From positions 3,365 through 67,364 of the forward strand of contig CAYZGQ010000001.1 in the NCBI GenBank assembly GCA_964478135.1: a stretch of 64,000 nucleotides of DNA, given 5' to 3'. The notes below the pieces were generated by a model that was not told the DNA's origin, searched no databases, and worked only from the letters and a program-made list of their open reading frames with translations. The stretch is from an uncultured Candidatus Saccharibacteria bacterium (lineage in GTDB: Bacteria; Patescibacteriota; UBA1384; GWA2-35-9; CAYZGQ01). Positions 1-64,000 of this stretch are shown here, piece after piece. The position numbers were made by a program, and so were the translations under genes. Within the stretch, counting starts at the first letter, position 1. The number at the start of each line of letters is the position of its first letter.

Positions 1-314
1 GAAATCTTATCCGGCGCGAGATCGAGCTTGAGCCGGTCGATAAAATCATCCTTATTGGCACGAAAGTCGTTGTCCTGGGACAAGGCAAGGCGACCTGGTT
101 TTCGGCCCCACAATCGAGCGCCGCCCACAACAGTTTGCCTGTTGGGACTAAGGTTAAGGTGGTCAATTTGGCCAACAGCCAAGCGGTGATAGTGACCGTG
201 ATTGGGGCGGGTATTCGCGGTCCGGCTGTGATTGATCTCTCGCCCGACGCCTTTGCGGTCCTGGCGCCTCTTATCACAGGGGTGATTAACGTTAGGCTTG
301 AGAAAGCGTCATGA
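1..314 (+). CDS. RlpA-like double-psi beta-barrel (DPBB) domain protein, C-terminal fragment (5' end outside window)
   Basis: The frame starting at nt 3 is open to TGA 312-314. It is absent from the ORF track because no start lies in the window. Translation ...GKATWFSAPQSSAAHNSLPVGTKVKVVNLANSQAVIVTVIGAGIRGPAVIDLSPDAFAVLA... fits the RlpA/3D DPBB pattern (AAH..LP.GT.v.V.N..N...V.V.drGP...iDLS..AF). The stop overlaps the rsmA ATG (ATGA). Confidence 0.6.
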   Translation, partial: NLIRREIELEPVDKIILIGTKVVVLGQGKATWFSAPQSSAAHNSLPVGTKVKVVNLANSQAVIVTVIGAGIRGPAVIDLSPDAFAVLAPLITGVINVRLEKAS

Positions 315-1165
315 ACGATCTTCAAGACCAGTTAATCTTGGAACTCAAGCGATACGCGGTTAAGCCCAACAAGAGGCTGGGTCAGTTTTTTGTGATTGAT
401 TCTCGAACAATCCAAACTATGGTTGAATTGGGACAGATTAGTCCAGCTGATACTGTTTTAGAAATTGGTCCGGGTTTTGGTGGGCTGACCCAAGCCCTCG
501 GACGCCAGGCGGCCCGAGGGCTTGTTGTGGCTCTGGAAAAAGATTTTAAACTGGTCACTATCTTGAGCGCCAAGTTTAAGAATTGGCACAATATCAAAAT
601 TGTCCATACCGACGCTCTGGCGTTTGAGTACTCGGTTTTGGTTCGACCATTCAAAGTTGTGGCTAATCTGCCTTATCAAATAACCTCACCGATAATCCGT
701 CGATTGATCGACGAATCGGCTCAACTGATGGTTCTCATGGTTCAAAAAGAAGTTGGACAGCGCATCAGCGCCAGGCCGGGCGATTCCAAGCGTGGGGTGT
801 TGACGATTATTATTGAACTCTTTGGTTTAGCCGAGCTGGTCCAGATCGTCCCACGGACCAGTTTTTTTCCGAAACCTGATGTTGAGGGGGCAATCATTCG
901 ACTAACGCCCAAGCGGGATCGGACCAGGAATGAAAGACAAAATAAGATCGTCATGCTCTTGGCTAAGGCGGGTTTTTCGGGCAAAAGGAGACAGATTCAC
1001 AATAGTTTGAGTGCGGGCTTGAGATTATCAAAAAGGACTGTCCTTGAACTCCTTAAGAGTGCTAAGATTAATCCAGGACAACGCGCTCAAGAGTTGTCAC
1101 TTAAGGACTGGCAGAGATTGGCGGTCGAATACTCAAGTTTAATTGCTTCCAAGCGCGCGCTTTAG
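311..1165 (+). CDS. rsmA: 16S rRNA dimethyladenosine transferase RsmA/KsgA
   Basis: 284 aa. SAM-binding loop VLEIGPGFGGLT and the ANLPYQITSP motif are typical of KsgA. Confidence 0.9.
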   Translation: MNDLQDQLILELKRYAVKPNKRLGQFFVIDSRTIQTMVELGQISPADTVLEIGPGFGGLTQALGRQAARGLVVALEKDFKLVTILSAKFKNWHNIKIVHTDALAFEYSVLVRPFKVVANLPYQITSPIIRRLIDESAQLMVLMVQKEVGQRISARPGDSKRGVLTIIIELFGLAELVQIVPRTSFFPKPDVEGAIIRLTPKRDRTRNERQNKIVMLLAKAGFSGKRRQIHNSLSAGLRLSKRTVLELLKSAKINPGQRAQELSLKDWQRLAVEYSSLIASKRAL

Positions 1166-1178
1166 GGTTGGATATGAC

Positions 1179-1901
1179 ATGCTCTATATTGTCGCCACAC
1201 CCATCGGTAACTTAGAAGATATTACCCTTCGGGCCCTTAGAATACTCCAAGAGGCTGATTTGATTGTGGCGGAAGACACTCGTCGAGTCGCTAAATTGTT
1301 ACAGCGCCACGCTATCGCGACACCAACCCAGTCCTATCATCAGCACTCTGGGCCAGTCAAACTAGACTTTATTCTTAATCAACTCAAGCAGGGCCGTGTC
1401 ATTGCCCTGGTTAGTGATGCTGGGACCCCGGCCATTTCTGATCCTGGCGGCCAGCTTGTTGAGCTGGCCAGCCAAGCTGGAGTTGAAGTTTCTCCAATCC
1501 CTGGACCCTCGGCAGTTACAGCCGCTCTTTCGGTGTCTGGTTTTCCAGCCCAGCAATTTTTGTTTCTTGGTTACCTGCCCAAAAAGAAGGGTCGGGCGAC
1601 GATTCTGGCAAGCCTGAAAGATTACCTTGCCGGGATTAAGACCGTTGTCCTGTATGAATCACCCCAGCGTTTAGGCAGAACCCTTAGTGATCTCAAGCAG
1701 GGGTTGGGAGAGAATCAAGTTTGTATCGGTCGTGAAATGACCAAGCTGTACGAACAGATTTTTCGGGGAACGCTGACCCAGGCGATCGAGCACTTTAGTG
1801 GTGTCGTCAAGGGAGAGCTGACAATCGTGTTACACACTAACTCCAAGGTTCAAAGCTCAAATACCGGTTCAAGCTCAAGGCTTAAACCTTACAACAGTTG
1901 A
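1179..1901 (+). CDS. rsmI: 16S rRNA (cytidine-2'-O)-methyltransferase RsmI
   Basis: MLYIVATPIGNLEDITLRALRIL..ADLIVAEDTR is the canonical RsmI N-terminus. I moved the start from the ORF-track 1143 to ATG 1179, which removes the overlap with rsmA. Confidence 0.9.
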   Translation: MLYIVATPIGNLEDITLRALRILQEADLIVAEDTRRVAKLLQRHAIATPTQSYHQHSGPVKLDFILNQLKQGRVIALVSDAGTPAISDPGGQLVELASQAGVEVSPIPGPSAVTAALSVSGFPAQQFLFLGYLPKKKGRATILASLKDYLAGIKTVVLYESPQRLGRTLSDLKQGLGENQVCIGREMTKLYEQIFRGTLTQAIEHFSGVVKGELTIVLHTNSKVQSSNTGSSSRLKPYNS

Positions 1902-1954
1902 GATTTATTAATTTAGGTTTGATTTGGAGTTTGTTACTTTGCTAAGTTAAGGCT

Positions 1955-2248
1955 ATGACCGACCGAAGTGATAAGTCTCAAGTTACCCTGCGCGTCTTTG
2001 GTCAAGTTACTGGGGTGAGTTTTCGCTACTACATCCTCCAGCAGGCCGAAAAGATTGGTCAGATTACTGGCTTTGTTCGCAACGAGTTCAACGGTTCGGT
2101 TTTGATTGTCGCCCAAGGGCCAAAAGAAAAACTAGAACGTCTTATTAAGTCGGCCAGACAGGGTTCTCGGTTGGCTCGAGTGACAAAGGTGGCGATTGAT
2201 TGGTCTGAACCCATAGATCGATTCGATAACTTCACACTAGGGCTCTAG
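1955..2248 (+). CDS. acyP: acylphosphatase
   Basis: 97 aa. VFGQVTGVSFRYY and GFVRNEFNGSV match the acylphosphatase signatures V.G.VQGV.FR and G.V.N..dG.V. Confidence 0.85.
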   Translation: MTDRSDKSQVTLRVFGQVTGVSFRYYILQQAEKIGQITGFVRNEFNGSVLIVAQGPKEKLERLIKSARQGSRLARVTKVAIDWSEPIDRFDNFTLGL

Positions 2249-2287
2249 GTCTTTACCAATTCGCGGTCGTTCAGGTATGATCAAGCT

Positions 2288-3706
2288 ATGACACAGCCCA
2301 CGCGGGTCTACATTACGACCTCGATTGCCTATGTTAACGCGCCGCCTCACATCGGTTACGCTCTAGAATTGATCCAGGCCGATGTTTTGGCCCGCTACTA
2401 CCGTCAAGAGGGAGCTGAAGTCTTTTTTCTCACCGGGACTGACGAGCATGGCCAGAAGAACTATCAAACAGCCAAGGCGGCTGGCCAAGATACTCAAACG
2501 TTTATCAATGCGATTGCCCCAAAATTCAAGGCTTTAACCAAGGCGTTGAACATTTCCAACGACGATTTTATCCGTACTTCGGATAAAAAACGCCATCATC
2601 CAACAGCCCAGAAATTTTGGCAGGCGCTTGATCGGGCAGGCGATTTGTATAAGAAGCGCTATCAGGGCCTGTACTGTGTCGGTCATGAGTCATTCATCCT
2701 CCAAAAGGAGCTGGTGACTGGTTTGTGTCCGGATCACAAGACCAGGCCAGAGTTGATTGACGAAGAAAATTATTTTTTCAGACTTTCCAGATACCAAGAC
2801 GAGCTCAAGCACCTGATCGAGAGCGATCGGATAAAAATTGTACCGGCCAATCGCAAGCACGAAAGCCTTAATTTTATCGATCAAGGTCTAAAAGACATTT
2901 CATTCTCTCGCTCCAAGAAAACTTTGCCTTGGGGTGTCGGAGTGCCCTCTGATCCAGATCAAGTTATGTACGTCTGGGCCGATGCCCTGACTAACTATCT
3001 TTCGGCAATCGGCTATCACGACAACAGGCATATCAAGTGGTGGAATCAAGCCGATCAGCGAGTCCATTTGATTGGCAAAGATATCGTTCGGTTTCACGCC
3101 CTATACTGGCCGGCCATGCTCTTATCAGCCAAACTGCCAGTTCCGACCAAGTTGCTGGTTCATGGTCACATCACAGTTGAGAACCAAAAGATGTCCAAGA
3201 GTCTGGGTAATGTGGTTGATCCATTTGAGTTGATTAAACCCTATGGAGTTGATCCAGCCCGCTACTTTCTGCTGCGCCAAATCCCCACGAGCGACGATGG
3301 CGATTTTTCATGGCAACACTTCCAAGAGCGTTACCGAAGCGATCTGGCCAATGATTTAGGCAACTTGCTTCAGCGCAGTCTAGTTTTGATCAAAAAACAC
3401 AAACTGGTTATTAAACCAAGTGTTAAACCCAGCCCTATCAAGGTCAACGATCTGATCGAGCGGTTTGATCTGGCCGGCGCGCTAGACTCAATTTGGAAAA
3501 TTGTAACCGAGGCCAACAAATACGTTGATCAACAAAAACCCTGGCAGTTTGAGTTAGGCGATTCACGAGCTCGGCAGGTTCTAACCAGTTTGTACCGCCG
3601 CCTTGAAACCGTCGCGGCTGATCTTAAACCACTCCTGCCTGACACGAGCGCCAATATGTTGGGCCAACTCAACTCGAAACAACCCGAGCCACTTTTCCCG
3701 CGCTAG
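2288..3706 (+). CDS. metG: methionyl-tRNA synthetase (short form)
   Basis: 472 aa. Class I HIGH-type motif APPHIGYALE and a KMSKS loop (NQKMSKSLGN). Confidence 0.95.
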   Translation: MTQPTRVYITTSIAYVNAPPHIGYALELIQADVLARYYRQEGAEVFFLTGTDEHGQKNYQTAKAAGQDTQTFINAIAPKFKALTKALNISNDDFIRTSDKKRHHPTAQKFWQALDRAGDLYKKRYQGLYCVGHESFILQKELVTGLCPDHKTRPELIDEENYFFRLSRYQDELKHLIESDRIKIVPANRKHESLNFIDQGLKDISFSRSKKTLPWGVGVPSDPDQVMYVWADALTNYLSAIGYHDNRHIKWWNQADQRVHLIGKDIVRFHALYWPAMLLSAKLPVPTKLLVHGHITVENQKMSKSLGNVVDPFELIKPYGVDPARYFLLRQIPTSDDGDFSWQHFQERYRSDLANDLGNLLQRSLVLIKKHKLVIKPSVKPSPIKVNDLIERFDLAGALDSIWKIVTEANKYVDQQKPWQFELGDSRARQVLTSLYRRLETVAADLKPLLPDTSANMLGQLNSKQPEPLFPR

Positions 3707-3707
3707 T

Positions 3708-4553
3708 ATGTTAGTCTTGATTATTGCTGGTCTAGCGGAAAGTTTTGGCACCATTTTGGAGAAGTATTCGCTCTCGAGGGTCAGGTTGAGCGTGTCGGAA
3801 CACTTGGTCGCCCTTCATACTGGTCTGGCCCTTGTCACAGTCTTGGTTTTACCGTGGTTTGGCTCGATTAATCTAGAATTGGCGATTCAGCCGGCTAACT
3901 TATTCAAGCTTGTTTTAGTCTTGGTCATTGCCGCTGGTTGGAATCTTGGTTATGCCAAGGCACTCAAGGCCGAGTCGCTGGACGAGTTTGAAGCGATTAT
4001 TTTAATCGCTCCTTTGGCAACTATTATTTTGTCAGCGCTTTTTTTGAACTCTGAACGTGATGGGCGGATCATTCTAGCCTCAAGTCTGTCGGTGGCTGCC
4101 TTATTCTGGGCCCATATCAAACGCCACCATCTTGTTTTCAAAAGATCGAGTCGTCTTTTATTTGGTGTGGTTGGGCTAATGGCGGTCGAGGTGGTACTTT
4201 TACGCCAGTTGCTTGACGTTTTTTCACCGGCCGTTTTATACGTTTTTAGAACCGGTTTTGTCGCGTTGATTATTTTTTCTTTCTTCCGGCCACGCCTTAA
4301 CCGAGCGATTAAACATTGGCCGGTCATTCTCGGGGCGACGATCCTATTCGTGGTATTTCGACTCATCCAGTACACCGCTTTTGTTAACCAGGGAGTCGTC
4401 TACAGCACTGGCGTGCTGGTTTTGTCACCGTTTTTGGTTCTTGTGGCCGATAATCTTATCTTGAAAGAGAAGATCCAACCCCGACAGTTACTCGCTATTT
4501 TCGTGATCGTTGCCTCGATTGTATACGCCACGGTCTCAAGCGGGCGATCTTGA
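3708..4553 (+). CDS. polytopic membrane protein, EamA/DMT-like transporter
   Basis: About 10 hydrophobic segments in two halves. I set the start at ATG 3708 (MLVLIIAGLAE...), immediately after the metG stop; the ORF-track start at 3603 lies inside metG. Confidence 0.5.
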   Translation: MLVLIIAGLAESFGTILEKYSLSRVRLSVSEHLVALHTGLALVTVLVLPWFGSINLELAIQPANLFKLVLVLVIAAGWNLGYAKALKAESLDEFEAIILIAPLATIILSALFLNSERDGRIILASSLSVAALFWAHIKRHHLVFKRSSRLLFGVVGLMAVEVVLLRQLLDVFSPAVLYVFRTGFVALIIFSFFRPRLNRAIKHWPVILGATILFVVFRLIQYTAFVNQGVVYSTGVLVLSPFLVLVADNLILKEKIQPRQLLAIFVIVASIVYATVSSGRS

Positions 4554-4647
4554 TTATGACCACCAAACTGTTCTCTTTAGGACTACTTAGCGATATAATT
4601 CAGCCTTGGTCGATTAAGATTCAATTTTGAGTTATGAGTTTTGAATT

Positions 4648-5445
4648 ATGTTGATCGATAGCCATTGTCATTTGAATTTTAAAGCCTTTGAGGCGGATTG
4701 GCCGAGTGTTTTAGAGCGGTCCGTCCAAGCCGGAGTTGGGCTGATAGTTGTTTCGACCGATCTTAAAACCAGTCAAAAAGCGCTTGAAATTGCCCAAAAT
4801 CAAGATCGGGTTTGGGCGGCGGTTGGCTTTCACCCAATCCATGTTGTCGATCGAGACTGGCGGTCTGAAGTCAACCGTATTTTGGAATTGGTGAGACACC
4901 CTAAAGTGGTCGCACTTGGTGAGATTGGTTTTGATCGATTTGATCTTAAGCGCAGAAATATTCCCACAAGTGACTGGCCGAGTCTTATTGCAACCCAGTC
5001 CAGGATTGTTGATCTCTTTCTCGCCGAGTCAAAAGTATCTAAAAAGCCAATTATTTTTCACTCTCGCGAGGCCCAAGACCTAATCAGTCAAACAGTCACT
5101 AGCCACAAAGCCAATCGGAGCCAGAAGGAGTGGTTTGTGCAACACTGTTTTCCCGGACGACTCGAGGATGCCAGCCAGATTATTGCCTCTGGCGGACTGA
5201 TCTCATTTACCGGTTTGATTACCTATAATCATCAGTCGGACGAGGTGGTAAAACAACTGCCGCTTGAGAAAATAATGATCGAGACTGACTCGCCCTACTT
5301 GACGCCAGAGCCTTTCCGAGGCCAGCGCAATGAGCCGGGCTACGTCCGGGCGGTGGCCGATCGAATTGCTCAACTCAAAGGTCTTACATTTCAAGAGGTG
5401 GCTCGGACAACGACCGGCAACGCCGAACGATTCTTTGGGGTTTGA
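4648..5445 (+). CDS. tatD: TatD-family metal-dependent hydrolase
   Basis: MLIDSHCHLNF N-terminus, GEIGFD, and ETDSPYLTP near the C-terminus. Confidence 0.85.
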   Translation: MLIDSHCHLNFKAFEADWPSVLERSVQAGVGLIVVSTDLKTSQKALEIAQNQDRVWAAVGFHPIHVVDRDWRSEVNRILELVRHPKVVALGEIGFDRFDLKRRNIPTSDWPSLIATQSRIVDLFLAESKVSKKPIIFHSREAQDLISQTVTSHKANRSQKEWFVQHCFPGRLEDASQIIASGGLISFTGLITYNHQSDEVVKQLPLEKIMIETDSPYLTPEPFRGQRNEPGYVRAVADRIAQLKGLTFQEVARTTTGNAERFFGV

Positions 5446-5479
5446 AATGGCATTGAATCGCCATAGTTAGATTTTCACA

Positions 5480-6697
5480 ATGACTACTTTGGGGTTTGAA
5501 ATGATTCGAAGAGAGTTTCCAATTTTTAAGACCAATCCAGACTTGGTTTATTTAGATAGCGCCAGTAGCGCCCAAAAGCCGAGCTTAGTGATTGAGGCGA
5601 TCGAAGAGTTCTACCAAAAGCGTTACGCTAATGTTCATCGAGGATTGTATCGTCTTAGCCAAGAGGCGAGTGAGCAGTTTGAACAGGCGCGAGTAAGGGT
5701 CGCGCGCTTTATTGGGGCCCAACCACAAGAGATTGTTTTTACATCCGGGGCAACCGAGTCAATCAACCTAGTTGCTCAGGGCAGTCTTAATTCTGGCCTT
5801 AAATCTGGACATAATATTGTCATAACTGAACTGGAGCACCACTCAAACATTGTGCCATGGCAGTTGCTGACCCGAACCAGGGGGATAGAGTTAAGATGGA
5901 TTAGCTATGATCATGCTCAAGGAGGGCTGAATCTTAAATTAGCCAAAACTTTGATTGATTCAGAGACTCATCTGGTAGCCATTACCGGAATGTCGAATGT
6001 TTTGGGAGTTAAACCGCCAGTCGCTCACCTGGCGACCTTGGCTCGGAGTAGGGGGGCTCGAGTTTTAGTTGACGCGACTCAATTAGTCGTCCACCAGAAG
6101 ATTGAACTATCAAAACTTGGTGTGGACTATCTTGTCTTCTCAAGTCATAAGCTTTACGGTCCGACCGGAACAGGCGTATTATGGGTTAACCCTAAACACC
6201 ACCAGTCGTTTGAGCCGGTCTTGACTGGTTCGCAGATAGTGAGCGCGGTTTCGAAAAAAGGTCCAACTTGGCGAGACTTTCCAGAGAAATTGGAGCCGGG
6301 CACGCCCAATATATCCGGCGTGGTCGGTTTGGCCAGGGCGATTGATTGGGTAGAAAAAACTCGGTTAAAGCACCAGGCGCTTGATCAAATGGAAGGTTTA
6401 CTGGCCCAAAAGGCGGCCCAAAGCCTGAAACAGATTCCTGGAGTCAGGGTCTTGAGTGATCATTCAAACTGTAATCCGATCTTGTCTTTCGTTTTTGAAC
6501 ATGTTCATCCTCATGATGTGGCTGAATATTTAGGCCAAAACTCGATCGCGATCCGGGCCGGTCATCACTGCGCCGAGCCTCTTCATCAGTCTCTTGGGTT
6601 CTTGGCAACCTGTCGGGTAAGTTTCGGTTACTACTCGAATCTAGATGATGTTAACCGATTGGTAAGATCATTAATTAAGTTGGCCCGATATGGTTAA
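5480..6697 (+). CDS. sufS: cysteine desulfurase (class V aminotransferase, SufS/Csd type)
   Basis: YLDSASSAQKP, VHRGLYRLSQEA, the PLP-lysine region SSHKLYGPTGTGVLW, and the catalytic-Cys region RAGHHCAEPL. Confidence 0.85.
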   Translation: MTTLGFEMIRREFPIFKTNPDLVYLDSASSAQKPSLVIEAIEEFYQKRYANVHRGLYRLSQEASEQFEQARVRVARFIGAQPQEIVFTSGATESINLVAQGSLNSGLKSGHNIVITELEHHSNIVPWQLLTRTRGIELRWISYDHAQGGLNLKLAKTLIDSETHLVAITGMSNVLGVKPPVAHLATLARSRGARVLVDATQLVVHQKIELSKLGVDYLVFSSHKLYGPTGTGVLWVNPKHHQSFEPVLTGSQIVSAVSKKGPTWRDFPEKLEPGTPNISGVVGLARAIDWVEKTRLKHQALDQMEGLLAQKAAQSLKQIPGVRVLSDHSNCNPILSFVFEHVHPHDVAEYLGQNSIAIRAGHHCAEPLHQSLGFLATCRVSFGYYSNLDDVNRLVRSLIKLARYG

Positions 6698-7058
6698 TGA
6701 TTACTTTCGTATTCTAGAACAGGCGAGAGATCTTAAGTTCGCCCGCCGGCCCAAAGCTTTTGATCACAAGATTAAAGCTGAAAATCACGCCTGCGGCGAT
6801 TATGTCGATTTCTACCTCTCGCTTGATAAAAACAAGATCAAAGAGCTGGTCTTTTCAGCTAACGCCTGTGTTTTGGCAACCCTGGCCGCCAATGAGCTAT
6901 GCCGTATCTTAACCCATAAGCCGATCAGTCACATCAAGAATATCTCAGTCGATCTACTGGAAAAAAGGCTTGGCTCTAAGATTAGCTCATCCCGCAAGCA
7001 GTGCCTTAGACTGGGTTTGACCAGTCTGACCGAGGCTTTATTCAGCCAATCAAAATAG
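6690..7058 (+). CDS. sufU: SufU/IscU-like Fe-S cluster scaffold
   Basis: 122 aa. HACGDYVDFYL and SANACVLATLAANELC cysteines. The gene overlaps the sufS end by 8 nt. Confidence 0.7.
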   Translation: MVNDYFRILEQARDLKFARRPKAFDHKIKAENHACGDYVDFYLSLDKNKIKELVFSANACVLATLAANELCRILTHKPISHIKNISVDLLEKRLGSKISSSRKQCLRLGLTSLTEALFSQSK

Positions 7059-7071
7059 TAAAATAAACACT

Positions 7072-8022
7072 ATGGTAACTTTTTTAGATCTAATCTTGTT
7101 TGTCTGGGTGGCGTTTTGGCTTTTTCAGGGCTGGCGTAAAGGCCTGTTCAGAACCGGGGCTGAATTAATTGGCTTAATTTTTACGATTGTCCTAGCCCTT
7201 CAGCTCGCCCGTCCGTTCTCTGTCTTAATAGCCGGCGTGGTTGATTCCGGTCTGGCCTACCCGATCAGCTTCTTATCTTTATGGCTAATTTTTCATTTAA
7301 TATGGCTGTTAATTATTAGGCTGGTTGAAACAAGCCTACCTCAAAAAGTTCTTGGGTCGGAAGTCAATAAAGTAGCCGGCAGTCTATTGGCTGGATTATA
7401 TGGAGTAACCGCAATCGGTCTTAGTCTTGCTATTATTTTAGCTTTGCCGGTTAATAACCGATTTAAATCAGTCATAACAGATAGTGCCGTGGCCTCTCAA
7501 CTGATCGGTCGAACCGCTCGATTAACCCGATTTTTGGAAAGCCAGATCCAACGGTCAGTTGGTCAGACCCTTAGCTACTTTACAGTTCGGCCTCTCTCGC
7601 AAAATAGCTACGAGATTAAACTTAAGCCCGGCCCCTTAACCGTTGATCTGTCAAGTCAAAAAAAGATGCTCGAACTTGTTAATTTGGAACGGCGCAAGGC
7701 CGGGCAAAGGGATCTTGAGCTGGATCAAGATCTGACTAGATTAGCCCAAGGTCAGGCCCAAGACATGTGGCTTAGGCGCTATTTTGGCCACGTCAATCCA
7801 GATGGTCAAGATCCGTTTGCCCGGATGGATAAAGCAAAAATCAGTTATCAAAGCGCGGGCGAAAATCTAGCCCTAGCCCCAAGCGTCGAACTGGCTCACC
7901 TTGGCTTAATGGATTCCTCCGGTCATCGAGCAAACATTCTAAACCCAGGTTTTGGCAGGGTTGGCATAGGAGTGGTTGATGGAGGGTTTGGCAAGATATT
8001 TGTCCAGGAATTCACCAATTAA
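7072..8022 (+). CDS. membrane protein: CvpA-like TM domain fused to CAP/SCP (YkwD-like) domain
   Basis: The N-terminal four-TM region resembles CvpA. The C-terminal LVNLERRKAG...FGHVNPDG...SAGENLA...GHRANILNPGFGRVGIGV matches the bacterial CAP domain pattern. Confidence 0.7.
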   Translation: MVTFLDLILFVWVAFWLFQGWRKGLFRTGAELIGLIFTIVLALQLARPFSVLIAGVVDSGLAYPISFLSLWLIFHLIWLLIIRLVETSLPQKVLGSEVNKVAGSLLAGLYGVTAIGLSLAIILALPVNNRFKSVITDSAVASQLIGRTARLTRFLESQIQRSVGQTLSYFTVRPLSQNSYEIKLKPGPLTVDLSSQKKMLELVNLERRKAGQRDLELDQDLTRLAQGQAQDMWLRRYFGHVNPDGQDPFARMDKAKISYQSAGENLALAPSVELAHLGLMDSSGHRANILNPGFGRVGIGVVDGGFGKIFVQEFTN

Positions 8023-8883
8023 ATGCGACTGCTTGAAGGCCAATCGGTTGCCGGGAAAATACTTTTAAATCTAAAAAGGCAGATTGTTCACGATCAGTTA
8101 AGCCCCTGTCTGGCGATCGTGCTGGTTGGGGCCGATCCGGCTAGTTTAAACTACATTAAACAGAAGCAAAAAGCGGCTGATTTTGTTGGTATCGCGACTA
8201 AACTCTATCAGTTAGACAGCCGAGCATCCTACTGGCAAGTGATCGCCTTGATCGATCAACTAAACAGGACGGATCGAGTCAACGGCATCCTGGTCCAGTT
8301 ACCCCTACCAAAAGCTATCAGTCCTGAAATAGTCGGAGTCTCAATTGACCGGATGAAAGATGTGGATGGCTTTCGATTCGAACTGTTCAAACCACCGGCC
8401 GCCTTAGCGATCATAGAGTTATTAAAAGAATACCAAATTGAAGTTAAAGGAAAAAAGATCGTTATCATCGGAAATGGCTTTTTGATCGGCCGGCCGTTTG
8501 CTAAGCTGTCTCGAGCCTTGGGCGCGCGGGTTGAAACAATCAACAGCCAAACCCCGCGGGCACGCCAACTTGCCAGATCGGCCCAGATACTGGTTAGCGC
8601 GACTGGCCAAGCCCGATTGATTGATCGCTCTTGGGTTAAACCGGGTCAGGTGGTTGTTGACGCCGGCGGGGGATATATTGATCAAAATAGGACTCCCAAG
8701 TTTGTCGGTGAGATTAATTTTGATCAGGTCGCTCCGATCGTTAACGCGATCAGTCCCAATCCGGCGGGAGTCGGTCCAATGACGGTCGCCATGCTTATGG
8801 CCAATGTAGTTAAAGCGGCCAAAATTCAGCAAGCTATGGCCAGCCAGTCAGATCGTAAATCAGTTCCTGGGAGACCGATCTAA
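8023..8883 (+). CDS. folD: bifunctional methylenetetrahydrofolate dehydrogenase/cyclohydrolase
   Basis: LAIVLVGADPASLNYIKQK, GILVQLPLP, VIIGNGFLIGRP and PAGVGPMTVAML. Confidence 0.9.
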   Translation: MRLLEGQSVAGKILLNLKRQIVHDQLSPCLAIVLVGADPASLNYIKQKQKAADFVGIATKLYQLDSRASYWQVIALIDQLNRTDRVNGILVQLPLPKAISPEIVGVSIDRMKDVDGFRFELFKPPAALAIIELLKEYQIEVKGKKIVIIGNGFLIGRPFAKLSRALGARVETINSQTPRARQLARSAQILVSATGQARLIDRSWVKPGQVVVDAGGGYIDQNRTPKFVGEINFDQVAPIVNAISPNPAGVGPMTVAMLMANVVKAAKIQQAMASQSDRKSVPGRPI

Positions 8884-8927
8884 ATTTGTCTTCACTTCCA
8901 GTTGATTTAGTGACATACTGATCAATT

Positions 8928-10043
8928 ATGGCTGGAATTATCTCAACTAAAAAAGCTAAAAAGCCGAAAGTCCTGGTTGCTCTTTCTGGGGGGGTTGATA
9001 GCGCCGTAGCCGCGGCTCTTCTGATTAAGCAAGATTATCAAGTCGAGGCCGCTTTTATGAAGAACTATACCCATCCGATTAAGACCCGGGTTGGATTGGC
9101 TTGCCCGTGGCAGGACGATTTGGCCTGCGCCCGCGAGGTGGCAAAACAGCTTGGTATTCGCCTCCATATTTTTAATTTTGAACTGGCGTACTATGAGAAA
9201 GTAGTCAGAAATTTTTTTAATGAGTACGCGGCCGGCAATACTCCTAACCCAGATGCTTTGTGTAACCGAGAAATAAAGTTTGGGCTTTTTTTAAAGCAAG
9301 CCCGCCGATTAGATTTTCAAAAAGTAGCGACCGGTCATTACGCTCAAGTCAAAACAAAAGTTTCTGATCCAACCCAAACGAGATTTTTAAGAGGGGTTGA
9401 TCTGAATAAAGATCAATCTTATTTTATGGCTTTAGTCAGACCGGATCAGCTTGAGCGGGTTATACTGCCAATTGGCGCTATGATTAAGCCGCGAGTCCGT
9501 CAGTTAGCGAGAGAGTTTGGCCTACCCAACGCCAACCGCAAGGACAGTCAGGGCATTTGTTTTATTGGTCCGGTTAAAGTCAATCAATTCCTTCGATCTT
9601 ATTTACCGGTCAAAAAAGGCCAAGTTATGACAACTGATAATCAGGTTGTGGGTCAACACGACGGGGCTTGGTTTTACACGATCGGTCAGCGTCACGGTCT
9701 CGGTCTTGGGGCTGACTTGCCTTACTATGTTGTTGGAAAGTCTGTCAAAAATAACACCCTGACTGTTAGTCTTGGTCCGGAAGATAGCGCCCTGTATTCA
9801 AGAGAGTTTCGGGTCAGATCATTGAACATAATCGCCAGAGCCAGCTTTGATCGAGGTTCGATATCTTGTCAAGTTCAAACCCGGTATCGTCAGCAACCGA
9901 TCGCCGGAACAGTCTTCCCTCAAGGCGCAAAGCAGGCCAAGGTAATTCTTAAAGAGCCGATTCGAGCCGTGACTCCAGGACAAGTAGCGGTATTTTACAC
10001 TGATAACGAGGTTTTGGCCGGAGGGACTATCGTGCTAAAATGA
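8928..10043 (+). CDS. mnmA: tRNA 2-thiouridine(34) synthase MnmA
   Basis: PP-loop VALSGGVDSAVAAALL, CNREIKF, KDQSYFM and DSQGICFIG. Confidence 0.9.
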   Translation: MAGIISTKKAKKPKVLVALSGGVDSAVAAALLIKQDYQVEAAFMKNYTHPIKTRVGLACPWQDDLACAREVAKQLGIRLHIFNFELAYYEKVVRNFFNEYAAGNTPNPDALCNREIKFGLFLKQARRLDFQKVATGHYAQVKTKVSDPTQTRFLRGVDLNKDQSYFMALVRPDQLERVILPIGAMIKPRVRQLAREFGLPNANRKDSQGICFIGPVKVNQFLRSYLPVKKGQVMTTDNQVVGQHDGAWFYTIGQRHGLGLGADLPYYVVGKSVKNNTLTVSLGPEDSALYSREFRVRSLNIIARASFDRGSISCQVQTRYRQQPIAGTVFPQGAKQAKVILKEPIRAVTPGQVAVFYTDNEVLAGGTIVLK

Positions 10044-11251
10044 AAACATCAAGGTTACTAATACTTATGATTCGTTTTAAAAGTCCTATTCTCGGGATTA
10101 TGATATTGGCTTTAGGTTGGTTGGGCGGATTTTTGCATGGCCACAGAAATCTTGTCTTTGAGCAATCGATTAAACCAACGATTGTTAACACAACTCTTCG
10201 AGAGCCAGATAAAGTTGATTTTTCACTCTTCTGGGACGCCTATAACGAAATTGCCCGAAAAGCGGTTGTTGAGCTGAATCCCAAACAGGCTCTTTATGGT
10301 TCAATTAGTGGTCTAGTCGGCACTTTAAAAGATCCTTTTTCTGTTTTTTTAAACCCCGATCAGTCCCGCCAATTTATAGATGATCTGGCGGGACAGTTCG
10401 ATGGGATCGGGGCCGAACTAGCCCTTAAGGATAATCAATTGATCGTGGTTGCCCCCCTGGAAGGTTCGCCAGCTCAAAAATCGGGCATCAAGGCCAAAGA
10501 TGTCATTGTCAAGATTGACGGGGTTGAGACTTCAACTCTCTCTTTCGGAGAGGCGATCGGCAAAATTAGAGGAGCAAAACGGAGCGTTGTAAAATTAACG
10601 ATTGCCAGGCAAGGCCAAGAGACCTTAATTGAATCGCCAGTCACCCGTGATACAATTCGGGTTAAGAGTGTTACGTCCCAAACCCGGGATCAAATCCTTG
10701 TGATTAAAGTCAGTCAATTTGGTCAAGACACATTAGGACTGGTTAAGTCATTGGCCAGCCAGGCCAAACGAGATCAGCCAAAAGGTATCGTCCTTGATTT
10801 AAGAAACAACCCAGGCGGTTTTCTGGATTCGGCGATTGATATTTCATCCCTTTTTTTAGATGGAGGAACGGTGGTTTTTGAGCAAGACAAGACTGGTCAA
10901 ACTAAGGAGTTTCAAACCACGCTTGAGCCGATGTTCGATCAACTGCCTATGGTGGTTATCATTAATGCCGGTTCTGCTTCAGCCAGCGAGATTGTCGCAG
11001 GAGCGCTTCAAGATAGGGGACGGTCTAAAATTGTGGGCGAACAATCTTTTGGCAAGGGTTCTGTTCAGGATTTGACCAAGCTTAGAGATGGTTCAACTTT
11101 GCGGATTACAACCGCAAGATGGTTAACACCTAACAAACGTCAGATTAACAGTCAAGGTATTCAACCCGACGAAAAGGTCCAAGATGATTCGGCGACCGAG
11201 GCTGACGAACAGCTTAACCGGGCCATAGAACTTTTATCAGTTAATAACTAA
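10040..11251 (+). CDS. ctpA: S41 carboxy-terminal processing peptidase with PDZ domain
   Basis: N-terminal TM helix, a PDZ domain (GSPAQKSGIKAKDVIVKIDG), the DLRNNPGG motif and the catalytic-Ser region NAGSASASEIVAGALQD. Confidence 0.85.
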   Translation: MKTSRLLILMIRFKSPILGIMILALGWLGGFLHGHRNLVFEQSIKPTIVNTTLREPDKVDFSLFWDAYNEIARKAVVELNPKQALYGSISGLVGTLKDPFSVFLNPDQSRQFIDDLAGQFDGIGAELALKDNQLIVVAPLEGSPAQKSGIKAKDVIVKIDGVETSTLSFGEAIGKIRGAKRSVVKLTIARQGQETLIESPVTRDTIRVKSVTSQTRDQILVIKVSQFGQDTLGLVKSLASQAKRDQPKGIVLDLRNNPGGFLDSAIDISSLFLDGGTVVFEQDKTGQTKEFQTTLEPMFDQLPMVVIINAGSASASEIVAGALQDRGRSKIVGEQSFGKGSVQDLTKLRDGSTLRITTARWLTPNKRQINSQGIQPDEKVQDDSATEADEQLNRAIELLSVNN

Positions 11252-11257
11252 ACTGAA

Positions 11258-11581
11258 ATGGTAAAACTCGTCTTAAACCAATCGGTGCCGCGTCTAGGTA
11301 ATAGAGGTGATATCGTGACAGTATCCCCAGGTTTCGCTCGCAACTACTTGATTGCCAGAAATATGGCTGTTATGCTAGAAACATCGACCGCTCGGGCGCT
11401 AGTGGCAGAGATTAGATCCAGGGCCCGTATTAACGTCAAGGCAAAAACTACTCAATCAAAACTTGGCCAAGCACCAGCCGGGTCTAAAAGTTCCAAGAGA
11501 ATTGCTAGAAAGATACTCAAATTAAACAAGCAAGAATCAAGAAAATTAGCTGAAAACGTTACAATTAAGGAATCTTTATAA
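11258..11581 (+). CDS. rplI: ribosomal protein L9 (N-terminal domain plus basic tail)
   Basis: MVKLVLNQSVPRLGNRGDIVTVSPGFARNYLIARNMAV aligns with the L9 N-domain (MKVILLEDV..LGKKGDVV.VK.GYARNFLIP...A). At 107 aa it has no recognisable C-domain. Confidence 0.7.
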   Translation: MVKLVLNQSVPRLGNRGDIVTVSPGFARNYLIARNMAVMLETSTARALVAEIRSRARINVKAKTTQSKLGQAPAGSKSSKRIARKILKLNKQESRKLAENVTIKESL

Positions 11582-11628
11582 TTTCGATTAATTCGTTTAA
11601 TAAGAGTGAATAAAAAAAAGGAGGAATT

Positions 11629-12576
11629 ATGCCCGAGTTTGATCTTTCCCCGCCACCGCCCCAAGGACAAAATAATCCCAACGCGCCAGGCCAAGGATCA
11701 GTTAGTGATCTTAGAAACGCTCCAGTCTCTCCAGTCGCTGGGACAGCGCCTTTTAAACCTGACGCTGGGGCGATCGGTTCAGTGCCCAGCCATGAGCCAA
11801 ACCCCGGCCAAACGGTTGGTCCTAACCCCAATCAACCTGTGGTTTCGTCGGTTTTGGGTCCACCGGCGCCGGTTCAGCCCGATCAAGCTGGATCGGTCGC
11901 ACCTCCGGATAAGCCTTCTCTAGGTCCAGAACTACCAGCCGCTCAATCAGAATTACCCCCGGTAAAATCAGGGCGATCGGGTATGTGGAAGATTTTTATC
12001 GCCCTGGGCTTGGCGGTAGTGCTGACGGCTATTGTCTACGCTTTTGTTAGTCTACCATCACTGCGCGGCTTAATCGGCCTTGATAGCCCAGACAATCTAG
12101 TGCTAGATGATCAAGATCAAGTCAGCGATCTTGATGATCTGGGTTTTTCCGAGTTCGGGGATGATTTTTCAGACACGAGTCTCAATAACGGTGTGGTTGG
12201 AGATTTATCTCAAGGGAGGGTACCGGTTGGTCAACAAAATAACACTTCCTCGAACCTCGATAACCAGAGAAAGAATGATTTGTCATTGATTCAAAGTTAT
12301 CTCGAGGCTTACTTTACAGACAAGGGCGCCTATCCTGTCGCTGGATCATTTATTAAAACGAGCGATCCTTCTTCGGTTTTGCAGGCCGCGCTGTTACCGA
12401 GCTACGCCAGCCAATTACCAGACGATCCTAACTCGGGCCAAGGATGGTGGTATGGCTACCGTTCAGTTGATGGAGCTTCTTATGAACTGACCGCCCGGCT
12501 CGAAAACGAGATTGATCCGCAAGGGGTTAAAGATATTAGCGGTTTAACGCTTTACAAACTGAATAATCCCCGATAA
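11629..12576 (+). CDS. Pro-rich / TM / acidic-linker protein with pilin-like C-terminal domain
   Basis: Preceded by GGAGG-N4-ATG. About 115 aa of P/G/Q-rich sequence, then a TM helix (MWKIFIALGLAVVLTAIVYAFV), a D-rich linker, and a C-terminus QRKNDLSLIQSYLEAYFTDKGAYP...YGYRSVDGASYELTARLEN. That C-terminus resembles the globular part of type IV pilin-like proteins common in small-genome bacteria. No G|FTLIE prepilin signal is present. Confidence 0.5.
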   Translation: MPEFDLSPPPPQGQNNPNAPGQGSVSDLRNAPVSPVAGTAPFKPDAGAIGSVPSHEPNPGQTVGPNPNQPVVSSVLGPPAPVQPDQAGSVAPPDKPSLGPELPAAQSELPPVKSGRSGMWKIFIALGLAVVLTAIVYAFVSLPSLRGLIGLDSPDNLVLDDQDQVSDLDDLGFSEFGDDFSDTSLNNGVVGDLSQGRVPVGQQNNTSSNLDNQRKNDLSLIQSYLEAYFTDKGAYPVAGSFIKTSDPSSVLQAALLPSYASQLPDDPNSGQGWWYGYRSVDGASYELTARLENEIDPQGVKDISGLTLYKLNNPR

Positions 12577-12628
12577 ATCTGGAACGATCGTTCTTCCTGA
12601 ACCAGTGGTTTAGTGAAACTATTCGTAC

Positions 12629-12634
12629 TATAAT
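12629..12634 (+). promoter_or_regulatory. consensus -10 box (TATAAT) 9 nt upstream of ATG 12644; near-leaderless start of the TPR-giant-ABC unit
   Basis: TATAAT at 12629-12634. No SD precedes ATG 12644. The -35 is weak (TGGTTT at 17-nt spacing). Confidence 0.3.
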
Positions 12635-12643
12635 TAGACTGTT

Positions 12644-13207
12644 ATGCCACGGAGGGGACTTAATTATCTTCTTTTTAGTTTAGTTGTTGTTTCGGCGATT
12701 TTGATGATCCTTTTTTGGCGCAGGAGTCCCAAACAGCCAGTTGACCGGCTGGCCCAGGAGCAGAAAGCGGCCGTTCTCTTTACCAGCGCCAAGGAGGCCC
12801 AAACATCGAGAGACTTTAAAACCGCGGTTGCCCGCTATCAGGAAGCGATCTCGTTCAACCCGAATGAGCCGGTTTATTTTGAGTCGCTCGGAGTCGCCCA
12901 GTATAACATTAAGGATTACCGGGGGGCGATTGCCAGTTTTGAGCAGGCGCTCAAATTGACGCCCGGGAGCGCCTTTTTATGGAACGGTTTGGCCAACGCC
13001 GCTCGCGACAGCGGCGATCGCCAGAGAGCCTTTGAGAGCTACCGCAAGGCGATCGAGCTTGACCCGGGTTTTTTGGTCGGCTACACCAACTTGGCTTACC
13101 TTTACCGAGACCAAGGCGCGGTTGACCGGGCTAAGGAGGTAATCGCCGAAGGTCTGGCCAAAAATCCCGACTCGGTTGAGTTGAAAGACATTTTAAAAAA
13201 CCTATGA
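12644..13207 (+). CDS. membrane-anchored TPR-repeat protein
   Basis: N-terminal TM helix, then 3-4 TPR units (A..Y..AI...P.......LG.A......Y..A...F..AL.L.P). The stop overlaps the next ATG (ATGA at 13204-13207). Confidence 0.8.
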   Translation: MPRRGLNYLLFSLVVVSAILMILFWRRSPKQPVDRLAQEQKAAVLFTSAKEAQTSRDFKTAVARYQEAISFNPNEPVYFESLGVAQYNIKDYRGAIASFEQALKLTPGSAFLWNGLANAARDSGDRQRAFESYRKAIELDPGFLVGYTNLAYLYRDQGAVDRAKEVIAEGLAKNPDSVELKDILKNL

Positions 13208-16200
13208 AACGTCATTTGATTAAAACTCTCGAACGTTTGCTTCATCTGCGGCGCCGGACGACAGGCAGAGTTCACGCCCATCTGGTTGGTCGATGGGGCT
13301 GGTATCGAATCTGGCACGAATTTCCTTTTCACCGCCAGGTTCATTTAACCTCTCTTATTTTGATAGTTTTTGGCACGCTCGGTTTGGTCTTGACAGCCAC
13401 TCGGCCGGCCTTGGCAACTGACTACACCGTCTCGACCAACTCGACTTGGTGCGACTCGGGCGATCTGCCGGCCTCAATCGGCAATCTGACAATTAATTCC
13501 GGCGTTACCCTGACACTCGGCGGGACATCTGGCAACGCGGTCAACGGCCAGAATACTGGCGGGACCGACGCCTGTTCTTATGAGGCGCCGAGTTCGGGTG
13601 TCAGTTGGACAATGACCGGGACAGGGACCTTGACGGTTAACGGCACAATCAAAGTTCAAAGCGAGATTTCCGGCTCAACTGGCGGCACAGTCAAAATAGA
13701 TTTTGCGACAGTGACAGTTGCTTCAGGAGGTAAAATTCATGCTGACAGCACGGGGTTTCTCTCATGTAACACATCAGGTTGTACTGGAGGCGGAGCAGGT
13801 GGAGGACAGTGGACCTCTGGCTATTACGGTGGCGGTGGGGGGCATGGCGGGAAAGGCGGCACCGGTCATATTACTAATGGAAAAGGAGGTTCGGTAAATG
13901 GTAATTCATTTGCTCCTGTGACACTGGGTTCGGGCGGAGCGGGAGGTTCTCAAGGGGCAGGAGGTGGAGCAGTTTATATTAATTCAAGTGGCACCGTTAC
14001 AGTTACAGGAACGGTATCCGCAAATGGTGAGGTAAGCAATAGCAGTGTTGGCGGAGGGGGATCTGGAGGGAGCATTTACATTACCGCCGCTACTGTTGCC
14101 GGCGCAGGGACTGTTACAACGACTGGGGGGGATGGTGGTAGCGCATCCGCTGGTGCGGGCGGAGGCGGTAGAGTTGATATTCGCTATTCGACAGCCAATA
14201 CCTTTAGCGTTGCCAACGCAACAGCCGCAACTGGTTCTACTGGCGTAGCTGGTGATGCTGGAACAATTATTTTTATTGATTCAACCAACAAGGATGGGTA
14301 TATCTACAAAACTTTTACATTCAGTGCGGCGCAAGGAATAGATACAAACTTAGCGACAACTACTGACGGAATATTTAATTTTCGCGATCTTACTTTAGGC
14401 GACGCTTCCAACACTGCAACTGTGTTAGCAATATCAACCGGAACAAGCCCCAATGGTAAAGGACCAACCCTCAATCTAACTGGAAACTTTACTTTAGCCA
14501 GTGGCTCAACCTTTTCAGCCAATGGCACGGGTTATTCCGGTGGTTCAACAACTGGCGTTGGGCCTGGGGGTGGAACCTGGGCTAGCGGGTTTTACGGTGG
14601 TGGAGGAGGGTATGGCGGAGCTGGCGCCACGGGGAGCTCCAGCTATGGTGTTGGTGGCCCTACTTATGGTTCAGCTTCAGCGCCAATTGATCTTGGTTCT
14701 GAAGGTGGAGGCGATCTAGCATCCTCATCGGGTGATGGCGGCGGCGCTATTAGAATCAATGCTACTTCAGGCACTGTTACTATCAATGGCACGATTTCAG
14801 CCAATGGTTCTGCTGGAGGCAGTAGTGTATCTGCCGGCGGTTCAGGCGGCAGTATCTATATTACAGCAGCGACGACCGCTGGCACTGGTTCAATTACAGC
14901 TAATGGCGGCGCTGGAGGTAGTGGCAGCGCTGGCGGAGGGGGCGGCGGTCGGTTGGGTCTTTATTATGTGACTGCCCAAAATCACACCGGTAGCAGGACG
15001 GCCAGCCTCGGGAGCGGCGGGACTGGCGGCTCGGCCGGCACGGTCACTCTCAAATCAATCCCAGCCGCTCCGACCCTTTCCTCTCCGGCCGACGCCGACG
15101 GGGTTTCAACCACGCCGGCTTTGCAGTTTTCAACCACTAATGCCGGCACGAATGAAAATGTTCAGTACTACATCCAGATTGACGACAATTCTGATTTTTC
15201 CTCGGTCACTCAAACGATTGACCAAACCGCCTCTCAAACCGGTTGGACCGGACAAGATCGGGCTAACGGCACGAGCGCGACCGCCGGATCAAGTTTTTAC
15301 GCCTCCTCGACCAGCGCCACTTTTACGGTCCAGACCGCTCTGACCACCAACACCACCTATTACTGGCGCGTTCGAGCCATTGCCTCGGGTGGATCGAATA
15401 TCTATGGCAGTTACTCGAGTTCTCGTTCGTTCGTGACCAACGACCCGCCCCAAGTCTCGATCACCAACACCCCGAGCCAGGATTCTTCCGGCAACATCGC
15501 GATCAACTACAATATCTGTGATACCAACCACTCGACGCTGACCATGCGGGTCCAGTTTACGACCAACAACTCGATCTACACGACCGTCGCCGCCGGGGCG
15601 CTCTCGGGCACCAACAGCTTTGGGTCGGTCACCGGCGTCTCGAGTAATTGCGCCTCGCCCAGCGCCAAGACAGTCACCTTTGACGTCTCGGCCGATTCTA
15701 ATGTCCCGGCCTCCTACTACTCGGCCGCCTCGGGAAACTGGAAAGTTCGCATCCAAGCCGACGATGGCATCGCCAACGGCCAGATCAACTCGACCGCCTC
15801 GTCCGCCTTTGAGCTGGACAACGTCTCGCCCGCTACCCCGACCCATTCTTCGCCGGCCAACGCCAGCTACACCAACGACACCACCCCGGATTTGACCGGA
15901 TCGGCCTATTCCGACGACACTACTCAAACCAATCTTCGGATTCAGATTGACGATAATTCGGATTTTAGTTCGGTCGCTGTTGACTACACCAAAGGCGCTT
16001 CCGGCGTGACCTTTACGGTCGGTCAGGCGGTCGGTTCGGGGACATACACCGCCGGATCGGCCGGTCAAACTTTAGCCGACGGGACATACTACTTTCGGCT
16101 GCGCTACACCGATTCAAAAGGCAATCTATCGAGTTATTCGACCGGCACCTCGTTTACCGTTGACGCGACTTCGCCGGTCGCGCCTAGCTCGTTCAATATT

Positions 16201-19200
16201 TTTGACACTTCAACCGGCTCTAATAATTCCCATCAGGTTGAATGGAACGCCGCTACCGAGGCAAACTTCAAAAATTATCTTGTCCTGCGTTCAACCGATG
16301 ACGTCAGTTATTCGACGCTCTCAACCATTACCGATTCAACCATCCGCAACTATCGAGACTCCAGCCTTGACTCGGCTACGACTTACTACTATAAGATTCG
16401 GACGACCGACCAGGCTGACACGGCGACCGATACGGCCGCCGTGTCGAACAAACCCGGCGCCCCGACCCTCTCGGCGATTTCTTCCGGCACGCCCGGGACC
16501 AACTCGGCCACCATTACTTGGACTTCAAGCGAAAACGGCAGTTCAGAAGTTCGACTCGGGACCTCAAGCGGCAGTTATGGTCTTGGCGTTCGGGGCAACA
16601 ATGCCGACTCGGCTACCTCCCATTCCCAGTTGGTTTCAAATCTCAATCCCAATACGACCTATTACTACATCGTTAGGTCTCGAGACGGCAGTGGACTGGC
16701 GACCACCTCGGCCGAGAATAGTTTTACCACCGCGGCCAAAGTTTCAGCCAGCTCTCTTGCCTCGAGCGTCAGTCACACGACCGCCACCCTGACTTGGAAC
16801 ACCACTGGCACCAACACCTCGAGTGTTGTTGACTGGGGAACCTCAAGCGGCAGCTACAGCCGATCAGACGGCGACGCCGACGCTTCAGAGACGACCCACT
16901 CGGTTACCTTGAAAGGACTAGCTCCGGGCACGACCTATTACTGGCGGGTCAACTCGACCGATTCAAACCTAAATGCCATTACCTCGACCGAGCAGAACTT
17001 GACCACGACCGCCAGACCGGCGATTTCATCAGTCTCATCCGGCACGCCCGGTCAAACCAGCGCCGCGATCACCTTTTCGACCGACCGGTCGGTCAAGGAT
17101 GTTTTTGTTGATTACATTGCTTCCTCAACAAGCGGCGCCTGCGCCAGTGTCTCGAATGCCAAAACGGTTTCGGGCGGGATCGCCGCCAGCGCCGGCACGT
17201 CCCACAGCGTCTCTTTAACCGGTCTTTCGGCCGGCACGACCCATCGGTTCAGAGTTCGAGTGATCGAGCTTGACGCTTCAGCTGAGAGCGCCAATCAACA
17301 GGTTCAAACGATTGATGACAACTCCGGCGCCTGCTACAGCTTTACCAGCGCGACCGACTCGACCGCTCCGACTATTTCCAATCTCGCTTCCGGCAACATC
17401 ACCAACACCTCGGCGGTTATCACTTGGGAGACCGACGAGCCGGCGACCGGCCTTGTTTCGGTCAGCTCTTCAAGCGGTTTTGGTTTTGCCAGCGGCAGCC
17501 AGACAACCGCCAACCCCTCGGCCAATAATCAGAAACAGACCGCCGTTATTACCGGGTTGACCAGAAACACAACCTACTATTTCTTGGCCCGGTCGGTTGA
17601 CGGTTCAAATAATGCCACGACTGCTCCTGAAGCTTCATTCACGACGACCGGCGACGCGACCGGTCCGGTTATTTCCGGCTTGACCGCAAGCTCGATCACG
17701 ACCGACGGCGCCCTCATAACCTGGACGACCGACGAGCCGGCCACGACTCAAGTCAACTATGGCCAAACGACCAATCTGGGCTCGTCCTCGGCCAAAGATG
17801 AAAAGCTTGATCGCAATCACCGAGTCACGCTATCCGGTCTTTCGGGCGCCACGCTCTATTACTTCCAGGTGGTTTCCCAAGACGCCAACGCTAACGAGAC
17901 CAAGAGCCCTGTTTCCTCGACCACCACCTTGACCACCCAGACCGTGCCGAGTGTCTCGAGCATCTCGCTGGGAGAGATTAGTTCAAAAACAGCGACTGTC
18001 AGCTGGAGCTCCAATCTCGCTGGCGATTCGTTCGTCGATTATGGTCTGACTTCGAGTTATGGTTCGCGTCAAGGTCGAGCTGATGACAGCCAAACCGCAC
18101 ACTCAATCACTCTCTCTGGCTTGAAGTCCTCGACCACTTATTACTTTCGAGTCAGAACAAAAGATTCAAACGGCAACGAAGTCATCTCGTCTGGTTCAAG
18201 CTTTACAACCGAGAGCTCGGAAGACGATGTCTCGTCTGACAAATTGGCCCCGGTCATCAGCGGCAATGAAGCCAGCCTCTCTGGTCTAACCGATACTCGA
18301 GCGACAATCAGCTGGACAACCAACGAGGAGTCAACCTCGAGGGTGGATTATGGTCTTGACCAATCTCTCAATCAGTCCCAAAGCGACGATACTTTTGTGA
18401 CCAAGCATGAATTGAAGTTGACCGGCCTTGAAGCGGGCAAGAAGTATCGTTTTCAAGTCTCGAGTCTCGATCGAAACAAGAACCGCGGCAAAGGGAGCGT
18501 TCAAGAGTTTACGACCGCCAAGTCTTCGGCCATTTCCGACGCTTCGCTCGTCACTCAAGAGCTCGATAAACTGATCCTTTCGGTTCAAACGACCGAGGCG
18601 ACCAAGGTGAGGGCTCTCTTTGGCGCCGGTTTGGACAGACTTGACTCCGAAGTTTCAAGTCTGGGCGCCGAGACCTCGAGCCACGCCTTTGTGATCGAGA
18701 ATCTCACTCCGGGGACGGCCTATTATTTTCAGTTTTCGGTTAAGGACAAGTTTGGTCAGGAAACGACCACACCGAGTTTTTGGAAGTTTGAAACTCGAGC
18801 CTTGCCGAAAATTACGGCCGTTAATGTAACCGACCAACAGGCGACCCAGGCGGTCTTGTTGGTTTCAGTCAACACTAAAGCCCAAGTGATCGCGGCTTAC
18901 ACCGATCTTAATAGCAAAAGCCGGAGCGTTGGCTCTGGAGCGCTGGCCGAAAAGCACGAAATTAGGCTGGACGGTCTGAAACCAGAAGCAACCATTCCAG
19001 TTGCCTTGACCGCGATTGACGCATCTGGCAATCAGGCCGTTTTTCAAACCAATGTTTCGACCACCGGCGATCGGTCCGCGCCCGAATTTCAAAAAATCGA
19101 GACCGAGATTATCGGCGGGAGCGGCAACAAAGGGGCGACGATCATCGTCTCGGCGGTGCTTAGCGAGCTGGCGACACTTAATGGTCAGGCCGGTCTGGCC

Positions 19201-19461
19201 GCCAGCAATCAGACGCCGATAACCACGCCCAAAAACGCCGCCGCTAAGGAACAGACATTGGTTTTTCGGAATCTGCCTTCTGGTCAGTTTGTTAAGTTTA
19301 AGCTGATAGCCGAAGATCCGGCAGGCAATGTCACAGAGTCGCCCGACATCACCACCTTTACCCCGGAGCCGAGTAAAAGCGCTCTGACCCTTATCACGAC
19401 TCAACTTGAAACTATCTTCGGCGGTCTGGGAAAAGGCCTTCAGTCTTTATTTGGCAAGTAA
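13204..19461 (+). CDS. giant (2085 aa) membrane-anchored surface protein: duplicated Gly-rich beta-helix-like modules plus a long array of FN3-like domains
   Basis: Basic N-terminus followed by a TM helix (LTSLILIVFGTLGLVLTA). Two homologous Gly-rich modules. Two 'IQIDDNSDFSS' modules. At least 10 repeats of the type '..ATITWTS.E..SS.V.YG..S..Y......d....tH.v.L.gL.p.TtYYfrV.S.D..GN'. Confidence 0.85.
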   Translation: MKRHLIKTLERLLHLRRRTTGRVHAHLVGRWGWYRIWHEFPFHRQVHLTSLILIVFGTLGLVLTATRPALATDYTVSTNSTWCDSGDLPASIGNLTINSGVTLTLGGTSGNAVNGQNTGGTDACSYEAPSSGVSWTMTGTGTLTVNGTIKVQSEISGSTGGTVKIDFATVTVASGGKIHADSTGFLSCNTSGCTGGGAGGGQWTSGYYGGGGGHGGKGGTGHITNGKGGSVNGNSFAPVTLGSGGAGGSQGAGGGAVYINSSGTVTVTGTVSANGEVSNSSVGGGGSGGSIYITAATVAGAGTVTTTGGDGGSASAGAGGGGRVDIRYSTANTFSVANATAATGSTGVAGDAGTIIFIDSTNKDGYIYKTFTFSAAQGIDTNLATTTDGIFNFRDLTLGDASNTATVLAISTGTSPNGKGPTLNLTGNFTLASGSTFSANGTGYSGGSTTGVGPGGGTWASGFYGGGGGYGGAGATGSSSYGVGGPTYGSASAPIDLGSEGGGDLASSSGDGGGAIRINATSGTVTINGTISANGSAGGSSVSAGGSGGSIYITAATTAGTGSITANGGAGGSGSAGGGGGGRLGLYYVTAQNHTGSRTASLGSGGTGGSAGTVTLKSIPAAPTLSSPADADGVSTTPALQFSTTNAGTNENVQYYIQIDDNSDFSSVTQTIDQTASQTGWTGQDRANGTSATAGSSFYASSTSATFTVQTALTTNTTYYWRVRAIASGGSNIYGSYSSSRSFVTNDPPQVSITNTPSQDSSGNIAINYNICDTNHSTLTMRVQFTTNNSIYTTVAAGALSGTNSFGSVTGVSSNCASPSAKTVTFDVSADSNVPASYYSAASGNWKVRIQADDGIANGQINSTASSAFELDNVSPATPTHSSPANASYTNDTTPDLTGSAYSDDTTQTNLRIQIDDNSDFSSVAVDYTKGASGVTFTVGQAVGSGTYTAGSAGQTLADGTYYFRLRYTDSKGNLSSYSTGTSFTVDATSPVAPSSFNIFDTSTGSNNSHQVEWNAATEANFKNYLVLRSTDDVSYSTLSTITDSTIRNYRDSSLDSATTYYYKIRTTDQADTATDTAAVSNKPGAPTLSAISSGTPGTNSATITWTSSENGSSEVRLGTSSGSYGLGVRGNNADSATSHSQLVSNLNPNTTYYYIVRSRDGSGLATTSAENSFTTAAKVSASSLASSVSHTTATLTWNTTGTNTSSVVDWGTSSGSYSRSDGDADASETTHSVTLKGLAPGTTYYWRVNSTDSNLNAITSTEQNLTTTARPAISSVSSGTPGQTSAAITFSTDRSVKDVFVDYIASSTSGACASVSNAKTVSGGIAASAGTSHSVSLTGLSAGTTHRFRVRVIELDASAESANQQVQTIDDNSGACYSFTSATDSTAPTISNLASGNITNTSAVITWETDEPATGLVSVSSSSGFGFASGSQTTANPSANNQKQTAVITGLTRNTTYYFLARSVDGSNNATTAPEASFTTTGDATGPVISGLTASSITTDGALITWTTDEPATTQVNYGQTTNLGSSSAKDEKLDRNHRVTLSGLSGATLYYFQVVSQDANANETKSPVSSTTTLTTQTVPSVSSISLGEISSKTATVSWSSNLAGDSFVDYGLTSSYGSRQGRADDSQTAHSITLSGLKSSTTYYFRVRTKDSNGNEVISSGSSFTTESSEDDVSSDKLAPVISGNEASLSGLTDTRATISWTTNEESTSRVDYGLDQSLNQSQSDDTFVTKHELKLTGLEAGKKYRFQVSSLDRNKNRGKGSVQEFTTAKSSAISDASLVTQELDKLILSVQTTEATKVRALFGAGLDRLDSEVSSLGAETSSHAFVIENLTPGTAYYFQFSVKDKFGQETTTPSFWKFETRALPKITAVNVTDQQATQAVLLVSVNTKAQVIAAYTDLNSKSRSVGSGALAEKHEIRLDGLKPEATIPVALTAIDASGNQAVFQTNVSTTGDRSAPEFQKIETEIIGGSGNKGATIIVSAVLSELATLNGQAGLAASNQTPITTPKNAAAKEQTLVFRNLPSGQFVKFKLIAEDPAGNVTESPDITTFTPEPSKSALTLITTQLETIFGGLGKGLQSLFGK
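13741..14200 (+). repeat. Gly-rich beta-helix-like module, copy 1 (coding)
   Basis: ADSTGF...GGGAGGGQWTSGYYGGGGGHGGKGG...GGGAVYINSSGTVTVTGTVSANG...GGSGGSIYITAATVAGAGTVTTTGGDGG...GGGGRVDIRY. Homologous to copy 2. Confidence 0.75.
14518..14985 (+). repeat. Gly-rich beta-helix-like module, copy 2 (coding)
   Basis: ANGTGY...GPGGGTWASGFYGGGGGYGGAG...GGGAIRINATSGTVTINGTISANG...GGSGGSIYITAATTAGTGSITANGGAGG...GGGGRLGLYY. Confidence 0.75.
16450..19380 (+). repeat. tandem array of at least 10 FN3-like domains of about 90-100 aa each (coding)
   Basis: Recurrent pattern A.ITW.T.E..SS.VdYG.tS..Y......d....tH...L.GL...TtYYfrV.S.D..GN. Confidence 0.75.
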
Positions 19462-19483
19462 GTCCTTAAATTAAAGACAAGCG

Positions 19484-20188
19484 ATGCCAGCCAGCAACGT
19501 AATTGAACTTAGATCGGTCACGAAAATCTTTGACAAGGGCAAGCCGAACGAGTTCTATGCCCTCCGAGATGTCAGTCTCGAAGTCAAGGCCGGAGAATAC
19601 TTAATTCTTTTTGGGCCGTCCGGTTCGGGCAAATCAACCCTTTTGAACATTGTGGCCGGTCTTGATCCCTACGAGAAAGGCGAGGTCTTGATCCGAGGCG
19701 AGCGGCTCTCGAAAAAAAGTCAGAACGAGCTGGCTCGCCACCGGCGGGAAAAGGTCGGTATGGTCTTTCAGCAGTTTAACCTTTTGAAAGGGATGTCTGT
19801 TCTTGACAATGTTGCTTTGCCCGATTTGTTTGCCGGTAAATCTTACAAGGTCCGGCGCAATCGGGCCAAAGAACTCTTGAGTCGGTTGGGGTTGAGTAAA
19901 ATGGCTTATCGCAAGCCCAACGAACTCTCGGGCGGACAACAGCAGAAAGTCGCGATCGCCCGGGCCCTGATTCACAACCCTTGGATTTTGCTGGTTGACG
20001 AGCCGACCGGCAATCTGGACTCCAAGTCGGCCGAAGAGGTGATGAATCTACTCAAAGACCTTAACCAGAAGGGCAAGCGGACGATCATGCTGATTACTCA
20101 TAATCCGGATTATCTTGACTATTCCAATCGGGTGGTTTACATGCGCGATGGGAAAATCGAGCGAGAAAAGAGGTCAAGATCACGATGA
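19484..20188 (+). CDS. ABC transporter ATP-binding protein (MacB/LolD/FtsE-like)
   Basis: Walker [11 protein letters not shown]-loop, signature [15 protein letters not shown], Walker [13 protein letters not shown] and H-loop ITHN. Confidence 0.9.
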
Positions 20189-21381
20189 GGCCGGTCGATT
20201 TTTTGAGATTAAGCCTTCAAAATATTTGGGGCAATCGTTTAAGATCAAGCCTGACTGTTTTGGGAGTTAGTATTGGCATTGGCTCAATCGTTTTTTTGGT
20301 CGGCTTAGGCTTTGGCCTGCAACGTCTGACAATTAACCGGATAATCTCTTCGGCCGCCTTGACCACCTTGGATGTCACGACCACCAAGTCGGCCCTTCTT
20401 AAGCTCGATCAAGAAGCGACCAGCCGGTTTGCCAACATCACCGGAGTTGAGGCGGTTTCGCCGATTTTCCGACTGCCTGGTCAGAGTCAGCGGGACGGGA
20501 CGGCGACCGAGACTCTGATTCAGGGGGTCGAGCCCTCGTTTTTTGACCTTGAGGGGATGAAGCTTGTAGCCGGAAGAATCCCGACAGACTTTTTAAAGCC
20601 GGTTTTGGTCGTCAGCGCGAGCACGGTCAAGCTTCTTGGTTTTGAAAGTCCGCAGGCGGCGCTCGATCAAAAACTTGAGATCCGGGCGGCAATTGTCGGC
20701 TCGGAGGACGGTGAGAATAATGGTCTGGTGGCTCAAAAAAATTATAAATTGCCAGTCGCCGGCGTGGTCGAAAACGAATCCTCGGTCGTTTATCTGCCGA
20801 TTGAGCTGGTGCGATCGGAACAGTTGATCAATTACGATCAGGTCAAGGTTAAGGCGCGCTCGATCGTGGAAATAGACCAGATCAAACAGGGAATCAGCGA
20901 CCTTGGGTTTCAGGTGACATCGGTTGCCGATTTGGTTGAGGAGGTCAATCGGATCTTTCGCTATTTCCAGATCATTATGGGCGGTTTTGGTCTAATCGCT
21001 CTCCTTGTCGCTTCGATCGGAATGTTTAATACGATGACAATCGCCCTGCTTGAGAGAACTCGGGACATAGGAGTTATGAAGGCGATCGGGGCGAGAAACT
21101 TCGACATTAAAGTCTTATTTGTCGCCGAGTCAACTATTCTAGCCGTTCTTGGCGGCTCTCTCGGAGTCTTTTTGGCTTGGTTCTTGAGCCTTTTGGTCAA
21201 CGGTTTCGTCAGCCAGATCGCCCGAGCCGGCGGCGTCGGCCCGATTGATCTCTTTTACTTCAACCCGATCTTTGTTTTGTTGGTGGTTTTGTTTTCCCTT
21301 GTTGTCGGTTTGCTAACCGGCATCTATCCGGCGCTTCGGGCCGCCAGACTCAATCCCTTAACCGCGCTAAGATACGAATAG
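20185..21381 (+). CDS. ABC transporter permease, FtsX/MacB type with extracytoplasmic domain
   Basis: TM1, then an extracytoplasmic domain of about 230 aa, then three C-terminal TM helices carrying the FtsX-family motif (ERTRDIGVMKAIGA...). 4-nt overlap with the ATPase gene. Confidence 0.85.
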   Translation: MRPVDFLRLSLQNIWGNRLRSSLTVLGVSIGIGSIVFLVGLGFGLQRLTINRIISSAALTTLDVTTTKSALLKLDQEATSRFANITGVEAVSPIFRLPGQSQRDGTATETLIQGVEPSFFDLEGMKLVAGRIPTDFLKPVLVVSASTVKLLGFESPQAALDQKLEIRAAIVGSEDGENNGLVAQKNYKLPVAGVVENESSVVYLPIELVRSEQLINYDQVKVKARSIVEIDQIKQGISDLGFQVTSVADLVEEVNRIFRYFQIIMGGFGLIALLVASIGMFNTMTIALLERTRDIGVMKAIGARNFDIKVLFVAESTILAVLGGSLGVFLAWFLSLLVNGFVSQIARAGGVGPIDLFYFNPIFVLLVVLFSLVVGLLTGIYPALRAARLNPLTALRYE

Positions 21382-21411
21382 TCGCCTCACTTGCTCCAAG
21401 GTTTTGATTGA

Positions 21412-23517
<2,106 letters not shown>

Positions 23518-23548
23518 AAACAGTCTTTAATCCTAGTACCATACCGTT

Positions 23549-23854
23549 ATGGCTCGATCAACCAGCACTCGTTCAATAAGCCAGCAGACCGTTCGTCACA
23601 TCGCTGGCTTGGCTCGACTTAAACTTTCAGACGAGGCAGTCAAACTTGCCTCAAGTCAGCTGTCAGTGATTTTGGGTCATATGGCAGATCTTGAACAGGT
23701 TGACACGACTGGAGTAGAGCCGATTGGTCAAATAGCTGATTTGTCCAATGTTTTCCAACCAGATGAGCCAGGTTCATGCTTAAGTCAGGAGCAGGTGCTG
23801 GCTCAAGTTAAATCAAAACAAGCCGGTCGGCTAAAGGTGCGGTCGGTATTGTAA
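23549..23854 (+). CDS. gatC: Asp/Glu-tRNA amidotransferase subunit C
   Basis: 101 aa. VRHIAGLARLKLSDEAV...L..IL.HM..L..VDT.GVEP, and its position upstream of gatA. Confidence 0.8.
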   Translation: MARSTSTRSISQQTVRHIAGLARLKLSDEAVKLASSQLSVILGHMADLEQVDTTGVEPIGQIADLSNVFQPDEPGSCLSQEQVLAQVKSKQAGRLKVRSVL

Positions 23855-23956
23855 GCGACTGAAACTGTCAGCCAACAAAATTCTTGTCTGCTTAAGTGAA
23901 CTAAGGTTATCCTGGTTGCAGGATCGCCCGAGCAGACCAACAAAAGATTAAATTAT

Positions 23957-25444
23957 ATGGCAGTACCAAAAACAATCGCCCTGGCTTACCGGGCGCTTCA
24001 AAAAAGAGACATCAGCTCGGTCGAACTGACGCGAGCTGTTCTCGATCAGATTAGGCAGTTTGATCCGCAAATCAAGGCCTTTCTTTATTTTGATCAAGAT
24101 CAGGCTATAACACAGGCTAGGGCGAGTGACAGTCGCAGACGCTCCGGTCAATCAAAAGGCATTTTGGACGGAATTCCGATCGCGCTCAAGGACGTTTTGG
24201 TCACAACTGACATGCCCACGACCGCCGCGTCCAAGATTCTGGAAGGCTTTATGTCAGCCTACGACGCAACAGTGGTTGCGAAACTTAGGTCCCAAGGCGC
24301 GGTACTAATCGGCAAGACGAACATGGACGAGTTTGCCATGGGTTCTTCGACCGAGAATTCGGCCTACGGGCCGACAAAAAATCCATGGGATCTAGGGCGC
24401 GTGCCGGGTGGATCATCCGGAGGCAGTGCGGCCGCGCTGGCCGCTGGAATGTGTCTGGCCGCGCTTGGTTCGGATACAGGAGGTTCAATTCGCCAGCCAG
24501 CCAGTTTTTGCGGCGTGGTCGGCTTTAAGCCGAGCTATGGCGCTGTTTCGCGCTACGGTTTAATCGCTATGTCGTCGAGTCTCGATCAGATCGGACCGAT
24601 GACCCAAACAGTAGCAGATGCTAAGATATTGTTTGAAGCTATCAAGGGTCAGGATCGGTCAGACGCAACGAGCGTTCAAATTAAAAGACCAACTAGGAGC
24701 AACCGTCAGGTTAAGGCAATAGGTCTTGCCAAAGAGTACTTTGGTCAGGGACTAGATTCACAGGTGAAACCATTGGTTGTCAGAGCGATTGAACTGCTTG
24801 CTCGATCAACCGGGGCAGATATTGTTGAGATATCTTTACCGAACGCCCGCTTTAGCGTCTCGGTCTACTACATTTTAATGTCGAGCGAAGTGGCCAGTAA
24901 TCTGGCGCGCTACGATGGAGTTAAGTACGGCTTGCAGATTCAAGGCGACACTTTGCTCGAGAGTTACCTTGAAAGCCGTTCCAAGGGTTTTGGTCAAGAG
25001 GCTAAGCGCCGGATTATGCTGGGTACTTTTTCTTCGTCAGCCGGCTATAGCGATCAGTATTACCAGAAAGCCCAGCTCGCGCGGGCCAAAATTAAGCAGG
25101 ACTTTGATCAGGCGTTCGAAAAGGTTGATTTAATCGCCGCGCCAGTCGCTCCAACTACCGCGTTCAAGCTAGGTGAAAAGGTTGACCAGCCTCTTCAAAT
25201 GTACCTTTCAGATATTTACACTATTCCAACCAATCTAGCTGGTTTGCCCGGTATTTCAATTCCTTGCGGTTTGGTTGAGGGTCTGCCTGTTGGTCTCCAG
25301 TTGATGGCTAATCGATTTGAGGACGAGTTTTTACTCGATATTGGTCAAAAATACGACCAGGCGCGCGGTCAGTTACCCGGTCCACCATATACTAGCGGTA
25401 CTAATGCCAAGGGAAGACAGATCAAAGTGAGATTAAAGTTATGA
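23957..25444 (+). CDS. gatA: Asp/Glu-tRNA amidotransferase subunit A
   Basis: Amidase signature GGSSGGSAAALAAG...GSDTGGSIRQPASFCG. Confidence 0.95.
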   Translation: MAVPKTIALAYRALQKRDISSVELTRAVLDQIRQFDPQIKAFLYFDQDQAITQARASDSRRRSGQSKGILDGIPIALKDVLVTTDMPTTAASKILEGFMSAYDATVVAKLRSQGAVLIGKTNMDEFAMGSSTENSAYGPTKNPWDLGRVPGGSSGGSAAALAAGMCLAALGSDTGGSIRQPASFCGVVGFKPSYGAVSRYGLIAMSSSLDQIGPMTQTVADAKILFEAIKGQDRSDATSVQIKRPTRSNRQVKAIGLAKEYFGQGLDSQVKPLVVRAIELLARSTGADIVEISLPNARFSVSVYYILMSSEVASNLARYDGVKYGLQIQGDTLLESYLESRSKGFGQEAKRRIMLGTFSSSAGYSDQYYQKAQLARAKIKQDFDQAFEKVDLIAAPVAPTTAFKLGEKVDQPLQMYLSDIYTIPTNLAGLPGISIPCGLVEGLPVGLQLMANRFEDEFLLDIGQKYDQARGQLPGPPYTSGTNAKGRQIKVRLKL

Positions 25445-25893
25445 AAAAGCGACTGAACAATCAGCCTTCCTATCAAGAGAAAGTCTTTGACGCCTTGATT
25501 GGTGGAGTAGGCAAGATCGTCGGTTTAGTACGAATTAGCCCTAAATCGAGCAGACCGATCAAGTCAATTGATCGTTTGGAGATCACCACTCGCTGGCGTC
25601 AGATCGAGCAGAGTCATCGTTTAGGAGGTTCATCTGGGCTCAAGCAGGCGGTGATTGAAGCCGATAATCTGCTCGATAAGGCATTGAGAATGAAAGTTTC
25701 AGGCCAAACTATGGGGGAACGTTTAATTAACGCTCAAAGCTTAATAAGTTCTCAAGCCTATCAAGCCGCCTGGGAAGGACATAAACTGCGCAACCGTATT
25801 GTTCACCAAGACCAGAGCGAGGTGTTGAGTTTTGAGACAGAACAGGCGCTTAAGGGTTTCAAACAAGCTCTTCTCGAATTGGGAGGATTATGA
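25441..25893 (+). CDS. hypothetical protein inserted between gatA and gatB
   Basis: 150 aa. ATGA overlaps at both ends (25441-25444 and 25890-25893). Predicted helical C-terminal half (AVIEADNLLDKALR...GHKLRNRIVHQ). No family recognised. Confidence 0.6.
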   Translation: MKKRLNNQPSYQEKVFDALIGGVGKIVGLVRISPKSSRPIKSIDRLEITTRWRQIEQSHRLGGSSGLKQAVIEADNLLDKALRMKVSGQTMGERLINAQSLISSQAYQAAWEGHKLRNRIVHQDQSEVLSFETEQALKGFKQALLELGGL

Positions 25894-27308
25894 ATCATTA
25901 CAGACCGATTATCGGACTTGAGATACACGCAGAACTGTCAACCAAGACTAAAATGTTCTGCCGTTGTCCCAACCCAATCTATCTTAGTAAAAAGGTTGAG
26001 ACTAGGCGGACTGATAAGACAAGTCAAGAAAAAAGGGCAAAATTAACGCCAAACACTCTTGTTTGCCCGGTCTGTCTTGGAATGCCGGGCAGTCTTCCAG
26101 TTATGAATGAGACTGCGGTGAAACTAACTATGCGAACCGGCCAGGCTCTTAACTGCACAATCGCCCAGTTTACCAAGTGGGATCGCAAGAACTATTTTTA
26201 TCCAGATCTACCTAAAAACTATCAAATCTCACAATATGATCTACCTCTGGCTTATGACGGATTTCTTGACTTGGAAGGAGCAAGCGGACAAGGCAAGATC
26301 AGGATCACTAGGATCCATCTGGAGGAAGACACCGGTCAATTGGTTCATTTATCAAATGGTTCCAGTTTGGTTGATTACAACAGAGCGGGCGTGCCTTTGA
26401 TTGAATTAGTGACGCAACCAGACATAGACTCGGCTGAACAGGCTAAGCAATTCGCTAAGGAGTATCAGCAGATTTTAAGAGTTTTGGCTGTTTCAAGCGC
26501 CGATATGGAGCAGGGTGAGATGAGAGTTGAGGTTAACGTGTCCCTAACGCGAATCAGCTCGAATCTCGATTCGAATCCAGCCGGTGTTGGGACTAAGGTG
26601 GAAGTTAAAAATTTAAATAGTTTTAGGTCGGTTGAGCGGGCGATTAACTACGAGATCAACCGACAGACTAAAATACTTGATTCTGGGATTAAGGTCGTTC
26701 AGGAAACAAGAGGTTGGGATGAGTCAAAGCAAAAAACATTCAGTCAGAGGGTCAAGGAAACAGCGGCTGATTACCGCTACTTTCCTGAACCAGATCTGCC
26801 ACCGATAGATACAACTAAAATTTCCCTTGACCCAATACCGGAGTTACCAATTAACCGTCGTCGTCGCTATATCGGTTTGGGGATTACCGATTCTGACGCC
26901 AAGGTGATCGTGGGCGATCGCAAAAGGGAGCAGATACTCGATCAAGTGATAACACAATCACCTAAAAGCGCCAAAAAAATAGCCAATTTTTTGGTCAATA
27001 AACCCCAGGCAGTTAATCTTGGAGTTAAAGAACTGACAAGAATCGCTCGGTTCTCGGCTCATCAGCAAAAGCAATCCTTCAAGGCTGGTCGGGCAATATC
27101 TCAAGTGAACCAAGACCGATTAGCCGGCTCGGGGCAGATCGTCAGTGCGCTTGATCGCGTATTCGATTCAAACCAAGACGCGGTCGATAAATACAAAGCT
27201 GGCAAAAAACAAGTCATCGGTTTTTTAGTTGGTCAGGTTATGTCAGAACTTAAAGGGCAGGCAGACCCTGGTTTGATCAGACAGGCAATTGAGAAAGCTC
27301 TCGAGTAG
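25890..27308 (+). CDS. gatB: Asp/Glu-tRNA amidotransferase subunit B
   Basis: IGLEIHAEL, KMFC.C, CPVCLGMPGSLPV, KNYFYPDLPKNYQISQYD, RIHLEEDTG, and a C-terminal GatB/YqeY domain. Confidence 0.95.
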   Translation: MNHYRPIIGLEIHAELSTKTKMFCRCPNPIYLSKKVETRRTDKTSQEKRAKLTPNTLVCPVCLGMPGSLPVMNETAVKLTMRTGQALNCTIAQFTKWDRKNYFYPDLPKNYQISQYDLPLAYDGFLDLEGASGQGKIRITRIHLEEDTGQLVHLSNGSSLVDYNRAGVPLIELVTQPDIDSAEQAKQFAKEYQQILRVLAVSSADMEQGEMRVEVNVSLTRISSNLDSNPAGVGTKVEVKNLNSFRSVERAINYEINRQTKILDSGIKVVQETRGWDESKQKTFSQRVKETAADYRYFPEPDLPPIDTTKISLDPIPELPINRRRRYIGLGITDSDAKVIVGDRKREQILDQVITQSPKSAKKIANFLVNKPQAVNLGVKELTRIARFSAHQQKQSFKAGRAISQVNQDRLAGSGQIVSALDRVFDSNQDAVDKYKAGKKQVIGFLVGQVMSELKGQADPGLIRQAIEKALE

Positions 27309-27324
27309 TCATTCGATTCGGGTC

Positions 27325-27353
27325 TTGACGGATCGGTCAAACTAAGTCACAAT
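27325..27353 (+). promoter_or_regulatory. putative promoter of the 1816-aa gene
   Basis: TTGACG 27325-27330, a 17-nt spacer, then CACAAT 27348-27353. The double SD AAGGAGAAAGGAGG follows at 27390-27403. Confidence 0.4.
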
Positions 27354-27445
27354 TTTTGTGATATGTGATCTATGCAGGTGCGCATATTTAAGGAGAAAGG
27401 AGGATAACTACGTCCTCTCAATTAAGTCGCAATCCACTGGCCCAT

Positions 27446-30400
27446 TTGATCCCGCTGGCACAAGCAGGCCAGCTTTTTGGCTATTCAGCCGGTCATATGA
27501 ACTATTTAGCCCGGTCAGGGAAAATAATCGCTTTGAAACTCGGGGGTCAGTGGTACACGACTCGGGCGGCTGTTTCAGCCTACCAGGCCGGTCAACCCCA
27601 ACCGGAAAACCCGACCGGATTTATGTCTTTAGCCCAAGCGGCCAAGCAGTATGGCTATAGCGCCGGACATCTCAACCTTTTAGCCCGAGAAGGTAAGCTT
27701 GAAGCGGTGAAACTTGGGCGAAACTGGTACACGACCGAGCGCGCTATCGACCAGTACCGACAAGGCGTGCGTGAGATAGAATTAGTGCCAGATAGTCCTG
27801 ACCCGGCGCTCCAGATATCCCAGCCAGAAAATATTAATGTTAAAGTCAGGCCAGTAGCCAGTTACCAGGGATTTGGCATAACCGAAACCGATGATGACGC
27901 GCCAGGTCCGACCGGGGGATTTAGGCTCAAGTCAGTTATGGTCAGCCGTGGTTTTAAGCTCGGGTTGATCACACTTATAGTGTCTGGGCTGGCTTTTGGA
28001 CTGGGACGACTGGTTCAAGGCTGGCGCACGGGTGAGTTGAATGGACTGGGGCCATCTGGCATCGCGGCTTATTTGTTTGGTGGAGAGTTGGCCCAAGGAG
28101 ATCGTCTGGGCTCGGGTTTTCTCGGCAGTATCACACGAGAGCGAGCTCAATCCGATACGCCTGGGGTCAGACCCGAGGCGAGCCCTAGTCCGGACACTGT
28201 GGTCAATAACACGACAGTCAACAACTATAACCAGACCGTTAACAACGACAATCGTCAGGTGACAAACATCAGTACAACCAAAACTGCTAAAGATATTGTT
28301 GGAGAGTTATCCGACCCGCAGGTGAGTGATGACATCACGATTAACTCGAGCAAGGCTGGTTCGTTTAGTCCAAGCGGTAACACTACTGCCTTGACGGTCA
28401 AGCAAAGTTCAGCCAGTCCCTCGGAAACCCCGATCGTTAAGATTCAAAACGCGTCTGGGGCTAACCTTGTCACAGTTGATTTTGAAGGCAATTTAGGTCT
28501 GGCTGGTGGATCTAGATTGGAAATAGGCGGTCAGCAAATAGGAATTGCCAATCTAGCGGATGGATCTTCTATCGCGTCTCTTTCCGGTAGTCAAACTCTG
28601 ACTAATAAAACTTTGAGCGCGGGCGTTATCTACCAAGGATCGGCGATTAGCCCGAGCTACGGCGGGACCGGTCTAACATCAGCTCCCAGCAACGGCCAAC
28701 TCTTGATCGGCAATGGCTCGGGTTATACTCTGGCGGCTCTAACGGCTGGGACGGCAATTAATGTGACCAACGGTTCTGGTTCAATTACGATCGCTAATTC
28801 AGGTGTTACCTCGCTATCTGCCGGAACCGGCATCGCTGTTAGCGGTTCGTCGGGCGCGGTTACACTGACCAATTCGGGCGTGACCGCTCTGACCGGCACA
28901 ACCAACCAGGTCAGCCTGTCTGGTTCAACCGGTTCGATCACCATCTCAACGCCCCAAAACATTCATACCGGCGCCAGTCCAACCTTTTCAAGGCTCAATT
29001 TATCCGAGGCGTCCAATCAGTTGGTTCTTCAGTCAAATAGTGTTACAGGCAGTCTGACCTGGACGCCGGTCACATCCAATAAAACGATCACTCTGCCTAA
29101 TCTCACCGGAACCGCTTTTTTGATTGATGGAGGCCAGACGATCAGCTCTGCTGTCTGGAACGCTAGCGCTATCGGCCCGAGCTATGGCGGGACTGGTCAG
29201 ACGACCCTGGCCAAGGGTGATATTTTGTATGGCTCGGCGACTGATATTTGGTCGCGACTGGCTGTTGGCAGTATTGGTTATGTCCTCCAGGTCTCCCTAG
29301 ACGGCGTTCCAGAATGGGCGACTATTTCTTCCTTATCTGTTGGTAATGCTGACACGCTTGATTCGCTTGATTCAGCGGATTTTTTGCGCGCGACCGCCTC
29401 GGACACTTTTGAAGGAGTTAATTCAAGAACCCTGACCATTCAGTCTGATCTTTCCTCAGGCGCGAGGACGGTTGACCTTTTGACGATCAGCCAGGCGAAC
29501 GATCCAACCAATAACTTTACGACTGGCAATCTCCTAACAATTGCCCAACTCGACACCGGTTCGTCGGCCGATGCCTTAGAACTTAATCAGACTGGATCTG
29601 GTAAGGCTATTAACATTGTTTCAGGCGAGCTGGCGACAGCCGGCAACATCGTTCAAACCGGGGCAACCACGCTGTCAACCGGCACGGGCGCGGTCTCGCT
29701 CGGGGGTGACACGACCATCGCTACTGGAAAGAACTTGACTCTCGCGTCCGGGACAGGCACTTTTAGTCAGATTTTTAGTAATACGACCGGTACTGGAGCA
29801 AACTGGAATATCACTAACTCTGGTTCTTCTGGGACTAACACTGTTGGCGGGATAGGATTAGTGTTGGCTGGAACCGCCAACACGACTGGTTCGAATGTGA
29901 TTAATGCTATTAATTTTTCCAATGTCCCTCCGGCGACCAATAATTCTTATTACGCCCTGAATGTCGGAACCGGCTTTACTGATATTGTACGCTACAATGG
30001 CGCCCAGTTGATCTCTGGCTCGGGTGTCATTCAATCGGCCGCGCTTTCTGGTAACTACACTGGTGTTACTGGAGTTGGGATTTTATCCACCGGCACCTGG
30101 AATGCAGACACAATCATCTTTGCCAAGGGCGGCACGGGCTTAACAGCCACGCCCAGCAATGGCCAACTCTTGATCGGCAATGGCTCGGGTTACACTCTGG
30201 CCGGCTTAACCGGCACTACCAATCAGATCAATGTCGCTAGCGGGGCCGGTTCGATCACCCTCTCAACTCCCCAAAACATCCATACCGCCGCCAGTCCAAC
30301 CTTTGCCGGTTTGACTTTGTCCGACTTGACCCCTGGTTCTTTGGTCTTTGCCGGCGCCGGCGGGGTGATCAGCCAGGACAACGCCAAGTTCTTCTGGGAT

Positions 30401-32896
30401 CAGACAAATACTCGATTGGGTCTCGGGACAAGTTCGCCACTTTTTCCGATTCATGTTGTTAGATCGGGCGGTGGCGGGACGTTGAATTTTGACACTTACG
30501 CCGGTTCTGGACTGGGCAACAGCGCCATTCAAGGTCGGCGGGCGGCCGGAACTTTGGCCAGCCCGACAGCCACTCTGTCGGATATGACTCTGTTCGATCT
30601 GCTTGGGTCTGGCTACGACGGTTCAGCTTTCACCGGACAGATCGCTTCGATACGCATGCAAGCCAATCAGAATTTTAGCCCGACCAGTCAGGGCACCAGG
30701 ATTGTCTTTTTGACCACGGCCAATGATTCGACGACCGCGACTGAACGGCTGCGGATCAAACACAATGGCGATGTGGCAATCGGCAACGGCTCGACCGATC
30801 AGATATTATTTGGTTCGACCGGCTCGGCGGTCTTCAACGAACAGGGCAATGATGCCGATTTTCGGGTCGAGGGCGACACCGACGCCAATCTATTGTTCAC
30901 CGACGCTTCGGCCGATGTCTTGGGTGTCGGCACCGCGACCTTCGAAGCCAACACCCGCAAGATGGAGGTGAGATACACCGATACCGCGACCTCCGGAGGC
31001 ACCTTTTCAACGATTAGATTGCTTTCGGACATCAATGCTCCTTCTAACTCCACGGCATCCCATTTTGGTCTAGGAACGACTTTAAGAACCGCGAGCGGCA
31101 ACGCTTCCAACTACACCGACTCCACGACAGGTATTAAGGCGATGAACTTTGTCGTCCAGCACCGAGGCACAGGCACGGTTACTAGAATGACAGGCTTGGG
31201 CGGCAATGTCACCAACAGCTCAAGCGGTACGATTACGACTGCCGAGAGCATCGTGGCTGGGGTTGACCTGACCTCAACCGGTCCGATTACTACTTGGAAC
31301 GCCCTGCGGGTCTTCGCGCCCTCTATCACTGGCTCTGGGGTGCTGACTAACGCTCGCGGGCTTTACATCAGTAACATCACAGGGGCCTCCACGCAGAATC
31401 TAGCTATCCTGACAGAAGGGGGCGGAGTAGTCTTTAATGAAAACGGCACGGACAGCGATTTCCGGGTCGAGGGCGACACCGATGCCAATCTATTGTTCAC
31501 CGACGCTTCGGCTGATCGGGTTGGTATAGGGACAAACACCCCTTCGCTCAAACTTCACGTGGTGGACAACTCTTCAACTTCGGCTATTTTCCAGCGCAAC
31601 AGCACTGCCACCGGTTCGAGTGTTGGCTCAACGGTTTTTTTGGATAATTTGGACACCACGACCAACAATGGAGCTCGTTTGATTTTTAGAACCAACGATA
31701 CTGGCGGCGCAACCAGGCAAGCGGCTGGAATAGGCTCGCTCGTAACCGCCCGGGGTGCTAGCAGTGTGACTGGCGATCTGGTATTCCTGACCAACAACAA
31801 CTCAACCGGCGTTTCCGAGGTTGCTCGGTTAACCGGAGCGGGCGCGCTTGGCATTGGTGAGTCGCCGGCGGCCAATATGAAGCTTGATGTCGCTGGCCGG
31901 GTTCAGATTAATCTGGCCGGAACCCAAACCTCGGTTGCCTTGTGCGGTAGTCACCCGGCTGGCGGCGGGGCCTCGGTTTCCGATGTCGAGATTGTTGACT
32001 GCACCGGCACGCCGGCGGCTGACTATGCCGAGATCTATCCGGTTTCAAACGATGTTGAATACACTGATTTAGTGGCTATCGGACCGGATTCGGTTAAAAC
32101 CACCGATCAAAACTCGATTCAAAGGCTAGTCAAAGCTACGATCGCCAATCAAGCCAACACTTTAGGAGTCGTTGTTGACAACTACGGCGATTTCTCCTCG
32201 GTCGGTCACAACATTAAAGGTTCTGATAATCCCAAACCGGTCGCGCTTTCAGGCCGGGTGAGAGTGAAAGTTTCCGGCCAGTCGGGCGCGATAGCGCCCG
32301 GCGATTATCTGACCGCCTCGTCCAAACCCGGTCGGGCGATGAAGGCGACCTCAAGCGCCAAGATAGTTGGAGTGGCTTTGGGATCATTTAGCGGCGACGA
32401 GGGGACGGTAATGATGTTTGTCAGCAATTTCTGGTATAATCCGTCTTCGGGCGAGAGTATTCAGGGTACCCAAACTGCATCCTACCAGGCGCTCGAAGTT
32501 GCCGGCCTTTTGCGAACGAATCTTTTGGAGGTTGCCGGGCCAGCCGAGTTCAAAGGTAGTTTAGTTGTCTGGGGTGAAACAACCTTTAAGGCACCGGTTG
32601 TGGTTCAAAAGACGCTGACTGCTAAAGAAAAGATCGTGTCCAAAGGTGACCTTGAGCTCAAGGGCAATCTTGTTCTAAACCCCGACATTAAAGGGTCAGC
32701 CTTGCCAGTGACTAAGGGCGCGACCAGCCTTGAGGTCGTGTTTAGCAAGCCCCAAGCTGACACAAGCTACTTGGCTTTCGTCACGCCATCCCAGCCGATC
32801 GGTTTTGGCGTTACCAAACAATCTGACAAAATGATCGTTACCTTTGAGGCCGAGGCGCCGGAAGGATTAATCCTGGATTGGCTGATAGTCAGATGA
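27446..32896 (+). CDS. giant (1816 aa from TTG 27446) membrane protein: 2x HTH_17-like repeats, one TM helix, tail-fibre-like ectodomain
   Basis: Two N-terminal repeats (LAQAGQLFGYSAGHMNYLARSGKIIALKLGGQWYTT.AAV.AY and LAQAAKQYGYSAGHLNLLAREGKLEAVKLGRNWYTTERAIDQY). TM helix FKLGLITLIVSGLAFGLG. Ectodomain with repeated ..YGGTG(L/Q)T..PSNGQLLIGNGSGYTLA.. and NE.G.D.DFRVEGDTDANLLFTDASAD motifs. The frame is open from 27392, so the start is uncertain. Confidence 0.85.
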   Translation: MIPLAQAGQLFGYSAGHMNYLARSGKIIALKLGGQWYTTRAAVSAYQAGQPQPENPTGFMSLAQAAKQYGYSAGHLNLLAREGKLEAVKLGRNWYTTERAIDQYRQGVREIELVPDSPDPALQISQPENINVKVRPVASYQGFGITETDDDAPGPTGGFRLKSVMVSRGFKLGLITLIVSGLAFGLGRLVQGWRTGELNGLGPSGIAAYLFGGELAQGDRLGSGFLGSITRERAQSDTPGVRPEASPSPDTVVNNTTVNNYNQTVNNDNRQVTNISTTKTAKDIVGELSDPQVSDDITINSSKAGSFSPSGNTTALTVKQSSASPSETPIVKIQNASGANLVTVDFEGNLGLAGGSRLEIGGQQIGIANLADGSSIASLSGSQTLTNKTLSAGVIYQGSAISPSYGGTGLTSAPSNGQLLIGNGSGYTLAALTAGTAINVTNGSGSITIANSGVTSLSAGTGIAVSGSSGAVTLTNSGVTALTGTTNQVSLSGSTGSITISTPQNIHTGASPTFSRLNLSEASNQLVLQSNSVTGSLTWTPVTSNKTITLPNLTGTAFLIDGGQTISSAVWNASAIGPSYGGTGQTTLAKGDILYGSATDIWSRLAVGSIGYVLQVSLDGVPEWATISSLSVGNADTLDSLDSADFLRATASDTFEGVNSRTLTIQSDLSSGARTVDLLTISQANDPTNNFTTGNLLTIAQLDTGSSADALELNQTGSGKAINIVSGELATAGNIVQTGATTLSTGTGAVSLGGDTTIATGKNLTLASGTGTFSQIFSNTTGTGANWNITNSGSSGTNTVGGIGLVLAGTANTTGSNVINAINFSNVPPATNNSYYALNVGTGFTDIVRYNGAQLISGSGVIQSAALSGNYTGVTGVGILSTGTWNADTIIFAKGGTGLTATPSNGQLLIGNGSGYTLAGLTGTTNQINVASGAGSITLSTPQNIHTAASPTFAGLTLSDLTPGSLVFAGAGGVISQDNAKFFWDQTNTRLGLGTSSPLFPIHVVRSGGGGTLNFDTYAGSGLGNSAIQGRRAAGTLASPTATLSDMTLFDLLGSGYDGSAFTGQIASIRMQANQNFSPTSQGTRIVFLTTANDSTTATERLRIKHNGDVAIGNGSTDQILFGSTGSAVFNEQGNDADFRVEGDTDANLLFTDASADVLGVGTATFEANTRKMEVRYTDTATSGGTFSTIRLLSDINAPSNSTASHFGLGTTLRTASGNASNYTDSTTGIKAMNFVVQHRGTGTVTRMTGLGGNVTNSSSGTITTAESIVAGVDLTSTGPITTWNALRVFAPSITGSGVLTNARGLYISNITGASTQNLAILTEGGGVVFNENGTDSDFRVEGDTDANLLFTDASADRVGIGTNTPSLKLHVVDNSSTSAIFQRNSTATGSSVGSTVFLDNLDTTTNNGARLIFRTNDTGGATRQAAGIGSLVTARGASSVTGDLVFLTNNNSTGVSEVARLTGAGALGIGESPAANMKLDVAGRVQINLAGTQTSVALCGSHPAGGGASVSDVEIVDCTGTPAADYAEIYPVSNDVEYTDLVAIGPDSVKTTDQNSIQRLVKATIANQANTLGVVVDNYGDFSSVGHNIKGSDNPKPVALSGRVRVKVSGQSGAIAPGDYLTASSKPGRAMKATSSAKIVGVALGSFSGDEGTVMMFVSNFWYNPSSGESIQGTQTASYQALEVAGLLRTNLLEVAGPAEFKGSLVVWGETTFKAPVVVQKTLTAKEKIVSKGDLELKGNLVLNPDIKGSALPVTKGATSLEVVFSKPQADTSYLAFVTPSQPIGFGVTKQSDKMIVTFEAEAPEGLILDWLIVR
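28685..28987 (+). repeat. intragenic duplicated segment, copy 1 (PSNGQLLIGNGSGYTLA ... GSITISTPQNIHTGASPTF)
   Basis: 28685-28736 is near-identical to 30152-30203 (about 3 mismatches in 52 nt). 28931-28987 is near-identical to 30248-30304 (4 mismatches in 57 nt). Confidence 0.85.
30152..30304 (+). repeat. intragenic duplicated segment, copy 2
   Basis: See copy 1. In this copy the two conserved blocks are only 44 nt apart, against 194 nt in copy 1. Confidence 0.85.
30857..30916 (+). repeat. 60-nt intragenic direct repeat, copy 1 (DFRVEGDTDANLLFTDASAD)
   Basis: Matches 31457-31516 at 57 of 60 nt by eye. Confidence 0.85.
31457..31516 (+). repeat. 60-nt intragenic direct repeat, copy 2
   Basis: Matches 30857-30916 at 57 of 60 nt by eye. 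Confidence 0.85.
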
Positions 32897-32949
32897 ACCG
32901 TCTTTAATAAGTTAATAGACTAACTAAAAAAGGGGAGAAAGGAGATTGT

Positions 32950-33408
32950 ATGAAGTCCAAAACAGTTGTTATCGCGTTGGTGGTGATAGCGATCGTGTCC
33001 ACAGCCGCCTATTACTTTGGCGTGGTTATTCAAACACGAGCCCAAAAGCCGACCGCCCAATCTGTGTCTCGTAGTTACGAGGCGGTCTTTCTAACTAACG
33101 GCCAGGTTTATTTTGGCAAAGTGGCCAAAAGAGACCGGGACGAGATCGTGGTCAGAGACATTTATTACTTGAGAGTTGAGCAACAACTTCAGCCCGCTCC
33201 AGAGAATCAGACGGACCAGCAACCTAAAATAGCTTTAGTTAAGCTGGGTGATGAAATCCACGGCCCTCAAGACATTATGAGGATCAATACCCAACATGTT
33301 CTTTTCACAGAGAAGCTAAAAGAAAACGGTCAGGTAGTCCAGACAATTCTGCGTCACAAGCAAGGCGCGACCAGCCAGTCTTCGGCTCAACAATCTCCGG
33401 TCGAGTGA
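32950..33408 (+). CDS. hypothetical single-pass membrane protein
   Basis: AAGGAG-N5-ATG. N-terminal TM helix (VVIALVVIAIVSTAAYYFGVV), a small globular region and a Q/S-rich tail. Confidence 0.55.
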   Translation: MKSKTVVIALVVIAIVSTAAYYFGVVIQTRAQKPTAQSVSRSYEAVFLTNGQVYFGKVAKRDRDEIVVRDIYYLRVEQQLQPAPENQTDQQPKIALVKLGDEIHGPQDIMRINTQHVLFTEKLKENGQVVQTILRHKQGATSQSSAQQSPVE

Positions 33409-33447
33409 TGGACTGACTTGACCAGATCGTGGTAGTATATAAAAATC

Positions 33448-34581
33448 ATGACTAAACGTCTCATCGTTGCGGGCGCTCTAATTTTGGCACTTTTGATTGG
33501 CGGAGCCGGCGGAGCGGCCTTTGTTTTGATCAGTGGTATTTCGAGTGTTCCGTCAGGCGCTATTGGGTCGGCCAAAAGTGATGCCAGCCGGGTTGAGAAA
33601 GTGGTTGTCGAGCAGTCATCGGGCGTGATAGACAGTGTTAAGAAAGTTTCTTCATCGGTTGTGGCGATCACTGTTAAGGGACAAGTGATTGATTTCTTTT
33701 TTGGACCAGTTTCTACCAGTTCGGCCGGCACTGGTTTTATCGTTACTGCCGATGGGTTAATTATCACTAATAAACATGTTGTTGCGGACGATAAGTCGGA
33801 ATACACGGTTTTCTTGCCAGACGGACGAAATTTTTCGGCCAAGGTGGTTGACCGCGACCCGCTCCAGGATTTGGCCTTTATTAAGATCGAGTCGAACGGT
33901 TTGCCGGTGGTTGAGTTGGGAGATTCTGACCGATTACAGGTAGGCGAGCAGGTGATTGCGATCGGCAACGCCTTGGGCGAGTTTCAAAATACAGTAACAG
34001 TTGGAGTGATTTCAGCCAAGAATCGTCAGATTACGGCATCAAACGGGGGTCAGGCCGAACCACTATCCGGCCTTTTACAAACCGATGCGGCCATCAACTC
34101 GGGCAACTCCGGCGGCCCGCTGGTTAATTTACGCGGTCAAGTGATCGGGATTAACACCGCTACCGCGACCAAGGGCGCCGCCGAAGGAATTGGCTTTGCC
34201 ATACCGACTAACACTGTTAAGCCTTCTTTAACCAGGATTACTAAACTCGGCCGAATTGCTCGGCCAATGCTTGGAGTTAGGTTTGCCAACATCACAAAAG
34301 AGTTGGCTGACCTGGAAAACTTGCCGGTTACTCAAGGCGCTTTGCTCGTGTCAGATGTCCAGGGTCGCCAACAAGCGGTTGTGGCCGGCGGACCGGCTGA
34401 CAAAGCCGGCCTTAAAAACGGTGACATTATTAGCCACATTAATGGTGATAAGATTGATCAGAGTAACTCTTTGCCCCAATTGATTGATCAGTATAACCCG
34501 GGGGACACGGTTGAGCTGACCGTGATCCGAGACCAAAAGACGCTCAAGATCAAAGTTCGACTCGAGGAGCTCAAGGTTTAG
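33448..34581 (+). CDS. htrA: HtrA/DegP-family serine protease with PDZ domain
   Basis: TM anchor. Catalytic triad contexts TNKHVV, DLAFIKI and GNSGGPLVN. C-terminal PDZ domain (GGPADKAGLKNGDIISHING). Confidence 0.9.
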   Translation: MTKRLIVAGALILALLIGGAGGAAFVLISGISSVPSGAIGSAKSDASRVEKVVVEQSSGVIDSVKKVSSSVVAITVKGQVIDFFFGPVSTSSAGTGFIVTADGLIITNKHVVADDKSEYTVFLPDGRNFSAKVVDRDPLQDLAFIKIESNGLPVVELGDSDRLQVGEQVIAIGNALGEFQNTVTVGVISAKNRQITASNGGQAEPLSGLLQTDAAINSGNSGGPLVNLRGQVIGINTATATKGAAEGIGFAIPTNTVKPSLTRITKLGRIARPMLGVRFANITKELADLENLPVTQGALLVSDVQGRQQAVVAGGPADKAGLKNGDIISHINGDKIDQSNSLPQLIDQYNPGDTVELTVIRDQKTLKIKVRLEELKV

Positions 34582-34597
34582 GCCGGCCATTTGGGTT

Positions 34598-35275
34598 CTA
34601 GCTGGCTGGCGAGGGGCTTGGGCTAGCGGCTGATTGGCCAGTTTGACGGGCGAACACAATGTAACGTTTGACGAGCGTGCCCGGAGGCCAAGAGGTTTGG
34701 AGAGTTATGGTTTTGTCTTTCGGATCTTTGGGCGTTGGGTCTAGAACCGAGAAGTCGTCAGAGGCGACCACCTTCTTGCCAAAGACCTCGTATTGGTAGG
34801 CGACATTTTTGTAATAGACGATGAACCGATCGCCTTTGTCGAGTTTGTCGATACTTTTGAAGATTTCTTTAAGTTCTGGTTTACCCGGGAAGTTTTTAAA
34901 GTAGCTCGAGTGACCGAAGATGTACATATTTCCCAGTTGGTCCGGTTTCTGGCTACCTTTTAGATGTGCGACACCGAGCTGGGAGGTGATTTTTTGATAG
35001 ACCGGTTCGTTAGCCCCGTCAACATCCGCGATAATTGGAACCCGGATGCTGATTTTTTCGATCTCAAGACCAAATTCTTTGATCTCGACTGGTTCTGGCA
35101 GGGAACTTTGATTAAGCCCTGAAGGAGAGGCAGAGGGTTGAACGATTGATACGTTCAAGCCTGACTTTACCAAAGCAAGCGTTCCGGCAACAACCATAGC
35201 GCTTGCTAGTCCAATACCAAGAATAACTAGCTTTTTTTGAGTAGTCACTTGTGGCAAGACAGATTGTGGGTTCAC
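34598..35275 (-). CDS. sortase-family protein with Ser at the catalytic Cys position (no Cys in the protein)
   Basis: N-terminal TM anchor. The His loop NMYIFGHSSY, KGDRFIVYY..VAYQYEV, and ITLQTSWPPGT..KRYIVFARQ align with sortase TLxTC...R. The nucleophile codon is TCT (plus-strand aga 34691-34693). The start overlaps the stop of the upstream LPKTG gene by 4 nt. Confidence 0.8.
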   Translation of the reverse strand: MNPQSVLPQVTTQKKLVILGIGLASAMVVAGTLALVKSGLNVSIVQPSASPSGLNQSSLPEPVEIKEFGLEIEKISIRVPIIADVDGANEPVYQKITSQLGVAHLKGSQKPDQLGNMYIFGHSSYFKNFPGKPELKEIFKSIDKLDKGDRFIVYYKNVAYQYEVFGKKVVASDDFSVLDPTPKDPKDKTITLQTSWPPGTLVKRYIVFARQTGQSAASPSPSPAS

Positions 35276-38200
35276 GCGAGCCGGCGTCGAAGGGTTACCG
35301 CGACCGATCCAGCGGCAAGAGCGGCCAGTCCGATCAAGGCCAGTAGGTTGAGCGCGAGCGTGTTGGCCCCGGTTTTCGGCAGCTCAACAACCTGCGCCGA
35401 AACCTGATCGGTGTTAATTGACTCGTTGCCAGTTGTATCGAGGGAGCGCAGGGTGTAGTAGTATGTCCCTTTGGCGGTCAGGCTGTCATTATAACTCGTG
35501 TCTGCCTTGACGGTCGTCTTAATTTTATCGCCTAGCTTTCCAGATTCACTCGAGCGGTAAATGTTAATCTTGTCAAAGTCAGAGTCGGTTGGATTTTTCC
35601 AAGTTAAACTGATCTTACCAGTGCCGGCAGTCGCTTTGACTTCGCTTGGAGCGGCCGGCGGGGCGCTGTCAGCGTTGGCCGCCAGGCCAAAGACGGTTAA
35701 GTGGGAAACCAAACAACTAACTTCGTTTTTAGTGGTGTCAACGGTGCAGTTTTCCTTAGACAGTGAACCATCGGTCTCGTTGAATGAGACGATCTGGATA
35801 TCAGCTTCTTTGACCCCGGCCGGAATATCGGATTCTTTATAGGGGAAGGTGACGGTCAAGGGACTGTTGGGAGAAGTAATGTTAGAACCATTAGAGTCGA
35901 TCGCCGTGATATTATAAGCCTTTCCAAAGACAGAGGCACCTTCTTGGGCAGGCATTTCTGCTGTGGCGCCAACATTAAGCGTGACATTAGCGTCATCATT
36001 GTTTTTATCGAGTGCATCTGCGGGCACTTGGATGTTCATACCATCGCTTAAGGAGATTGCCGTAGCCGAACCCGAATTGCCAGTTCTTGAAGCGTCAGCT
36101 GGCAAAACGTTGCTTTGGGTAGTCAAACTAAAATCTTGGGTGAGATTGGTCGTTTGACCCTTGGTGTTAACCAGTTTTTCACCTGGTAGGATTATGACAT
36201 CTTTTTGGTTATCAGCATCTTTGGCGACATCAAGGTGCCAGACAGTATCTTTGGTGGCATTCATTGAGTATTTGCCATTGGAATCAGTCCGGACTTGGTT
36301 GACAGCGCCGTCGTCGGAATAGGCGCTGACAAGGGCATTGTTGACTGTTTGAGCGCTGGAATCATTAACTGTGCCTTCAAACTTAAAGTCGGCTTTGCGT
36401 AACTTAAAGTCAACCCCAGTTTTAGTTTCTTGATTGCCCACGCTAACGATTTGTTCAGCCGGTGGTAGCCAGCCATTTTTATTCAGCACTTCGGGCGCCA
36501 TAAAAACTCGGATGTTTTGGGTTTCACTGGAAGTGACATCGATTGAGTAGCTACCATTCGTATCAGTTTGGCCACTGAATTCGAAGAAGTCAGGCACAGG
36601 ACCTTTAGTTGCGTTGCGGTTATCGTCGTCTAGGCCGTTGTCCACTTTAACTTTCGCTCCCACGACCGCGTTACCATCGGGATCGGTGACTTTACCTTGG
36701 ATTTTGCTGTCAAGGGCTTTGAGTGTTACTTTAACCTCTGCCGTTTGGCCGGCCGTCAGGCTGACTTTGTCTTTGGGGGGTACCATGGCAAAGCCTGAAC
36801 CTGGTTCGATAAAGACACCGACACGGTAGGGGCTTTGCCCGGCAACAACACTAATGTTGTTAACAGAGGCGGCTCCGCCATGACCGGCGAAATCACCCAT
36901 GACATTGACACCTTTGTCAGAAATAGCAAAGGCGTGGGCAAAGACGCCGGAAATGGCACTGCCGTCAGATTTCACTAACTTAACGGCAATGTTAGCATCG
37001 GTAGGAACCAGCTTGATATCAATTGATTTGACCTCGTTTTTAGCAAGTTTGACCTTGCTAAATCCTTCGGGCATAAAGCCGTTCATTGGCATCATTGGGT
37101 TTAATGTGTACTCATTGTCACCGGGAACTTTGATATTAGCGCTCCCACGCTGGATTGGTTTACCCAGAAAGCCGATCGTATCACTATTAACTTCCATAAA
37201 GCCAAAGCTGTCAGAGACGACAGCTTTGGTGTCAGAACGGGTAATCCTGGCCTTGATGGTGGCATCGGCGTTAAGTGCCTCGAAGGTAGCTGTTCCACCG
37301 GCTTCAACGAACTGTGGCCCGCCTTTGATCACCTTGGAACTGCCAGCCTGTTGCTCTTGATCCTTTTGACCACCTTCAGGTCCAAAGTTCTCTGACATCA
37401 CCATCACGCCGTATTTGCCCGTGCCGACCACAGGGATCGTGCCGGTTGCTTCGGTCCCAGTCAGCTTAAGAATAGTAAAGCCGAATTCACCGCCTCCACC
37501 GACGCCCATCTTAAAGACATTGGCATTCATGTCGGCGGAGCCGTTTTTAACCACGACTTTGATTGCCTTTTCTTTTTTTACCAGAGTCAGGATACCGAGG
37601 TTTTTGGTTTCGCCGGCTTTAACCGCGATTGGCTCAATGACAGGCGCTGCGAACTGGGCGGCGTTGGGATTTTGGAAGTTCGGTGGCGAAAAGATGTCGA
37701 AATTATAGCTTTTTCCTCCGGCTACTTTCACGTTGAAGTTGACCGAGGAGGCACCCGGGGTAATCTGGAGGGGCGCGCCAAAGCCAAAGTCATTACCGGC
37801 CCGGATACCAAGACCGGTGCCTTGAGCTAGGGCGGATCCATCAGGCGTGGTAATTGTACCGGTAACCGCGGCGTCGACTTTTACGAAGTTATTAATGTTA
37901 ACGGTGACTGTTTCCACTGAATCGTCGTCTTTAAAGCTAGCCTGAATTGGCGGACCGCTCATCACGAAACTGCCGGCCCCATCGCTCGGGGCATGGATAT
38001 TCCATCTACCACCCGAGAGTTTGACGCTGTAGTTGCCGCTCCCGTCGGTTTTAGTTTGGGCAAAACCACCCGCTTCTTTAAAGAAGTTTAAGCTAGTAGT
38101 GATTACAGCTTCACCGGTCGCGGTGGTTGCTTTACCGGTTAAAGTTTTGGTCGCAGATTTAAATTTAATGGTTTTGCCAGTCAATTGGCTGCCGGTGTAG

Positions 38201-38577
38201 GTACCAAGATCTGTGAACGGGGGAGAGATTAATCCAGTGGTTGAGCCGTCAAACGGTGGGAAAAGATCGGCCACGAGCTTGTCGCCGCTTTGGGTGTTAT
38301 TAGCGAAGTCTTGGATAGTTGCCAGGCCGTTAGCGTCTGAATTGCTAAATAAGGAATATTTAAAATCAATCGGATGGACGTTAACTCCGGCGTTTTTGAC
38401 CGGCGCGCCATCGGCATCCTGGATGGTAATTACAATAATGGTTTTAGCCGTGGGTGGTGGTTGGGCGAGTGAGGCGCCAGAGTAGGCGAGGACTAGGCCC
38501 GCGATAGTGAAGACGCTTGTAAGGCCGCGCCAGTACAGGCGGAAAGCACCCGCCTGGGTCGTTCCTGATTGTAACAT
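35272..38577 (-). CDS. LPKTG-anchored giant surface protein (about 1101 aa), CarboxypepD_reg/Ig-like repeats plus C-terminal FN3
   Basis: I set the start at ATG 38577, preceded by AAAGGAGGG-N4; the ORF-track TTG 38598 lies upstream of that SD. Signal peptide ...LVLAYSGASLAQ. The C-terminus has an FN3 domain (ISLTWKNPTDSDFDKINIYRS) followed by LPKTG, a hydrophobic stretch and RRRLA. Confidence 0.85.
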   Translation of the reverse strand: MLQSGTTQAGAFRLYWRGLTSVFTIAGLVLAYSGASLAQPPPTAKTIIVITIQDADGAPVKNAGVNVHPIDFKYSLFSNSDANGLATIQDFANNTQSGDKLVADLFPPFDGSTTGLISPPFTDLGTYTGSQLTGKTIKFKSATKTLTGKATTATGEAVITTSLNFFKEAGGFAQTKTDGSGNYSVKLSGGRWNIHAPSDGAGSFVMSGPPIQASFKDDDSVETVTVNINNFVKVDAAVTGTITTPDGSALAQGTGLGIRAGNDFGFGAPLQITPGASSVNFNVKVAGGKSYNFDIFSPPNFQNPNAAQFAAPVIEPIAVKAGETKNLGILTLVKKEKAIKVVVKNGSADMNANVFKMGVGGGGEFGFTILKLTGTEATGTIPVVGTGKYGVMVMSENFGPEGGQKDQEQQAGSSKVIKGGPQFVEAGGTATFEALNADATIKARITRSDTKAVVSDSFGFMEVNSDTIGFLGKPIQRGSANIKVPGDNEYTLNPMMPMNGFMPEGFSKVKLAKNEVKSIDIKLVPTDANIAVKLVKSDGSAISGVFAHAFAISDKGVNVMGDFAGHGGAASVNNISVVAGQSPYRVGVFIEPGSGFAMVPPKDKVSLTAGQTAEVKVTLKALDSKIQGKVTDPDGNAVVGAKVKVDNGLDDDNRNATKGPVPDFFEFSGQTDTNGSYSIDVTSSETQNIRVFMAPEVLNKNGWLPPAEQIVSVGNQETKTGVDFKLRKADFKFEGTVNDSSAQTVNNALVSAYSDDGAVNQVRTDSNGKYSMNATKDTVWHLDVAKDADNQKDVIILPGEKLVNTKGQTTNLTQDFSLTTQSNVLPADASRTGNSGSATAISLSDGMNIQVPADALDKNNDDANVTLNVGATAEMPAQEGASVFGKAYNITAIDSNGSNITSPNSPLTVTFPYKESDIPAGVKEADIQIVSFNETDGSLSKENCTVDTTKNEVSCLVSHLTVFGLAANADSAPPAAPSEVKATAGTGKISLTWKNPTDSDFDKINIYRSSESGKLGDKIKTTVKADTSYNDSLTAKGTYYYTLRSLDTTGNESINTDQVSAQVVELPKTGANTLALNLLALIGLAALAAGSVAVTLRRRLA
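35368..35382 (-). other. LPKTG sortase-recognition motif codons
   Basis: The reverse complement of 35368-35382 reads ctg ccg aaa acc ggg (L P K T G). It is followed by 26 mostly hydrophobic residues and RRRLA. Confidence 0.85.
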
Positions 38578-38630
38578 TATCCCTCCTTTTGAGCTCAAGA
38601 TATATTTAATTAATTTGTAATTCTGTTTTT

Positions 38631-38659
38631 AAAATAACAAGATTTGGCAGATGTGTCAA
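38631..38659 (-). promoter_or_regulatory. putative sigma70-type promoter of the 1101-aa LPKTG gene
   Basis: The minus strand reads TTGACA (38659-38654), a 17-nt spacer, then TATTTT (38636-38631). It sits about 50 nt upstream of the SD and ATG. Confidence 0.45.
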
Positions 38660-38678
38660 GTTTCAGACTGTGGAAAGC

Positions 38679-39587
38679 TTAATTCTTTTTGGATTGTTGA
38701 GTTATTGATTCAAAGATCGGTTCAAGTTGACCATCTAAAATAGAGTTTATTCTGGAAAAACTTTTACCCGATCGATGGTCGGTCACCCTGTCCTGGGGGA
38801 AGTTGTAAGTTCTGATTTTTTCCGATCGATCACCCGAACCAACCATTTGTTTGCGAACTTTATCGGTCTTGGCGTGGATGCTGGCATCCTCGATTTTATT
38901 GAGCCGGGCGGCTAAAACCGCCAGTGCGCTTTGTCTGTTGGCCGTTTGAGAACGTTCGTCCTGTGAGGTCGCGACTAGGCCGGTTGGCCGGTGAACGATT
39001 CGGACCGCTGTCTCAACCTTATTAACATTTTGACCGCCGTGACCGCCGGCGCGAAAAAATGATATTTCAAGCTCGCTTGGTTTTAATTTAGCCGAGTCTT
39101 GTTTGACAACCGGCAAAACCGCGACCGTGGCGGCGGATGTGTGAATTCGGCCTCTCTTTTCCGTTACTGGTGTTCGCTGGACCCGGTGAACACCAGCCTC
39201 GGTTTTGAGGGAGTGATAGGGACTTGGGTTAGTTTCAAGTTGAGCCGATCCTTGGTTTTGTTTAACTTCTACTATGGCCGATTTAATCCCGCCTTGACTT
39301 GACGTTTGAATCTCAATCGGCCGCCAAATCCACGATCGGCGATGGCAAAAGTGCCGATACATTCTTAAAAGATCGGCCGCCCAAATTTCAGCCTCACCCC
39401 CGCCCACGCCGGCCCTGATTTCAAGAAAACAGTCATTGACTCGTTCTTCCTTTTGGCCCTTAAACTGACCGGTTTGAGCCTCGAGGCGTTTAATGTCCTC
39501 GCGAGCCATCTGCCCGATCGCAGGATCAGGATTTGAAGCGAGCGCCCGCGCCTGATTGAGCTGTTTGACAATTGTTTGATAGTCCAT
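38679..39587 (-). CDS. prfA: peptide chain release factor 1 (short, 302 aa)
   Basis: The RF1-specific tripeptide context [15 protein letters not shown] (PxT), the GGQ motif [18 protein letters not shown], and [21 protein letters not shown]. Confidence 0.9.
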
Positions 39588-39791
39588 AGTTTTGGGCTGG
39601 TTTGAGTTTGTTTCGCCGGCAATTGGTTTGAAACTGACCCAGTCTTGCCAACCGAGCTAAGATAATGTTACACTCATCAACTGGATTGGTAAAATGTAAT
39701 ACTAAAATATAGACTCTCATACTAGACGAGAGAGATTGATTTTTTCTCTCTTTATCTTTAATTGTAATTTACTTTTGTCTTGCCGATCAAA

Positions 39792-40028
39792 ATGAAAAAA
39801 AAGATCCATCCAACCTATCACCAGGCGAGCGTGAGGTGCGCCTGCGGCGCTAACTACACCGTTGGCTCAACCAAGACTAACATGAGTATTGAGGTTTGTA
39901 GCGCCTGTCATCCACTTTTTACAGGCGATGCTAAGTTTTTGGACACAGCCGGGAGGATTGATCGCTTTAAGGCGAGACTTAAACAGTTGTCCGAGGCCGA
40001 ACCTAAGACTGCAAAAAAGTTAAAGTAA
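39792..40028 (+). CDS. rpmE: ribosomal protein L31
   Basis: MKKKIHPTYH start; I moved the start to ATG 39792 from the ORF-track TTG 39780. Cys pairs C.C....C..CHPLFTG. Confidence 0.9.
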   Translation: MKKKIHPTYHQASVRCACGANYTVGSTKTNMSIEVCSACHPLFTGDAKFLDTAGRIDRFKARLKQLSEAEPKTAKKLK

Positions 40029-40068
40029 CTAAAGCCTTTTTGCTAATTTCAACCCAATAACTGGATAT

Positions 40069-40959
40069 ATGGCTACCAAGATTATTAAAGTAAAAGCGGT
40101 CAAGTCAGCCCAAACAACTACCGGTCGCCAGAAGACCGAAAGCCATCTTATGGGTAAGACGAGCAAGGCCAAGGAGCCTTCAAAGATAGCCCTGCCAAGT
40201 GTTGAGAAACTATTTGAACTGGGCGCCCATTTTGGTCATCAGCGCTACCGATCTCATCCTGATTTTCAGGAATACGTCTGGCAAGTGCGCGATGGAGTTA
40301 TGATTTTGGATTTAAGCCAAACGCTTGACCGGCTCAAACTGGCGCTTGATTTTTTGGACAAGCAGAGTCGACTTGGCAAAAAAATACTAATTGTTGGGAC
40401 CAAGAGAATCAGTCGTGATTTGGTCGAGCGCTTGGGTAAAGAAACAAACACAGCTTGGGTCTCAAACCGGTGGTTGTCTGGTACTTTGACTAACTTTGCC
40501 ACTCTGATTGGACAAATCAAAAAACTCAATCGTTTAAGCGAGTTGATCGGCTCGAAAGAGTTTGAGCAGATGACTAAAAAGGAACGTTTAATCTGGGAGC
40601 GAAAACTGGCCAGGCTCCACGACAACTTTGACGGTTTGAGCAGTCTTGAGGCAAGACCGGATATATTAGTGGTGATTGACGGACACGCTCACCGGATTAG
40701 CACAGATGAAGCCAAACGTTTGGGGATCACCACGGTCGTGTTCGCCGACAGCGACACTGATCCTAGCCTGTGCGATTACTTGGTCCCGATTAACGATGAT
40801 TCACGATCAACGATCGAGCTGGTGATTAATTTAATCGGTCAAGCGATCGGCGGTGCCAGAACATCTGATCAGACAACAAAGCCGGACAGTCTAGTAAAAA
40901 GTGACAGAGCCAGAGCGCGCGGTTTAAGTAAAATCAATAATGTCCAAGACGTTAGTTGA
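40069..40959 (+). CDS. rpsB: ribosomal protein S2 with N- and C-terminal extensions
   Basis: The core LFELGAHFGHQRYRSHP...ILIVGTKR...RWLSGTLTN matches S2. An N-terminal extension of about 45 aa is present; an alternative start at ATG 40150 is possible. Confidence 0.9.
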   Translation: MATKIIKVKAVKSAQTTTGRQKTESHLMGKTSKAKEPSKIALPSVEKLFELGAHFGHQRYRSHPDFQEYVWQVRDGVMILDLSQTLDRLKLALDFLDKQSRLGKKILIVGTKRISRDLVERLGKETNTAWVSNRWLSGTLTNFATLIGQIKKLNRLSELIGSKEFEQMTKKERLIWERKLARLHDNFDGLSSLEARPDILVVIDGHAHRISTDEAKRLGITTVVFADSDTDPSLCDYLVPINDDSRSTIELVINLIGQAIGGARTSDQTTKPDSLVKSDRARARGLSKINNVQDVS

Positions 40960-41404
40960 GACGATCAAAAAGCTCCGGGATGAAACAGGGGCCGGACTAA
41001 TGGATGTTAAAAAGGCGCTCACTCAAGCTGGTTCGGATCTCAACAAGGCGAGAGTGATTCTGCGTCAGACAAGCGCTGTCAAAGCGGTTCAAAAGAGTGA
41101 ACGCTCGACCCAAGCCGGCTTGATCGAATCATACGTCCACGCCGGCAAAATCGGGGTGCTGGTTGAGCTGGGTTGTCAGACCGATTTTGTGGCGCGCACG
41201 AGTGAGTTCAAGGCGCTAGCCCATGAACTAGCCCTGCAAGTGGCCTCAATGGCCCCTAAAAACGTGACCGAGCTGTTTAGCCAAAACTACATCAAAGACG
41301 AGTCAACCACGATCAAGCAGATTGTGAATAACGCGATCGCGAAACTGGGCGAAAATATTCAAATTAAGCGTTTTGTAAGGTTTGAACTTGGTCAGGGCGA
41401 CTGA
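40940..41404 (+). CDS. tsf: elongation factor Ts (short form, 154 aa)
   Basis: The UBA-like N-terminus IKKLRDETGAGLMDVKKAL, YVH.GKIGVLVEL.CQTDFVART. 20-nt overlap with rpsB. Confidence 0.85.
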   Translation: MSKTLVETIKKLRDETGAGLMDVKKALTQAGSDLNKARVILRQTSAVKAVQKSERSTQAGLIESYVHAGKIGVLVELGCQTDFVARTSEFKALAHELALQVASMAPKNVTELFSQNYIKDESTTIKQIVNNAIAKLGENIQIKRFVRFELGQGD

Positions 41405-41444
41405 CCATTCTTCAAACTGTAATGTCTCAACCGATTAGTTGCTC

Positions 41445-41473
41445 TTGACAAGGCTGGTTTATGTCTTGACAAT
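41445..41473 (+). promoter_or_regulatory. putative promoter of the second LPKTG gene
   Basis: TTGACA 41445-41450, a 17-nt spacer, then GACAAT 41468-41473. A second overlapping TTGACA sits at 41466-41471. Confidence 0.4.
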
Positions 41474-41503
41474 GTAAGTAAGACACAAACCGAAGGAGGG
41501 GAA

Positions 41504-44500
41504 ATTAATTCAAGACAGAATGAGACTTGGGGGTTTAGTCTAGGAGAGTCTCTTGCGAAGCCCTTTATATGGCTAGTGCTGGGTGTTTTAGCCCTGCTCG
41601 GTCTGGTTTTAGTCAGTCCTTCGGCCGTCCAGGCCGGTGCAATCACCGGTTTGTCGGTTACAGTCAGTGACACGAGCGTCCAAGGGACGGCTGACTGGAC
41701 AATTGCCCTGACTCCAGAACAGTCAGTCCCAGCCAAGTCAAATGGCGGTCGGATTCACATGTGTGTCTATGGACCAGGCTCGATGAGTTTTCGGGATGGT
41801 TCTGTCGCGCTCGATTCGTCGGCTAGCACGAGCGGTTTGTCAATCTATGAACGGTTGGGAAATTGTATCACCCTTCAGTCAAACAGCGAGATCGCAGGAG
41901 GAACGGTTATCACTGCCAAACTGACAGGGGTTAGAAACCCAGACAAAGCCGGACGGTATGTTGGTCACATCTACAGCTCGACCTACGGCACCGCCCGAGA
42001 CGGCACCTCTCGCTGGGGCGGGCTCTACAATAGTTCTTTTACCATCGGCGATTTGACCAAGAACACTATTTCAGGTACGGTCACAGATGCCAATGGCGCA
42101 CCGGTCCGGTTTGCCTCCGTCTCTGTTTGGGGTAGCGGCGGCGGCGCTTGGGGCTACAGCTACACCGATCAAAATGGCCAGTACGCGATCGGCAGTCTAA
42201 CCACTGGCTCCTACAACTTTAGCGTCTACGGTCCCTACAACGAAGACGGTATCTTTTATTTTGCGCCTGATGTTTCGAGTATTTCAATTTCCGATACTTC
42301 GGCCACGACCAAAAACGCCAGCTTTTTAGCGACTCCCAAAACATTGCAAATTAAGGTTGAGGACGGCTCTGGTACAGCCATAACCGATGCCTATGTCTCG
42401 ATCTGGTCCAGAAACGGGAATGGTTGGGCTCAAACCAAAAACAACACCAACGGAGTCTACAAGATTAATGTTCCGAAAAACCGGACTTTTGGGTTTAGCG
42501 TTTATCCCCAAAATTGGCCTTCAACCTGGCAGTCATGCGGCAGTTATAACGAAGAAGTTACGACCGCCAACACCGATACGGCCGAGACTGTCAGTAAGAC
42601 GTTTAAGGTTTCCTCGCTCAACGCCACGGTCAAAGGTAAGATTGAGCGGTCTGACGATAGCACGCCCAAGCGCTGGTCAGTGAGCGTGAGTTTCCAGTCA
42701 AGCGGAGGTTGCTGGGCTTCAGCCGACTTTCCCGACGACACTGGTAATTTCAGCGCTAAAGTTGTCAGTGGCGAGACTATCACCGCGACTGGTTGGGTTT
42801 CGAGTGATCTCAACGAATCATTCCCAACGGTCAGTAACTTTTCGGTCCAAGCCAACCAAGAGCACAACCTGGGCGTAATCAAACTTAAAAAGCGTGATAA
42901 AAAGCTCGCTGTGACGGTTGTGGACAAAAATGGCGATCCGGTTAACAAGGCCAACGTCTACGCTTGGAAAACTGGCGGTTCGTATGAATATGCCAACGGC
43001 ACAACTGGCTCCGATGGCAATGCGGAACTCTTTTTGAGTCCAGGCAGCTGGAATGTTTCGGCCGGGCCAGAGTACCGCTGGAATGGCTCAAACAACGAAT
43101 ATGACTATGTCTCCAACTGGAAGTCTCAATTGATCAGCTTTTCCGAGTCAGACACGACTAAAACGATCAAGTTTATCTTCCAAAAGGTTACCTCAACGAT
43201 TAATGTCACCGTGACCGATGAGGCTGGGAGCGTCCTTAACCTATCGGGTAGTTTGTCGGCCAACGATGGTTCGCAAGAATGGTCAAATATCTGGTCCCAG
43301 CTCAATAGTGGCAAAGGCAAGCTTAGGGTTCCCCGAGGGACCTGGAGTGTTAACGCCAGTATTTGGGATGAGACCTATAGCTCACCAAATCCGGTTGACA
43401 TCACGATCGGTGATAATGAGACCAAAGAGATCAAGCCCAAGGCCTTGATCAATGATTCGACCATTTCCGGCAAAATCTACACAGAAGATGAAGATGGTAA
43501 CCGGACCCTGCTTAAAAACACTTGGCTTAGCATCTATGCTAACAAAAAAAATTCCTACTCTTCTTGGCGGTCAGCCTCGGTCAACCAAGAAGAAGGAACC
43601 TATTCGATCAAAGTTTCCTCGGGTGACTGGAGGCTCGGTTACTGGTTTTATAACAACAATTATATGTCAGGATACGGGAACGAAGTTGATGTATCGGTTA
43701 AATCAGGTGAAACTAAGACCCAAGATATTATTCTGCGCAAAGCTAACTACACCATCTCGGTCAAGGCGCTCGATCCAGACGGCAAGGCGCTGATGGGGGC
43801 TTGGATCACGGCTGACACGCGCAATCCTAAAGAGCGGACCGAAGCTGGTACTTGGTACTCAACCGGTACCTCAACCAATAATCAGGGAGAGGGGACGATT
43901 CAAGTGTCAGCCAACACTTACTGGATTAGTGGTTCGATGTGGTCAGGTTATATCAGTCCAGAGCGCCAAGAGGTTAAGGTCAATAAAGACAATCCAACTG
44001 CCAGTGTCACTCTCCAGTTCGGTCGGTCTGATGCGACTATATCTGGCACAGTCAAGCTCGATGACAAAGGGACTAAGTCGTTTGTTAATGCGGTCAGCGA
44101 GAAAGGCCGCTATGCCGAGACTAATTCAAGTAACGAAGGCCATTACATCCTCAACGTCTCGAAAGACGACACTTGGGTCGTCAAGGCAGTTAAAAAGGAT
44201 GGCGCAACTTTGTATCGATCAGACAAGAATCGAGTTGATCTCACTGGTAAGACCACGGGCATAGTCAATCTCGATTTGGTAAAAGAAACAATCAAGTTGC
44301 CGGAGGGGACGACCAGCACCTTTAATGCCAGCCAGTCAACTACCGTTAAGATTAAAAATGGCAATGTTGACGAAGTGATCATCACTGTTCCGACTGGCAC
44401 CCTGTCGAGCGATAATGAACAGATAACTGTAACGGCCGATGTGACCGAAGAGGTCACCGACACTTCAACTAGCGAGCCTGTTTTCGACTACGGTTATGAC

Positions 44501-45193
44501 ATCAACGCCAACGGTAGCCAATCCGGCACAATCAGCCAGTTGAAGGATAACGTGACCGTGACCGTAAACTATTCGGCCAACGAGCAGGCGATCCAAGATG
44601 AGGGAACAGAAGAGGACCTAGTGGTAGCCCGTTTCAACAACGAGAAAGGTGAATGGGAGCAACTCCAAGGTTGCGCTACAAACAAGGATGACAACACTAT
44701 TACCTGTCAAAATAATCACTTCACCAAGTTTGCGGTTGTCGCTTCAACCGACATCACCCCACCTTCTGCTCCAGGTAGCCAGAAGGCGATTGCTTCGAAC
44801 GCTAAGATTTCTTTAAGCTGGAGCAAGCCAAGCCAGGCCGACTTTGCCGGGGTTAACATCTATCGGTCAACCGAGAGTGGCAAGCTGGGTGATAAGATTT
44901 ACGGCAAAAATACCTCCACCAGTCACGACGATACGGTTCTGATCAACGACACGGTCTATTACTATACCCTCAAGTCAGTTGACAAAGCCGGTAACGAGTC
45001 AACCGCATCCGATCAGCTCAAAGCCAAGCCTTCAGCAACCTCGCCGGAGTCATCGGACGGTTCAACCACTGCCACGCTCTCAATTCTGCCCAAGACTGGT
45101 CAACCAGCCTCGCCTTTGAATTGGTTGTTGGCGATTCTGACAGTGATCAGCCTGGCCGGGGTCAGGGCATCGAGGATTGTCCGGATTAAGTGA
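41504..45193 (+). CDS. LPKTG-anchored giant surface protein (1229 aa if ATT 41504 is the start; 1205 aa from GTG 41576)
   Basis: GGAGG 41495-41499, then N4, then in-frame ATT 41504. This start adds an n-region (MNSRQNETWGFSLGESLAKPFIW) in front of the hydrophobic core LVLGVLALLGLVLVSPSAVQA. The body has CarboxypepD_reg-like repeats (ISGTVTDANGAPVRFASVSVW...TDQNGQYAIGSLTTGSYNF). The C-terminus has an FN3 domain, then LPKTG 45086-45100, a hydrophobic stretch and RIVRIK. Confidence 0.8.
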   Translation: MNSRQNETWGFSLGESLAKPFIWLVLGVLALLGLVLVSPSAVQAGAITGLSVTVSDTSVQGTADWTIALTPEQSVPAKSNGGRIHMCVYGPGSMSFRDGSVALDSSASTSGLSIYERLGNCITLQSNSEIAGGTVITAKLTGVRNPDKAGRYVGHIYSSTYGTARDGTSRWGGLYNSSFTIGDLTKNTISGTVTDANGAPVRFASVSVWGSGGGAWGYSYTDQNGQYAIGSLTTGSYNFSVYGPYNEDGIFYFAPDVSSISISDTSATTKNASFLATPKTLQIKVEDGSGTAITDAYVSIWSRNGNGWAQTKNNTNGVYKINVPKNRTFGFSVYPQNWPSTWQSCGSYNEEVTTANTDTAETVSKTFKVSSLNATVKGKIERSDDSTPKRWSVSVSFQSSGGCWASADFPDDTGNFSAKVVSGETITATGWVSSDLNESFPTVSNFSVQANQEHNLGVIKLKKRDKKLAVTVVDKNGDPVNKANVYAWKTGGSYEYANGTTGSDGNAELFLSPGSWNVSAGPEYRWNGSNNEYDYVSNWKSQLISFSESDTTKTIKFIFQKVTSTINVTVTDEAGSVLNLSGSLSANDGSQEWSNIWSQLNSGKGKLRVPRGTWSVNASIWDETYSSPNPVDITIGDNETKEIKPKALINDSTISGKIYTEDEDGNRTLLKNTWLSIYANKKNSYSSWRSASVNQEEGTYSIKVSSGDWRLGYWFYNNNYMSGYGNEVDVSVKSGETKTQDIILRKANYTISVKALDPDGKALMGAWITADTRNPKERTEAGTWYSTGTSTNNQGEGTIQVSANTYWISGSMWSGYISPERQEVKVNKDNPTASVTLQFGRSDATISGTVKLDDKGTKSFVNAVSEKGRYAETNSSNEGHYILNVSKDDTWVVKAVKKDGATLYRSDKNRVDLTGKTTGIVNLDLVKETIKLPEGTTSTFNASQSTTVKIKNGNVDEVIITVPTGTLSSDNEQITVTADVTEEVTDTSTSEPVFDYGYDINANGSQSGTISQLKDNVTVTVNYSANEQAIQDEGTEEDLVVARFNNEKGEWEQLQGCATNKDDNTITCQNNHFTKFAVVASTDITPPSAPGSQKAIASNAKISLSWSKPSQADFAGVNIYRSTESGKLGDKIYGKNTSTSHDDTVLINDTVYYYTLKSVDKAGNESTASDQLKAKPSATSPESSDGSTTATLSILPKTGQPASPLNWLLAILTVISLAGVRASRIVRIK
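45086..45100 (+). other. LPKTG sortase-recognition motif codons
   Basis: ctg ccc aag act ggt, followed by QPASPLNWLLAILTVISLAGV and a basic tail. Confidence 0.85.
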
Positions 45194-45876
45194 AATATGC
45201 TTTAACGGCACATCTTTTATCCCGGGCGGGCAAAATAGATGAGCCTGATTTGATGATACTCATAACGGAAGCGGGATAATGGTGACCGTAAGCGATCGAT
45301 CAATCGCCGACCACTTACAGGCTGGCGTAAAGACATTGATTTAACCGACAAATCTCAAAAAAGCGGTTGGTTTTTTTTGTTTTGCTCGCGCTTTGTGAAT
45401 CTTAGACCAGGCAGGATCGAGGGTGAGGTATGGGCCCGAATAATTTAGGAGTCTGCTGGAAGGATCAGTCAATGTCTGATGAGCCCAGGCTGATCAAGGC
45501 CGGTTTTACCACCTGCTATTGACAATGGGCCTTAAAAAGTGTCTGGCTCCAGGTACCTTGGACTGGGTAGGGCCCGGCAGGCCCGACATTTGTCAAGACA
45601 AACAATCGCCACGATCAGCCTCGGATCTTGCGGATCTAGAATGCCTCGCGTCTAGCAGCCTGATATAAAACACCCCGAGAGACTTGACTAGTCAAGACCG
45701 TCAGATGACACTGGAGACCGTCTGGCCAAAGGCCGACCGGATGAGCGTCCAATAAGCGTGATATCGCAATAACTAAAAAATAGGTCAATTCAGTCTGGTG
45801 GTACCAGGCCGCGGATCAGGCTCTGACTGGTTCAAGATAAAAAATAAACGGGATGGGGCAATAATCAGCCATTGGG

Positions 45877-45897
45877 GTCGCCCAAAAGGCGATTTTT
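45877..45897 (+). terminator. putative small intrinsic terminator / attenuator hairpin
   Basis: gTCGCC-caaaa-GGCGA followed by TTTTT, ending 6 nt before ATG 45904. Confidence 0.35.
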
Positions 45898-45903
45898 GAT
45901 CAA

Positions 45904-46446
45904 ATGATGGACCCAGTGGTAAGGGTGCTTGAAAAGAGTTATTCAGCCAGGCACAATTGTGTTATGATGACTGTCCTGGCGGCCGGGGTGTTTGATGTGA
46001 TACATCCTGGTCACATTTACTTTCTCGAGCAATCCAAGAAGCTGGGTGACCGCTTAGTGGTCGTTGTGACGTCTGACGAGACGGCCGAGACCCAAAAGAG
46101 ACACCCTTTTTTTAATGTTAAGCACCGGTTGTCTATCGTCCAATCACTTCGATCGGTTGATCTGGCGGTTATTGGGCAGGCAGGCGAGACCCTTAAAAGT
46201 GTGATTGATATTAAGCCAGACGTGATCGCGATCGGCCACGATCAATTCATTCAACCAATCGGTAGCAAAAGTTTAACAACTGGCATCGAGCCGGGCCGGA
46301 CAAGCGTTCAGCCCCAAGACCACGGGCTAGCCCAACTGGGCCGCGATTTGGCAAAATTGGGTTGGCGAGGTAAAATTGTCCGTATAGACAAAATGCCTGG
46401 GATTAGAGTTTCATCGAGTCGAATTAAGAAGTTACTTAGACGCTGA
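45904..46446 (+). CDS. cytidylyltransferase-family nucleotidyltransferase, RibL-like (possible FMN adenylyltransferase)
   Basis: AAGVFDVIHPGHIYFLEQSKKLGDRLVVVVTSDE (the (T/H)xGH nucleotidyltransferase motif), ...PDVIAIGHDQ..., and C-terminal RVSSSRIKKLL. This layout resembles archaeal-type FAD synthetase RibL. A more likely start is ATG 45964 (MMTVLAAG...). Confidence 0.55.
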   Translation: MMDPVVRVLEKSYSARHNCVMMTVLAAGVFDVIHPGHIYFLEQSKKLGDRLVVVVTSDETAETQKRHPFFNVKHRLSIVQSLRSVDLAVIGQAGETLKSVIDIKPDVIAIGHDQFIQPIGSKSLTTGIEPGRTSVQPQDHGLAQLGRDLAKLGWRGKIVRIDKMPGIRVSSSRIKKLLRR

Positions 46447-46487
46447 CGTTAACTCGTTTTTTCTATTAGCTAGTTTCCACCAAAACA

Positions 46488-47045
46488 ATGCTTGATCAAA
46501 TCATCAAACAAACTCGAGACAAAATGGAACAGGTCCTAGCCCAGATGAGCCAGGATTTTAGCCAGTTGCGCACCGGCAAGGCCTCGGCCGTCTTAGTCGA
46601 GTCGATTATTGTTGACCAGTACGGGGCCAAACTGCCGATTAAGCAACTGGCCACAATTACCGTTCCAGATGTCAATTTAATCGTGATCACGCCTTGGGAT
46701 AAGGGGTCTTTGGTTCAGATCGAGGCGGCGATTGATCAGTCAAACCTTGGCCTCAACTCGGTTAATGACGGATCTTCTATCCGTTTGAACTTGCCGCCGA
46801 TGTCAGCCGAGCGCCGAGCTCAAATAGCTAGGCTGGTCCTGACAAGAGCCGAAGAGGCCCGAGTGGCCCTTAGAGAACTCCGTCAATCAGCCTGGTCCCA
46901 GGTTCAAAAAAATGAAAAGTTGGGTCAGTTAACCCAAGACGATCGTTACCGAGGCGAAGAGATGCTTAATAAGTTGATTGCCGAGTTTAACGACGAGGTT
47001 AAAAAGAGTGCTCAATCAAAGGAGCAAGAAATTAGTTCGGTCTAA
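46488..47045 (+). CDS. frr: ribosome recycling factor
   Basis: 185 aa. F..LRTGKAS..L...I.V..YG...P..Q.A.I.VPD...I.I.PWDK. Confidence 0.9.
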   Translation: MLDQIIKQTRDKMEQVLAQMSQDFSQLRTGKASAVLVESIIVDQYGAKLPIKQLATITVPDVNLIVITPWDKGSLVQIEAAIDQSNLGLNSVNDGSSIRLNLPPMSAERRAQIARLVLTRAEEARVALRELRQSAWSQVQKNEKLGQLTQDDRYRGEEMLNKLIAEFNDEVKKSAQSKEQEISSV

Positions 47046-47095
47046 CAAACAGTTTTGTTTGACTAGAATTACAATTTATTATTTTTAATCAAACT

Positions 47096-48154
47096 ATGGT
47101 TCTAATCACAGTTGTCGCCCTGATTTTAATCCTTGGAGTGATTATTTTCGTCCACGAGTTAGGGCATTTTTTGACCGCCCGCTTATTCGGTTTTAAAGTT
47201 GATGAGTTCGCCTTTGGCTTTGGCCCAAGGATATTTAAAAGACAATCTAAGCAAACTCTTTTCAGCGTTAACGCTTTTCCGCTGGGAGGCTATGTTAAGC
47301 TCCATGGCGAGGGTCAGGCTCTTGATGATTCTGATTCATTTGAGACAAAACCGATCTTACATAGAGCGGCGGTTGTCTTAGCGGGCGTGGCGATGAACTT
47401 GATTTTAGCTTGGTTGGTATTGAGTTTTTGGTACTTATTGGTGATTGTTCAGCCGCCCGACAACTCGGTGATTGTCGGTCGGGTTATTGCCGGTGGTTCA
47501 GCCCAGGCGGCTGGAATTCAAGCCGGTGATTTGCTCGTCCAGGGTGACTCGGTCAGATTTGAGCACGCCCGGGCGGTGGCCGAGTTTACTCGATCTCATA
47601 CCGGACAAACTGTCGAACTGGTGGTGCGGCGATTTGGCAAGGATGTTGTCAAGAGAGTCAAGCTAGGTGATGATCCAACCGCTCCACTTGGACTAGCCCC
47701 GATTGACTTAGTTGATCTTCCGGAAGGCTTAGAGGTTGGTCGTTCATCCCTGTATGCCCTTCAAGAAGTAACTTTAGTTATCAAAGCCAACAGTCAGTTT
47801 ATTGGTCAGCTTGTGACCGGTATTTTTAGCCGGGCTCCGGCCCCTGTAGGCGAGGTGGCTGGTCCGGTCGGGATTTATGGTTACTTGTCTCAAATGGTTT
47901 CGATTGGCCCGATTTTTGTGCTCCGTTTTAGCGCAATCTTGTCGCTAGTGGTGGCTTTTTTCAACATTTTGCCCATTCCAGCCCTTGACGGCGGGCGGCT
48001 ATTTTTTATCTTGATTGAGGGTCTAGCCGGCCGGAAATTAGTCCGCCAGCAGATCGAGCAGGCGGTCCACGCAGTTGGTTTTGTCTTTCTGGTCGGTCTG
48101 ATCCTTTTAGTAACGTATCAAGATATCGCAAAGCTGATTGGCAGTCGGCTCTAA
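47096..48154 (+). CDS. rseP: RIP site-2 metalloprotease (M50, RseP-like) with PDZ domain
   Basis: HELGHFLTARLFGFKVDEFAFGFGP, a PDZ domain (GSAQAAGIQAGDLLV), and NILPIPALDGGRL. Confidence 0.85.
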   Translation: MVLITVVALILILGVIIFVHELGHFLTARLFGFKVDEFAFGFGPRIFKRQSKQTLFSVNAFPLGGYVKLHGEGQALDDSDSFETKPILHRAAVVLAGVAMNLILAWLVLSFWYLLVIVQPPDNSVIVGRVIAGGSAQAAGIQAGDLLVQGDSVRFEHARAVAEFTRSHTGQTVELVVRRFGKDVVKRVKLGDDPTAPLGLAPIDLVDLPEGLEVGRSSLYALQEVTLVIKANSQFIGQLVTGIFSRAPAPVGEVAGPVGIYGYLSQMVSIGPIFVLRFSAILSLVVAFFNILPIPALDGGRLFFILIEGLAGRKLVRQQIEQAVHAVGFVFLVGLILLVTYQDIAKLIGSRL

Positions 48155-48268
48155 CCGACTTAAGCTAAAAGTCAAGGTCCAAAATGAAAAATAACGCTCA
48201 AAAACGTCAGCCCTTTTTGATTTTTAAGTTGCAGTTTTGCTCTTTTCGCTTTACTCTTTGAACAGAGT

Positions 48269-49528
48269 ATGCGTTTCAGCCAGCTTATAACTAAAACCTT
48301 GCGGGATGAACCCAAGGATGAGCAATCGATCAGCGCGCGATTGCTCATCCGGGCTGGTTTTATTCATAAAAACATGGCTGGGGTTCACTCGTTTTTGCCC
48401 CTTGGTTTGAGGGTTTTGCGCAAGATCGAGCAGATTATTCGCCAGGAAATGGACCGGATCGGAGCTCAAGAGGTTTTGCTCAACGCGCTCCAGTCAAAAG
48501 AGCTCTGGCTTAAAACCGGTCGTTGGCAGAGCGCCAACCAAGTAATGTACCAGTTTAAAGATCACTCGGGCAAAGAGCTTGGATTGGGCTGGACCCACGA
48601 AGAAGTGGTGGTTGACATTATGACTCACCACATTCAGTCCTACCACGATCTACCCAAAGCAATCTATCAGATTCAGACCAAGTTTCGCCACGAACCCCGA
48701 GCCAAGTCAGGCATTTTGCGAGGCCGTGAGTTTGGCATGAAAGATCTTTATTCGTTTCACCTCGATGGTGACGATTTGGATCGCTACTACGACATAGTTA
48801 AGGATGCCTATCTCACGATTTTTAAGAGGGTTCATCTTGATAATGTTTGGTTGACCGAAGCCTCGGGCGGACAGTTTTCTAAACTCTCACACGAGTTTCA
48901 GGTTGTCTCTGGCAGTGGAGAGGATACGATTTATACTTGCGATGAGTGTCGGTTTGCTCGAAACGCCGAATTGATTGATCAGTCTGGTCTGCGCTGTCCA
49001 ATGGGTCATCCCTTGACCAAACAGCCGGCGATTGAGGTTGGCAACATCTTTAAGCTCGGATCTCGTTTTAGCCAGGCGGTCGGTCTTTTTGTGACCGATC
49101 AAAGTGGAGTCCGCCAGCCGGTTATTATGGCGTCATATGGGATAGGTACAGGTCGGCTGATGGGTGCGATTGTTGAGCTGTTTCACGATGATCGAGGAAT
49201 CGTCTGGCCAGCCCAGCTAGCACCCTATCAGATCCATTTGATTGATTTAAAAACCAGCAATCACCAGCAAGCAACACGGACTAAGGCTGAAACAATCTAT
49301 CGCAAGCTGACTGAACATGGTTTTACGGTCCTGTGGGATGACCGCGACCAAGTCTCACCGGGGGAAATGTTTAATGATGCTGACTTGATTGGTTCTCCTG
49401 TCCGCTTGGTTGTGGGCGGTAGAGTGTCAGACGGTCGGGTTGAACTCAAACAGCGAGTCCAAGAAGACGTGATACAGGTTATCGATCAGAATGTGGTTGA
49501 CCAATTGATCAAGATGGGGTATACTTAA
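48269..49528 (+). CDS. proS: prolyl-tRNA synthetase, bacterial-type N-terminus but lacking the INS editing domain (419 aa)
   Basis: MRFSQLITKTLRDEPKDEQSISARLLIRAGFI..., motif 2 FRHEPRAKSGILRGREFGMKD, and motif 3 ASYGIGTGRL. Only about 80 aa separate motifs 2 and 3. Confidence 0.9.
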   Translation: MRFSQLITKTLRDEPKDEQSISARLLIRAGFIHKNMAGVHSFLPLGLRVLRKIEQIIRQEMDRIGAQEVLLNALQSKELWLKTGRWQSANQVMYQFKDHSGKELGLGWTHEEVVVDIMTHHIQSYHDLPKAIYQIQTKFRHEPRAKSGILRGREFGMKDLYSFHLDGDDLDRYYDIVKDAYLTIFKRVHLDNVWLTEASGGQFSKLSHEFQVVSGSGEDTIYTCDECRFARNAELIDQSGLRCPMGHPLTKQPAIEVGNIFKLGSRFSQAVGLFVTDQSGVRQPVIMASYGIGTGRLMGAIVELFHDDRGIVWPAQLAPYQIHLIDLKTSNHQQATRTKAETIYRKLTEHGFTVLWDDRDQVSPGEMFNDADLIGSPVRLVVGGRVSDGRVELKQRVQEDVIQVIDQNVVDQLIKMGYT

Positions 49529-49557
49529 ACTACTAACTAAATTTCCAAGGAGGTTCG

Positions 49558-49842
49558 ATGGACGATTCAATGAATCCCGTTGGCGGTGGTACGGGTGCCG
49601 GCGATACCGGTTCTACCGACACTGGCGCCGGGGCTGTTCCTAGTACGCCAAGCGGCGACACCAGTACGGGGGATGCAGATCAAACCCCTGCTTCTGGGGG
49701 GGGTAGCTCGGTCCCAACGCCCCCAGCTCCTTCTGGCGGCGATGGTGGTTGGACTCCTGCTGGGGCTGATACAGCTAGCATACCAGATGGTGATTCCGAT
49801 TATTCGGCCGACGCAGTTCCAACTCCACCCGCCGGTCAGTAA
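49558..49842 (+). CDS. small acidic G/T/P/D-rich (probably disordered) protein
   Basis: GGAGG-N4-ATG, 94 aa, and a strong terminator immediately downstream. No TM helix or signal peptide. Low-complexity sequence. Confidence 0.5.
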   Translation: MDDSMNPVGGGTGAGDTGSTDTGAGAVPSTPSGDTSTGDADQTPASGGGSSVPTPPAPSGGDGGWTPAGADTASIPDGDSDYSADAVPTPPAGQ

Positions 49843-49863
49843 CCCGAATTTGTCGCCAAACAT

Positions 49864-49895
49864 CCAAAAACAACCCCTTAAGGGGTCGTTTTTGG
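49864..49895 (+). terminator. intrinsic terminator
   Basis: CCAAAAACAACCCC-ttaa-GGGGTCGTTTTTGG forms a 14-bp stem with one mismatch. The 3' arm ends in a T run. Confidence 0.7.
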
Positions 49896-50024
49896 ATGCT
49901 GGTTGTGATAGATTGAGTTAAGCGATCATTGTGCCCCGGTTGCGAACAACTATTGTCTAGTTTTTTCCAGTCCCAGTCCCAGTCTTTATTGCTAGTTGTC
50001 ACTATCTAACTTTTATGTAAAGTA

Positions 50025-50777
50025 ATGATTGGTTACCCGCTGATTATTGGCAACTGGAAGATGATGACGACCTTGTCCGACGCGATGGTAGTGCTCTCGA
50101 TGCTTAAAAAGCGGGCCGAGGGGCTGGGACAGGTTGAAATCGTACCCTGCCCACCCTTTGTTTATTTAGTTCCAGCCAAAGAAGAGCTGGCGCGCGCCCC
50201 CCACAACCTTAAGCTGGGCGCGCAGAGTGTTTTTTGGAAGGAGCAAGGGGCTTACACTGGTCAGATTTCAATTAAAATGCTCAAGGGTTTAGTTGATTAT
50301 GTAATCGTTGGTCACAGCGAGGTCATGCGCTGGGGCTATGAAACGTTAGATCAAGTTAGTCGCAAAGTTAATTTGTGTCTTGATTACGGTCTAACCCCGA
50401 TAATTTGCCTAGGTGAGGAGCACAAAAGCGATCACTCCAGCGCGACACTAGGACGCAATCTCCAATTGATTCTCAAAAACGTCCCAAAGGCTGATTTTGA
50501 CAAGTTGGTTATCTGCTACGAGCCGGTTTGGGCGATTTCCAGGGGCGATCTTAAAACAAGCCAAGCCGCCAGCGGCAGTTATGCCCAAAAAATGGCTTCC
50601 AAAATTCGCCAGGTTATTGGAGGCCAAGGCCGTATTCTCTACGGCGGGTCAGTCACAGCCGAAAACGCGGTCGAGTTTTTGCACCAGGATGATATCCAAG
50701 GTTTATTGGTTGGGGCGGCGTCACTTAAGGCAAGAGAGTTTTTAGCGATCTGCGAGCTAGCGAGCGATCTGGGCTAG
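50025..50777 (+). CDS. tpiA: triosephosphate isomerase
   Basis: IIGNWKM, GAYTGQIS, VIVGHSE, ICYEPVWAI, and YGGSV.... Confidence 0.9.
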   Translation: MIGYPLIIGNWKMMTTLSDAMVVLSMLKKRAEGLGQVEIVPCPPFVYLVPAKEELARAPHNLKLGAQSVFWKEQGAYTGQISIKMLKGLVDYVIVGHSEVMRWGYETLDQVSRKVNLCLDYGLTPIICLGEEHKSDHSSATLGRNLQLILKNVPKADFDKLVICYEPVWAISRGDLKTSQAASGSYAQKMASKIRQVIGGQGRILYGGSVTAENAVEFLHQDDIQGLLVGAASLKAREFLAICELASDLG

Positions 50778-50808
50778 TCAGACTTATGGAAATAATTAGC
50801 TGCCAGCT

Positions 50809-51867
50809 GTGAAACTAAGAACCGTCAAGAACGTTAGTTGTTCGGGCCAACGAGTTTTGGTCAGAACCGGTTTCGATGTTCCGATTAAAAGTGGTCGGGT
50901 CCTAGATATTGGCAGGCTCGAAGCCGCTGGCCCAACCTTAAAGTATTTGATTAAGCGCCAAGCTCGTTTGATTATCGCGTCTCATCAGGGCCGTCCTGAT
51001 GGAAAATTTTTAGCCGCCTTGAGTCTTAGGCCGATCATAAAGGTGATTGAACGACTGCTTAATCGGCCGGTTATTTTTGCCAAGAGATGCGTTGGCGTTC
51101 AAACTAGAAAAATGGTCAGTCAGCTTGTGCCAGGCGAGGTAATGTTGCTTGAAAACTTGCGTTTTGAGCCGGGTGAGACGGCCAACGATCCAAGTTTTGC
51201 CCGTCAACTGGCCGGATTGTGCGACATTTATGTCAACGAGGCTTTCCCTAACTGTCATCGAAACCACGCCAGCATGACCGGTCTGGCTAAACTTGTGCCA
51301 GCCTACGCCGGGTTTCAAGTTGAACAAGAGGTTTTTCAGCTTTCCAAGCTCCTGGCGTCTCCGGCTAAACCATTTGTGGTGATTATCGGCGGAGCCAAGG
51401 TTGAGGACAAAGCGTCAGTCATCGATCGGTTAAAGAGCAAGGCCGATTGGGTGCTGGTCGGCGGTAAGACAGCCCTTGAAATTAACCAGCGCGGTTTGTA
51501 TCGAGCTGACAAAAACGTCTTGGTCGCTGATGATTTTGTCCTGGACGAATCAGGTGTCAAGCTTGATATTAGCCGAAAGGTTGTCGATTGGTTTACCCCG
51601 AAGATTTTGAAGGCCCAAACTATTTTTTGGAATGGCAATCTAGGCAAGACCGAGGATGCCCGTTTTAGGGCTGGCAGCGAGACGATTGGGGCGCTTGTGG
51701 CCAATTCGTCAGCCGTGAGCGTGATTGGCGGCGGCGATACAGCCAACCTTGTCCGAGAGTTAGGGATTGCTCGCAAGATGACCTTTATCTCAACCGGCGG
51801 CGGGGCGACGACCCAATTTCTGGCTACCGGCGGACGTTTGCCAGGACTCGAACCGCTCTATCGTTAG
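50809..51867 (+). CDS. pgk: phosphoglycerate kinase (short, 352 aa)
   Basis: GTG start. RVLVRTGFDVP, ASHQGRP, LENLRF..GE, and C-terminal ISTGGGA... Confidence 0.9.
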   Translation: MKLRTVKNVSCSGQRVLVRTGFDVPIKSGRVLDIGRLEAAGPTLKYLIKRQARLIIASHQGRPDGKFLAALSLRPIIKVIERLLNRPVIFAKRCVGVQTRKMVSQLVPGEVMLLENLRFEPGETANDPSFARQLAGLCDIYVNEAFPNCHRNHASMTGLAKLVPAYAGFQVEQEVFQLSKLLASPAKPFVVIIGGAKVEDKASVIDRLKSKADWVLVGGKTALEINQRGLYRADKNVLVADDFVLDESGVKLDISRKVVDWFTPKILKAQTIFWNGNLGKTEDARFRAGSETIGALVANSSAVSVIGGGDTANLVRELGIARKMTFISTGGGATTQFLATGGRLPGLEPLYR

Positions 51868-51971
51868 TTTTTAGACTTGTCAAGTCTACTGGTAGCCCTA
51901 CATGCTCTGAACAATGTCAGTTAATTATGATTTGAACCTTGTTAGGTTTTTGTAATTATCAGTGTCAGAGG

Positions 51972-52000
51972 TTTACAATCAAACCTTGATTAGTTATGGT
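51972..52000 (+). promoter_or_regulatory. putative promoter of the ASCH / hotdog / reductase unit
   Basis: TTTACA 51972-51977, a 17-nt spacer, then TATGGT 51995-52000. GGAGG-N4-ATG of the first gene follows at 52009-52020. Confidence 0.45.
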
Positions 52001-52017
52001 GAGCGGCTGGAGGAGAT

Positions 52018-52410
52018 ATGGCAAAGCATCTGGCTATTTTTAGCCCTAATCAACTGATCGAAAAAATTTTTCGCTCTATCAAGACGGTTGATGGTCGCTT
52101 GACCCAAGACCGAGTCGCTCCCTATGGGTTGGTTAAAAAAGGCGACACAATCCTGATTAAAATCAGCGGCGGACCGGTTTTAGGTCAGGTTGAAGTGGAT
52201 AACGTTTTGTTTTTTGAGCTGACAGATGGGGAACTATTGGGTAAACTTCGGAAAGAGTATGGGGCTGACATGGCGGTTGACGATCGTTTCTGGGAACTTA
52301 AACGAGAGGCCCGCTTTGCCAGCATCATCTTCTTAACCAAACCCAAACGTTACCTGACGGCGCTCAAGTTCAAAAAGCGCGATCGCCGGGCTTGGGTCGT
52401 AGTGGGATAA
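52018..52410 (+). CDS. ASCH (PUA-like) domain protein
   Basis: 130 aa. IFSPNQLIEKIFRSIKTVDGRL....VKKGDTILIK..GGPVLGQVEVDNV fits the ASCH pattern (...I..G.KT.E.R.....i..GD.i.l......v.g.v.v..v). Confidence 0.5.
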   Translation: MAKHLAIFSPNQLIEKIFRSIKTVDGRLTQDRVAPYGLVKKGDTILIKISGGPVLGQVEVDNVLFFELTDGELLGKLRKEYGADMAVDDRFWELKREARFASIIFLTKPKRYLTALKFKKRDRRAWVVVG

Positions 52411-52427
52411 AAGAAGGAGGTTGTCCT

Positions 52428-52544
52428 TTGACAATTATTCGTCGGTCGATTTTATCGGTCGGCTCGTGCATTTTAATGGCGGAAAATTTGTCGGATTGTG
52501 GGATTAGTGGATCGATGGCAAAGCTAAAAGGAGGTAGGGAATGA
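52428..52544 (+). CDS. candidate 38-codon small ORF (below ORF-track threshold)
   Basis: The orphan strong SD GAAGGAGG 52413-52420 sits 7 nt upstream of TTG 52428. Translation is MTIIRRSILSVGSCILMAENLSDCGISGSMAKLKGGRE. Its TGA overlaps the ATG of the next gene (ATGA 52541-52544). Confidence 0.3.
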   Translation: MTIIRRSILSVGSCILMAENLSDCGISGSMAKLKGGRE

Positions 52545-53404
52545 ACAATCTTACTCTAGAAAATCTTTCCTTGCCCAAGGAAGATTATTTTAAGATCAAC
52601 TTTCAAGTTACCGATGAGATGTGCCTGGGTCATTTTGATCCCAAACGACACTACGGGGTCTTGCCTGGTGCGTACCTTTTTGGGTTGGTTTGTGATTATT
52701 TCACCCAGAATAATAACCGTTCAATCACTGCAATTACTAAAGCTCAATTTACCCGACTGATACTACCGAGCATGGAGGTGTTAATCGAAGTTTGGATCAA
52801 GGGCAATCAGGTAAGAGTGGTTTGTTTTGCCGAAGGCCGGTCGGCGGCTACCATGGATCTGTTGCTGACCGAGTTGTCCGGGTCACAGGACGATTGCCCA
52901 GGCGCAGTGTCTTTGGCCGGAACTTATCTCCCATCCGATCAACTTAATGACTTATTGCCGTTTAGTTCTGATTTTATATTGATTCGGGATGTCGTAATCG
53001 GAGAGGATTGTTCCTTCTGTCTTGTTAGATCGAAACAAGACCCTCGTTTTTTTGACGATCAAAGGTTAAAATTGTCGGGTCTGATCGAAGCCGGTAATCA
53101 TTTATTAATCACTCACGTCTTATCACTCCATCAGGAGCTCGTCGGACAGGTGCCGTTTCTGGTCAGGCTGACCGATGTCAGCTTCTCGGGCCCTCGACTG
53201 GTTAATCCGAATTGTGTTCTACTGATGGTTGATAATCTTAATATGCGAGGTAATCACGGACGTGCTCGAGTAATCGGCTGTCAGACGGATGTAACAGAAA
53301 TCTACCGGGCTCAAGTTAGCTTCCGTAGTGACTCAAGTGGTGTCGAGCATAAATACCAACCCGGTACGCCAGTACCGAGCAACCCATCCCCAGCTTTGCC
53401 TTGA
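52541..53404 (+). CDS. tandem (double) hotdog-fold protein, FabZ/FabA-like
   Basis: The N-half has CLGHFDPKRHYGVLPGAYLFG (compare FabZ GHFPGKPIFPGVLILEA). The C-half has DPRFFDDQRLKLSGLIEAGNHL. See the findings for details. Confidence 0.6.
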   Translation: MNNLTLENLSLPKEDYFKINFQVTDEMCLGHFDPKRHYGVLPGAYLFGLVCDYFTQNNNRSITAITKAQFTRLILPSMEVLIEVWIKGNQVRVVCFAEGRSAATMDLLLTELSGSQDDCPGAVSLAGTYLPSDQLNDLLPFSSDFILIRDVVIGEDCSFCLVRSKQDPRFFDDQRLKLSGLIEAGNHLLITHVLSLHQELVGQVPFLVRLTDVSFSGPRLVNPNCVLLMVDNLNMRGNHGRARVIGCQTDVTEIYRAQVSFRSDSSGVEHKYQPGTPVPSNPSPALP

Positions 53405-54152
53405 ACCGGCTAAAACGGTGGTAATAACTGGCGGATCGGGGACGATCGGTCGAGCGATGGTCTGGCAATTCGGGGCCAATGGCTGCGACGTAGTGGTCCA
53501 GTATAATAGAGACGAACCGGCGGCTCGATTTACTGCCGAGTCAGCCCAACGGCAGTTTGGGGTCAAGACCTGGCTTGTCCAGCAAGATTTTGCTCAACCA
53601 GGATCTGGCAAGAATTTCTGGCTCAATGTCAAAGCTATAGTCGGCCAAACCCCGGACATTCTGGTCATCAATGCCGGTTTCCTTGGCATCGGATCAAACG
53701 GGCTTTCCCTGACTGAAGAAGAATTATATGACAGTATCCAAGTCAACGCCGTGCAACCGTTTTTCTTAATGCAGGCGATGATGAATGACCCGGACACCCC
53801 CTCTGATTCCCAAATCTTGGTCCATCTTTCTAAGGGTTGGGACAAGTGGCTGCCCGGTTACGCTGGATTAGGCATGGCCAAAGCCCTTCTGATGCGGATG
53901 GTCATTGAACTAGCCCAAGTAGGAGCGCCCCGCCGTATTTGCGTCAACGCCATTACGAGCGACCTAGTTGCCCAGACCGACGTTATGAATTGGTTTCCCC
54001 CTCATGAGGTCGCGCTCCACCTCGATCGGATGCCCTTTGGGAGACTGATATACCCAGAGGATGTGGCAATATTTTTCTGCCACACTGCCTGTAACTTAGG
54101 TGTTACCGGCCAAAACCTTGTGTTCGATGGCGGGGTAGGGAATGTAGCATGA
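53328..54152 (+). CDS. SDR-family enoyl-[ACP] reductase-like protein (FabL/FabI-type Y-x6-K)
   Basis: VVITGGSGTIGRA (TGxxxGxG), NAG, and PGYAGLGMAKALL (Y-x6-K, as in FabI NYNVMGLAKASLE and FabL NYTTVGVSKAALE). The GTG start at 53328 has no SD and overlaps the hotdog gene by 77 nt in the +1 frame, so the start is uncertain. Confidence 0.7.
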   Translation: MTQVVSSINTNPVRQYRATHPQLCLEPAKTVVITGGSGTIGRAMVWQFGANGCDVVVQYNRDEPAARFTAESAQRQFGVKTWLVQQDFAQPGSGKNFWLNVKAIVGQTPDILVINAGFLGIGSNGLSLTEEELYDSIQVNAVQPFFLMQAMMNDPDTPSDSQILVHLSKGWDKWLPGYAGLGMAKALLMRMVIELAQVGAPRRICVNAITSDLVAQTDVMNWFPPHEVALHLDRMPFGRLIYPEDVAIFFCHTACNLGVTGQNLVFDGGVGNVA

Positions 54153-54163
54153 GATTTTCAGTC

Positions 54164-54190
54164 AAAGAAGGCCCAAACAGGCCTTCTTTT
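54164..54190 (+). terminator. intrinsic terminator
   Basis: AAAGAAGGCC-caaaca-GGCCTTCTTT forms a perfect 10-bp stem that runs into a T tract, 12 nt after the reductase stop. Confidence 0.8.
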
Positions 54191-54223
54191 GAGAGCCGGG
54201 TCGTGCTAGAGTAATTGGCACAG

Positions 54224-55486
54224 ATGGCGAATCGTCACTCTAGTTCGAGCCGACTTTCAGTCCCCGAGATTAAGGTGAGCCTCAAAAAGTTGCCTCGGTC
54301 ACGGGTTGCGCTGACGATTAGAGTATTCCAACAAATGTTAGGCGCCACGGCCAAACGGGTCTACTCAGCCATTGCTCCCCAAGTGACAGTGGCCGGCTTT
54401 CGGCCGGGCAAGGCGCCGATTGACAAAACGATCGAGGCGTTCGGTCGCGTCCGTTTTAGCAACGAAGTCCTTAACTTAGCCCTAAAAGAAAGCTACCAGC
54501 AGGGGCTTGAGAAAAATCAACTTGTGCCAGTGGCTGGGCCCTCAATCAGCTTGGCGGCTTGGCGGCTCGACGAGCGTGGCCGGCCGCTTGAGAATCTAGT
54601 CTACACGGCTGAAGTTGATGTCATGCCCAAGGTGTCAGTCAGCGGCTACCAGTCGATCCGTCTCAAAGACTATCAACCGTTGTCAAGCGAGGTGACCGAT
54701 CAGGAGGTTGAGGCGGTGTTAGATCATTTGAGCCGTCAGCGGGGTGAGCTCAAACCGCTTGACCGACCGGCGAGACTGGGAGACTGGATCCTTATTAGTT
54801 TTAAGGGCAGTATCGAAGGTGTGGTCAAAGAGCCGCTCACGTCAAAAAATTATCCTCTTGTTCTTGGGTCGAGGCGAATGGTCCATGGTTTTGAAGATAA
54901 TGTGGTTGGTATGAAGGCTGGTCAAAAAAAAACCTTTGAGTTGAGACTGCCCAAGTCAATCAAGGATTTGGGCGGCCGGAGAGCGGGCTTTGAAGTTTTG
55001 CTCCATGAGGTTAAAGAAATTATTAAGCGGCCGATTGACCAGGCCTTTGCCCAGTCTCTTGGTCACGAATCTCTTGAGAGTCTTAAAAAGGCGATCAGGG
55101 CCAATTTAGTTCGGGAAAAGAGTCAACGGGCGCGTCAACACCTGGAACAGACCGCTATACGGGAACTGCTTAAAAAACTGTCAGTCGAGATTCCAGACAG
55201 CTTAATCGAGCGTGAGCTTGGGCGGATGCTCGATTCGATTCGTGAGAGCGTTACCAAACAGGGACTGACCATGGAGGGCTACTTGGCTTCAATTAAAAAG
55301 ACGATCGAGCAACTGGCCCAAGACCTTCGAACCCGAGCCCAAGACTCGGTTCGAGCCGGTTTAGCCTTGACCGCACTTGGCCAGGCCGAAGCAATTGATA
55401 CCAATCAGCCAGGGTCAACTAATAAAGTGATTAACAGATTGATCGAGATTGGACTGCGATCAGATAAGAAATCAGATAAGAATTGA
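54224..55486 (+). CDS. tig: trigger factor
   Basis: The N-terminal ribosome-binding region includes GFRPGKAP. An FKBP-like middle domain ([14 protein letters not shown]....) and a helical C-terminal domain follow. I chose ATG 54224 over the ORF-track TTG 54215. Confidence 0.85.
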
Positions 55487-55610
55487 CAATACGAGACCGA
55501 TTGATGATAGGGCTGACCTAACGAGTTTCGAAACCGAGCCGATCGGGCGATCGGGACAAATTATGGACAAACTGTCCAAAAACACGTTAAAATACAGTCA
55601 ATATAAGGCA

Positions 55611-56222
55611 ATGAATCAAAAAACCGTTGAGACAAACCAAATGCTCGTGCCAATGGTCCTGGAAAAAAGCCAGTTTGGCGAGCGAGCCTACGATATTTTT
55701 TCTCGCTTGCTCAAGGATCGGATTATTTTTCTGGGCACGCCGATCACCGACGAAGTGGCCAATCTTGTAATGGCCCAACTGCTTTTTTTGGAAGCAGACG
55801 ATCCTAAAAAGGACATTCAGATGTATATTAACTCGCCCGGGGGAGTGGTCACGGCTGGTTTGGCGATCTATGACACCTTGTGTTATCTCAAGTCCGATGT
55901 TTCGACTATCTGTATCGGTCAGGCCGCCTCGGCGTCGGCAATTTTACTGGCCGCTGGCACTAAAGGCAAGCGCTACGCCCTGCCTAACGCCCGGGTTATG
56001 ATTCACCAGGTTATGGGCGGAGCCGAGGGTCAGGCCAAGGATGTTGAGATTCAAACCCGGGAAATCATGCGGGTCAAACAAGCGATTAACCAGATTATGG
56101 CGAGACACACCGGCCAGCTGATCGATAAAATTGAGCGCGACACCGACCGAGATTTTTACATGAGCGCCGAGGAAGCCAAAAAGTATGGTATTATTGATCA
56201 GATTATTACCAAAGCGAAGTGA
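55611..56222 (+). CDS. clpP: ATP-dependent Clp protease proteolytic subunit
   Basis: [32 protein letters not shown], catalytic Ser in [14 protein letters not shown], and MIHQ. I moved the start to ATG 55611; the ORF-track start at 55449 overlaps tig. Confidence 0.9.
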
Positions 56223-56251
56223 ATATTTAGGCTAAGCTCATTACGAATAGT

Positions 56252-57007
56252 TTGATCCCTAATCAGATAAAAAAAGTGTCTAAGTCCAAGACAGATACTC
56301 GAGATGGTTATTATGGCCGATCGTATTATTGCCAGGCTGAACGGGGCTATCACGAAAGCCATCTTGATCGGGCGCGAGATCAAAAGGCGCTCCATCCCTT
56401 TTTTTGGTCAGTCTTAACCGAGGGAAAGTTTCAGCCAAAGACACTGCTCGATGCCGGTTGCGGTTTGGGTCTGTACGCCGATTTTGCGGCGAGCCAAGGG
56501 GTGGTTGTCACCGGTCTTGACCGTTCCAGTTTTGCCTGTCAGGAATCAAGTCAGCTACTCGGATCAAACAAGGTGGTCAGGCATGATTTGGAAAAGACAG
56601 CCATACCCTTTAGGGCCAACAGATTTGATGCGGTAGCTTGCCTGGACGTGATCGAGCACGTCAAGAGGGATCAGTATGTCCTTAATCAAATTTACCGGGT
56701 AATTAAACCTGGCGGACGAATTTTAATCACCACACCCAACGCGTCTGGCTGGTGGCATAGAATTTTTGGTCAAAGTGATTTTAGCCATGTTAATGTCCAG
56801 GATCAGCGCTACTGGCGCCAACTTTTAACCAAGACCGGCTTTATCAATATCGAGCTAACCGGCATAGCTTTATTCGATCTCTTGCCCCATAAAAGATTGA
56901 GAAAACTTTTTAAACGCCGACGGGCGCGGCCGATCCGATTATCTTGGCCACCCTTTTTGGTTTGGGCCTTAGTTATCAGAGCCTCAAAGCCGGTAGGCTG
57001 GTCTTAG
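56252..57007 (+). CDS. class I SAM-dependent methyltransferase
   Basis: Motif I LLDAGCGLGLYA, then VTGLDRS, FDAVACLDVIEHV and IKPGGRILITTPN. Confidence 0.75.
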   Translation: MIPNQIKKVSKSKTDTRDGYYGRSYYCQAERGYHESHLDRARDQKALHPFFWSVLTEGKFQPKTLLDAGCGLGLYADFAASQGVVVTGLDRSSFACQESSQLLGSNKVVRHDLEKTAIPFRANRFDAVACLDVIEHVKRDQYVLNQIYRVIKPGGRILITTPNASGWWHRIFGQSDFSHVNVQDQRYWRQLLTKTGFINIELTGIALFDLLPHKRLRKLFKRRRARPIRLSWPPFLVWALVIRASKPVGWS

Positions 57008-57044
57008 AGCATCTGATCGTGGTATCGTAGTATTATCACGCTTT

Positions 57045-58163
57045 TTGGGAAAAGGAGGGATCATTAAAACAGGCGGTAAAAGGATCTTAATTTTAAACTG
57101 GTACGATAAGCGTCATCCCAAATCAGGGGGGGCTGAAGTTTACCTTGAAGAGGTGGCTAAAGAGCTTAGTTTACTTGGCCATGAAGTCCATTGGTTTGCT
57201 AGTTCCTTTTCTGGTAATACTCCCCACGAGTTAGTTGAGGGTATCACAATCGAGCGTTTTCATCAGTCGTACTTAATCAATCTAGTCAGCTTGTGGCGTT
57301 TGTTCAAGGAGCGTTCCCGTTTTGATCTGGTGATTGACGCGACCAACAAATTGCCTTACCTAACCTCGATATTTTTTAGATCAAAATCCTTGCCCTTGTT
57401 TTTGCACATCAACGATCAAATTTTTACCAAAGAATTCGGCCAGATTTTTGGTCGGCTGGGCAGGTGGTTTGAACGACAGATGGTCAAAACCTACCGTCGG
57501 CTCAAGGTTGTGGCGATCTCGAAAAGCACGGCCAGCGATCTTGAAAAATTGGGATTGTCACAAGAACAAGTCGTGATCGCGGTTCCAGGTGTTAAGACCG
57601 ATCTGTACCGCCCTGGCAAAAAATCTGACTATCCTTTGATCGTGTCGGTCAACAGACTCCGCCGCTATAAAAACCTCGACATTTTGATCAAGTCTTTTAA
57701 GGCTGTTAACCGGTCAATTCCTAAAGCCCGGCTCGTGATAATGGGCAGGGGTCCAGATTATGCCCGTTTGGTTAGGTTGATTCATAAGTTCAAGCTTGAG
57801 CAATCGGTCAGACTGACTGGATTTGTGTCCGAGAGGGAAAAAATTAACTGGCTTCAAAAAGCTTGGATTCACGTCAATCCTTCAACCAAAGAAGGTTGGG
57901 GTCTTAACGTGATTGACGCGGCGGCCTGCGGCACGCCCTCGGTCGGAAGCGATGTCGCGGGTTTGAGAGATTCGATCCAAGATGGTGCTACAGGTTGGCT
58001 GGTGCCAGTTGGAGCCGAGTCTGCTTTGTCAAGAAAGCTGATTAAAGTTTTAAAAGACCATCAGCTAAGGCGGCAGATTGGTAAACGATGCCTCGGCTGG
58101 GCCAGTCAATTCAGCTGGGCGCAGACCGCTCGAATGTTCGATGAAGTCATTAGCTCTCGCTAG
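57045..58163 (+). CDS. glycosyltransferase family 4 (GT-B)
   Basis: C-terminal EGWGLNVIDAAACGTPSVGSDVAGLRDSI (the E-x7-E region). An alternative start is ATT 57063, preceded by GGAGG-N4. Confidence 0.8.
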   Translation: MGKGGIIKTGGKRILILNWYDKRHPKSGGAEVYLEEVAKELSLLGHEVHWFASSFSGNTPHELVEGITIERFHQSYLINLVSLWRLFKERSRFDLVIDATNKLPYLTSIFFRSKSLPLFLHINDQIFTKEFGQIFGRLGRWFERQMVKTYRRLKVVAISKSTASDLEKLGLSQEQVVIAVPGVKTDLYRPGKKSDYPLIVSVNRLRRYKNLDILIKSFKAVNRSIPKARLVIMGRGPDYARLVRLIHKFKLEQSVRLTGFVSEREKINWLQKAWIHVNPSTKEGWGLNVIDAAACGTPSVGSDVAGLRDSIQDGATGWLVPVGAESALSRKLIKVLKDHQLRRQIGKRCLGWASQFSWAQTARMFDEVISSR

Positions 58164-60174
58164 GACAGATCAATTTAAGCTGTTTTTGAGTGTCATTGTT
58201 AGTTTAGCCTTTGTGTGGCGACTGACAATCGCCCTAGCCGGGCCCTGGCGGCCGGATGAAATTGTCTATATTGACTGGCTTGGTCAGTGGTTTCGCGGTC
58301 ATTTTTTTGAGTATTTTTTTCAGATTAAACAGACCGTTTTTCCGCCCCAGTCACCGGTTTTTGGCAACCCTCCTTTAGCCATGTGGTTGATGGCGCTCGC
58401 AAGCGCCGTGTCCGAGTTTTTCGGTCAAAGCGCTTTAATCGGAGCGAGACTGGTTAACGTTTTCTTGGGTTCGCTGGCGGTTTACCTGACAGCTAGTTTA
58501 GGCAAGCGCCTGTTTAGCCATAAGGTTGGTCTTGTGGCGGCGGCAACAATGGCCGCGACTCCTTTTGTGGCGGTCAACAACGCCACAGCTTACCTTGACA
58601 CGCTTTTGGTAAGCTTGATTATCGCCAGCTGGCTCGTTCTTGAGAGTTATCGCAGATCCAATACTAGAGCGAACGCTCTAATGATTGGGGTGATTAATGG
58701 TTTAGCCTTGCTGACCAAGGCCAGCGCCTTGCCTTTTGTCCTCCTTAATCTGATTGGAGTGTACGTCTTAACTCGATCGACCGGTCTCTTTCGAGGCAGA
58801 CAGTTGAGAGTGGCTTTTTGGTCCAGCTTGATCGTACCGCTTGTTTTGTGGCCTGGCGCCAGGGATTTTGGCCATATCTACCAGATAATTAGTTACTTCT
58901 CAACAATCGGCAAAGAAGCCCTGTTTGAGAGTCTGGCTCCAACGTCTCTAATTTACTTAAACATGATGGTCAGTATCCTGCCTTTGGCTTCAGTGTTTGG
59001 ATTAGGGTTGTTTATCGTTTGGTTTATTAAGGACGGCCTGGAGAGCCGGCCAGCCTGGTGGCTAGTTCTAAATCTGGCGGCCTACTTCAGTTTTTTGATC
59101 GCCATCACTGGTCCTAGGGATAGCCATCACTTGGTGGTGATATCGCCAGCCCTGTCTATAATATCGGCCCTTGGGCTAGTCTGGATTTTCAAACGATTAA
59201 ATCAATCCGCTGTCTTGACTCTTAAAATCGTGGTCGCGCTTTCGTTTTTGGCTCCCGCCCTGTCGATTAAACCGGCCTTCGCCAGCTTGTATGTTAACAG
59301 CCTGATCACTAAGAATCAGGCAAGAGACAAGTTCGTTCTGGCCAGTGGAGGTGAGGGTCTAGTTGAGTTGGCGGCCTGGCTCAAAGAAAACGTTGGAGGG
59401 CAAGACGTGATCGCCAGCGGCTACGAAAATTTTCAGCTGGCCAAATATATTGATAATCCGATCGTGCCCTTTTTTGGTTTTGATGGACTAGATGGAGTCA
59501 GGGCTCGAGGCGCCAATTGGGTCGTGGTAACAAGCTCTATAGAGAATCGGTCCAATCAGGCGAGCTGGCGCTACTTTAGCCAGCTCGCACCGAACTTTGA
59601 AGTATCCTATCAAGGTTTGACCGTTCAAAGGGTTTATAAAATTAACTATGACGACACATTCTCGGGCGTTAATATTAAGATCGGTCACCCTGGCTTAACA
59701 TCCTGGAGAACGGGCAAGCGTTTACCCCAAGATGAAGTTATTTTTGTTCCAGAAGAAGGGGGGGTAAAGATTGACTACAGCTTCCCTGACGAAGGACCGC
59801 TTAGCTGGTTTTTCCTGGAATCAGAGGCTGTTTTTGATCTAAAGCCATACCGGGGGATCGCCCTTGATGTTTATGGGGATGGTCTTGGAATAGACACTCT
59901 AACAACCCATCGGGGTTTGCCTCGGCAGTCGCTCAAAATTGACCTAATGGGGGAAAACAGGAGAGCCAATGTTTTAAGATACAGCCTCGGTGTCGCGTGG
60001 CCGGGCTGGCGCAGGGTCTATATTCCGTTTGAGCTGTTCCAGCCGCAAGTTCTAGAACCAGATGTTACCATGCCCGGACTAAGTGATAAACTGGTGCTCA
60101 AATTTGCCCTTGATTCAAGGTCACAACAGCGGGCTAAAATCGGTTTGCGCAACATTGTTTTAGTTCCAAAGTAG
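58141..60174 (+). CDS. GT-C fold membrane glycosyltransferase (GT39 / ArnT / PMT-like) with C-terminal extracytoplasmic domain
   Basis: About 11 TM segments. A DE motif in the first loop (WRPDEIVYIDW). I set the start at ATG 58141; the ORF-track start at 58078 lies inside the preceding GT4 gene. Confidence 0.7.
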   Translation: MKSLALARTDQFKLFLSVIVSLAFVWRLTIALAGPWRPDEIVYIDWLGQWFRGHFFEYFFQIKQTVFPPQSPVFGNPPLAMWLMALASAVSEFFGQSALIGARLVNVFLGSLAVYLTASLGKRLFSHKVGLVAAATMAATPFVAVNNATAYLDTLLVSLIIASWLVLESYRRSNTRANALMIGVINGLALLTKASALPFVLLNLIGVYVLTRSTGLFRGRQLRVAFWSSLIVPLVLWPGARDFGHIYQIISYFSTIGKEALFESLAPTSLIYLNMMVSILPLASVFGLGLFIVWFIKDGLESRPAWWLVLNLAAYFSFLIAITGPRDSHHLVVISPALSIISALGLVWIFKRLNQSAVLTLKIVVALSFLAPALSIKPAFASLYVNSLITKNQARDKFVLASGGEGLVELAAWLKENVGGQDVIASGYENFQLAKYIDNPIVPFFGFDGLDGVRARGANWVVVTSSIENRSNQASWRYFSQLAPNFEVSYQGLTVQRVYKINYDDTFSGVNIKIGHPGLTSWRTGKRLPQDEVIFVPEEGGVKIDYSFPDEGPLSWFFLESEAVFDLKPYRGIALDVYGDGLGIDTLTTHRGLPRQSLKIDLMGENRRANVLRYSLGVAWPGWRRVYIPFELFQPQVLEPDVTMPGLSDKLVLKFALDSRSQQRAKIGLRNIVLVPK

Positions 60175-60218
60175 GGGATTGTTTGCTCCGGGTTTTGTCA
60201 AGTGACTAGAGCTGGCCC

Positions 60219-61343
60219 ATGAGAATCGTCATAACCGATTTTGATGATCTTACTAACCCTTATGGCGGCGGTCAGGCCATTAGAACTTTTGAAATTGCCA
60301 AAAGACTGGCTCTCAAACACGACCTAACGGTTGTTACTTTTGGTCACTGGGGTAAAAAACCAAAGGTTGTCGAGGCGGTTCGATTTGTTCCGATTGGTTT
60401 TGGTCGTTTTCCGATTAACCACCTAAGTTATTTAGCCCAATTACCCAAAACCGTTTCAAAAATTCCCCACGACATTGTGCTGGAGCAGTGGACTCCGCCA
60501 ATTGGCATGAGTCTGCCGCCTTTGCCCTTAGTCACCAAGGCACCGGTGGTCGCTTCTTTGTCTTGGTTTTTTAGCCAATGGATGAGCCGGAAATATCACC
60601 TGCCTTTTGCCAAGTTAACGTTTGGGCTGGCTAAGTCGTATCGTTTCGCGATTGGGATGACCGAGTTTGACGCGGCTAGATTTCGCAAACTGAATCCTCA
60701 TGCCAAGGTCTGGACGATTCCCTACGCGGCTGACAGTCCCGATGTTGTCAGAGGTAATTTTGGTATGACACAATTGAGTATTGAGCCAGACTTCGAATAC
60801 ATTTTGTTTTTAGGCCGGCTTGATATTCATCAAAAAGGTTTGGACCTATTGATTAAAATTTTTGTTGACAACAGAGAAAAATTACCTGTCCTGATCGTGG
60901 CGGGGGAGGGCCGAGAGCGAAAACGTCTCTTAAGAATGATCGTAAGGAAAGGTTTGTCCGACCGAGTTATTCTGCTCGGTCGTGTTGACGGAGAGCGTAA
61001 ACAACTCCTTATTGCTAAGGCTAGGGCGCTAGCTGTTCCTTCTCGCTATGAAACTTTTGGCCAGGTGGTGATTCAAGCTTTTGCGCAAAGAACGCCGGTC
61101 GTTATGTTTAACTTGCCCCAATTTCGTAAAATAGTCCCTCAAGGATATCCACTGTTTGCCCCTGCCTTTGATTTGGCTCGATTTGGTCAGTTGCTAAGAC
61201 GTGTTTGTCAAGACGTTGATTTTAGGTCAAAAATAGTCACTCAATATCAATTGGCTCGACAATTTATAGATTGGGATACTATTGCCGATTATCACCAAAA
61301 AGTGTTTGATCAAGTCGTTTTGAAAAATCAGCGCCGGGAATAA
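60219..61343 (+). CDS. glycosyltransferase family 4 (GT-B)
   Basis: FLGRLDIHQKGLDLLI, and VPSRYETFGQVVIQAFAQRTPVV (the E-x7-E-like region). Confidence 0.8.
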   Translation: MRIVITDFDDLTNPYGGGQAIRTFEIAKRLALKHDLTVVTFGHWGKKPKVVEAVRFVPIGFGRFPINHLSYLAQLPKTVSKIPHDIVLEQWTPPIGMSLPPLPLVTKAPVVASLSWFFSQWMSRKYHLPFAKLTFGLAKSYRFAIGMTEFDAARFRKLNPHAKVWTIPYAADSPDVVRGNFGMTQLSIEPDFEYILFLGRLDIHQKGLDLLIKIFVDNREKLPVLIVAGEGRERKRLLRMIVRKGLSDRVILLGRVDGERKQLLIAKARALAVPSRYETFGQVVIQAFAQRTPVVMFNLPQFRKIVPQGYPLFAPAFDLARFGQLLRRVCQDVDFRSKIVTQYQLARQFIDWDTIADYHQKVFDQVVLKNQRRE

Positions 61344-61353
61344 GACTAGTTTG

Positions 61354-61362
61354 TGGTACAAT
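61354..61362 (+). promoter_or_regulatory. extended -10 element (TGGTACAAT) 7 nt upstream of ATG 61370; possible leaderless transcript
   Basis: TGnTACAAT at 61354-61362. There is no SD between it and the ATG. Confidence 0.4.
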
Positions 61363-61369
61363 ACAAAAA

Positions 61370-62521
61370 ATGAGGCGGGTGACTATTTTTCGGTTCGGCC
61401 CGATGAGAAATTTAGTAGTCTTGGTTTTTGGGCTGGTCATTTTTAGCCTGGCAGGCACGGGGGCGGCTTTGGGTCAAACTCGCGATCTATGCCTAGCCGA
61501 TCCCTACTGCACCGATAAAACTCGAGAAGAGGTTGGCATTTTTCAAAAACTAGATCCCTCCGGACAAACAGCCGAGGCGGTTAGTTTGATTAAGCTAGTG
61601 GTTGAGTCGGCTGTTGGTCCGATCGCGATCACTGCTGCCGCCAGTACCTTTGCCGGTGGTATTGGTTTTGTCTTACAAATACCCTTGATACCAGCTTGGA
61701 CCAGACGTAGGGCCAAACCCTGGGGGAGTGTTCTCGATAGAGTTTCCGGAGCGACCCTGTCGGCTGTTTTGGTCCGCTTGTTTGAAACAGAATTTGGCCG
61801 ACTTGTGGCTAGCGCCCTATCCGACAGCCAAGGGCGATTTAGTTTTCAGTTAACTGAACCGGGACGTTTTTTTGTCTTGGCCAGCGCCAGCGGTTATGAG
61901 CTGACTAGAACTCAAGATTTTATTGTTTCAGACCCTCGCCAGGGCAAGCCTGGTTCAGACTGGAAGATTTATCTTAACCCAATTTCGACCGCCCGAAGCT
62001 TAAAACAAGATCACTTAATTTGGTTAAGACCGGTCAGCGTGTTCCTAACTCTTATCAGGCGACCGTTACTCGTTCTTGGCAGTTTGGTTACTTTAATGGC
62101 TCTGGTGACAAGCTTTGATCTAAAGGTTTTGATGTTTGCCTTTTTTTACTTGATTTTGTGGTTGCTCGAGTACTGGCAATCAAGACCACCCAAGCCCTAT
62201 GGCCAGCTGATTGATCGGGCAAGCGGCCGGCCTGTTACTTTGGCTCTTATTCGGGCCTACCGAGTTCGGTCCAACTCTCGTTCGTATCTTGCCCAAACGA
62301 CTGTTTCAAACAATCAGGGTCAGTATCGCTTACTGGTAGCGCCAGGAAAGTACTACTTTGAGATTGAGCGCCCAGGCTATTTTAAGTTAAGGATCGGTCC
62401 GAAGCGGTTATTCGGTCTAAAAACTCAACCTAATTATCGATTTAAACTCCAACCGGTGACTCAACCGCTTGGTCAAAAATCGTGGTCAGCGACAGTTGAG
62501 CGGACTGGAGTGTCGGTATGA
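61370..62521 (+). CDS. membrane protein with two carboxypeptidase-regulatory-like (CarboxypepD_reg) domains
   Basis: Signal/TM N-terminus and internal TM helices. Two segments of type VLDRVSGATLSAVLVRLF......SDSQGRFSF.L.EPGRFFV.ASASGYE. Confidence 0.5.
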   Translation: MRRVTIFRFGPMRNLVVLVFGLVIFSLAGTGAALGQTRDLCLADPYCTDKTREEVGIFQKLDPSGQTAEAVSLIKLVVESAVGPIAITAAASTFAGGIGFVLQIPLIPAWTRRRAKPWGSVLDRVSGATLSAVLVRLFETEFGRLVASALSDSQGRFSFQLTEPGRFFVLASASGYELTRTQDFIVSDPRQGKPGSDWKIYLNPISTARSLKQDHLIWLRPVSVFLTLIRRPLLVLGSLVTLMALVTSFDLKVLMFAFFYLILWLLEYWQSRPPKPYGQLIDRASGRPVTLALIRAYRVRSNSRSYLAQTTVSNNQGQYRLLVAPGKYYFEIERPGYFKLRIGPKRLFGLKTQPNYRFKLQPVTQPLGQKSWSATVERTGVSV

Positions 62522-62528
62522 GATTGGT

Positions 62529-64000
62529 ATGAAATCGGTCTTGTTGCTCATATTAGATGGTTTTGGCCTGGCTCCTCTACTGGAAGGTAACGCCGTTGCC
62601 CAAGCTAAGACTCCAATCCTTGACGCCTTGTCGCGTCAGGCGAGACTTTTCGCCCTTCACGGCGCGGGCGAGGCGGTTGGTTTACCCTGGGGGGTGATCG
62701 GCAATTCAGAAGTGGGTCACACCACAATGGGTGCGGGCCGAGTCGTTCTTCAGGATTATCCTCAAATCAATCAAGCGATCCAAAACGGAACTTTTTTTAG
62801 AAACCAGAGCCTTTTAGACACAGTCGATCATGTCAAAAAGAACAACTCAACTCTGCATGTTATGGGTATCTGTTCTAACGCTGGCGTCCACGGCTATATT
62901 GATCACATTATTGGTGTGATTGAGTTGGCCAAGCGATCGGGTTTGAATCGGCTTGGAATTCATCTCATAACTGATGGGCGAGACACTCCACCTCAAAGCG
63001 GTCAGGTATTCGTTGGCCGAATCAAGCAGGCGATTAGTCAGCGTGGTGTTGGGACTATCGCGACCTTGGTCGGTCGATACTGGGCCATGGATCGGGATAA
63101 AAATTGGGATCGGATCAAACTGGCCTATGATGCGCTCACACTATCGGGCAAGAGCCCCAGTGTGAGCGATCCAGTGTCAGCTCTCAAAGCGGCCTACCAG
63201 ACTGGTCAGAATGACGAGAACCTTAAACCGATAATTCTGGAGTCCCAACTCCGCCTTAAGTCTTTAGACGGGCTGATCTTTACTAACTTTCGTAGTGACC
63301 GGGCGATTCAGTTGACCAAAGCCCTGGCCGATCCAAAATTCGATAACTTTGCGCTTAAGCCGCTTAACAACTTTAAGATGGTAACGATGACTACTTTCGA
63401 GGATTCAAACCTACCGACACTGACAGCCTTTAGCGCGATTATGTTAGCCAACCCCCAGACTAACCCGACCGACCAGCCCTTGGGGCAGATTGTGGATCAG
63501 GCCGGACTGACTCAAGTCAGGATCGCCGAGACTGAAAAGTCGGCCCACGTGACCCAATTTTTTGATCTGGGTCGAGCCGATCCCTACTCAACCCGAGACC
63601 GAAGAATTATTGTCCCTTCTAAAAAAGTTAGTTCGTTTGCCCAAGCGCCGGAGATGTCGGCGGCAGAGATTGCCTACCAAGCTGAAAAAGTTATGGCTGA
63701 TCGACCCAATCTGATGGTTATTAACTTGGCCAACGCCGATATGGTTGGTCACACCGGTGATTTCAAGGCGACCCTGAAGGCGGTCGAAATCCTGGATCGA
63801 GTAGTTGGTCAATTAGTCAGTCAAGCTCAATCCAAGGATATTGACGTTATGATTACAGCCGATCATGGCAACGCCGAGGCTATGGTTGAGTTAGACGGAT
63901 ACTCGTCCAATAAAGAACACTCAATCAATCCAGTCCCGTTTTTGATTGTCACGGCCGATCGACCGGTCAACTTAACCCGGACCCGCCCGTTGACTCCCAA
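62529..64000 (+). CDS. gpmI: 2,3-bisphosphoglycerate-independent phosphoglycerate mutase (3' end outside window)
   Basis: Not in the ORF track because no stop lies in the window. MKSVLLLILDGFGLAP..GNAVAQAKTPILD, NSEVGHTTMGAGR, ITDGRDTPP, NLANADMVGHTG and ITADHGNAE. Confidence 0.9.
   Translation, partial: MKSVLLLILDGFGLAPLLEGNAVAQAKTPILDALSRQARLFALHGAGEAVGLPWGVIGNSEVGHTTMGAGRVVLQDYPQINQAIQNGTFFRNQSLLDTVDHVKKNNSTLHVMGICSNAGVHGYIDHIIGVIELAKRSGLNRLGIHLITDGRDTPPQSGQVFVGRIKQAISQRGVGTIATLVGRYWAMDRDKNWDRIKLAYDALTLSGKSPSVSDPVSALKAAYQTGQNDENLKPIILESQLRLKSLDGLIFTNFRSDRAIQLTKALADPKFDNFALKPLNNFKMVTMTTFEDSNLPTLTAFSAIMLANPQTNPTDQPLGQIVDQAGLTQVRIAETEKSAHVTQFFDLGRADPYSTRDRRIIVPSKKVSSFAQAPEMSAAEIAYQAEKVMADRPNLMVINLANADMVGHTGDFKATLKAVEILDRVVGQLVSQAQSKDIDVMITADHGNAEAMVELDGYSSNKEHSINPVPFLIVTADRPVNLTRTRPLTP

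Follow-up and report, generated by a model that had tools for sequence, protein, structure and literature searches.

The DNA analysed here is a single stretch of 64 kb (the window), and the subject of this study is a gap at 45194-45903 between two genes of its plus strand. On the upstream side, the gap begins directly after position 45193, the end of the stop codon of a 1205-aa ORF that encodes a surface protein. On the downstream side, it is bounded by ATG 45904, the first candidate start of a gene for a RibL-like cytidylyltransferase. With this start, the non-coding stretch measures 710 nt; with the second ATG as the start of the RibL-like gene, it reaches 45963 and measures 770 nt. Table 1 collects the features of the locus.

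Table 1. Features in and around the gap, with coordinates in the 64-kb window.
Feature	Position	Strand	Basis or remark
DNA inserted between tsf and the RibL-like gene in this lineage, about 4.5 kb	41405..45963	.	tsf-ribL spacers of relatives
Surface protein gene, 1205 aa	41576..45193	+	CarboxypepD_reg Pfam domains; C-terminal LPKTG + hydrophobic + basic sorting signal
ORF-free region	45194..45903	.	no ORF of 60 aa or more; coding potential about zero or negative; mixed stops; GC 48.6%
Weak terminator-like element (A6/T8)	45343..45385	+	stem AACCGAC/GTTGGTT, long A-rich loop, then T8-G-T4
Possible sortase active-site (TLxTC) remnant, SLI*NTPRDLTSQDRQMTLETVWPK	45657..45731	+	tblastn, alignment, profile
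Perfect 14-nt palindrome, CTTGACTAGTCAAG	45683..45696	.	present as described earlier
Putative sigma-70-type promoter, TTGACT-N17-GACACT	45684..45712	+	motif class; -35 is half of the 14-nt palindrome
Small hairpin, TCGCC-CAAAA-GGCGA then T5	45877..45897	+	-6.5 kcal/mol; ends 6 nt before ATG 45904
RibL-like cytidylyltransferase (FAD synthase-like) gene	45904..46446	+	PF01467; start 45904 or 45964
Alternative promoter-like site, TTGAAA-17-CACAAT	45929..45957	+	consensus scan 9/12; between the candidate starts

An earlier note on this DNA had claimed that 45194-45903 holds no ORF of 60 aa or more in any frame and that the spacer is unusually long, and our analysis bears out both points. In the six-frame ORF list, the gap contains no ORF longer than 50 aa (45636-45788, minus strand), and the longest on the plus strand, at 45519-45668, has 49 aa. 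Once ORFs shorter than 100 aa and overlapping ORFs are accounted for, the gap is the longest gene-free stretch in the window, 3.5 times as long as the next true spacer of only 205 nt (39588-39792). The other apparent large gaps, at 53328-54152, 57045-58163, 39792-40028 (rpmE), 1955-2248 and 3603-4553, are filled by overlapping or short ORFs. The single compositional oddity of the gap is its GC content. At 48.6%, it lies above that of the AT-rich short spacers (20-45%) and is similar to that of coding sequence (50%).

The surface protein gene upstream of the gap has a paralog in the window. Both encode giant CarboxypepD_reg surface proteins with an LPKTG motif, one of 1108 aa at 35272-38598 on the minus strand and the other of 1205 aa on the plus strand, and the two proteins are 25% identical over about 1050 residues (E 7e-59). 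The pair flanks the conserved cluster of prfA and rpmE-rpsB-tsf on opposite strands. The gene of the 1108-aa paralog is followed directly, with an overlap of 4 nt, by a sortase gene of 225 aa (34598-35275, minus strand). In this intact sortase, a Ser at residue 195 replaces the catalytic Cys of the TLxTC motif (TLQTSWPP), and the same position in 142 aligned sortase homologs is Cys in 138 and Ser in only 3. Judged from these residues, the enzyme may be inactive or may use the Ser as nucleophile.

For the RibL-like gene, the reading from ATG 45904 gives a protein of 180 aa, the conserved core of which begins at residue 24. Its homologs have 133-228 aa, mostly 133-173, and in another assembly of identical DNA a product of 160 aa was called from ATG 45964. 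The protein encoded at 45904-46446 also contains an insertion of 24 residues, GSKSLTTGIEPGRTSVQPQDHGLA, that is not present in six aligned homologs. The RibL-like gene and frr are separated by a spacer of only 41 nt (46447-46487), and pyrH (UMP kinase) does not occur between them; nor was a pyrH found elsewhere in the 64 kb. The order is ribL-pyrH-frr in all three of the relatives L120, L121 and L122, with L120 being the closest relative by frr (56%).

Relatives were found by scanning genome and metagenome collections with the flanking proteins, and only distant ones were recovered. The contigs that carry the locus itself are all 100% identical to the window and represent one strain of a poorly sampled organism. 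L121 (a Logan assembly) and L122 (GCA_034680565.1) are distant Patescibacteria-type relatives, whose orthologs are 35-58% identical to the window proteins. In both, prfA on the minus strand is followed by rpmE-rpsB-tsf-ribL-pyrH-frr, and in L122 the order continues to rseP and an aaRS gene; the flanking genes in the window are as in these two. Conservation in relatives, the lack of which the earlier note had named as evidence against an RNA or regulatory role, is absent as far as it is testable, with tsf and ribL only 33 nt apart in L121 and 16 nt apart in L122. Since the gap is absent from the syntenic site in relatives, it is derived, lineage-specific DNA and not an ancient element of the locus. 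The insertion to which it belongs consists of a 171-nt spacer, the 1205-aa surface protein gene and the gap, and no direct or inverted repeats of at least 9 nt were found at its two borders.

L122 has its own ORF-poor gap of 553 nt with 52% GC between frr and rseP (5793-6345), for which neither sequence kinship to the window gap nor an Rfam match was found. Long spacers may recur around the cluster in this lineage. In L118 (1-941) and L119 (2-316), whose frr is 53-55% identical, a sortase gene and a PDDEXK_3 nuclease-like gene are located directly upstream of frr, and ribL and pyrH are not the genes just upstream of it. The frr neighbourhood appears to be a rearrangement hot spot in the group.

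We also compared the gap with other DNA. Self-comparison gave no copy elsewhere in the window, no match was found in the phage, plasmid and viral-contig collections, and similar DNA was not found among about 120 fetched loci. An origin as a repeat, MITE, mobile element or phage was rejected on the grounds that there are no further copies, no border repeats of at least 9 nt and no match in these collections. A replication origin (oriC) was rejected as well, as the gap contains no DnaA box with up to 2 mismatches and the cumulative GC skew climbs steadily through it.

The coding potential of the gap was evaluated with a 3-periodic Markov model trained on the genes of the window, for which real coding windows score 6.4 +/- 4.0 bits per 96 nt. 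In the gap, the best frame does not exceed 2.4 bits per 96 nt, and the potential is about zero or negative in all six. There are 13-17 stops per frame on the plus strand and 9-12 on the minus strand. With a single exception, every frame contains stops of all three types, which means that the lack of open frames is not explicable by a reassigned stop codon. The six-frame translations gave nothing in Pfam at E<=10, and neither did a six-frame concatenated query against 5.8 billion proteins at the same threshold. When 6443 ORF segments from the fetched loci and the window were compared with the gap by tblastn, the best E was 7.5e-4, which is not significant after multiplicity. A decayed pyrH (PF00696) was considered and rejected: tblastn was empty, a 67-sequence profile scored -3.1 bits, equal to the null median, and the position is also unlikely, for pyrH lies between ribL and frr in relatives and not upstream of ribL. 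Apart from the sortase trace described below, any hidden or decayed gene was rejected likewise, with the Pfam scan, the protein search, tblastn, the coding model and the stop-type check all negative.

On the RNA side, Rfam 15 gave no match at the gathering score in the whole 64-kb window (1-64000), in which ARAGORN found no tRNA or tmRNA either. Within the 1.1 kb at 45000-46100, there was no Rfam match even at E<=10, including the FMN riboswitch, RNase P, tmRNA, SRP and 6S. The core motifs of RNase P, tmRNA, SRP and the FMN riboswitch had previously been sought by eye and not matched, and the covariance models agree. When compared to the known bacterial ncRNAs (RNase P RNA, tmRNA, SRP, 6S, the FMN riboswitch and the large ornate RNAs), the gap is alike merely in being long, GC-normal and ORF-free, and it differs from all these families in lacking any covariance-model match. 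The proposed transcript at 45715-45900 (186 nt) folds with -57.2 kcal/mol and z = -2.18. Among 70 control windows of 186 nt from the same sequence (mean z -0.87, sd 1.22), however, 15.7% are as low or lower. Taken whole, the gap has z = -1.5 when folded as the plus strand and -2.0 as the minus strand, and sliding 120-nt windows on both strands range from -2.4 to +2.2. The folding stability of the gap is ordinary. Neither the folding energies nor the family searches support a structured RNA, and the sRNA reading proposed before our analysis finds no backing here.

The gap had also been described as dyad-rich, with six dyads listed. All six are present at the coordinates given for them, except the GGCC dyad, which was one base off. 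The description itself holds for stems of 5 bp, is weaker at 6 bp and fails at 7 bp, where no excess was found. It was found that perfect 5-bp dyads with loops of up to 12 nt occur 22 times in the gap, compared to 8.9 +/- 3.6 times in dinucleotide shuffles (none of 300 reaches 22), while 2.2% of the other 710-nt windows contain 22 or more. For 6-bp dyads the counts are 7 in the gap and 2.3 in the shuffles, and 7.8% of the other windows do as well. The single A6/T8 pair accounts for five of the 16 maximal stems, which are register variants of it. The excess of 5-bp dyads is mild.

The window contains 8 palindromes of at least 14 nt, where about 3.9 are expected. The 14-nt palindrome of the gap is therefore not significant alone; the other seven are all in coding sequence. 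Near matches with 3 mismatches number 6 in the window against 2.65 expected, a count that 3 of 100 shuffles equal. We rejected the palindrome as an operator, for this excess is suggestive but below significance. Two of the near matches fall in the spacer 51868-52017, and one of them forms the hairpin TAGACTTG-T-CAAGTCTA directly after the end of the upstream ORF 50809-51867. By their sequence and position, these relatives could be a shared operator or terminator motif, or they could be due to chance.

Two hairpins in the gap, at 45343-45385 and 45877-45897, each precede a T-run and in this respect resemble Rho-independent terminators or attenuators. They differ in having short stems or stems with many G-U and A-U pairs, and their energies (about -9 and -6.5 kcal/mol, respectively) are typical of chance intragenic sites in the window. 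The loose criteria satisfied by the hairpin at 45877-45897 are satisfied by more than 100 sites in the window, nearly all within genes, and nothing sets it apart from these numerous intragenic chance sites. For the A6/T8 element, RNAfold of 45330-45392 gives -9.4 kcal/mol, and the sliding-window z at this position is positive, which means that it is less stable than shuffles. A consensus terminator scan lists neither hairpin, and both promoter-like and terminator-like sites occur in the consensus scan at the rate expected from shuffles.

The promoter-like motif class TTGACN-N17-NANWNT has nine plus-strand matches in annotated sequence, and four of these (27325, 33418, 41445 and 45684) are intergenic and each upstream of a gene, although intergenic DNA makes up only about 6% of the window (binomial p ~1e-3). 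The site at 27325 reads TTGACG-17-CACAAT, and the site at 41445, TTGACA-17-GACAAT, lies upstream of the inserted surface protein gene and is the closest analog of the one in the gap. The site at 45684-45712 agrees with the consensus at 5/6 positions in TTGACT and at 3/6 positions in GACACT, the latter compared to TATAAT, and it is not listed in a stricter consensus scan. The leader implied by this site would be 192-252 nt long, compared to 2-103 nt at the other predicted promoters. The alternative site at 45929-45957 shares its -10 hexamer with the site at 27325. If it were used, ATG 45964 would be the start of the RibL-like gene, and the leader would be very short or missing. The regulatory reading of the earlier note survives in part: it is plausible that the RibL-like gene is served by such a promoter, with a long 5' leader, the motif class being enriched in spacers, while the attenuator has no positive support. 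In relatives, ribL is joined directly to the rpsB-tsf unit, from which the insertion has split ribL-frr-rseP here; the simplest functional reading is therefore a new promoter within the inserted DNA. TTGACT-N17-GACACT is a plausible candidate for this replacement promoter of ribL-frr-rseP.

The sole protein-like signal in the gap resembles a sortase. With the sortase of the window as query, tblastn gave one match (E 0.01) at 45672-45728 on the plus strand, located over the TLxTC motif, with DRQMTLETVWP against DKTITLQTSWP. In a profile of 142 sortase sequences, the same 14 residues, SQDRQMTLETVWPK against the consensus tkeeqltLmTCwPp with its TLxTC active-site motif, score 0.9 bits, with an empirical p of 0.024 from 500 shuffles and 0.06 from 67 genomic windows. 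A frameshift-aware sortase alignment scores 49, which is reached by 1 of 150 shuffles but by 22% of the genomic windows. Most of the gap might be read as a fully decayed sortase gene that was once located 3' of the 1205-aa surface protein gene, a possibility that we consider unlikely but by no means negligible. Such a gene would mirror the intact minus-strand pair, in which the 1108-aa paralog precedes the 678-nt sortase gene. The gap is of similar length, lies exactly at the partner-gene position of the paralogous pair and, as in pairs of sortase (PF04203) and LPxTG genes, directly follows an LPxTG-type gene. The TLxT-x-WP-like peptide motif is on the right strand and in the right place: for a sortase gene that started at the stop of the surface protein gene, its position would be colinear to within about 20 codons. 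The GC content is coding-like. On the other hand, a signal as good is found in 6% of genomic windows with the profile and in 22% with the pairwise alignment. The catalytic His and Arg motifs and other sortase segments were sought in the gap and none was recovered. Unlike sortase genes, the gap has no open frame and no significant profile score; coding periodicity is not left over, stops are abundant in every plus-strand frame, and both the Pfam scan and the search of 5.8 billion proteins were empty. Moreover, deletion or a drift in GC would be the expected fate of a pseudogene decayed to this extent. The single marginal motif hints at a fully decayed sortase gene, of which the gap would be an ancient remnant at best. 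We give very little credence to the notion that the gap encodes one or more small proteins of less than 60 aa. Short ORFs do exist in it, and the candidate of 30 codons at 45430-45522 has a GAGGG Shine-Dalgarno-like motif 7 nt before 45430 as a plausible ribosome-binding site, but the coding potential in its frame is negative, no frame has a homolog at E<=10 among the 5.8 billion proteins, and the gene callers on three assemblies placed nothing in the gap.

The remaining alternatives concern the last part of the gap as RNA. A lineage-specific sRNA of about 180 nt could extend from the promoter at 45684-45712 to the hairpin at 45877-45897, with the RibL-like gene using the site at 45929-45957 and ATG 45964. 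The promoter-like site and the hairpin with its T5 do bracket 180 nt, the second promoter-like site comes after the hairpin and before the second ATG, and the GC content is higher than in typical spacers. Nevertheless, no Rfam family is matched, the folding z is unremarkable among the controls, and hairpins of this kind are common by chance inside genes; the sequence is also absent from the syntenic site in relatives and has no homolog in the fetched loci, phages, plasmids or viral contigs. We regard such an sRNA as quite improbable, and the same holds for a second possibility, that the last 200 nt or so are a regulated 5' leader of ribL-frr, either riboswitch-like or a protein- or ribosome-dependent attenuator with 45877-45897 as the terminator. 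In its favour, the hairpin and T-run stop 6 nt short of ATG 45904, an ORF of 33 codons (45798-45899) ends within the hairpin, and a promoter-like site lies 192 nt upstream. But this ORF has no coding potential, neither the FMN riboswitch nor any other was matched at E<=10, and the fold shows no outstanding anti-terminator alternative pairing. As ribL in relatives has no leader and follows tsf after 16-33 nt, such control would have to be newly evolved. More broadly, the proposition that about 45720-45897 is a lineage-restricted sRNA or a newly evolved leader on inserted DNA, which in this ultra-small Patescibacteria-type bacterium would accompany the essential genes ribL-frr-rseP or control them, has in our estimation a low probability.

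We prefer, with a probability of about 0.55, to read the gap as the non-coding tail of about 4.5 kb of DNA inserted in this lineage, probably with a replacement promoter, and as neither a gene nor a recognisable structured RNA. Through the insertion, tsf and the RibL-like gene would have been parted by an LPxTG-type surface protein gene within the otherwise conserved cluster of prfA and rpmE-rpsB-tsf-ribL-pyrH-frr-rseP, and ribL-frr-rseP would have been cut off from the rpsB-tsf transcription unit. The gap would separate the surface protein gene from the downstream housekeeping genes, possibly by the weak terminator near 45343-45385, and it probably supplies the sigma-70-type promoter CTTGACT-N17-GACACT (45684-45712) for ribL-frr-rseP. 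The rest of the gap is probably unconstrained, and part of it may be the leftover of a fully decayed gene.

In comparison with a spacer made by insertion that contains a sigma-70 promoter and a long 5' UTR, the gap has TTGACT and the 17-nt spacing, like the other predicted promoters of the window, and the housekeeping genes downstream of it, on the same strand, were parted from their ancestral promoter. The differences are that the other spacers of this genome are much shorter and less GC-rich, that the -10 of the gap is weak (GACACT), and that its -35 lies inside a perfect 14-nt palindrome. Several observations count against reading the gap as the tail of an insertion with a replacement promoter. 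The -10 hexamer agrees poorly with TATAAT, and the implied leader exceeds those of the other predicted promoters. The coding-like GC content is unexpected for old neutral DNA or a typical promoter region, the 5-bp dyads are in mild excess, and a slack of 710 nt is unusual for so compact a genome, which argues for some kept function. Nevertheless, the gap shows nothing beyond what an insertion scar with a promoter would show.

Nothing in the gap suggests a new RNA class, and the locus matters little for RNA biology. Its meaning is for genome evolution, as a conserved translation-factor cluster, rpmE-rpsB-tsf-ribL-pyrH-frr-rseP, is broken here by a sortase-dependent surface protein gene and by the loss of pyrH. 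The long spacer would be the scar of this cluster break, and it is probably the site where the downstream essential genes gained a new promoter. If there are metatranscriptomes from the source samples, the locus would provide a simple test case for the re-wiring of transcription after insertion in compact symbiont-like genomes.

What the first reader, a model, noticed from the sequence alone, without database searches (positions are those of the whole stretch)
51972..54190. Self-contained unit: ASCH protein, orphan-SD small ORF, double-hotdog and FabL/FabI-like reductase
**Boundaries.** A promoter candidate (TTTACA-17-TATGGT) and a perfect 10-bp-stem terminator bracket exactly these genes.

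**Contents.** The last two genes look like the dehydratase (FabZ-like hotdog) and enoyl-reductase (Y-x6-K SDR) steps of type II fatty-acid elongation. No ACP, ketosynthase or ketoreductase is visible in this window.

**Why it is odd.** Small-genome CPR-type bacteria are generally reported to lack fatty-acid synthesis. An isolated DH+ER pair coupled to an RNA-binding-type ASCH domain and a Cys/Ser-containing 38-residue peptide is not a described pathway.

**Possible functions.** Remodelling or saturation of scavenged host acyl chains, or modification of a small peptide or metabolite.
Basis: partly seen in the sequence, partly recalled or inferred. Interest (0 to 1): 0.6.

Follow-up and report, generated by a model that had tools for sequence, protein, structure and literature searches.

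The report
Lineage-specific reductase plus orphan-gene insertion
An uncultivated Patescibacteria (CPR) bacterium carries a 1.8-kb insertion, found in no other genome searched, that encodes a FabL-like reductase and an orphan protein with a weak dehydratase-like half; it is suggestive of acyl-chain chemistry but unproven and only modestly interesting.

Summary

- **Reductase (SDR):** solidly an SDR. Its best matches are FabL, and it has the FabI/FabL-type Y-x6-K motif. It scores 99 bits against a FabL cut-off of 328.
- **"Double hotdog":** a true orphan, matching only itself among 1.84 billion representative proteins, with no Pfam, NCBIfam or PDB hit. In a targeted test its N-terminal half resembles FabZ (0 of 3000 shuffles reach its score; GHF…PG histidine motif aligned). 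The C-terminal half is not significant. AlphaFold2 failed.
- **ASCH call:** sub-threshold (E = 0.1). This gene is not part of the unit.
- **Synteny:** a Patescibacteria MAG (L056) has tpiA–pgk–ASCH-like–tig–clpP with tig abutting the ASCH-like gene. The small ORF, orphan, SDR and terminator (window 52411–54214) are therefore a lineage-specific insertion.
- **Small ORF:** has a well-spaced Shine-Dalgarno site but no codon-usage support.
- **fab/acp genes:** none in the 64 kb. The whole genome could not be inventoried, and conserved linkage cannot be tested.

Most likely this is a diverged dehydratase/enoyl-reductase pair acting on an acyl thioester (confidence about 0.4). Interest is low to moderate.

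The parts
51950..52000 (+). Two overlapping sigma-70-like hexamer pairs in the 150-nt pgk/ASCH-like gap: TTGTAA-18-TACAAT and TTTACA-17-TATGGT. Function is unproven. The equivalent gap in the relative L056 is only about 20-40 nt.
   Evidence: each 9/12 matches
52018..52410 (+). 130-aa conserved hypothetical protein, possibly ASCH/PUA-like. It belongs to the conserved tpiA-pgk-X-tig-clpP backbone, not to the insertion.
   Evidence: Pfam ASCH E=0.1, below cut-off. A 54%-identical homologue sits between pgk and tig in L056 and has no Pfam hit. The two-sequence profile finds nothing in the PDB. AF2 pLDDT is 42.
52411..54214 (+). Lineage-specific insertion of about 1.8 kb relative to the Patescibacteria MAG L056, where the ASCH-like gene overlaps tig by 16 nt.
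   Evidence: No GC anomaly, no flanking repeats, no Rfam match.
52414..52544 (+). AAGGAGG Shine-Dalgarno site (52414-52420), 7 nt upstream of a TTG-initiated 38-codon ORF (52428-52544). The ORF's TGA overlaps the ATG of the next gene (ATGA). This is a possible leader or small peptide; coding status is unresolved.
   Evidence: SD and spacing. Codon-usage log-likelihood shows no preference for this frame (-157.7 vs -157.3). GC1<GC2, which is atypical for this genome's genes. No family hit.
52541..53404 (+). 287-aa orphan protein. The N-terminal half (about residues 1-127) is hotdog/FabZ-like with a GHF..PG histidine motif. The C-terminal half (about 128-263) is collinear with FabZ but not significantly similar. 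The tail (264-287) is Pro/Ser-rich and linker-like.
   Evidence: Only a self-hit among 1.84e9 representatives. No Pfam/NCBIfam/PDB hit. FabZ HMM 8.5 bits, 0/3000 shuffles. Best non-FabZ ORF by best-domain score among 2269 background ORFs. Weak match in the same register to a hydratase-2-type dehydratase, 2cdh_S, E=1.5. Strong SD, and a GC1>GC3>GC2 coding pattern.
53328..54152 (+). FabL/FabI-type (Y-x6-K) short-chain dehydrogenase/reductase. The start is uncertain: GTG 53328/53337/53340 would overlap the orphan ORF by 65-77 nt, and GTG 53418 is the alternative. The public gene call from ATG 53457 (231 aa) removes the NAD(P)-binding glycine motif.
   Evidence: Pfam adh_short_C2 81.9 bits. NCBIfam FabL 99 bits vs cut-off 328. 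PDB 3oic FabL E=3.6e-19. N-terminal L..K..ITGG is conserved with homologues.
54165..54190 (+). Perfect 10-bp GC-rich hairpin followed by UUUUGAG. It is a likely intrinsic terminator and part of the insertion, 25-35 nt upstream of tig.
   Evidence: dG -17.9 kcal/mol, z -2.8

Best explanation
The tpiA-pgk-(ASCH-like)-tig-clpP housekeeping cluster of an uncultivated Patescibacteria bacterium has gained a 1.8-kb, lineage-specific two-enzyme insertion.

- **First enzyme (inferred):** a very diverged single-chain hotdog protein. Its N-terminal half keeps the FabZ-type active-site histidine loop. It probably dehydrates or hydrates a 3-hydroxyacyl/enoyl thioester.
- **Second enzyme:** an intact NAD(P)H-dependent SDR with FabI/FabL-type Tyr-x6-Lys spacing. 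It probably reduces the resulting enoyl C=C.
- **Expression:** the two genes abut or overlap and are followed by their own terminator, so they are likely expressed together.
- **Shown:** SDR family and motifs, orphan status, and the insertion (synteny).
- **Inferred:** hotdog fold, dehydratase activity, enoyl-reductase specificity, the coupling of the two steps, and the substrate or carrier (unknown; no ACP nearby).
- **ASCH-like gene:** an older neighbour, not part of the module.
For: - **SDR:** Pfam adh_short_C2 81.9 bits. FabL is the top NCBIfam and PDB hit. YAGLGMAK aligns with FabL YTTVGVSK, and there is no Tyr at K-4. The glycine motif, NAG and the conserved N are intact.
- **Orphan, alignment:** hhalign P=9e-4, aligning GHF..PG and ITKAQFTRLILP with GIDKARFKRPVVPGD.
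- **Orphan, background test:** top non-FabZ ORF by best-domain score among 2269 background ORFs.
- **Orphan, second hotdog family:** a match in the same register to a hydratase-2-type dehydratase chain.
- **Orphan, C-terminal half:** shows LNDLLPFSSDFILIRDVV against FabZ ILELLPHRFPFLLVDRV.
- **Real gene:** 287 codons, AAGGAGG SD 6 nt upstream, and a coding-type GC1/GC2/GC3 pattern.
- **Insertion:** L056 has pgk-ASCH-tig-clpP without these genes.
- **Terminator:**
Against: - No curated profile (Pfam, NCBIfam) or PDB sequence search recognises the 287-aa protein.
- Corrected for about 25,000 families, the FabZ signal would be E≈2. The hypothesis was also generated from the same sequence.
- The C-terminal half is not significant.
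- The FabZ catalytic Glu has no clear equivalent.
- AF2 gave pLDDT 35, and the fold search on that model was meaningless.
- The SDR scores far below the FabL cut-off (99 vs 328 bits). Glucose dehydrogenase, FabG and other reductase models score almost as well.
- No ACP, CoA ligase or other partner is in the 64 kb.
- No second genome carries the pair, so co-selection cannot be shown.
Confidence: 0.4

Rival explanations
1. There is no coupled chemistry. The SDR is a stand-alone oxidoreductase of unknown, non-lipid substrate. The 287-aa orphan is an unrelated fast-evolving or recently arisen protein, and its FabZ-like motifs are chance.
For: - The orphan has no homologue and no profile hit.
- Its FabZ signal is weak and post hoc.
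- The SDR's scores against many reductase families lie within about 15-40 bits of FabL.
- The nearest SDR homologues sit in unrelated contexts.
Against: - Two hotdog families (FabZ, and a hydratase-2-type chain) align to the same region in the same register.
- The orphan ranks top among 2269 background ORFs.
- Y-x6-K spacing is characteristic of enoyl reductases (established SDR knowledge).
- The two genes are tightly packed or overlapping and share a terminator.
Confidence: 0.3
2. The pair works like MFE-2 or mycobacterial FabG4-HtdX. The hotdog protein is an enoyl-thioester hydratase/dehydratase, and the SDR is a 3-hydroxyacyl dehydrogenase or 3-ketoacyl reductase rather than an enoyl reductase.
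For: - The N-terminal half matches a hydratase-2-type dehydratase chain, 2cdh_S, over residues 30-93.
- FabG-type models hit the SDR at E≈1e-16 to 1e-17 for the best of them.
- A conserved SDR + dehydratase pair outside the main FAS cluster is known in mycobacteria (PMC6008564).
Against: - The SDR lacks the classical YxxxK tyrosine that ketoreductases and dehydrogenases use, and has the FabI/FabL spacing instead.
- The hydratase-2 match has E=1.5.
Confidence: 0.15
3. The insertion is decaying or non-functional. One version of this is an ancestral fused dehydratase-linker-reductase gene split by a 1-nt insertion at CCT-T-GAA (53399-53405), leaving the SDR without a proper start.
For: - The orphan ORF ends in a Pro/Ser-rich linker-like tail.
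- The conserved SDR N-terminus (L-E-P-A-K-T-V-V-I-T-G-G) begins exactly at the orphan's stop codon, in the +1 frame.
- No SD precedes any candidate SDR start.
- In the overlap, the orphan's frame has the better coding likelihood.
- CAI of the SDR is 3.4 SD below the window mean.
Against: - Both ORFs are intact over 287 and about 250-274 codons.
- All SDR catalytic and cofactor motifs are preserved.
- The sequence is identical across this region in independent assemblies.
- GTG starts exist at 53328-53340 and 53418.
Confidence: 0.1
4. This is ordinary type II fatty-acid synthesis, with fabZ and fabL/fabI here and the remaining fab/acp genes elsewhere in the genome.
For: The whole genome could not be inspected. 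Only about 65 kb was available.
Against: - Genuine FabZ proteins score >170 bits on the same HMM that gives this protein 6.6-8.5 bits.
- The SDR is far below the FabL cut-off.
- The pair is absent from the syntenic locus of the related MAG and from every other genome in 1.84e9 representatives.
- Patescibacteria are reported to lack fatty-acid synthesis (PMC12455944).
Confidence: 0.05

Closest known systems
FabL, enoyl-ACP reductase III of Bacillus subtilis (PDB 3oic; NCBIfam NF005975), and the FabI 'divergent SDR' class
   Same: - Best NCBIfam and PDB hit, aligned over nearly the full length.
- Classical TGxxxGxG cofactor motif combined with Tyr-x6-Lys catalytic spacing.
   Different: - 99 bits against the 328-bit equivalog cut-off.
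- No neighbouring fab genes.
- An N-terminal region overlaps the upstream gene.
- Activity is untested.
FabZ, 3-hydroxyacyl-ACP dehydratase (hotdog fold; Pfam PF07977)
   Same: - The N-terminal half aligns across the GHF..PG histidine loop, the central helix and the 'IDxARFxxPVxPGD' strand.
- The C-terminal half begins with an LLPxxxxFxLxDxV-like motif.
   Different: - No Pfam hit.
- A 3-residue insertion in the histidine loop.
- No clear catalytic Glu.
- A single chain of 287 aa instead of a roughly 150-aa subunit that forms dimers and hexamers.
- The second half lacks the His (FFDDQ).
- No homologues exist.
Double-hotdog dehydratases/hydratases: PKS/FAS-I DH domains, MFE-2 hydratase 2, and mycobacterial HtdX paired with the SDR FabG4
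   Same: - A length of about 260-290 aa, compatible with two hotdog repeats carrying one active site.
- Adjacency to an SDR, as in fabG4-htdX (PMC6008564) or the fused SDR-hydratase of MFE-2 (my own knowledge).
- A weak match to a hydratase-2-type chain.
   Different: - The second repeat is unproven.
- The PKS HxxxGxxxxP motif and the MaoC hydratase motif were not found by eye in the sequence.
- The partner SDR looks like an enoyl reductase rather than a ketoreductase.
ASCH domain (Pfam PF04266; e.g. E. coli YqfB)
   Same: A sub-threshold Pfam match over residues 13-72, and a small size.
   Different: - Below the gathering threshold.
- The homologue in L056 gives no hit.
- There is no PDB hit with the two-sequence profile.
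- The gene belongs to the pgk-tig backbone, not to the insertion.

Membership tests
SDR superfamily (PF13561/PF00106) | Score above the Pfam gathering threshold, plus a Rossmann glycine motif | tested here: met
   81.9 and 71.8 bits against cut-offs of 27 and 26.6; ITGGSGTIG is present
FabL enoyl-ACP reductase (NCBIfam NF005975, equivalog) | Score at or above the curated cut-off of 328 bits | tested here: not met
   99 bits
FabL/FabI-type enoyl reductases | Catalytic Tyr-x6-Lys spacing instead of the classical Tyr-x3-Lys | tested here: met
   YAGLGMAK aligns with FabL YTTVGVSK. Position K-4 is Leu, whereas the classical homologues P0004 and P0005 have Tyr there.
FabL/FabI-type enoyl reductases | NAD(P)H-dependent reduction of trans-2-enoyl-ACP/CoA | not testable with these tools
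   Needs an enzyme assay
FabZ/FabA dehydratase (PF07977) | Profile match above the family threshold | tested here: not met
   No Pfam or NCBIfam hit for the whole protein or its halves at E≤10. My own FabZ HMM gives 8.5 bits (N-terminal half) and 0.1 bits (C-terminal half).
FabZ/FabA dehydratase (PF07977) | Active-site His in the 'GHFP..P..PG' loop before the central helix | tested here: met
   The N-terminal half has GHFDPKRHYGVLPG, aligned to GHFP-KPIFPG with a 3-residue insertion. The C-terminal half has FFDDQ, with no His.
FabZ/FabA dehydratase (PF07977) | Catalytic Glu/Asp on the central helix | tested here: inconclusive
   - In the N-terminal half, hhalign leaves a gap opposite the FabZ Glu segment, so there is no aligned equivalent.
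- In the C-terminal half, a Glu in 'SGLIEAG' is out of register by 2-4 residues in the alignment.
Double-hotdog fold | Two consecutive hotdog repeats (helix wrapped by a 5-6-stranded sheet) | tested here: inconclusive
   - AF2 pLDDT is 35, and the Foldseek search on it was meaningless.
- The two halves do not match each other.
- The C-terminal half vs FabZ gives P=0.05-0.24.
ASCH domain (PF04266) | Score at or above the gathering threshold of 21.2 bits | tested here: not met
   13.7 bits, E=0.1. The homologue in L056 gives no hit. AF2 pLDDT is 42.
Type II fatty-acid synthase gene set | ACP, ketosynthase, ketoreductase and malonyl transferase encoded in the genome | tested here: inconclusive
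   None is present in the 64-kb window (Pfam tables; ACP and FabZ tblastn).
Conserved operon / functional module | The same gene pair is linked in other genomes | tested here: not met
   - The orphan has no homologue.
- SDR homologues lack hotdog neighbours.
- The syntenic locus L056 lacks both genes.

The most novel reading that the evidence does not exclude
A fatty-acid-synthesis-less Patescibacteria bacterium has acquired a minimal, carrier-independent dehydratase + enoyl-reductase module.

- The module would be built from a single-chain pseudo-dimeric FabZ descendant and a FabL-like SDR.
- The two might even be joined into one DH-linker-ER polypeptide by a +1 shift at CCU-UGA-A (53399-53405).
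- Its role would be to convert scavenged host 3-hydroxy or enoyl acyl chains into saturated acyl chains for its own membrane.
Probability: 0.12. Interest if true: 0.6.

Novelty: new variant of a known kind. Interest (0 to 1): 0.3.

Why it matters
Suppose the pair really dehydrates and saturates acyl thioesters in an organism with no fatty-acid synthase. It would then be a concrete enzyme-level handle on how CPR/Patescibacteria remodel lipids taken from hosts, which is an open question. It would also give an example of a FabZ-type dehydratase collapsed into a single asymmetric chain.

As it stands, this is a singleton insertion with one well-classified but ordinary enzyme family (SDR) and one orphan. 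Its main practical value is as a small, cheap expression-and-assay target. It is also a caution that the ASCH-like gene is merely a conserved neighbour.

Tried and rejected
**Searches on the 287-aa protein**
- The word-indexed search of 5.8e9 proteins and the exhaustive phmmer of 1.84e9 representatives found only the protein itself. Two further hits were repeat-protein artefacts in MBG/TIG domains.
- Pfam, NCBIfam, PADLOC, PHROGs and PDB sequence searches of the whole protein and its halves found nothing usable.
- A comparison with a FabZ-like fragment from a MAG labelled Saccharibacteria (L005) showed no similarity.

**Structure prediction**
- Single-sequence AlphaFold2 gave pLDDT 35 for the orphan and 42 for the ASCH-like protein.
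- Foldseek on the poor orphan model gave meaningless hits.
- I did not build an AF2 alignment from FabZ sequences, because that would be circular.

**Other tests**
- My third homologue search (FabZ profile) returned only enterobacterial FabZ at 75-100% identity. I therefore spent the metagenome scan to collect 80 more diverse FabZ genes for a home-made HMM.
- The PGK-based genome scan did not find the source genome among GTDB representatives; the best match was 42% identity. It did by luck recover the syntenic MAG L056.
- dN/dS was impossible. Independent assemblies are 99.98-100% identical.
- Extending the contig beyond the window failed.
- Sample accessions were not found in the literature.
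- Rfam (gathering and E-value modes), repeat search and GC profile gave no riboswitch, no mobile-element ends and no compositional island.

**Rejected leads**
- The CMAS-like methyltransferase two genes downstream is a generic class I methyltransferase, not a lipid link.
- A prfB-type frameshift in the release-factor gene was rejected, as no CTTTGAC-like site is present.
Full report
**1. What is in the sequence**

Four + strand ORFs lie between pgk (50809-51867) and tig (about 54224-55486):
- 52018-52410 (130 aa)
- 52428-52544 (38 aa from TTG)
- 52541-53404 (287 aa)
- 53328-54152 (274 aa from GTG)

Such sites are only mildly enriched: 8 were found against 3.1±2.1 in shuffles.

The hairpin at 54165-54190 has a perfect 10-bp stem (dG -17.9 kcal/mol, z = -2.8) followed by UUUUGAG. 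The terminator scan misses it because the T-run is short.

Strong Shine-Dalgarno sites (GGAGG) precede the 130-aa and 287-aa ORFs. One also sits 7 nt before the TTG of the small ORF, whose TGA overlaps the next ATG.

**2. The reductase**

The last ORF is an SDR beyond doubt: adh_short_C2 scores 81.9 bits.

- Its best NCBIfam model is FabL, at 99 bits against a cut-off of 328. Glucose dehydrogenase (85 bits) and other reductases follow.
- Its best solved relative is B. subtilis FabL, 3oic, E = 3.6e-19. There, YAGLGMAK aligns with the FabL Tyr-x6-Lys.
- In an alignment with its nearest database relatives (25-29% identity), the window protein and P0003 have Tyr at K-7. The classical SDRs P0004 and P0005 have Tyr at K-4.

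By motif it is therefore of the FabI/FabL 'divergent' enoyl-reductase type. It is not a FabL equivalog by score.

Public gene calls start it at M44 (231 aa), which would delete the ITGGSGTIG cofactor motif. The conserved L-x-x-x-K-x-x-x-I-T-G-G N-terminus starts exactly at the stop codon of the upstream ORF, in the +1 frame. The in-frame starts available are:
- GTG 53328/53337/53340, giving a 65-77 nt overlap with no SD;
- GTG 53418, which gives MVITGG….

In the overlap, the upstream ORF's frame has the better coding likelihood: -101.0 against -103.6. The true frame wins in 606 of 645 control windows.

**3. The 'double hotdog'**

This protein is an orphan.

- The word-indexed search of 5.8e9 proteins and an exhaustive phmmer of 1.84e9 cluster representatives return only the protein itself. 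Two other hits are repeat-protein artefacts.
- Pfam, NCBIfam, PADLOC, PHROGs and PDB sequence searches are empty, also for the separate halves.
- AlphaFold2 without an alignment failed (pLDDT 35). Foldseek on that model is meaningless.

- BLASTP against E. coli FabZ gave two short, collinear, motif-level matches.
- I built a FabZ HMM from 80 metagenomic FabZ genes, E. coli FabZ and one MAG FabZ.
- The N-terminal half (residues 1-127) scores 8.5 bits (E = 9e-5 for a single target). None of 3000 shuffles reaches that score, the maximum being 5.7.
- hhalign gives P = 9e-4. It aligns GHFDPKRHYGVLPG to the FabZ histidine loop GHFPxKPxxPG, and ITKAQFTRLILPSMEV to GIDKARFKRPVVPGDQL.
- Among 2269 ORFs of at least 150 aa from the window and 85 unrelated loci, this ORF is the best non-FabZ by best-domain score.
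- A PDB search with the N-terminal half also lists a hydratase-2-type 'dehydratase' chain, 2cdh_S, at E = 1.5. It aligns in the same structural register over residues 30-93.
- The C-terminal half (128-263) is collinear with FabZ and begins LNDLLPFSSDFILIRDVV, against ILELLPHRFPFLLVDRV. It is not significant: 156 of 3000 shuffles reach its score, and hhalign gives P = 0.24. It lacks the His.
- The two halves do not detectably match each other.

Corrected for all Pfam families, the N-terminal signal would be E≈2. I therefore treat a hotdog fold in the N-terminal half as likely (about 0.7) and a second repeat as merely plausible.

The ORF itself looks real. It has 287 codons, an AAGGAGG site 6 nt upstream, and a GC1>GC3>GC2 pattern like the window's other genes.

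**4. The ASCH-like gene and the real boundaries**

Pfam ASCH is sub-threshold: E = 0.1, 13.7 bits against 21.2.

The PGK-based scan of GTDB representatives did not find the source genome; the best match was 42% identity. Among the loci it fetched, however, one is syntenic. This is L056, a MAG titled 'Patescibacteria group bacterium', JBASTP010000002.1. Its gene order is:
- M50 protease – aaRS – tpiA – pgk
- a 54%-identical homologue of the 130-aa protein
- tig, which overlaps that homologue by 16 nt
- clpP (83% identity)

Three conclusions follow.
- The organism is a Patescibacteria relative.
- The ASCH-like gene is an old member of the pgk-tig backbone.
- Window 52411-54214 (small ORF/spacer, orphan, SDR and terminator) is an insertion specific to this lineage.

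A deletion in L056 is the alternative. It is less parsimonious, given that neither gene has relatives anywhere.

The L056 homologue gives no ASCH hit. A two-sequence profile finds nothing in the PDB. AF2 failed. The ASCH fold therefore remains unverified.

The insertion shows no GC anomaly, no flanking repeats and no Rfam match.

**5. The small ORF**

It has a canonical SD, good spacing and a stop/start overlap. Against that, GGAGG occurs 60 times on this strand, mostly inside genes. The ORF's frame has no codon-usage advantage: -157.7 against -157.3. Its GC1<GC2 pattern is atypical. No family or homologue exists. Translation is possible, perhaps 50%, but unproven.

**6. Inventory and context**

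Precomputed and new Pfam annotations cover the whole window. They show housekeeping genes, GatCAB, sortase, giant surface proteins and glycosyltransferases. There is no ACP, ketosynthase, FabD, FabG, acyl ligase or Pls gene.

The methyltransferase at 56252-57007 that touches the CMAS family is a generic class I enzyme.

Patescibacteria are reported to lack fatty-acid synthesis and to recycle lipids (PMC12455944, citing Probst et al. 2020). The rest of this genome could not be reached.

**7. Mechanism**

The best-supported reading is a diverged (de)hydratase plus an enoyl-type reductase, expressed together and acting in sequence on an acyl thioester. Confidence is about 0.4. Only the SDR identity, the orphan status and the insertion are shown. 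The substrate and carrier are unknown.

The rivals are:
- an unrelated orphan plus a generic SDR (0.3);
- a hydratase + dehydrogenase/ketoreductase pair like MFE-2 or mycobacterial FabG4-HtdX (PMC6008564) (0.15);
- a decaying insertion or split fusion (0.1);
- part of an ordinary FASII (0.05).

**8. Verdict**

The four-gene 'unit' is not: it is a two-gene insertion next to a conserved neighbour.

The dehydratase/enoyl-reductase idea survives as the leading hypothesis, but it rests on one ordinary enzyme family and weak motif-level evidence for an orphan. Conserved linkage cannot be tested. Interest is 0.3.

It would be a new variant of a known kind (an isolated, highly diverged DH+ER pair) if the enzymology holds.

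Noticed in passing
window 53295-53420: The orphan ORF ends in a Pro/Ser-rich linker-like tail (…PGTPVPSNPSPALP) and the stop CCT-TGA. The SDR's conserved N-terminus (L-EPAKTVVITGG) begins at that very spot in the +1 frame. Deleting one T would fuse the two into a dehydratase-linker-reductase protein. This could be a gene fission, a long overlap, or a +1 frameshift site.
   Followed up: partly
window 53457 (ATG) vs 53328-53418: Public gene calls give the SDR as 231 aa starting at M44 (P0002). That start removes the NAD(P)-binding glycine motif, so it is almost certainly wrong.
   Followed up: yes
L056 7243-11187 vs window 50025-56222: The gene order tpiA-pgk-(130-aa conserved hypothetical)-tig-clpP is shared with a Patescibacteria MAG. 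The 130-aa family has strongly conserved motifs (RLTQDRxAPYG, EVEVDNVLFF, FLTKPKRY) and no recognised domain. In L056 it overlaps tig by 16 nt.
   Followed up: partly
window 49558-49842: A 94-aa ORF with a strong SD (AAGGAGGTTCGATG) lies between the aaRS gene and tpiA. It has no family hit. The corresponding roughly 290-nt gap in L056 holds no ORF of 80 aa or more. It is possibly another lineage-specific small gene.
   Followed up: partly
window 25441-25893: A 150-aa ORF with no Pfam hit is wedged between gatA and gatB, overlapping each by 4 nt. This is an unusual extra gene inside the gatCAB cluster.
   Followed up: no
window 38679-39587 (-) and 40940-41404 (+): The window has a short peptide-chain release factor (302 aa; the PCRF match starts at profile position 43) and a very short EF-Ts (154 aa). 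No prfB-type frameshift site was seen upstream of the release factor.
   Followed up: partly
window 27446-32896 and 13204-19461: Two giant proteins are encoded here. One is 1816 aa with only an N-terminal HTH_17 domain recognised. The other is 2085 aa with purple-acid-phosphatase-N/fn3-like repeats and Gly-rich GGAGG-encoded stretches.
   Followed up: no
window 51873-51889: A palindrome TAGACTTGTCAAGTCTA lies right after the pgk stop. It is a weak hairpin (z = 0.1) with no T-run, so it may be a protein-binding site rather than a terminator.
   Followed up: partly
L005 13489-13838: A contig of a MAG labelled 'Candidatus Saccharibacteria' carries a divergent FabZ-like ORF (…DGHFPGQPIFPMHWVFEMSAQ…) cut off by the contig end. 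This suggests that some CPR-labelled bins do encode FabZ-type proteins. It is not similar to the window's orphan.
   Followed up: partly
window 52541-53404, residue 45: The only protein variant seen in other samples is a Cys/Tyr difference at residue 45 (P0001 vs P0006), on the predicted central helix just after the histidine loop.
   Followed up: no

Follow-up and report, generated by a model that had tools for sequence, protein, structure and literature searches.

Residues ~14–115 of an orphan protein encoded in the 64-kb window (the window being the whole stretch of DNA that was analyzed) constitute, as profile alignments show, a FabZ-type hotdog, which keeps the catalytic H31-F32 pair and the Pro-Gly at the beginning of the central helix and has lost the catalytic Glu, with Gly48 in its place. 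For the protein as a whole, we regard the chances as evenly balanced that it belongs to the FabZ/FabA dehydratase superfamily as a strongly diverged protein peculiar to its lineage, fused into a pseudo-dimer with one composite His/Glu site and acting as the dehydratase/hydratase partner of the FabL-like reductase encoded next to it. The fused pseudo-dimer with its composite site is plausible, its first half being seen in the alignments and its second half inferred.

Gene signal and orphan status

The ORF looks like an intact, real gene, with a strong Shine-Dalgarno sequence (Table 1) and an in-frame coding signal in both halves, frame 0 having the top codon log-odds in every 150-nt interval; its codon bias is 0.12, vs. 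a mean of 0.27 in the neighboring genes of the window. The peptides on which the preliminary description was based are real, LGHFDPKRHYGVLPGAYLFG corresponding to residues 29–48 and PRFFDDQRLKLSGLIEAGNHL to residues 168–188. A promoter and terminator scan was uninformative.

Table 1. Coordinates of the features of the locus in the 64-kb window; domain and residue roles are predictions from alignment unless read directly.
Feature	Coordinates	Strand	Remarks
Shine-Dalgarno AAAGGAGG	52527..52534	+	Strong, consensus; 6 nt 5' of the ORF's ATG; direct reading
ORF, orphan FabZ-like protein, possibly tandem hotdog	52541..53404	+	287 aa; ORF list, coding score
N-terminal FabZ-type hotdog domain	52580..52885	+	Residues ~14–115; hhalign vs. 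FabZ profile
G30-H31-F32, on FabZ G53-H54-F55 (catalytic His-Phe)	52628..52636	+	hhalign, MAFFT and MAFFT --add agree
Gly48, at FabZ catalytic Glu68 position	52682..52684	+	hhalign, MAFFT, MAFFT --add
Inter-domain linker (SGSQDDCPGAVSLAGTYLPSDQ in and around)	52886..52945	+	Residues ~116–135; without FabZ match, pLDDT <50; boundaries approximate
C-terminal region, putative second degenerate hotdog	52946..53326	+	Residues ~136–262; marginal FabZ alignment, fold inferred
D172-D173, on FabZ G53-H54	53054..53059	+	Best-scoring C-half alignment (hhalign, sub-profile)
Glu183, candidate catalytic acid	53087..53089	+	On FabZ E68 in sub-profile alignment; E183-x3-H187 resembles E68-x3-Q72
Pro/Ser-rich tail	53327..53401	+	Residues 263–287; probably overlapped by 5' end of next gene
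FabL-like SDR	53328..54152	+	Start GTG 53328/53337/53340, or GTG 53418; operon with hotdog gene

Searches for relatives of the 287-aa protein returned little beyond the protein itself. A word-indexed search of a collection of 5.8 billion proteins gave self-matches and a one-residue variant only, and exhaustive phmmer against 1.84 billion representative proteins found no homologue, two additional matches in the latter set being repeat-protein artifacts (MBG and TIG repeats). No match was found in the PDB, no family in Pfam or NCBIfam (E ≤ 1 for the whole protein, E ≤ 10 for its halves), and nothing in the PHROGs and PADLOC searches. The lack of homologues, which leaves nothing against which H31 and E183 could be compared, counts against the fused pseudo-dimer. 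The sequence was identical across three independent samples except for one substitution, an identity of little weight as to selection because the samples represent the same strain. The trigger factor of this genome had no relative above 31% identity among 185,579 GTDB species, so that no related genome was available for synteny comparison, and the literature yielded no paper on FabZ in CPR/Patescibacteria nor on the sample accessions.

The N-terminal half

Initial attempts to build a FabZ profile yielded enterobacterial sequences only, and a diverse profile of 31 sequences, assembled from plasmid and viral matches, was used instead. Against this profile the N-half aligned over ~95–115 columns, with P about 1e-4 in local hhalign (real score reached by 0/300 shuffles) and z = 9.25 in global mode (0/400 shuffles), while with HMMER 1/5000 and 15/5000 shuffles attained the real score of its match to FabZ. 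In hhalign, MAFFT and MAFFT --add alike, P42-G43 falls on FabZ P62-G63, and the claim of the preliminary description that the N-terminal hotdog retains His-Phe and Pro-Gly, with Gly at the Glu position, was thereby borne out. Only this half has the catalytic His in the G-H-F(P) loop that precedes the central helix. The N-terminal LPHRYPF(L)LVDRV strand of FabZ, whose cis Tyr-Pro lines the tunnel, is missing from the N-half, where the alignments open a 17-column gap.

When FabZ rows were supplied, AF2 modeled the N-half with a pLDDT of 70–88 and a strand-helix-4-strand topology, a result biased by the FabZ-derived alignment; on the single sequence of 287 aa the pLDDT was 35. A Foldseek search with the N-half model led to FabZ structures, ApeI also being among the structural neighbors, and is circular.

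The hotdog family PF07977 was absent for both halves, even in a Pfam scan of 7x concatemers, and the purpose-built FabZ profile alone detects the N-half. The concatemers, made to get under the HMMER filters, gave noise-level matches only in Pfam and NCBIfam, and one used as a phmmer query against the PDB was useless. The Pfam negative is nonetheless weak, because Pfam also misses a clear FabZ-like Cupriavidus ORF that the purpose-built profile recovers with E = 1e-32. It is a firm result that a purpose-built profile is needed to place this ORFan, by predicted homology, in the FabZ superfamily, a placement that standard annotation misses.

Linker and C-terminal half

For the C-half, the real scores with the diverse and narrow FabZ profiles were equaled by 19/300, 11/400 and 186–187/5000 shuffles and that with a 10-sequence FabZ sub-profile by 2/500; an expanded 15-sequence sub-profile gave P = 0.06, in a run in which the N-half score fell too. 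Across six tests p lay between 0.004 and 0.06, varying with the profile used, and significance was lost after correction. In a semi-independent test of the C-half, AF2 was given FabZ(1-134) rows on the N-half only, and the C-half remained unfolded (pLDDT 25–35) though the N-half folded. As a hotdog this region is putative, its resemblance to FabZ not being established as more than chance; the fused pseudo-dimer initially proposed keeps its FabZ-type N-half, and its C-half is marginal at these p and pLDDT values.

The C-half is collinear with FabZ over 87–135 columns, with LLPFSSDFILIRDVV on LLPHRYPFLLVDRV, DPRFF on NEPFF and VSFSGP on ARFKRP; LLPFSSDFILIRDVV would be the counterpart of the FabZ N-terminal strand, devoid of its Tyr-Pro. 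The best-scoring alignment (2/500 shuffles), which also sets H187 on FabZ Gln72, gives the register originally described, with Asp-Asp on Gly-His and the Glu present. Two other automated alignments shift this Glu, E183 lying on E68 in one of the three and 3–4 residues downstream of it in hhalign -glob and MAFFT --add, and the latter deletes the FabZ G53-H54 positions in the C-half instead of matching D172-D173. The further claim that the Glu occurs only in the C-half holds in the best-scoring register but depends on the register chosen, because in the alignments that shift the C-half Glu, D52 of the N-half provides an acid displaced in the same way. Within the C-half, no His is seen on direct reading between its strand 2 and its helix.

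It is possible, at appreciably lower probability than the fused pseudo-dimer, that the hotdog comprises only the N-terminal ~115 residues, the C-terminal ~150 residues making up a domain that is novel or unrelated. Two copies of the protein would then pair through their hotdogs, and with Gly at the Glu position the homodimeric FabZ-type site would be incomplete; the protein could assist the reductase by binding acyl groups or as a scaffold, without being catalytic itself, or use a different acid. The loss of significance of the C-half after correction, the failure of AF2 to fold it, the lack of a Pfam hotdog family for it even with concatemers and the absence of detectable similarity between the N-half and the C-half all point in this direction. 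On the other side, all the weak C-half matches are collinear with FabZ, a length of ~130 aa corresponds to one hotdog, the Pfam negative carries little weight given the missed Cupriavidus ORF, and undetectable similarity between halves is normal in double hotdogs (PMC2698920).

Proposed composite active site

According to the fused pseudo-dimer proposal, residues ~136–262, beyond a linker of ~20 residues, would form a second, more decayed hotdog, which, having D172-D173 instead of a His at the catalytic position, would contribute the acid E183 (E-x3-H, cf. FabZ E68-x3-Q72). Of the two sites of the protein, one would then be a composite His(N)/Glu(C) site and the other would be dead, as in the dehydratase domains of PKS and FAS, and the protein would presumably carry out the dehydration of a 3-hydroxyacyl thioester or the hydration of an enoyl thioester. 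The FabL-like enoyl reductase, whose gene abuts or overlaps the ORF on its downstream side, may then receive the enoyl product.

Hotdog domains are never found alone, and the halves of double hotdogs have undetectable mutual similarity, long joining loops and usually a single site (PMC2698920). The FabZ site combines the His of one subunit with the Glu of the other (PMC5143422), while in PKS DH domains the His comes from the N-subdomain and the Asp from the C-subdomain (PMC12035518). Complementary decay of the two halves is expected rather than remarkable, because double hotdogs normally have one of their two sites lost (PMC2698920), and one-site double hotdogs are already well known.

The neighboring reductase gene

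The gene that abuts or overlaps the hotdog ORF encodes a short-chain dehydrogenase/reductase (SDR) with the Pfam domains adh_short_C2 and adh_short. Its best NCBIfam family is FabL (NF005975), and its best full-length PDB match is 3OIC (E = 2.4e-18), the FabL (enoyl-ACP reductase III) of B. subtilis, with which it shares the Y-x6-K pair in the YAGLGMAK spacing and the TGxxxxxG loop; unlike FabL itself it scores only 70–99 bits, 99 in NCBIfam, far under the equivalog cutoff of 328, and is a predicted enoyl reductase. The Rossmann loop TGGSGTIG lies at 53427–53450, upstream of the ATG at 53457 chosen by the gene callers; that standard annotation misses the true start is likewise a firm result. 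Between 53328 and 53417 the codon log-odds were −0.06 in the frame of the hotdog gene vs. +0.22 in that of the SDR, a weak indication over only 30 codons. With the GTG starts at 53328–53340, the putative overlap of the two genes would measure 65–77 nt. The closest protein in the 5.8-billion collection was 31% identical to the SDR, and the neighborhood of the nearest SDR homologue was unrelated to this locus. The other visible genes of the lineage are housekeeping genes.

A FabL-like enoyl reductase next door supports a dehydratase role for the hotdog protein. It is improbable that the gene is a decaying FabZ-type relic, both sites dead and enzymatic function gone, in a lineage no longer making fatty acids. 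Consistent with decay are the orphan status of the protein, a codon bias that is low for the window, the loss of the N-half Glu and of the C-half His, an N-half deprived of the FabZ N-terminal motif, and the absence of an ACP gene or any other FAS-II gene in the 64-kb window. The frame is nevertheless intact over 287 codons behind a consensus Shine-Dalgarno sequence, His-Phe is kept exactly in register, and the FabL-like reductase, to whose gene the ORF is closely coupled, is intact and retains its catalytic Tyr and Lys; near-identity in three samples argues in the same direction with little weight, the strain being the same.

Other hotdog classes

The preliminary description had named thioesterase-type halves as the finding that would contradict it, and this contradiction did not arise, as no thioesterase, MaoC or PKS-DH comparison that was run fitted either half better than FabZ. 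Pfam thioesterase families were found neither for the protein nor for its halves or concatemers. Single E. coli TesB, PaaI, YbgC, FadM, PaaZ-C and FabA sequences never beat FabZ for the N-half (P of at least 0.04–0.6 for PaaI, YbgC, FadM and TesB in hhalign, a weak test with single sequences), and viral contigs provided no YbgC relatives. A 5-sequence PDB-derived MaoC profile gave P = 0.15–0.48. The likeness to PKS dehydratase domains, for which an alignment had been suggested, did not extend to profile similarity (8 domains, hhalign, P = 0.46–0.74); read against the PKS motifs, H31 and P42 are 11 residues apart, the +4 position is not Gly, and YGP is missing. Two matches noticed by eye were discarded, a resemblance of the C-half to the motif of MaoC hydratases being unsupported by the MaoC profile and that to the PKS motifs GYxYGPxF/LPFxW having the wrong motif order and a null profile score.

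Another hotdog class with different catalytic positions, be it a 4HBT/TesB-type thioesterase, a MaoC-type hydratase or a PKS-type DH, is thus very unlikely: a MaoC_dehydratas (PF01575) match of 49.7 bits in the helix-to-strand region of the N-half 7x concatemer (control noise reaching 68 bits), the nearly equal length of TesB (286 aa) and the resemblance of E183-x3-H187 to the PKS DxxxH are outweighed by these scores, by the GHF...PG register specific to FabZ/FabA and by the lack, on direct reading, of HxxxGxxxxP, GYxYGPxF and the hydratase-2 motif (G-D-x-N-P-[LIV]-H).

Comparison with known systems

FabZ, the 3-hydroxyacyl-ACP dehydratase of type II FAS (e.g., E. coli b0180, PDB 6N3P, 1U1Z), resembles the N-half in the register of His-Phe and Pro-Gly and in the modeled fold order strand-helix-4 strands; its site logic, with the His from one hotdog and the acid from its partner, would be preserved, and the neighbor of the ORF, being FabL-like, would supply the enzyme that follows in the FAS cycle. 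Unlike FabZ, a homodimer or hexamer, the ORF is one chain of two unequal halves, has Gly for Glu in the His-bearing half, carries a 3-residue insertion between His and Pro-Gly, lacks the LPHRYPF strand in its N-half, falls below every Pfam/NCBIfam threshold, and is found outside any lpxD/lpxA or fab-cluster context.

The double-hotdog DH domains of PKS and animal FAS (PS-DH, PF14765/PF21089; DEBS DH, CmiP fusion-DH) are alike in size (~280 aa), in the one-chain pseudo-dimer that the ORF product putatively forms and, as proposed here, in a single site made of an N-hotdog His and a C-hotdog acid with Q/H at +4. They differ in that the ORF stands alone outside a megasynthase, has a profile P of 0.5–0.7, lacks HxxxGxxxxP, GYxYGPxF and LPFxW, and would use Glu as in FabZ, not Asp. 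ApeI:P (PDB 6QSR) and M. tuberculosis HadAB/HadBC, dehydratases of heterodimeric or asymmetric type, and hydratase 2 of MFE-2, a double hotdog, join two non-identical hotdogs in one functional unit with one site sacrificed, as the ORF product would; however, ApeI:P and HadAB/HadBC consist of two polypeptides, and in HadAB and MFE-2, which are of the MaoC type, a single hotdog carries both catalytic residues.

Possible significance

Should the tandem with a single His/Glu site be true, it would correspond, as a natural fusion of the type-II (FabZ-type) kind, to the pseudo-dimeric dehydratase domains found in megasynthases, and would be an example, outside PKS and FAS, of the step from a homodimer to a one-site double hotdog. 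A more far-reaching interpretation, which we consider doubtful, is that the protein is the first representative of a family, so far unsampled, of fused FabZ-type pseudo-dimer dehydratases that stand alone, and forms with the FabL-like reductase a minimal two-enzyme module, remodeling or finishing scavenged acyl chains in an uncultured, deeply branching host devoid of a recognizable FAS-II. Its divergence would then be so great as to hide any homologue among the 1.84 billion representative proteins. If true, the one-site tandem with its coupled FabL-like reductase would imply partial acyl-chain processing and would bear on how such organisms obtain their lipids.

Results

The likeliest reading, to which we give about even odds, is that the 287-residue hotdog protein joins two FabZ-type hotdogs into a pseudo-dimer having a single composite site (H31 and E183) and partners the FabL-like reductase encoded directly downstream. 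The preliminary description had proposed this architecture; what it observed is confirmed in part, and its interpretation has partial support. The N-half (residues ~14-115) is FabZ-type, with His kept and Gly at the Glu position, but the match of the C-half (~136-262) is marginal. Pfam and NCBIfam returned zero families for the whole protein at E ≤ 1 and none relevant for the separate halves at E ≤ 10, PHROGs and PADLOC had no match, and a PDB sequence search gave chance matches only. The search of 5.8 billion proteins recovered the protein itself alone, and exhaustive phmmer over 1.84 billion cluster representatives added two repeat-protein artefacts.

Since public profiles were silent, a FabZ profile was purpose-built from 31 non-redundant sequences (E. 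coli, plasmids or chromids of eight phyla or classes, viral contigs and metagenomes). This alignment evidence places the N-half in the FabZ superfamily: hhalign placed residues 20-115 on FabZ 51-159 (P ~1e-4), with the real score reached by none of 300 composition-preserving shuffles in local mode, where the reversed sequence equalled the shuffle median, and by 0 of 400 in global mode (z = 9.25). HMMER with filters off gave 1 of 5000 shuffles with the narrow FabZ profile and 15 of 5000 with the diverse one. The alignments by hhalign, MAFFT and MAFFT --add agree in setting G30-H31-F32 on G53-H54-F55, P42-G43 on P62-G63, Gly48 on the catalytic Glu68 and D52 on Q72 (E. coli FabZ numbering), and the earlier assignment of a kept His-Phe and Pro-Gly with Gly at the Glu position is borne out far beyond chance. 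A three-residue insertion separates His from Pro-Gly, and the alignments offer no N-half equivalent of the N-terminal LPHRYPFLLVDRV strand of FabZ.

Evidence for a FabZ-type hotdog in the C-half is marginal. Against the 31-sequence profile the real score was reached by 19 of 300 shuffles in local and 11 of 400 in global mode (z = 2.4), and with HMMER by 186-187 of 5000. A sub-profile restricted to ten FabZ-like dehydratases, those that diverge most (plasmid 'FabZ family' proteins, a coronafacic-acid dehydratase and Streptomyces cluster dehydratases) gave P = 0.0099 (2/500 shuffles) over 87 columns, which weakened to 0.06 upon addition of five sequences; the N-half score dropped as well, so the enlarged run is no clean replicate. 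The weak matches are all collinear with FabZ, pairing LLPFSSDFILIRDVV with LLPHRYPFLLVDRV, DPRFF with NEPFF, and the post-helix strand VSFSGP with ARFKRP. Comparison of the two halves revealed no mutual similarity; in double hotdogs the halves share ~10% identity as a rule (PMC2698920). Between the collinear matches and this dissimilarity lies the reading of one hotdog followed by an unrelated C-terminal domain, which we judge unlikely. The FabZ and PKS dehydratase (PKS-DH) alignments proposed as a check placed the N-half on FabZ and the C-half there only marginally, with no support from an eight-domain PKS-DH profile. A five-sequence MaoC profile likewise gave no support for a MaoC identity, and six E. 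coli hotdog proteins, used as single sequences only, gave no match.

To carry weak matches past HMMER filters, each half was repeated seven times in tandem and scanned alongside reversed and shuffled controls. Pfam then returned no hotdog family for the C-half and, for the N-half, MaoC_dehydratas with a score inside control noise; NCBIfam had no match. These Pfam negatives are of limited weight, because a tandem FabZ-like ORF of Cupriavidus was also assigned no family by Pfam, though it matched the purpose-built FabZ profile with E = 1e-32.

In the best-scoring C-half alignment D172-D173 fall on Gly53-His54, E183 on Glu68 and H187 on Gln72, and E183-x3-H187 mirrors the E-x3-Q of FabZ and the D-x3-Q/H of PKS; residues 163-180, which separate the second strand from the helix, contain zero His. 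The residue assignments of the preliminary description stand in this register, but E183 lies 3-4 residues, or one helical turn, past Glu68 when aligned by MAFFT --add or, against the full profile, by hhalign -glob. In this shifted register D52 of the N-half takes the equivalent position, so that 'Glu only in the C-half' would not be strictly true. Whichever register applies, the protein would carry at most one site with both His and acid.

AlphaFold2 on the single sequence reached a mean pLDDT of 35. In a second model FabZ residues 1-134 were aligned to the N-half only, so that any C-half fold would be independent of FabZ information; the N-half formed strand-helix-four strands (pLDDT 70-88) and the C-half did not fold (25-35). 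Foldseek with this model retrieved FabZ structures and ApeI, matches that the input alignment itself explains and that are no independent evidence.

Coordinates of the features discussed, along the window
Feature	Position	Strand	Remark
Hotdog ORF	52541-53404	+	287 codons without interruption (ORF list)
Shine-Dalgarno AAAGGAGG, consensus type	ends 6 nt 5' of ATG	+	read from sequence
Tyr45/Cys site	52673-52675		TAC/TGC
130-aa ORF	52018-52410		directly upstream of hotdog gene
Weak terminator-like hairpin	52444-52464		between 130-aa ORF and hotdog gene
SDR, in-frame GTGs	53328, 53337, 53340	+	overlap hotdog ORF by 65-77 nt
SDR, in-frame GTG	53418	+	13 nt past hotdog stop codon
SDR, Rossmann loop TGGSGTIG	53427-53450
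SDR, gene callers' ATG	53457		231 aa; excludes Rossmann loop
Trigger factor	54224-55486
Giant ORF	13204-19461		2085 aa; local GC peak
Giant ORF	27446-32896		1816 aa; local GC peak
Giant ORF	41576-45193		1205 aa

The hotdog gene is real, as follows from its intact frame, its Shine-Dalgarno sequence and its codon usage: a log-odds score trained on 25 Pfam-supported genes within the window ranked the annotated frame top in each 150-nt segment of both halves, with an overall value of 0.12 at the bottom of the window's range (mean 0.27). The two peptide strings first reported lie in place at residues 29-48 and 168-188. The 130-aa ORF upstream is an orphan too, its sole match being a sub-threshold one to ASCH (E = 0.1). 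The gene occurs in three read sets and one 71-kb NCBI contig, and the sole ORF difference among the four copies is Y45C, where the putative central helix begins (PGA[Y/C]LFG), which sets the window apart from one Logan contig, ERR4904390_2758. All copies are one strain and therefore silent on selection. Weighed between its low codon score and its intact frame, a non-functional relic seems improbable.

Across one genome each of 185,579 GTDB species relatives of the trigger factor reach 31% identity at most, the best (25-31%) being spread over Clostridia, Chloroflexi, NC10, Alphaproteobacteria and Patescibacteria; the closest relative of the downstream reductase is 31% identical. The source lineage has no representative among GTDB r232 species representatives, and the conserved proteins checked across the window are each the sole member of their 90% cluster.

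The neighbouring short-chain reductase (SDR) is FabL-like and tightly linked to the hotdog gene. Its top family is FabL (99 bits vs. a cutoff of 328), its best PDB match is B. subtilis FabL 3OIC (E = 2.4e-18, ~13 bits above the next), and the enoyl-reductase Y-x6-K spacing is kept as YAGLGMAK. The true start is probably one of the three overlapping GTGs, or the GTG past the hotdog stop codon. Over 53328-53417, only 30 codons, the SDR frame scored +0.22, equal to the remaining SDR gene, and the Pro/Ser-rich hotdog tail -0.06, which favours an overlapping start. These positions and scores show two genes that abut or overlap, which makes their co-translation very probable.

The co-directional neighbours are housekeeping genes (RRF, RseP, class II aaRS, TIM, PGK, Tig, ClpP, GatCAB, LigA and glycosyltransferases), a content that would fit a reduced genome; neither an ACP gene nor any other FAS-II gene was found in the 64-kb window. 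Rfam over 1-64000 gave zero families at gathering score, with no tRNA, rRNA or riboswitch despite ~55 genes. The giant ORFs bear fn3, Pur_ac_phosph_N or CarboxypepD_reg repeats, and GC peaks at 0.55-0.57 at two of them (~0.49 elsewhere).

Discussion

Dehydratase and enoyl reductase catalyse consecutive steps of the FAS-II cycle, and the gene pair therefore favours a dehydratase/hydratase role over a thioesterase one. A different hotdog class is very improbable. In the pseudo-dimer reading we infer that the C-half is a hotdog, that E183 is the catalytic acid and that the protein has a putative dehydratase activity. The N-half of one chain would supply H31 and the C-half E183 to one composite site, and the protein and its FabL-like partner would act on 3-hydroxyacyl and enoyl thioesters.

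In FabZ each site combines His from one subunit with Glu from the other (PMC5143422). The dehydratases of PKS and animal FAS are pseudo-dimers whose catalytic His is N-terminal and whose Asp is C-terminal, and they serve a single ACP at once (PMC5143422, PMC12035518). Double hotdogs generally retain one site (PMC2698920), so the architecture proposed here is of a known kind. The protein itself falls outside formal membership of PF07977 (FabZ/FabA), having no threshold-level match and no N-terminal motif, and of PS-DH. On the Cupriavidus metallidurans CH34 megaplasmid (NC_007974.2, ~1116769-1117613, reverse strand) an ORF carries two tandem FabZ-like matches, the first incomplete and ending at the edge of the locus examined, the second with LLPHRYPF, His (GAHPP) and Glu (AIES). 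These matches make it a naturally occurring FabZ-FabZ fusion, and FabZ-type fusion as such may therefore not be unique to the hotdog protein. What would be unusual, if true, is a FabZ-type, Glu-using, stand-alone fusion without detectable relatives.
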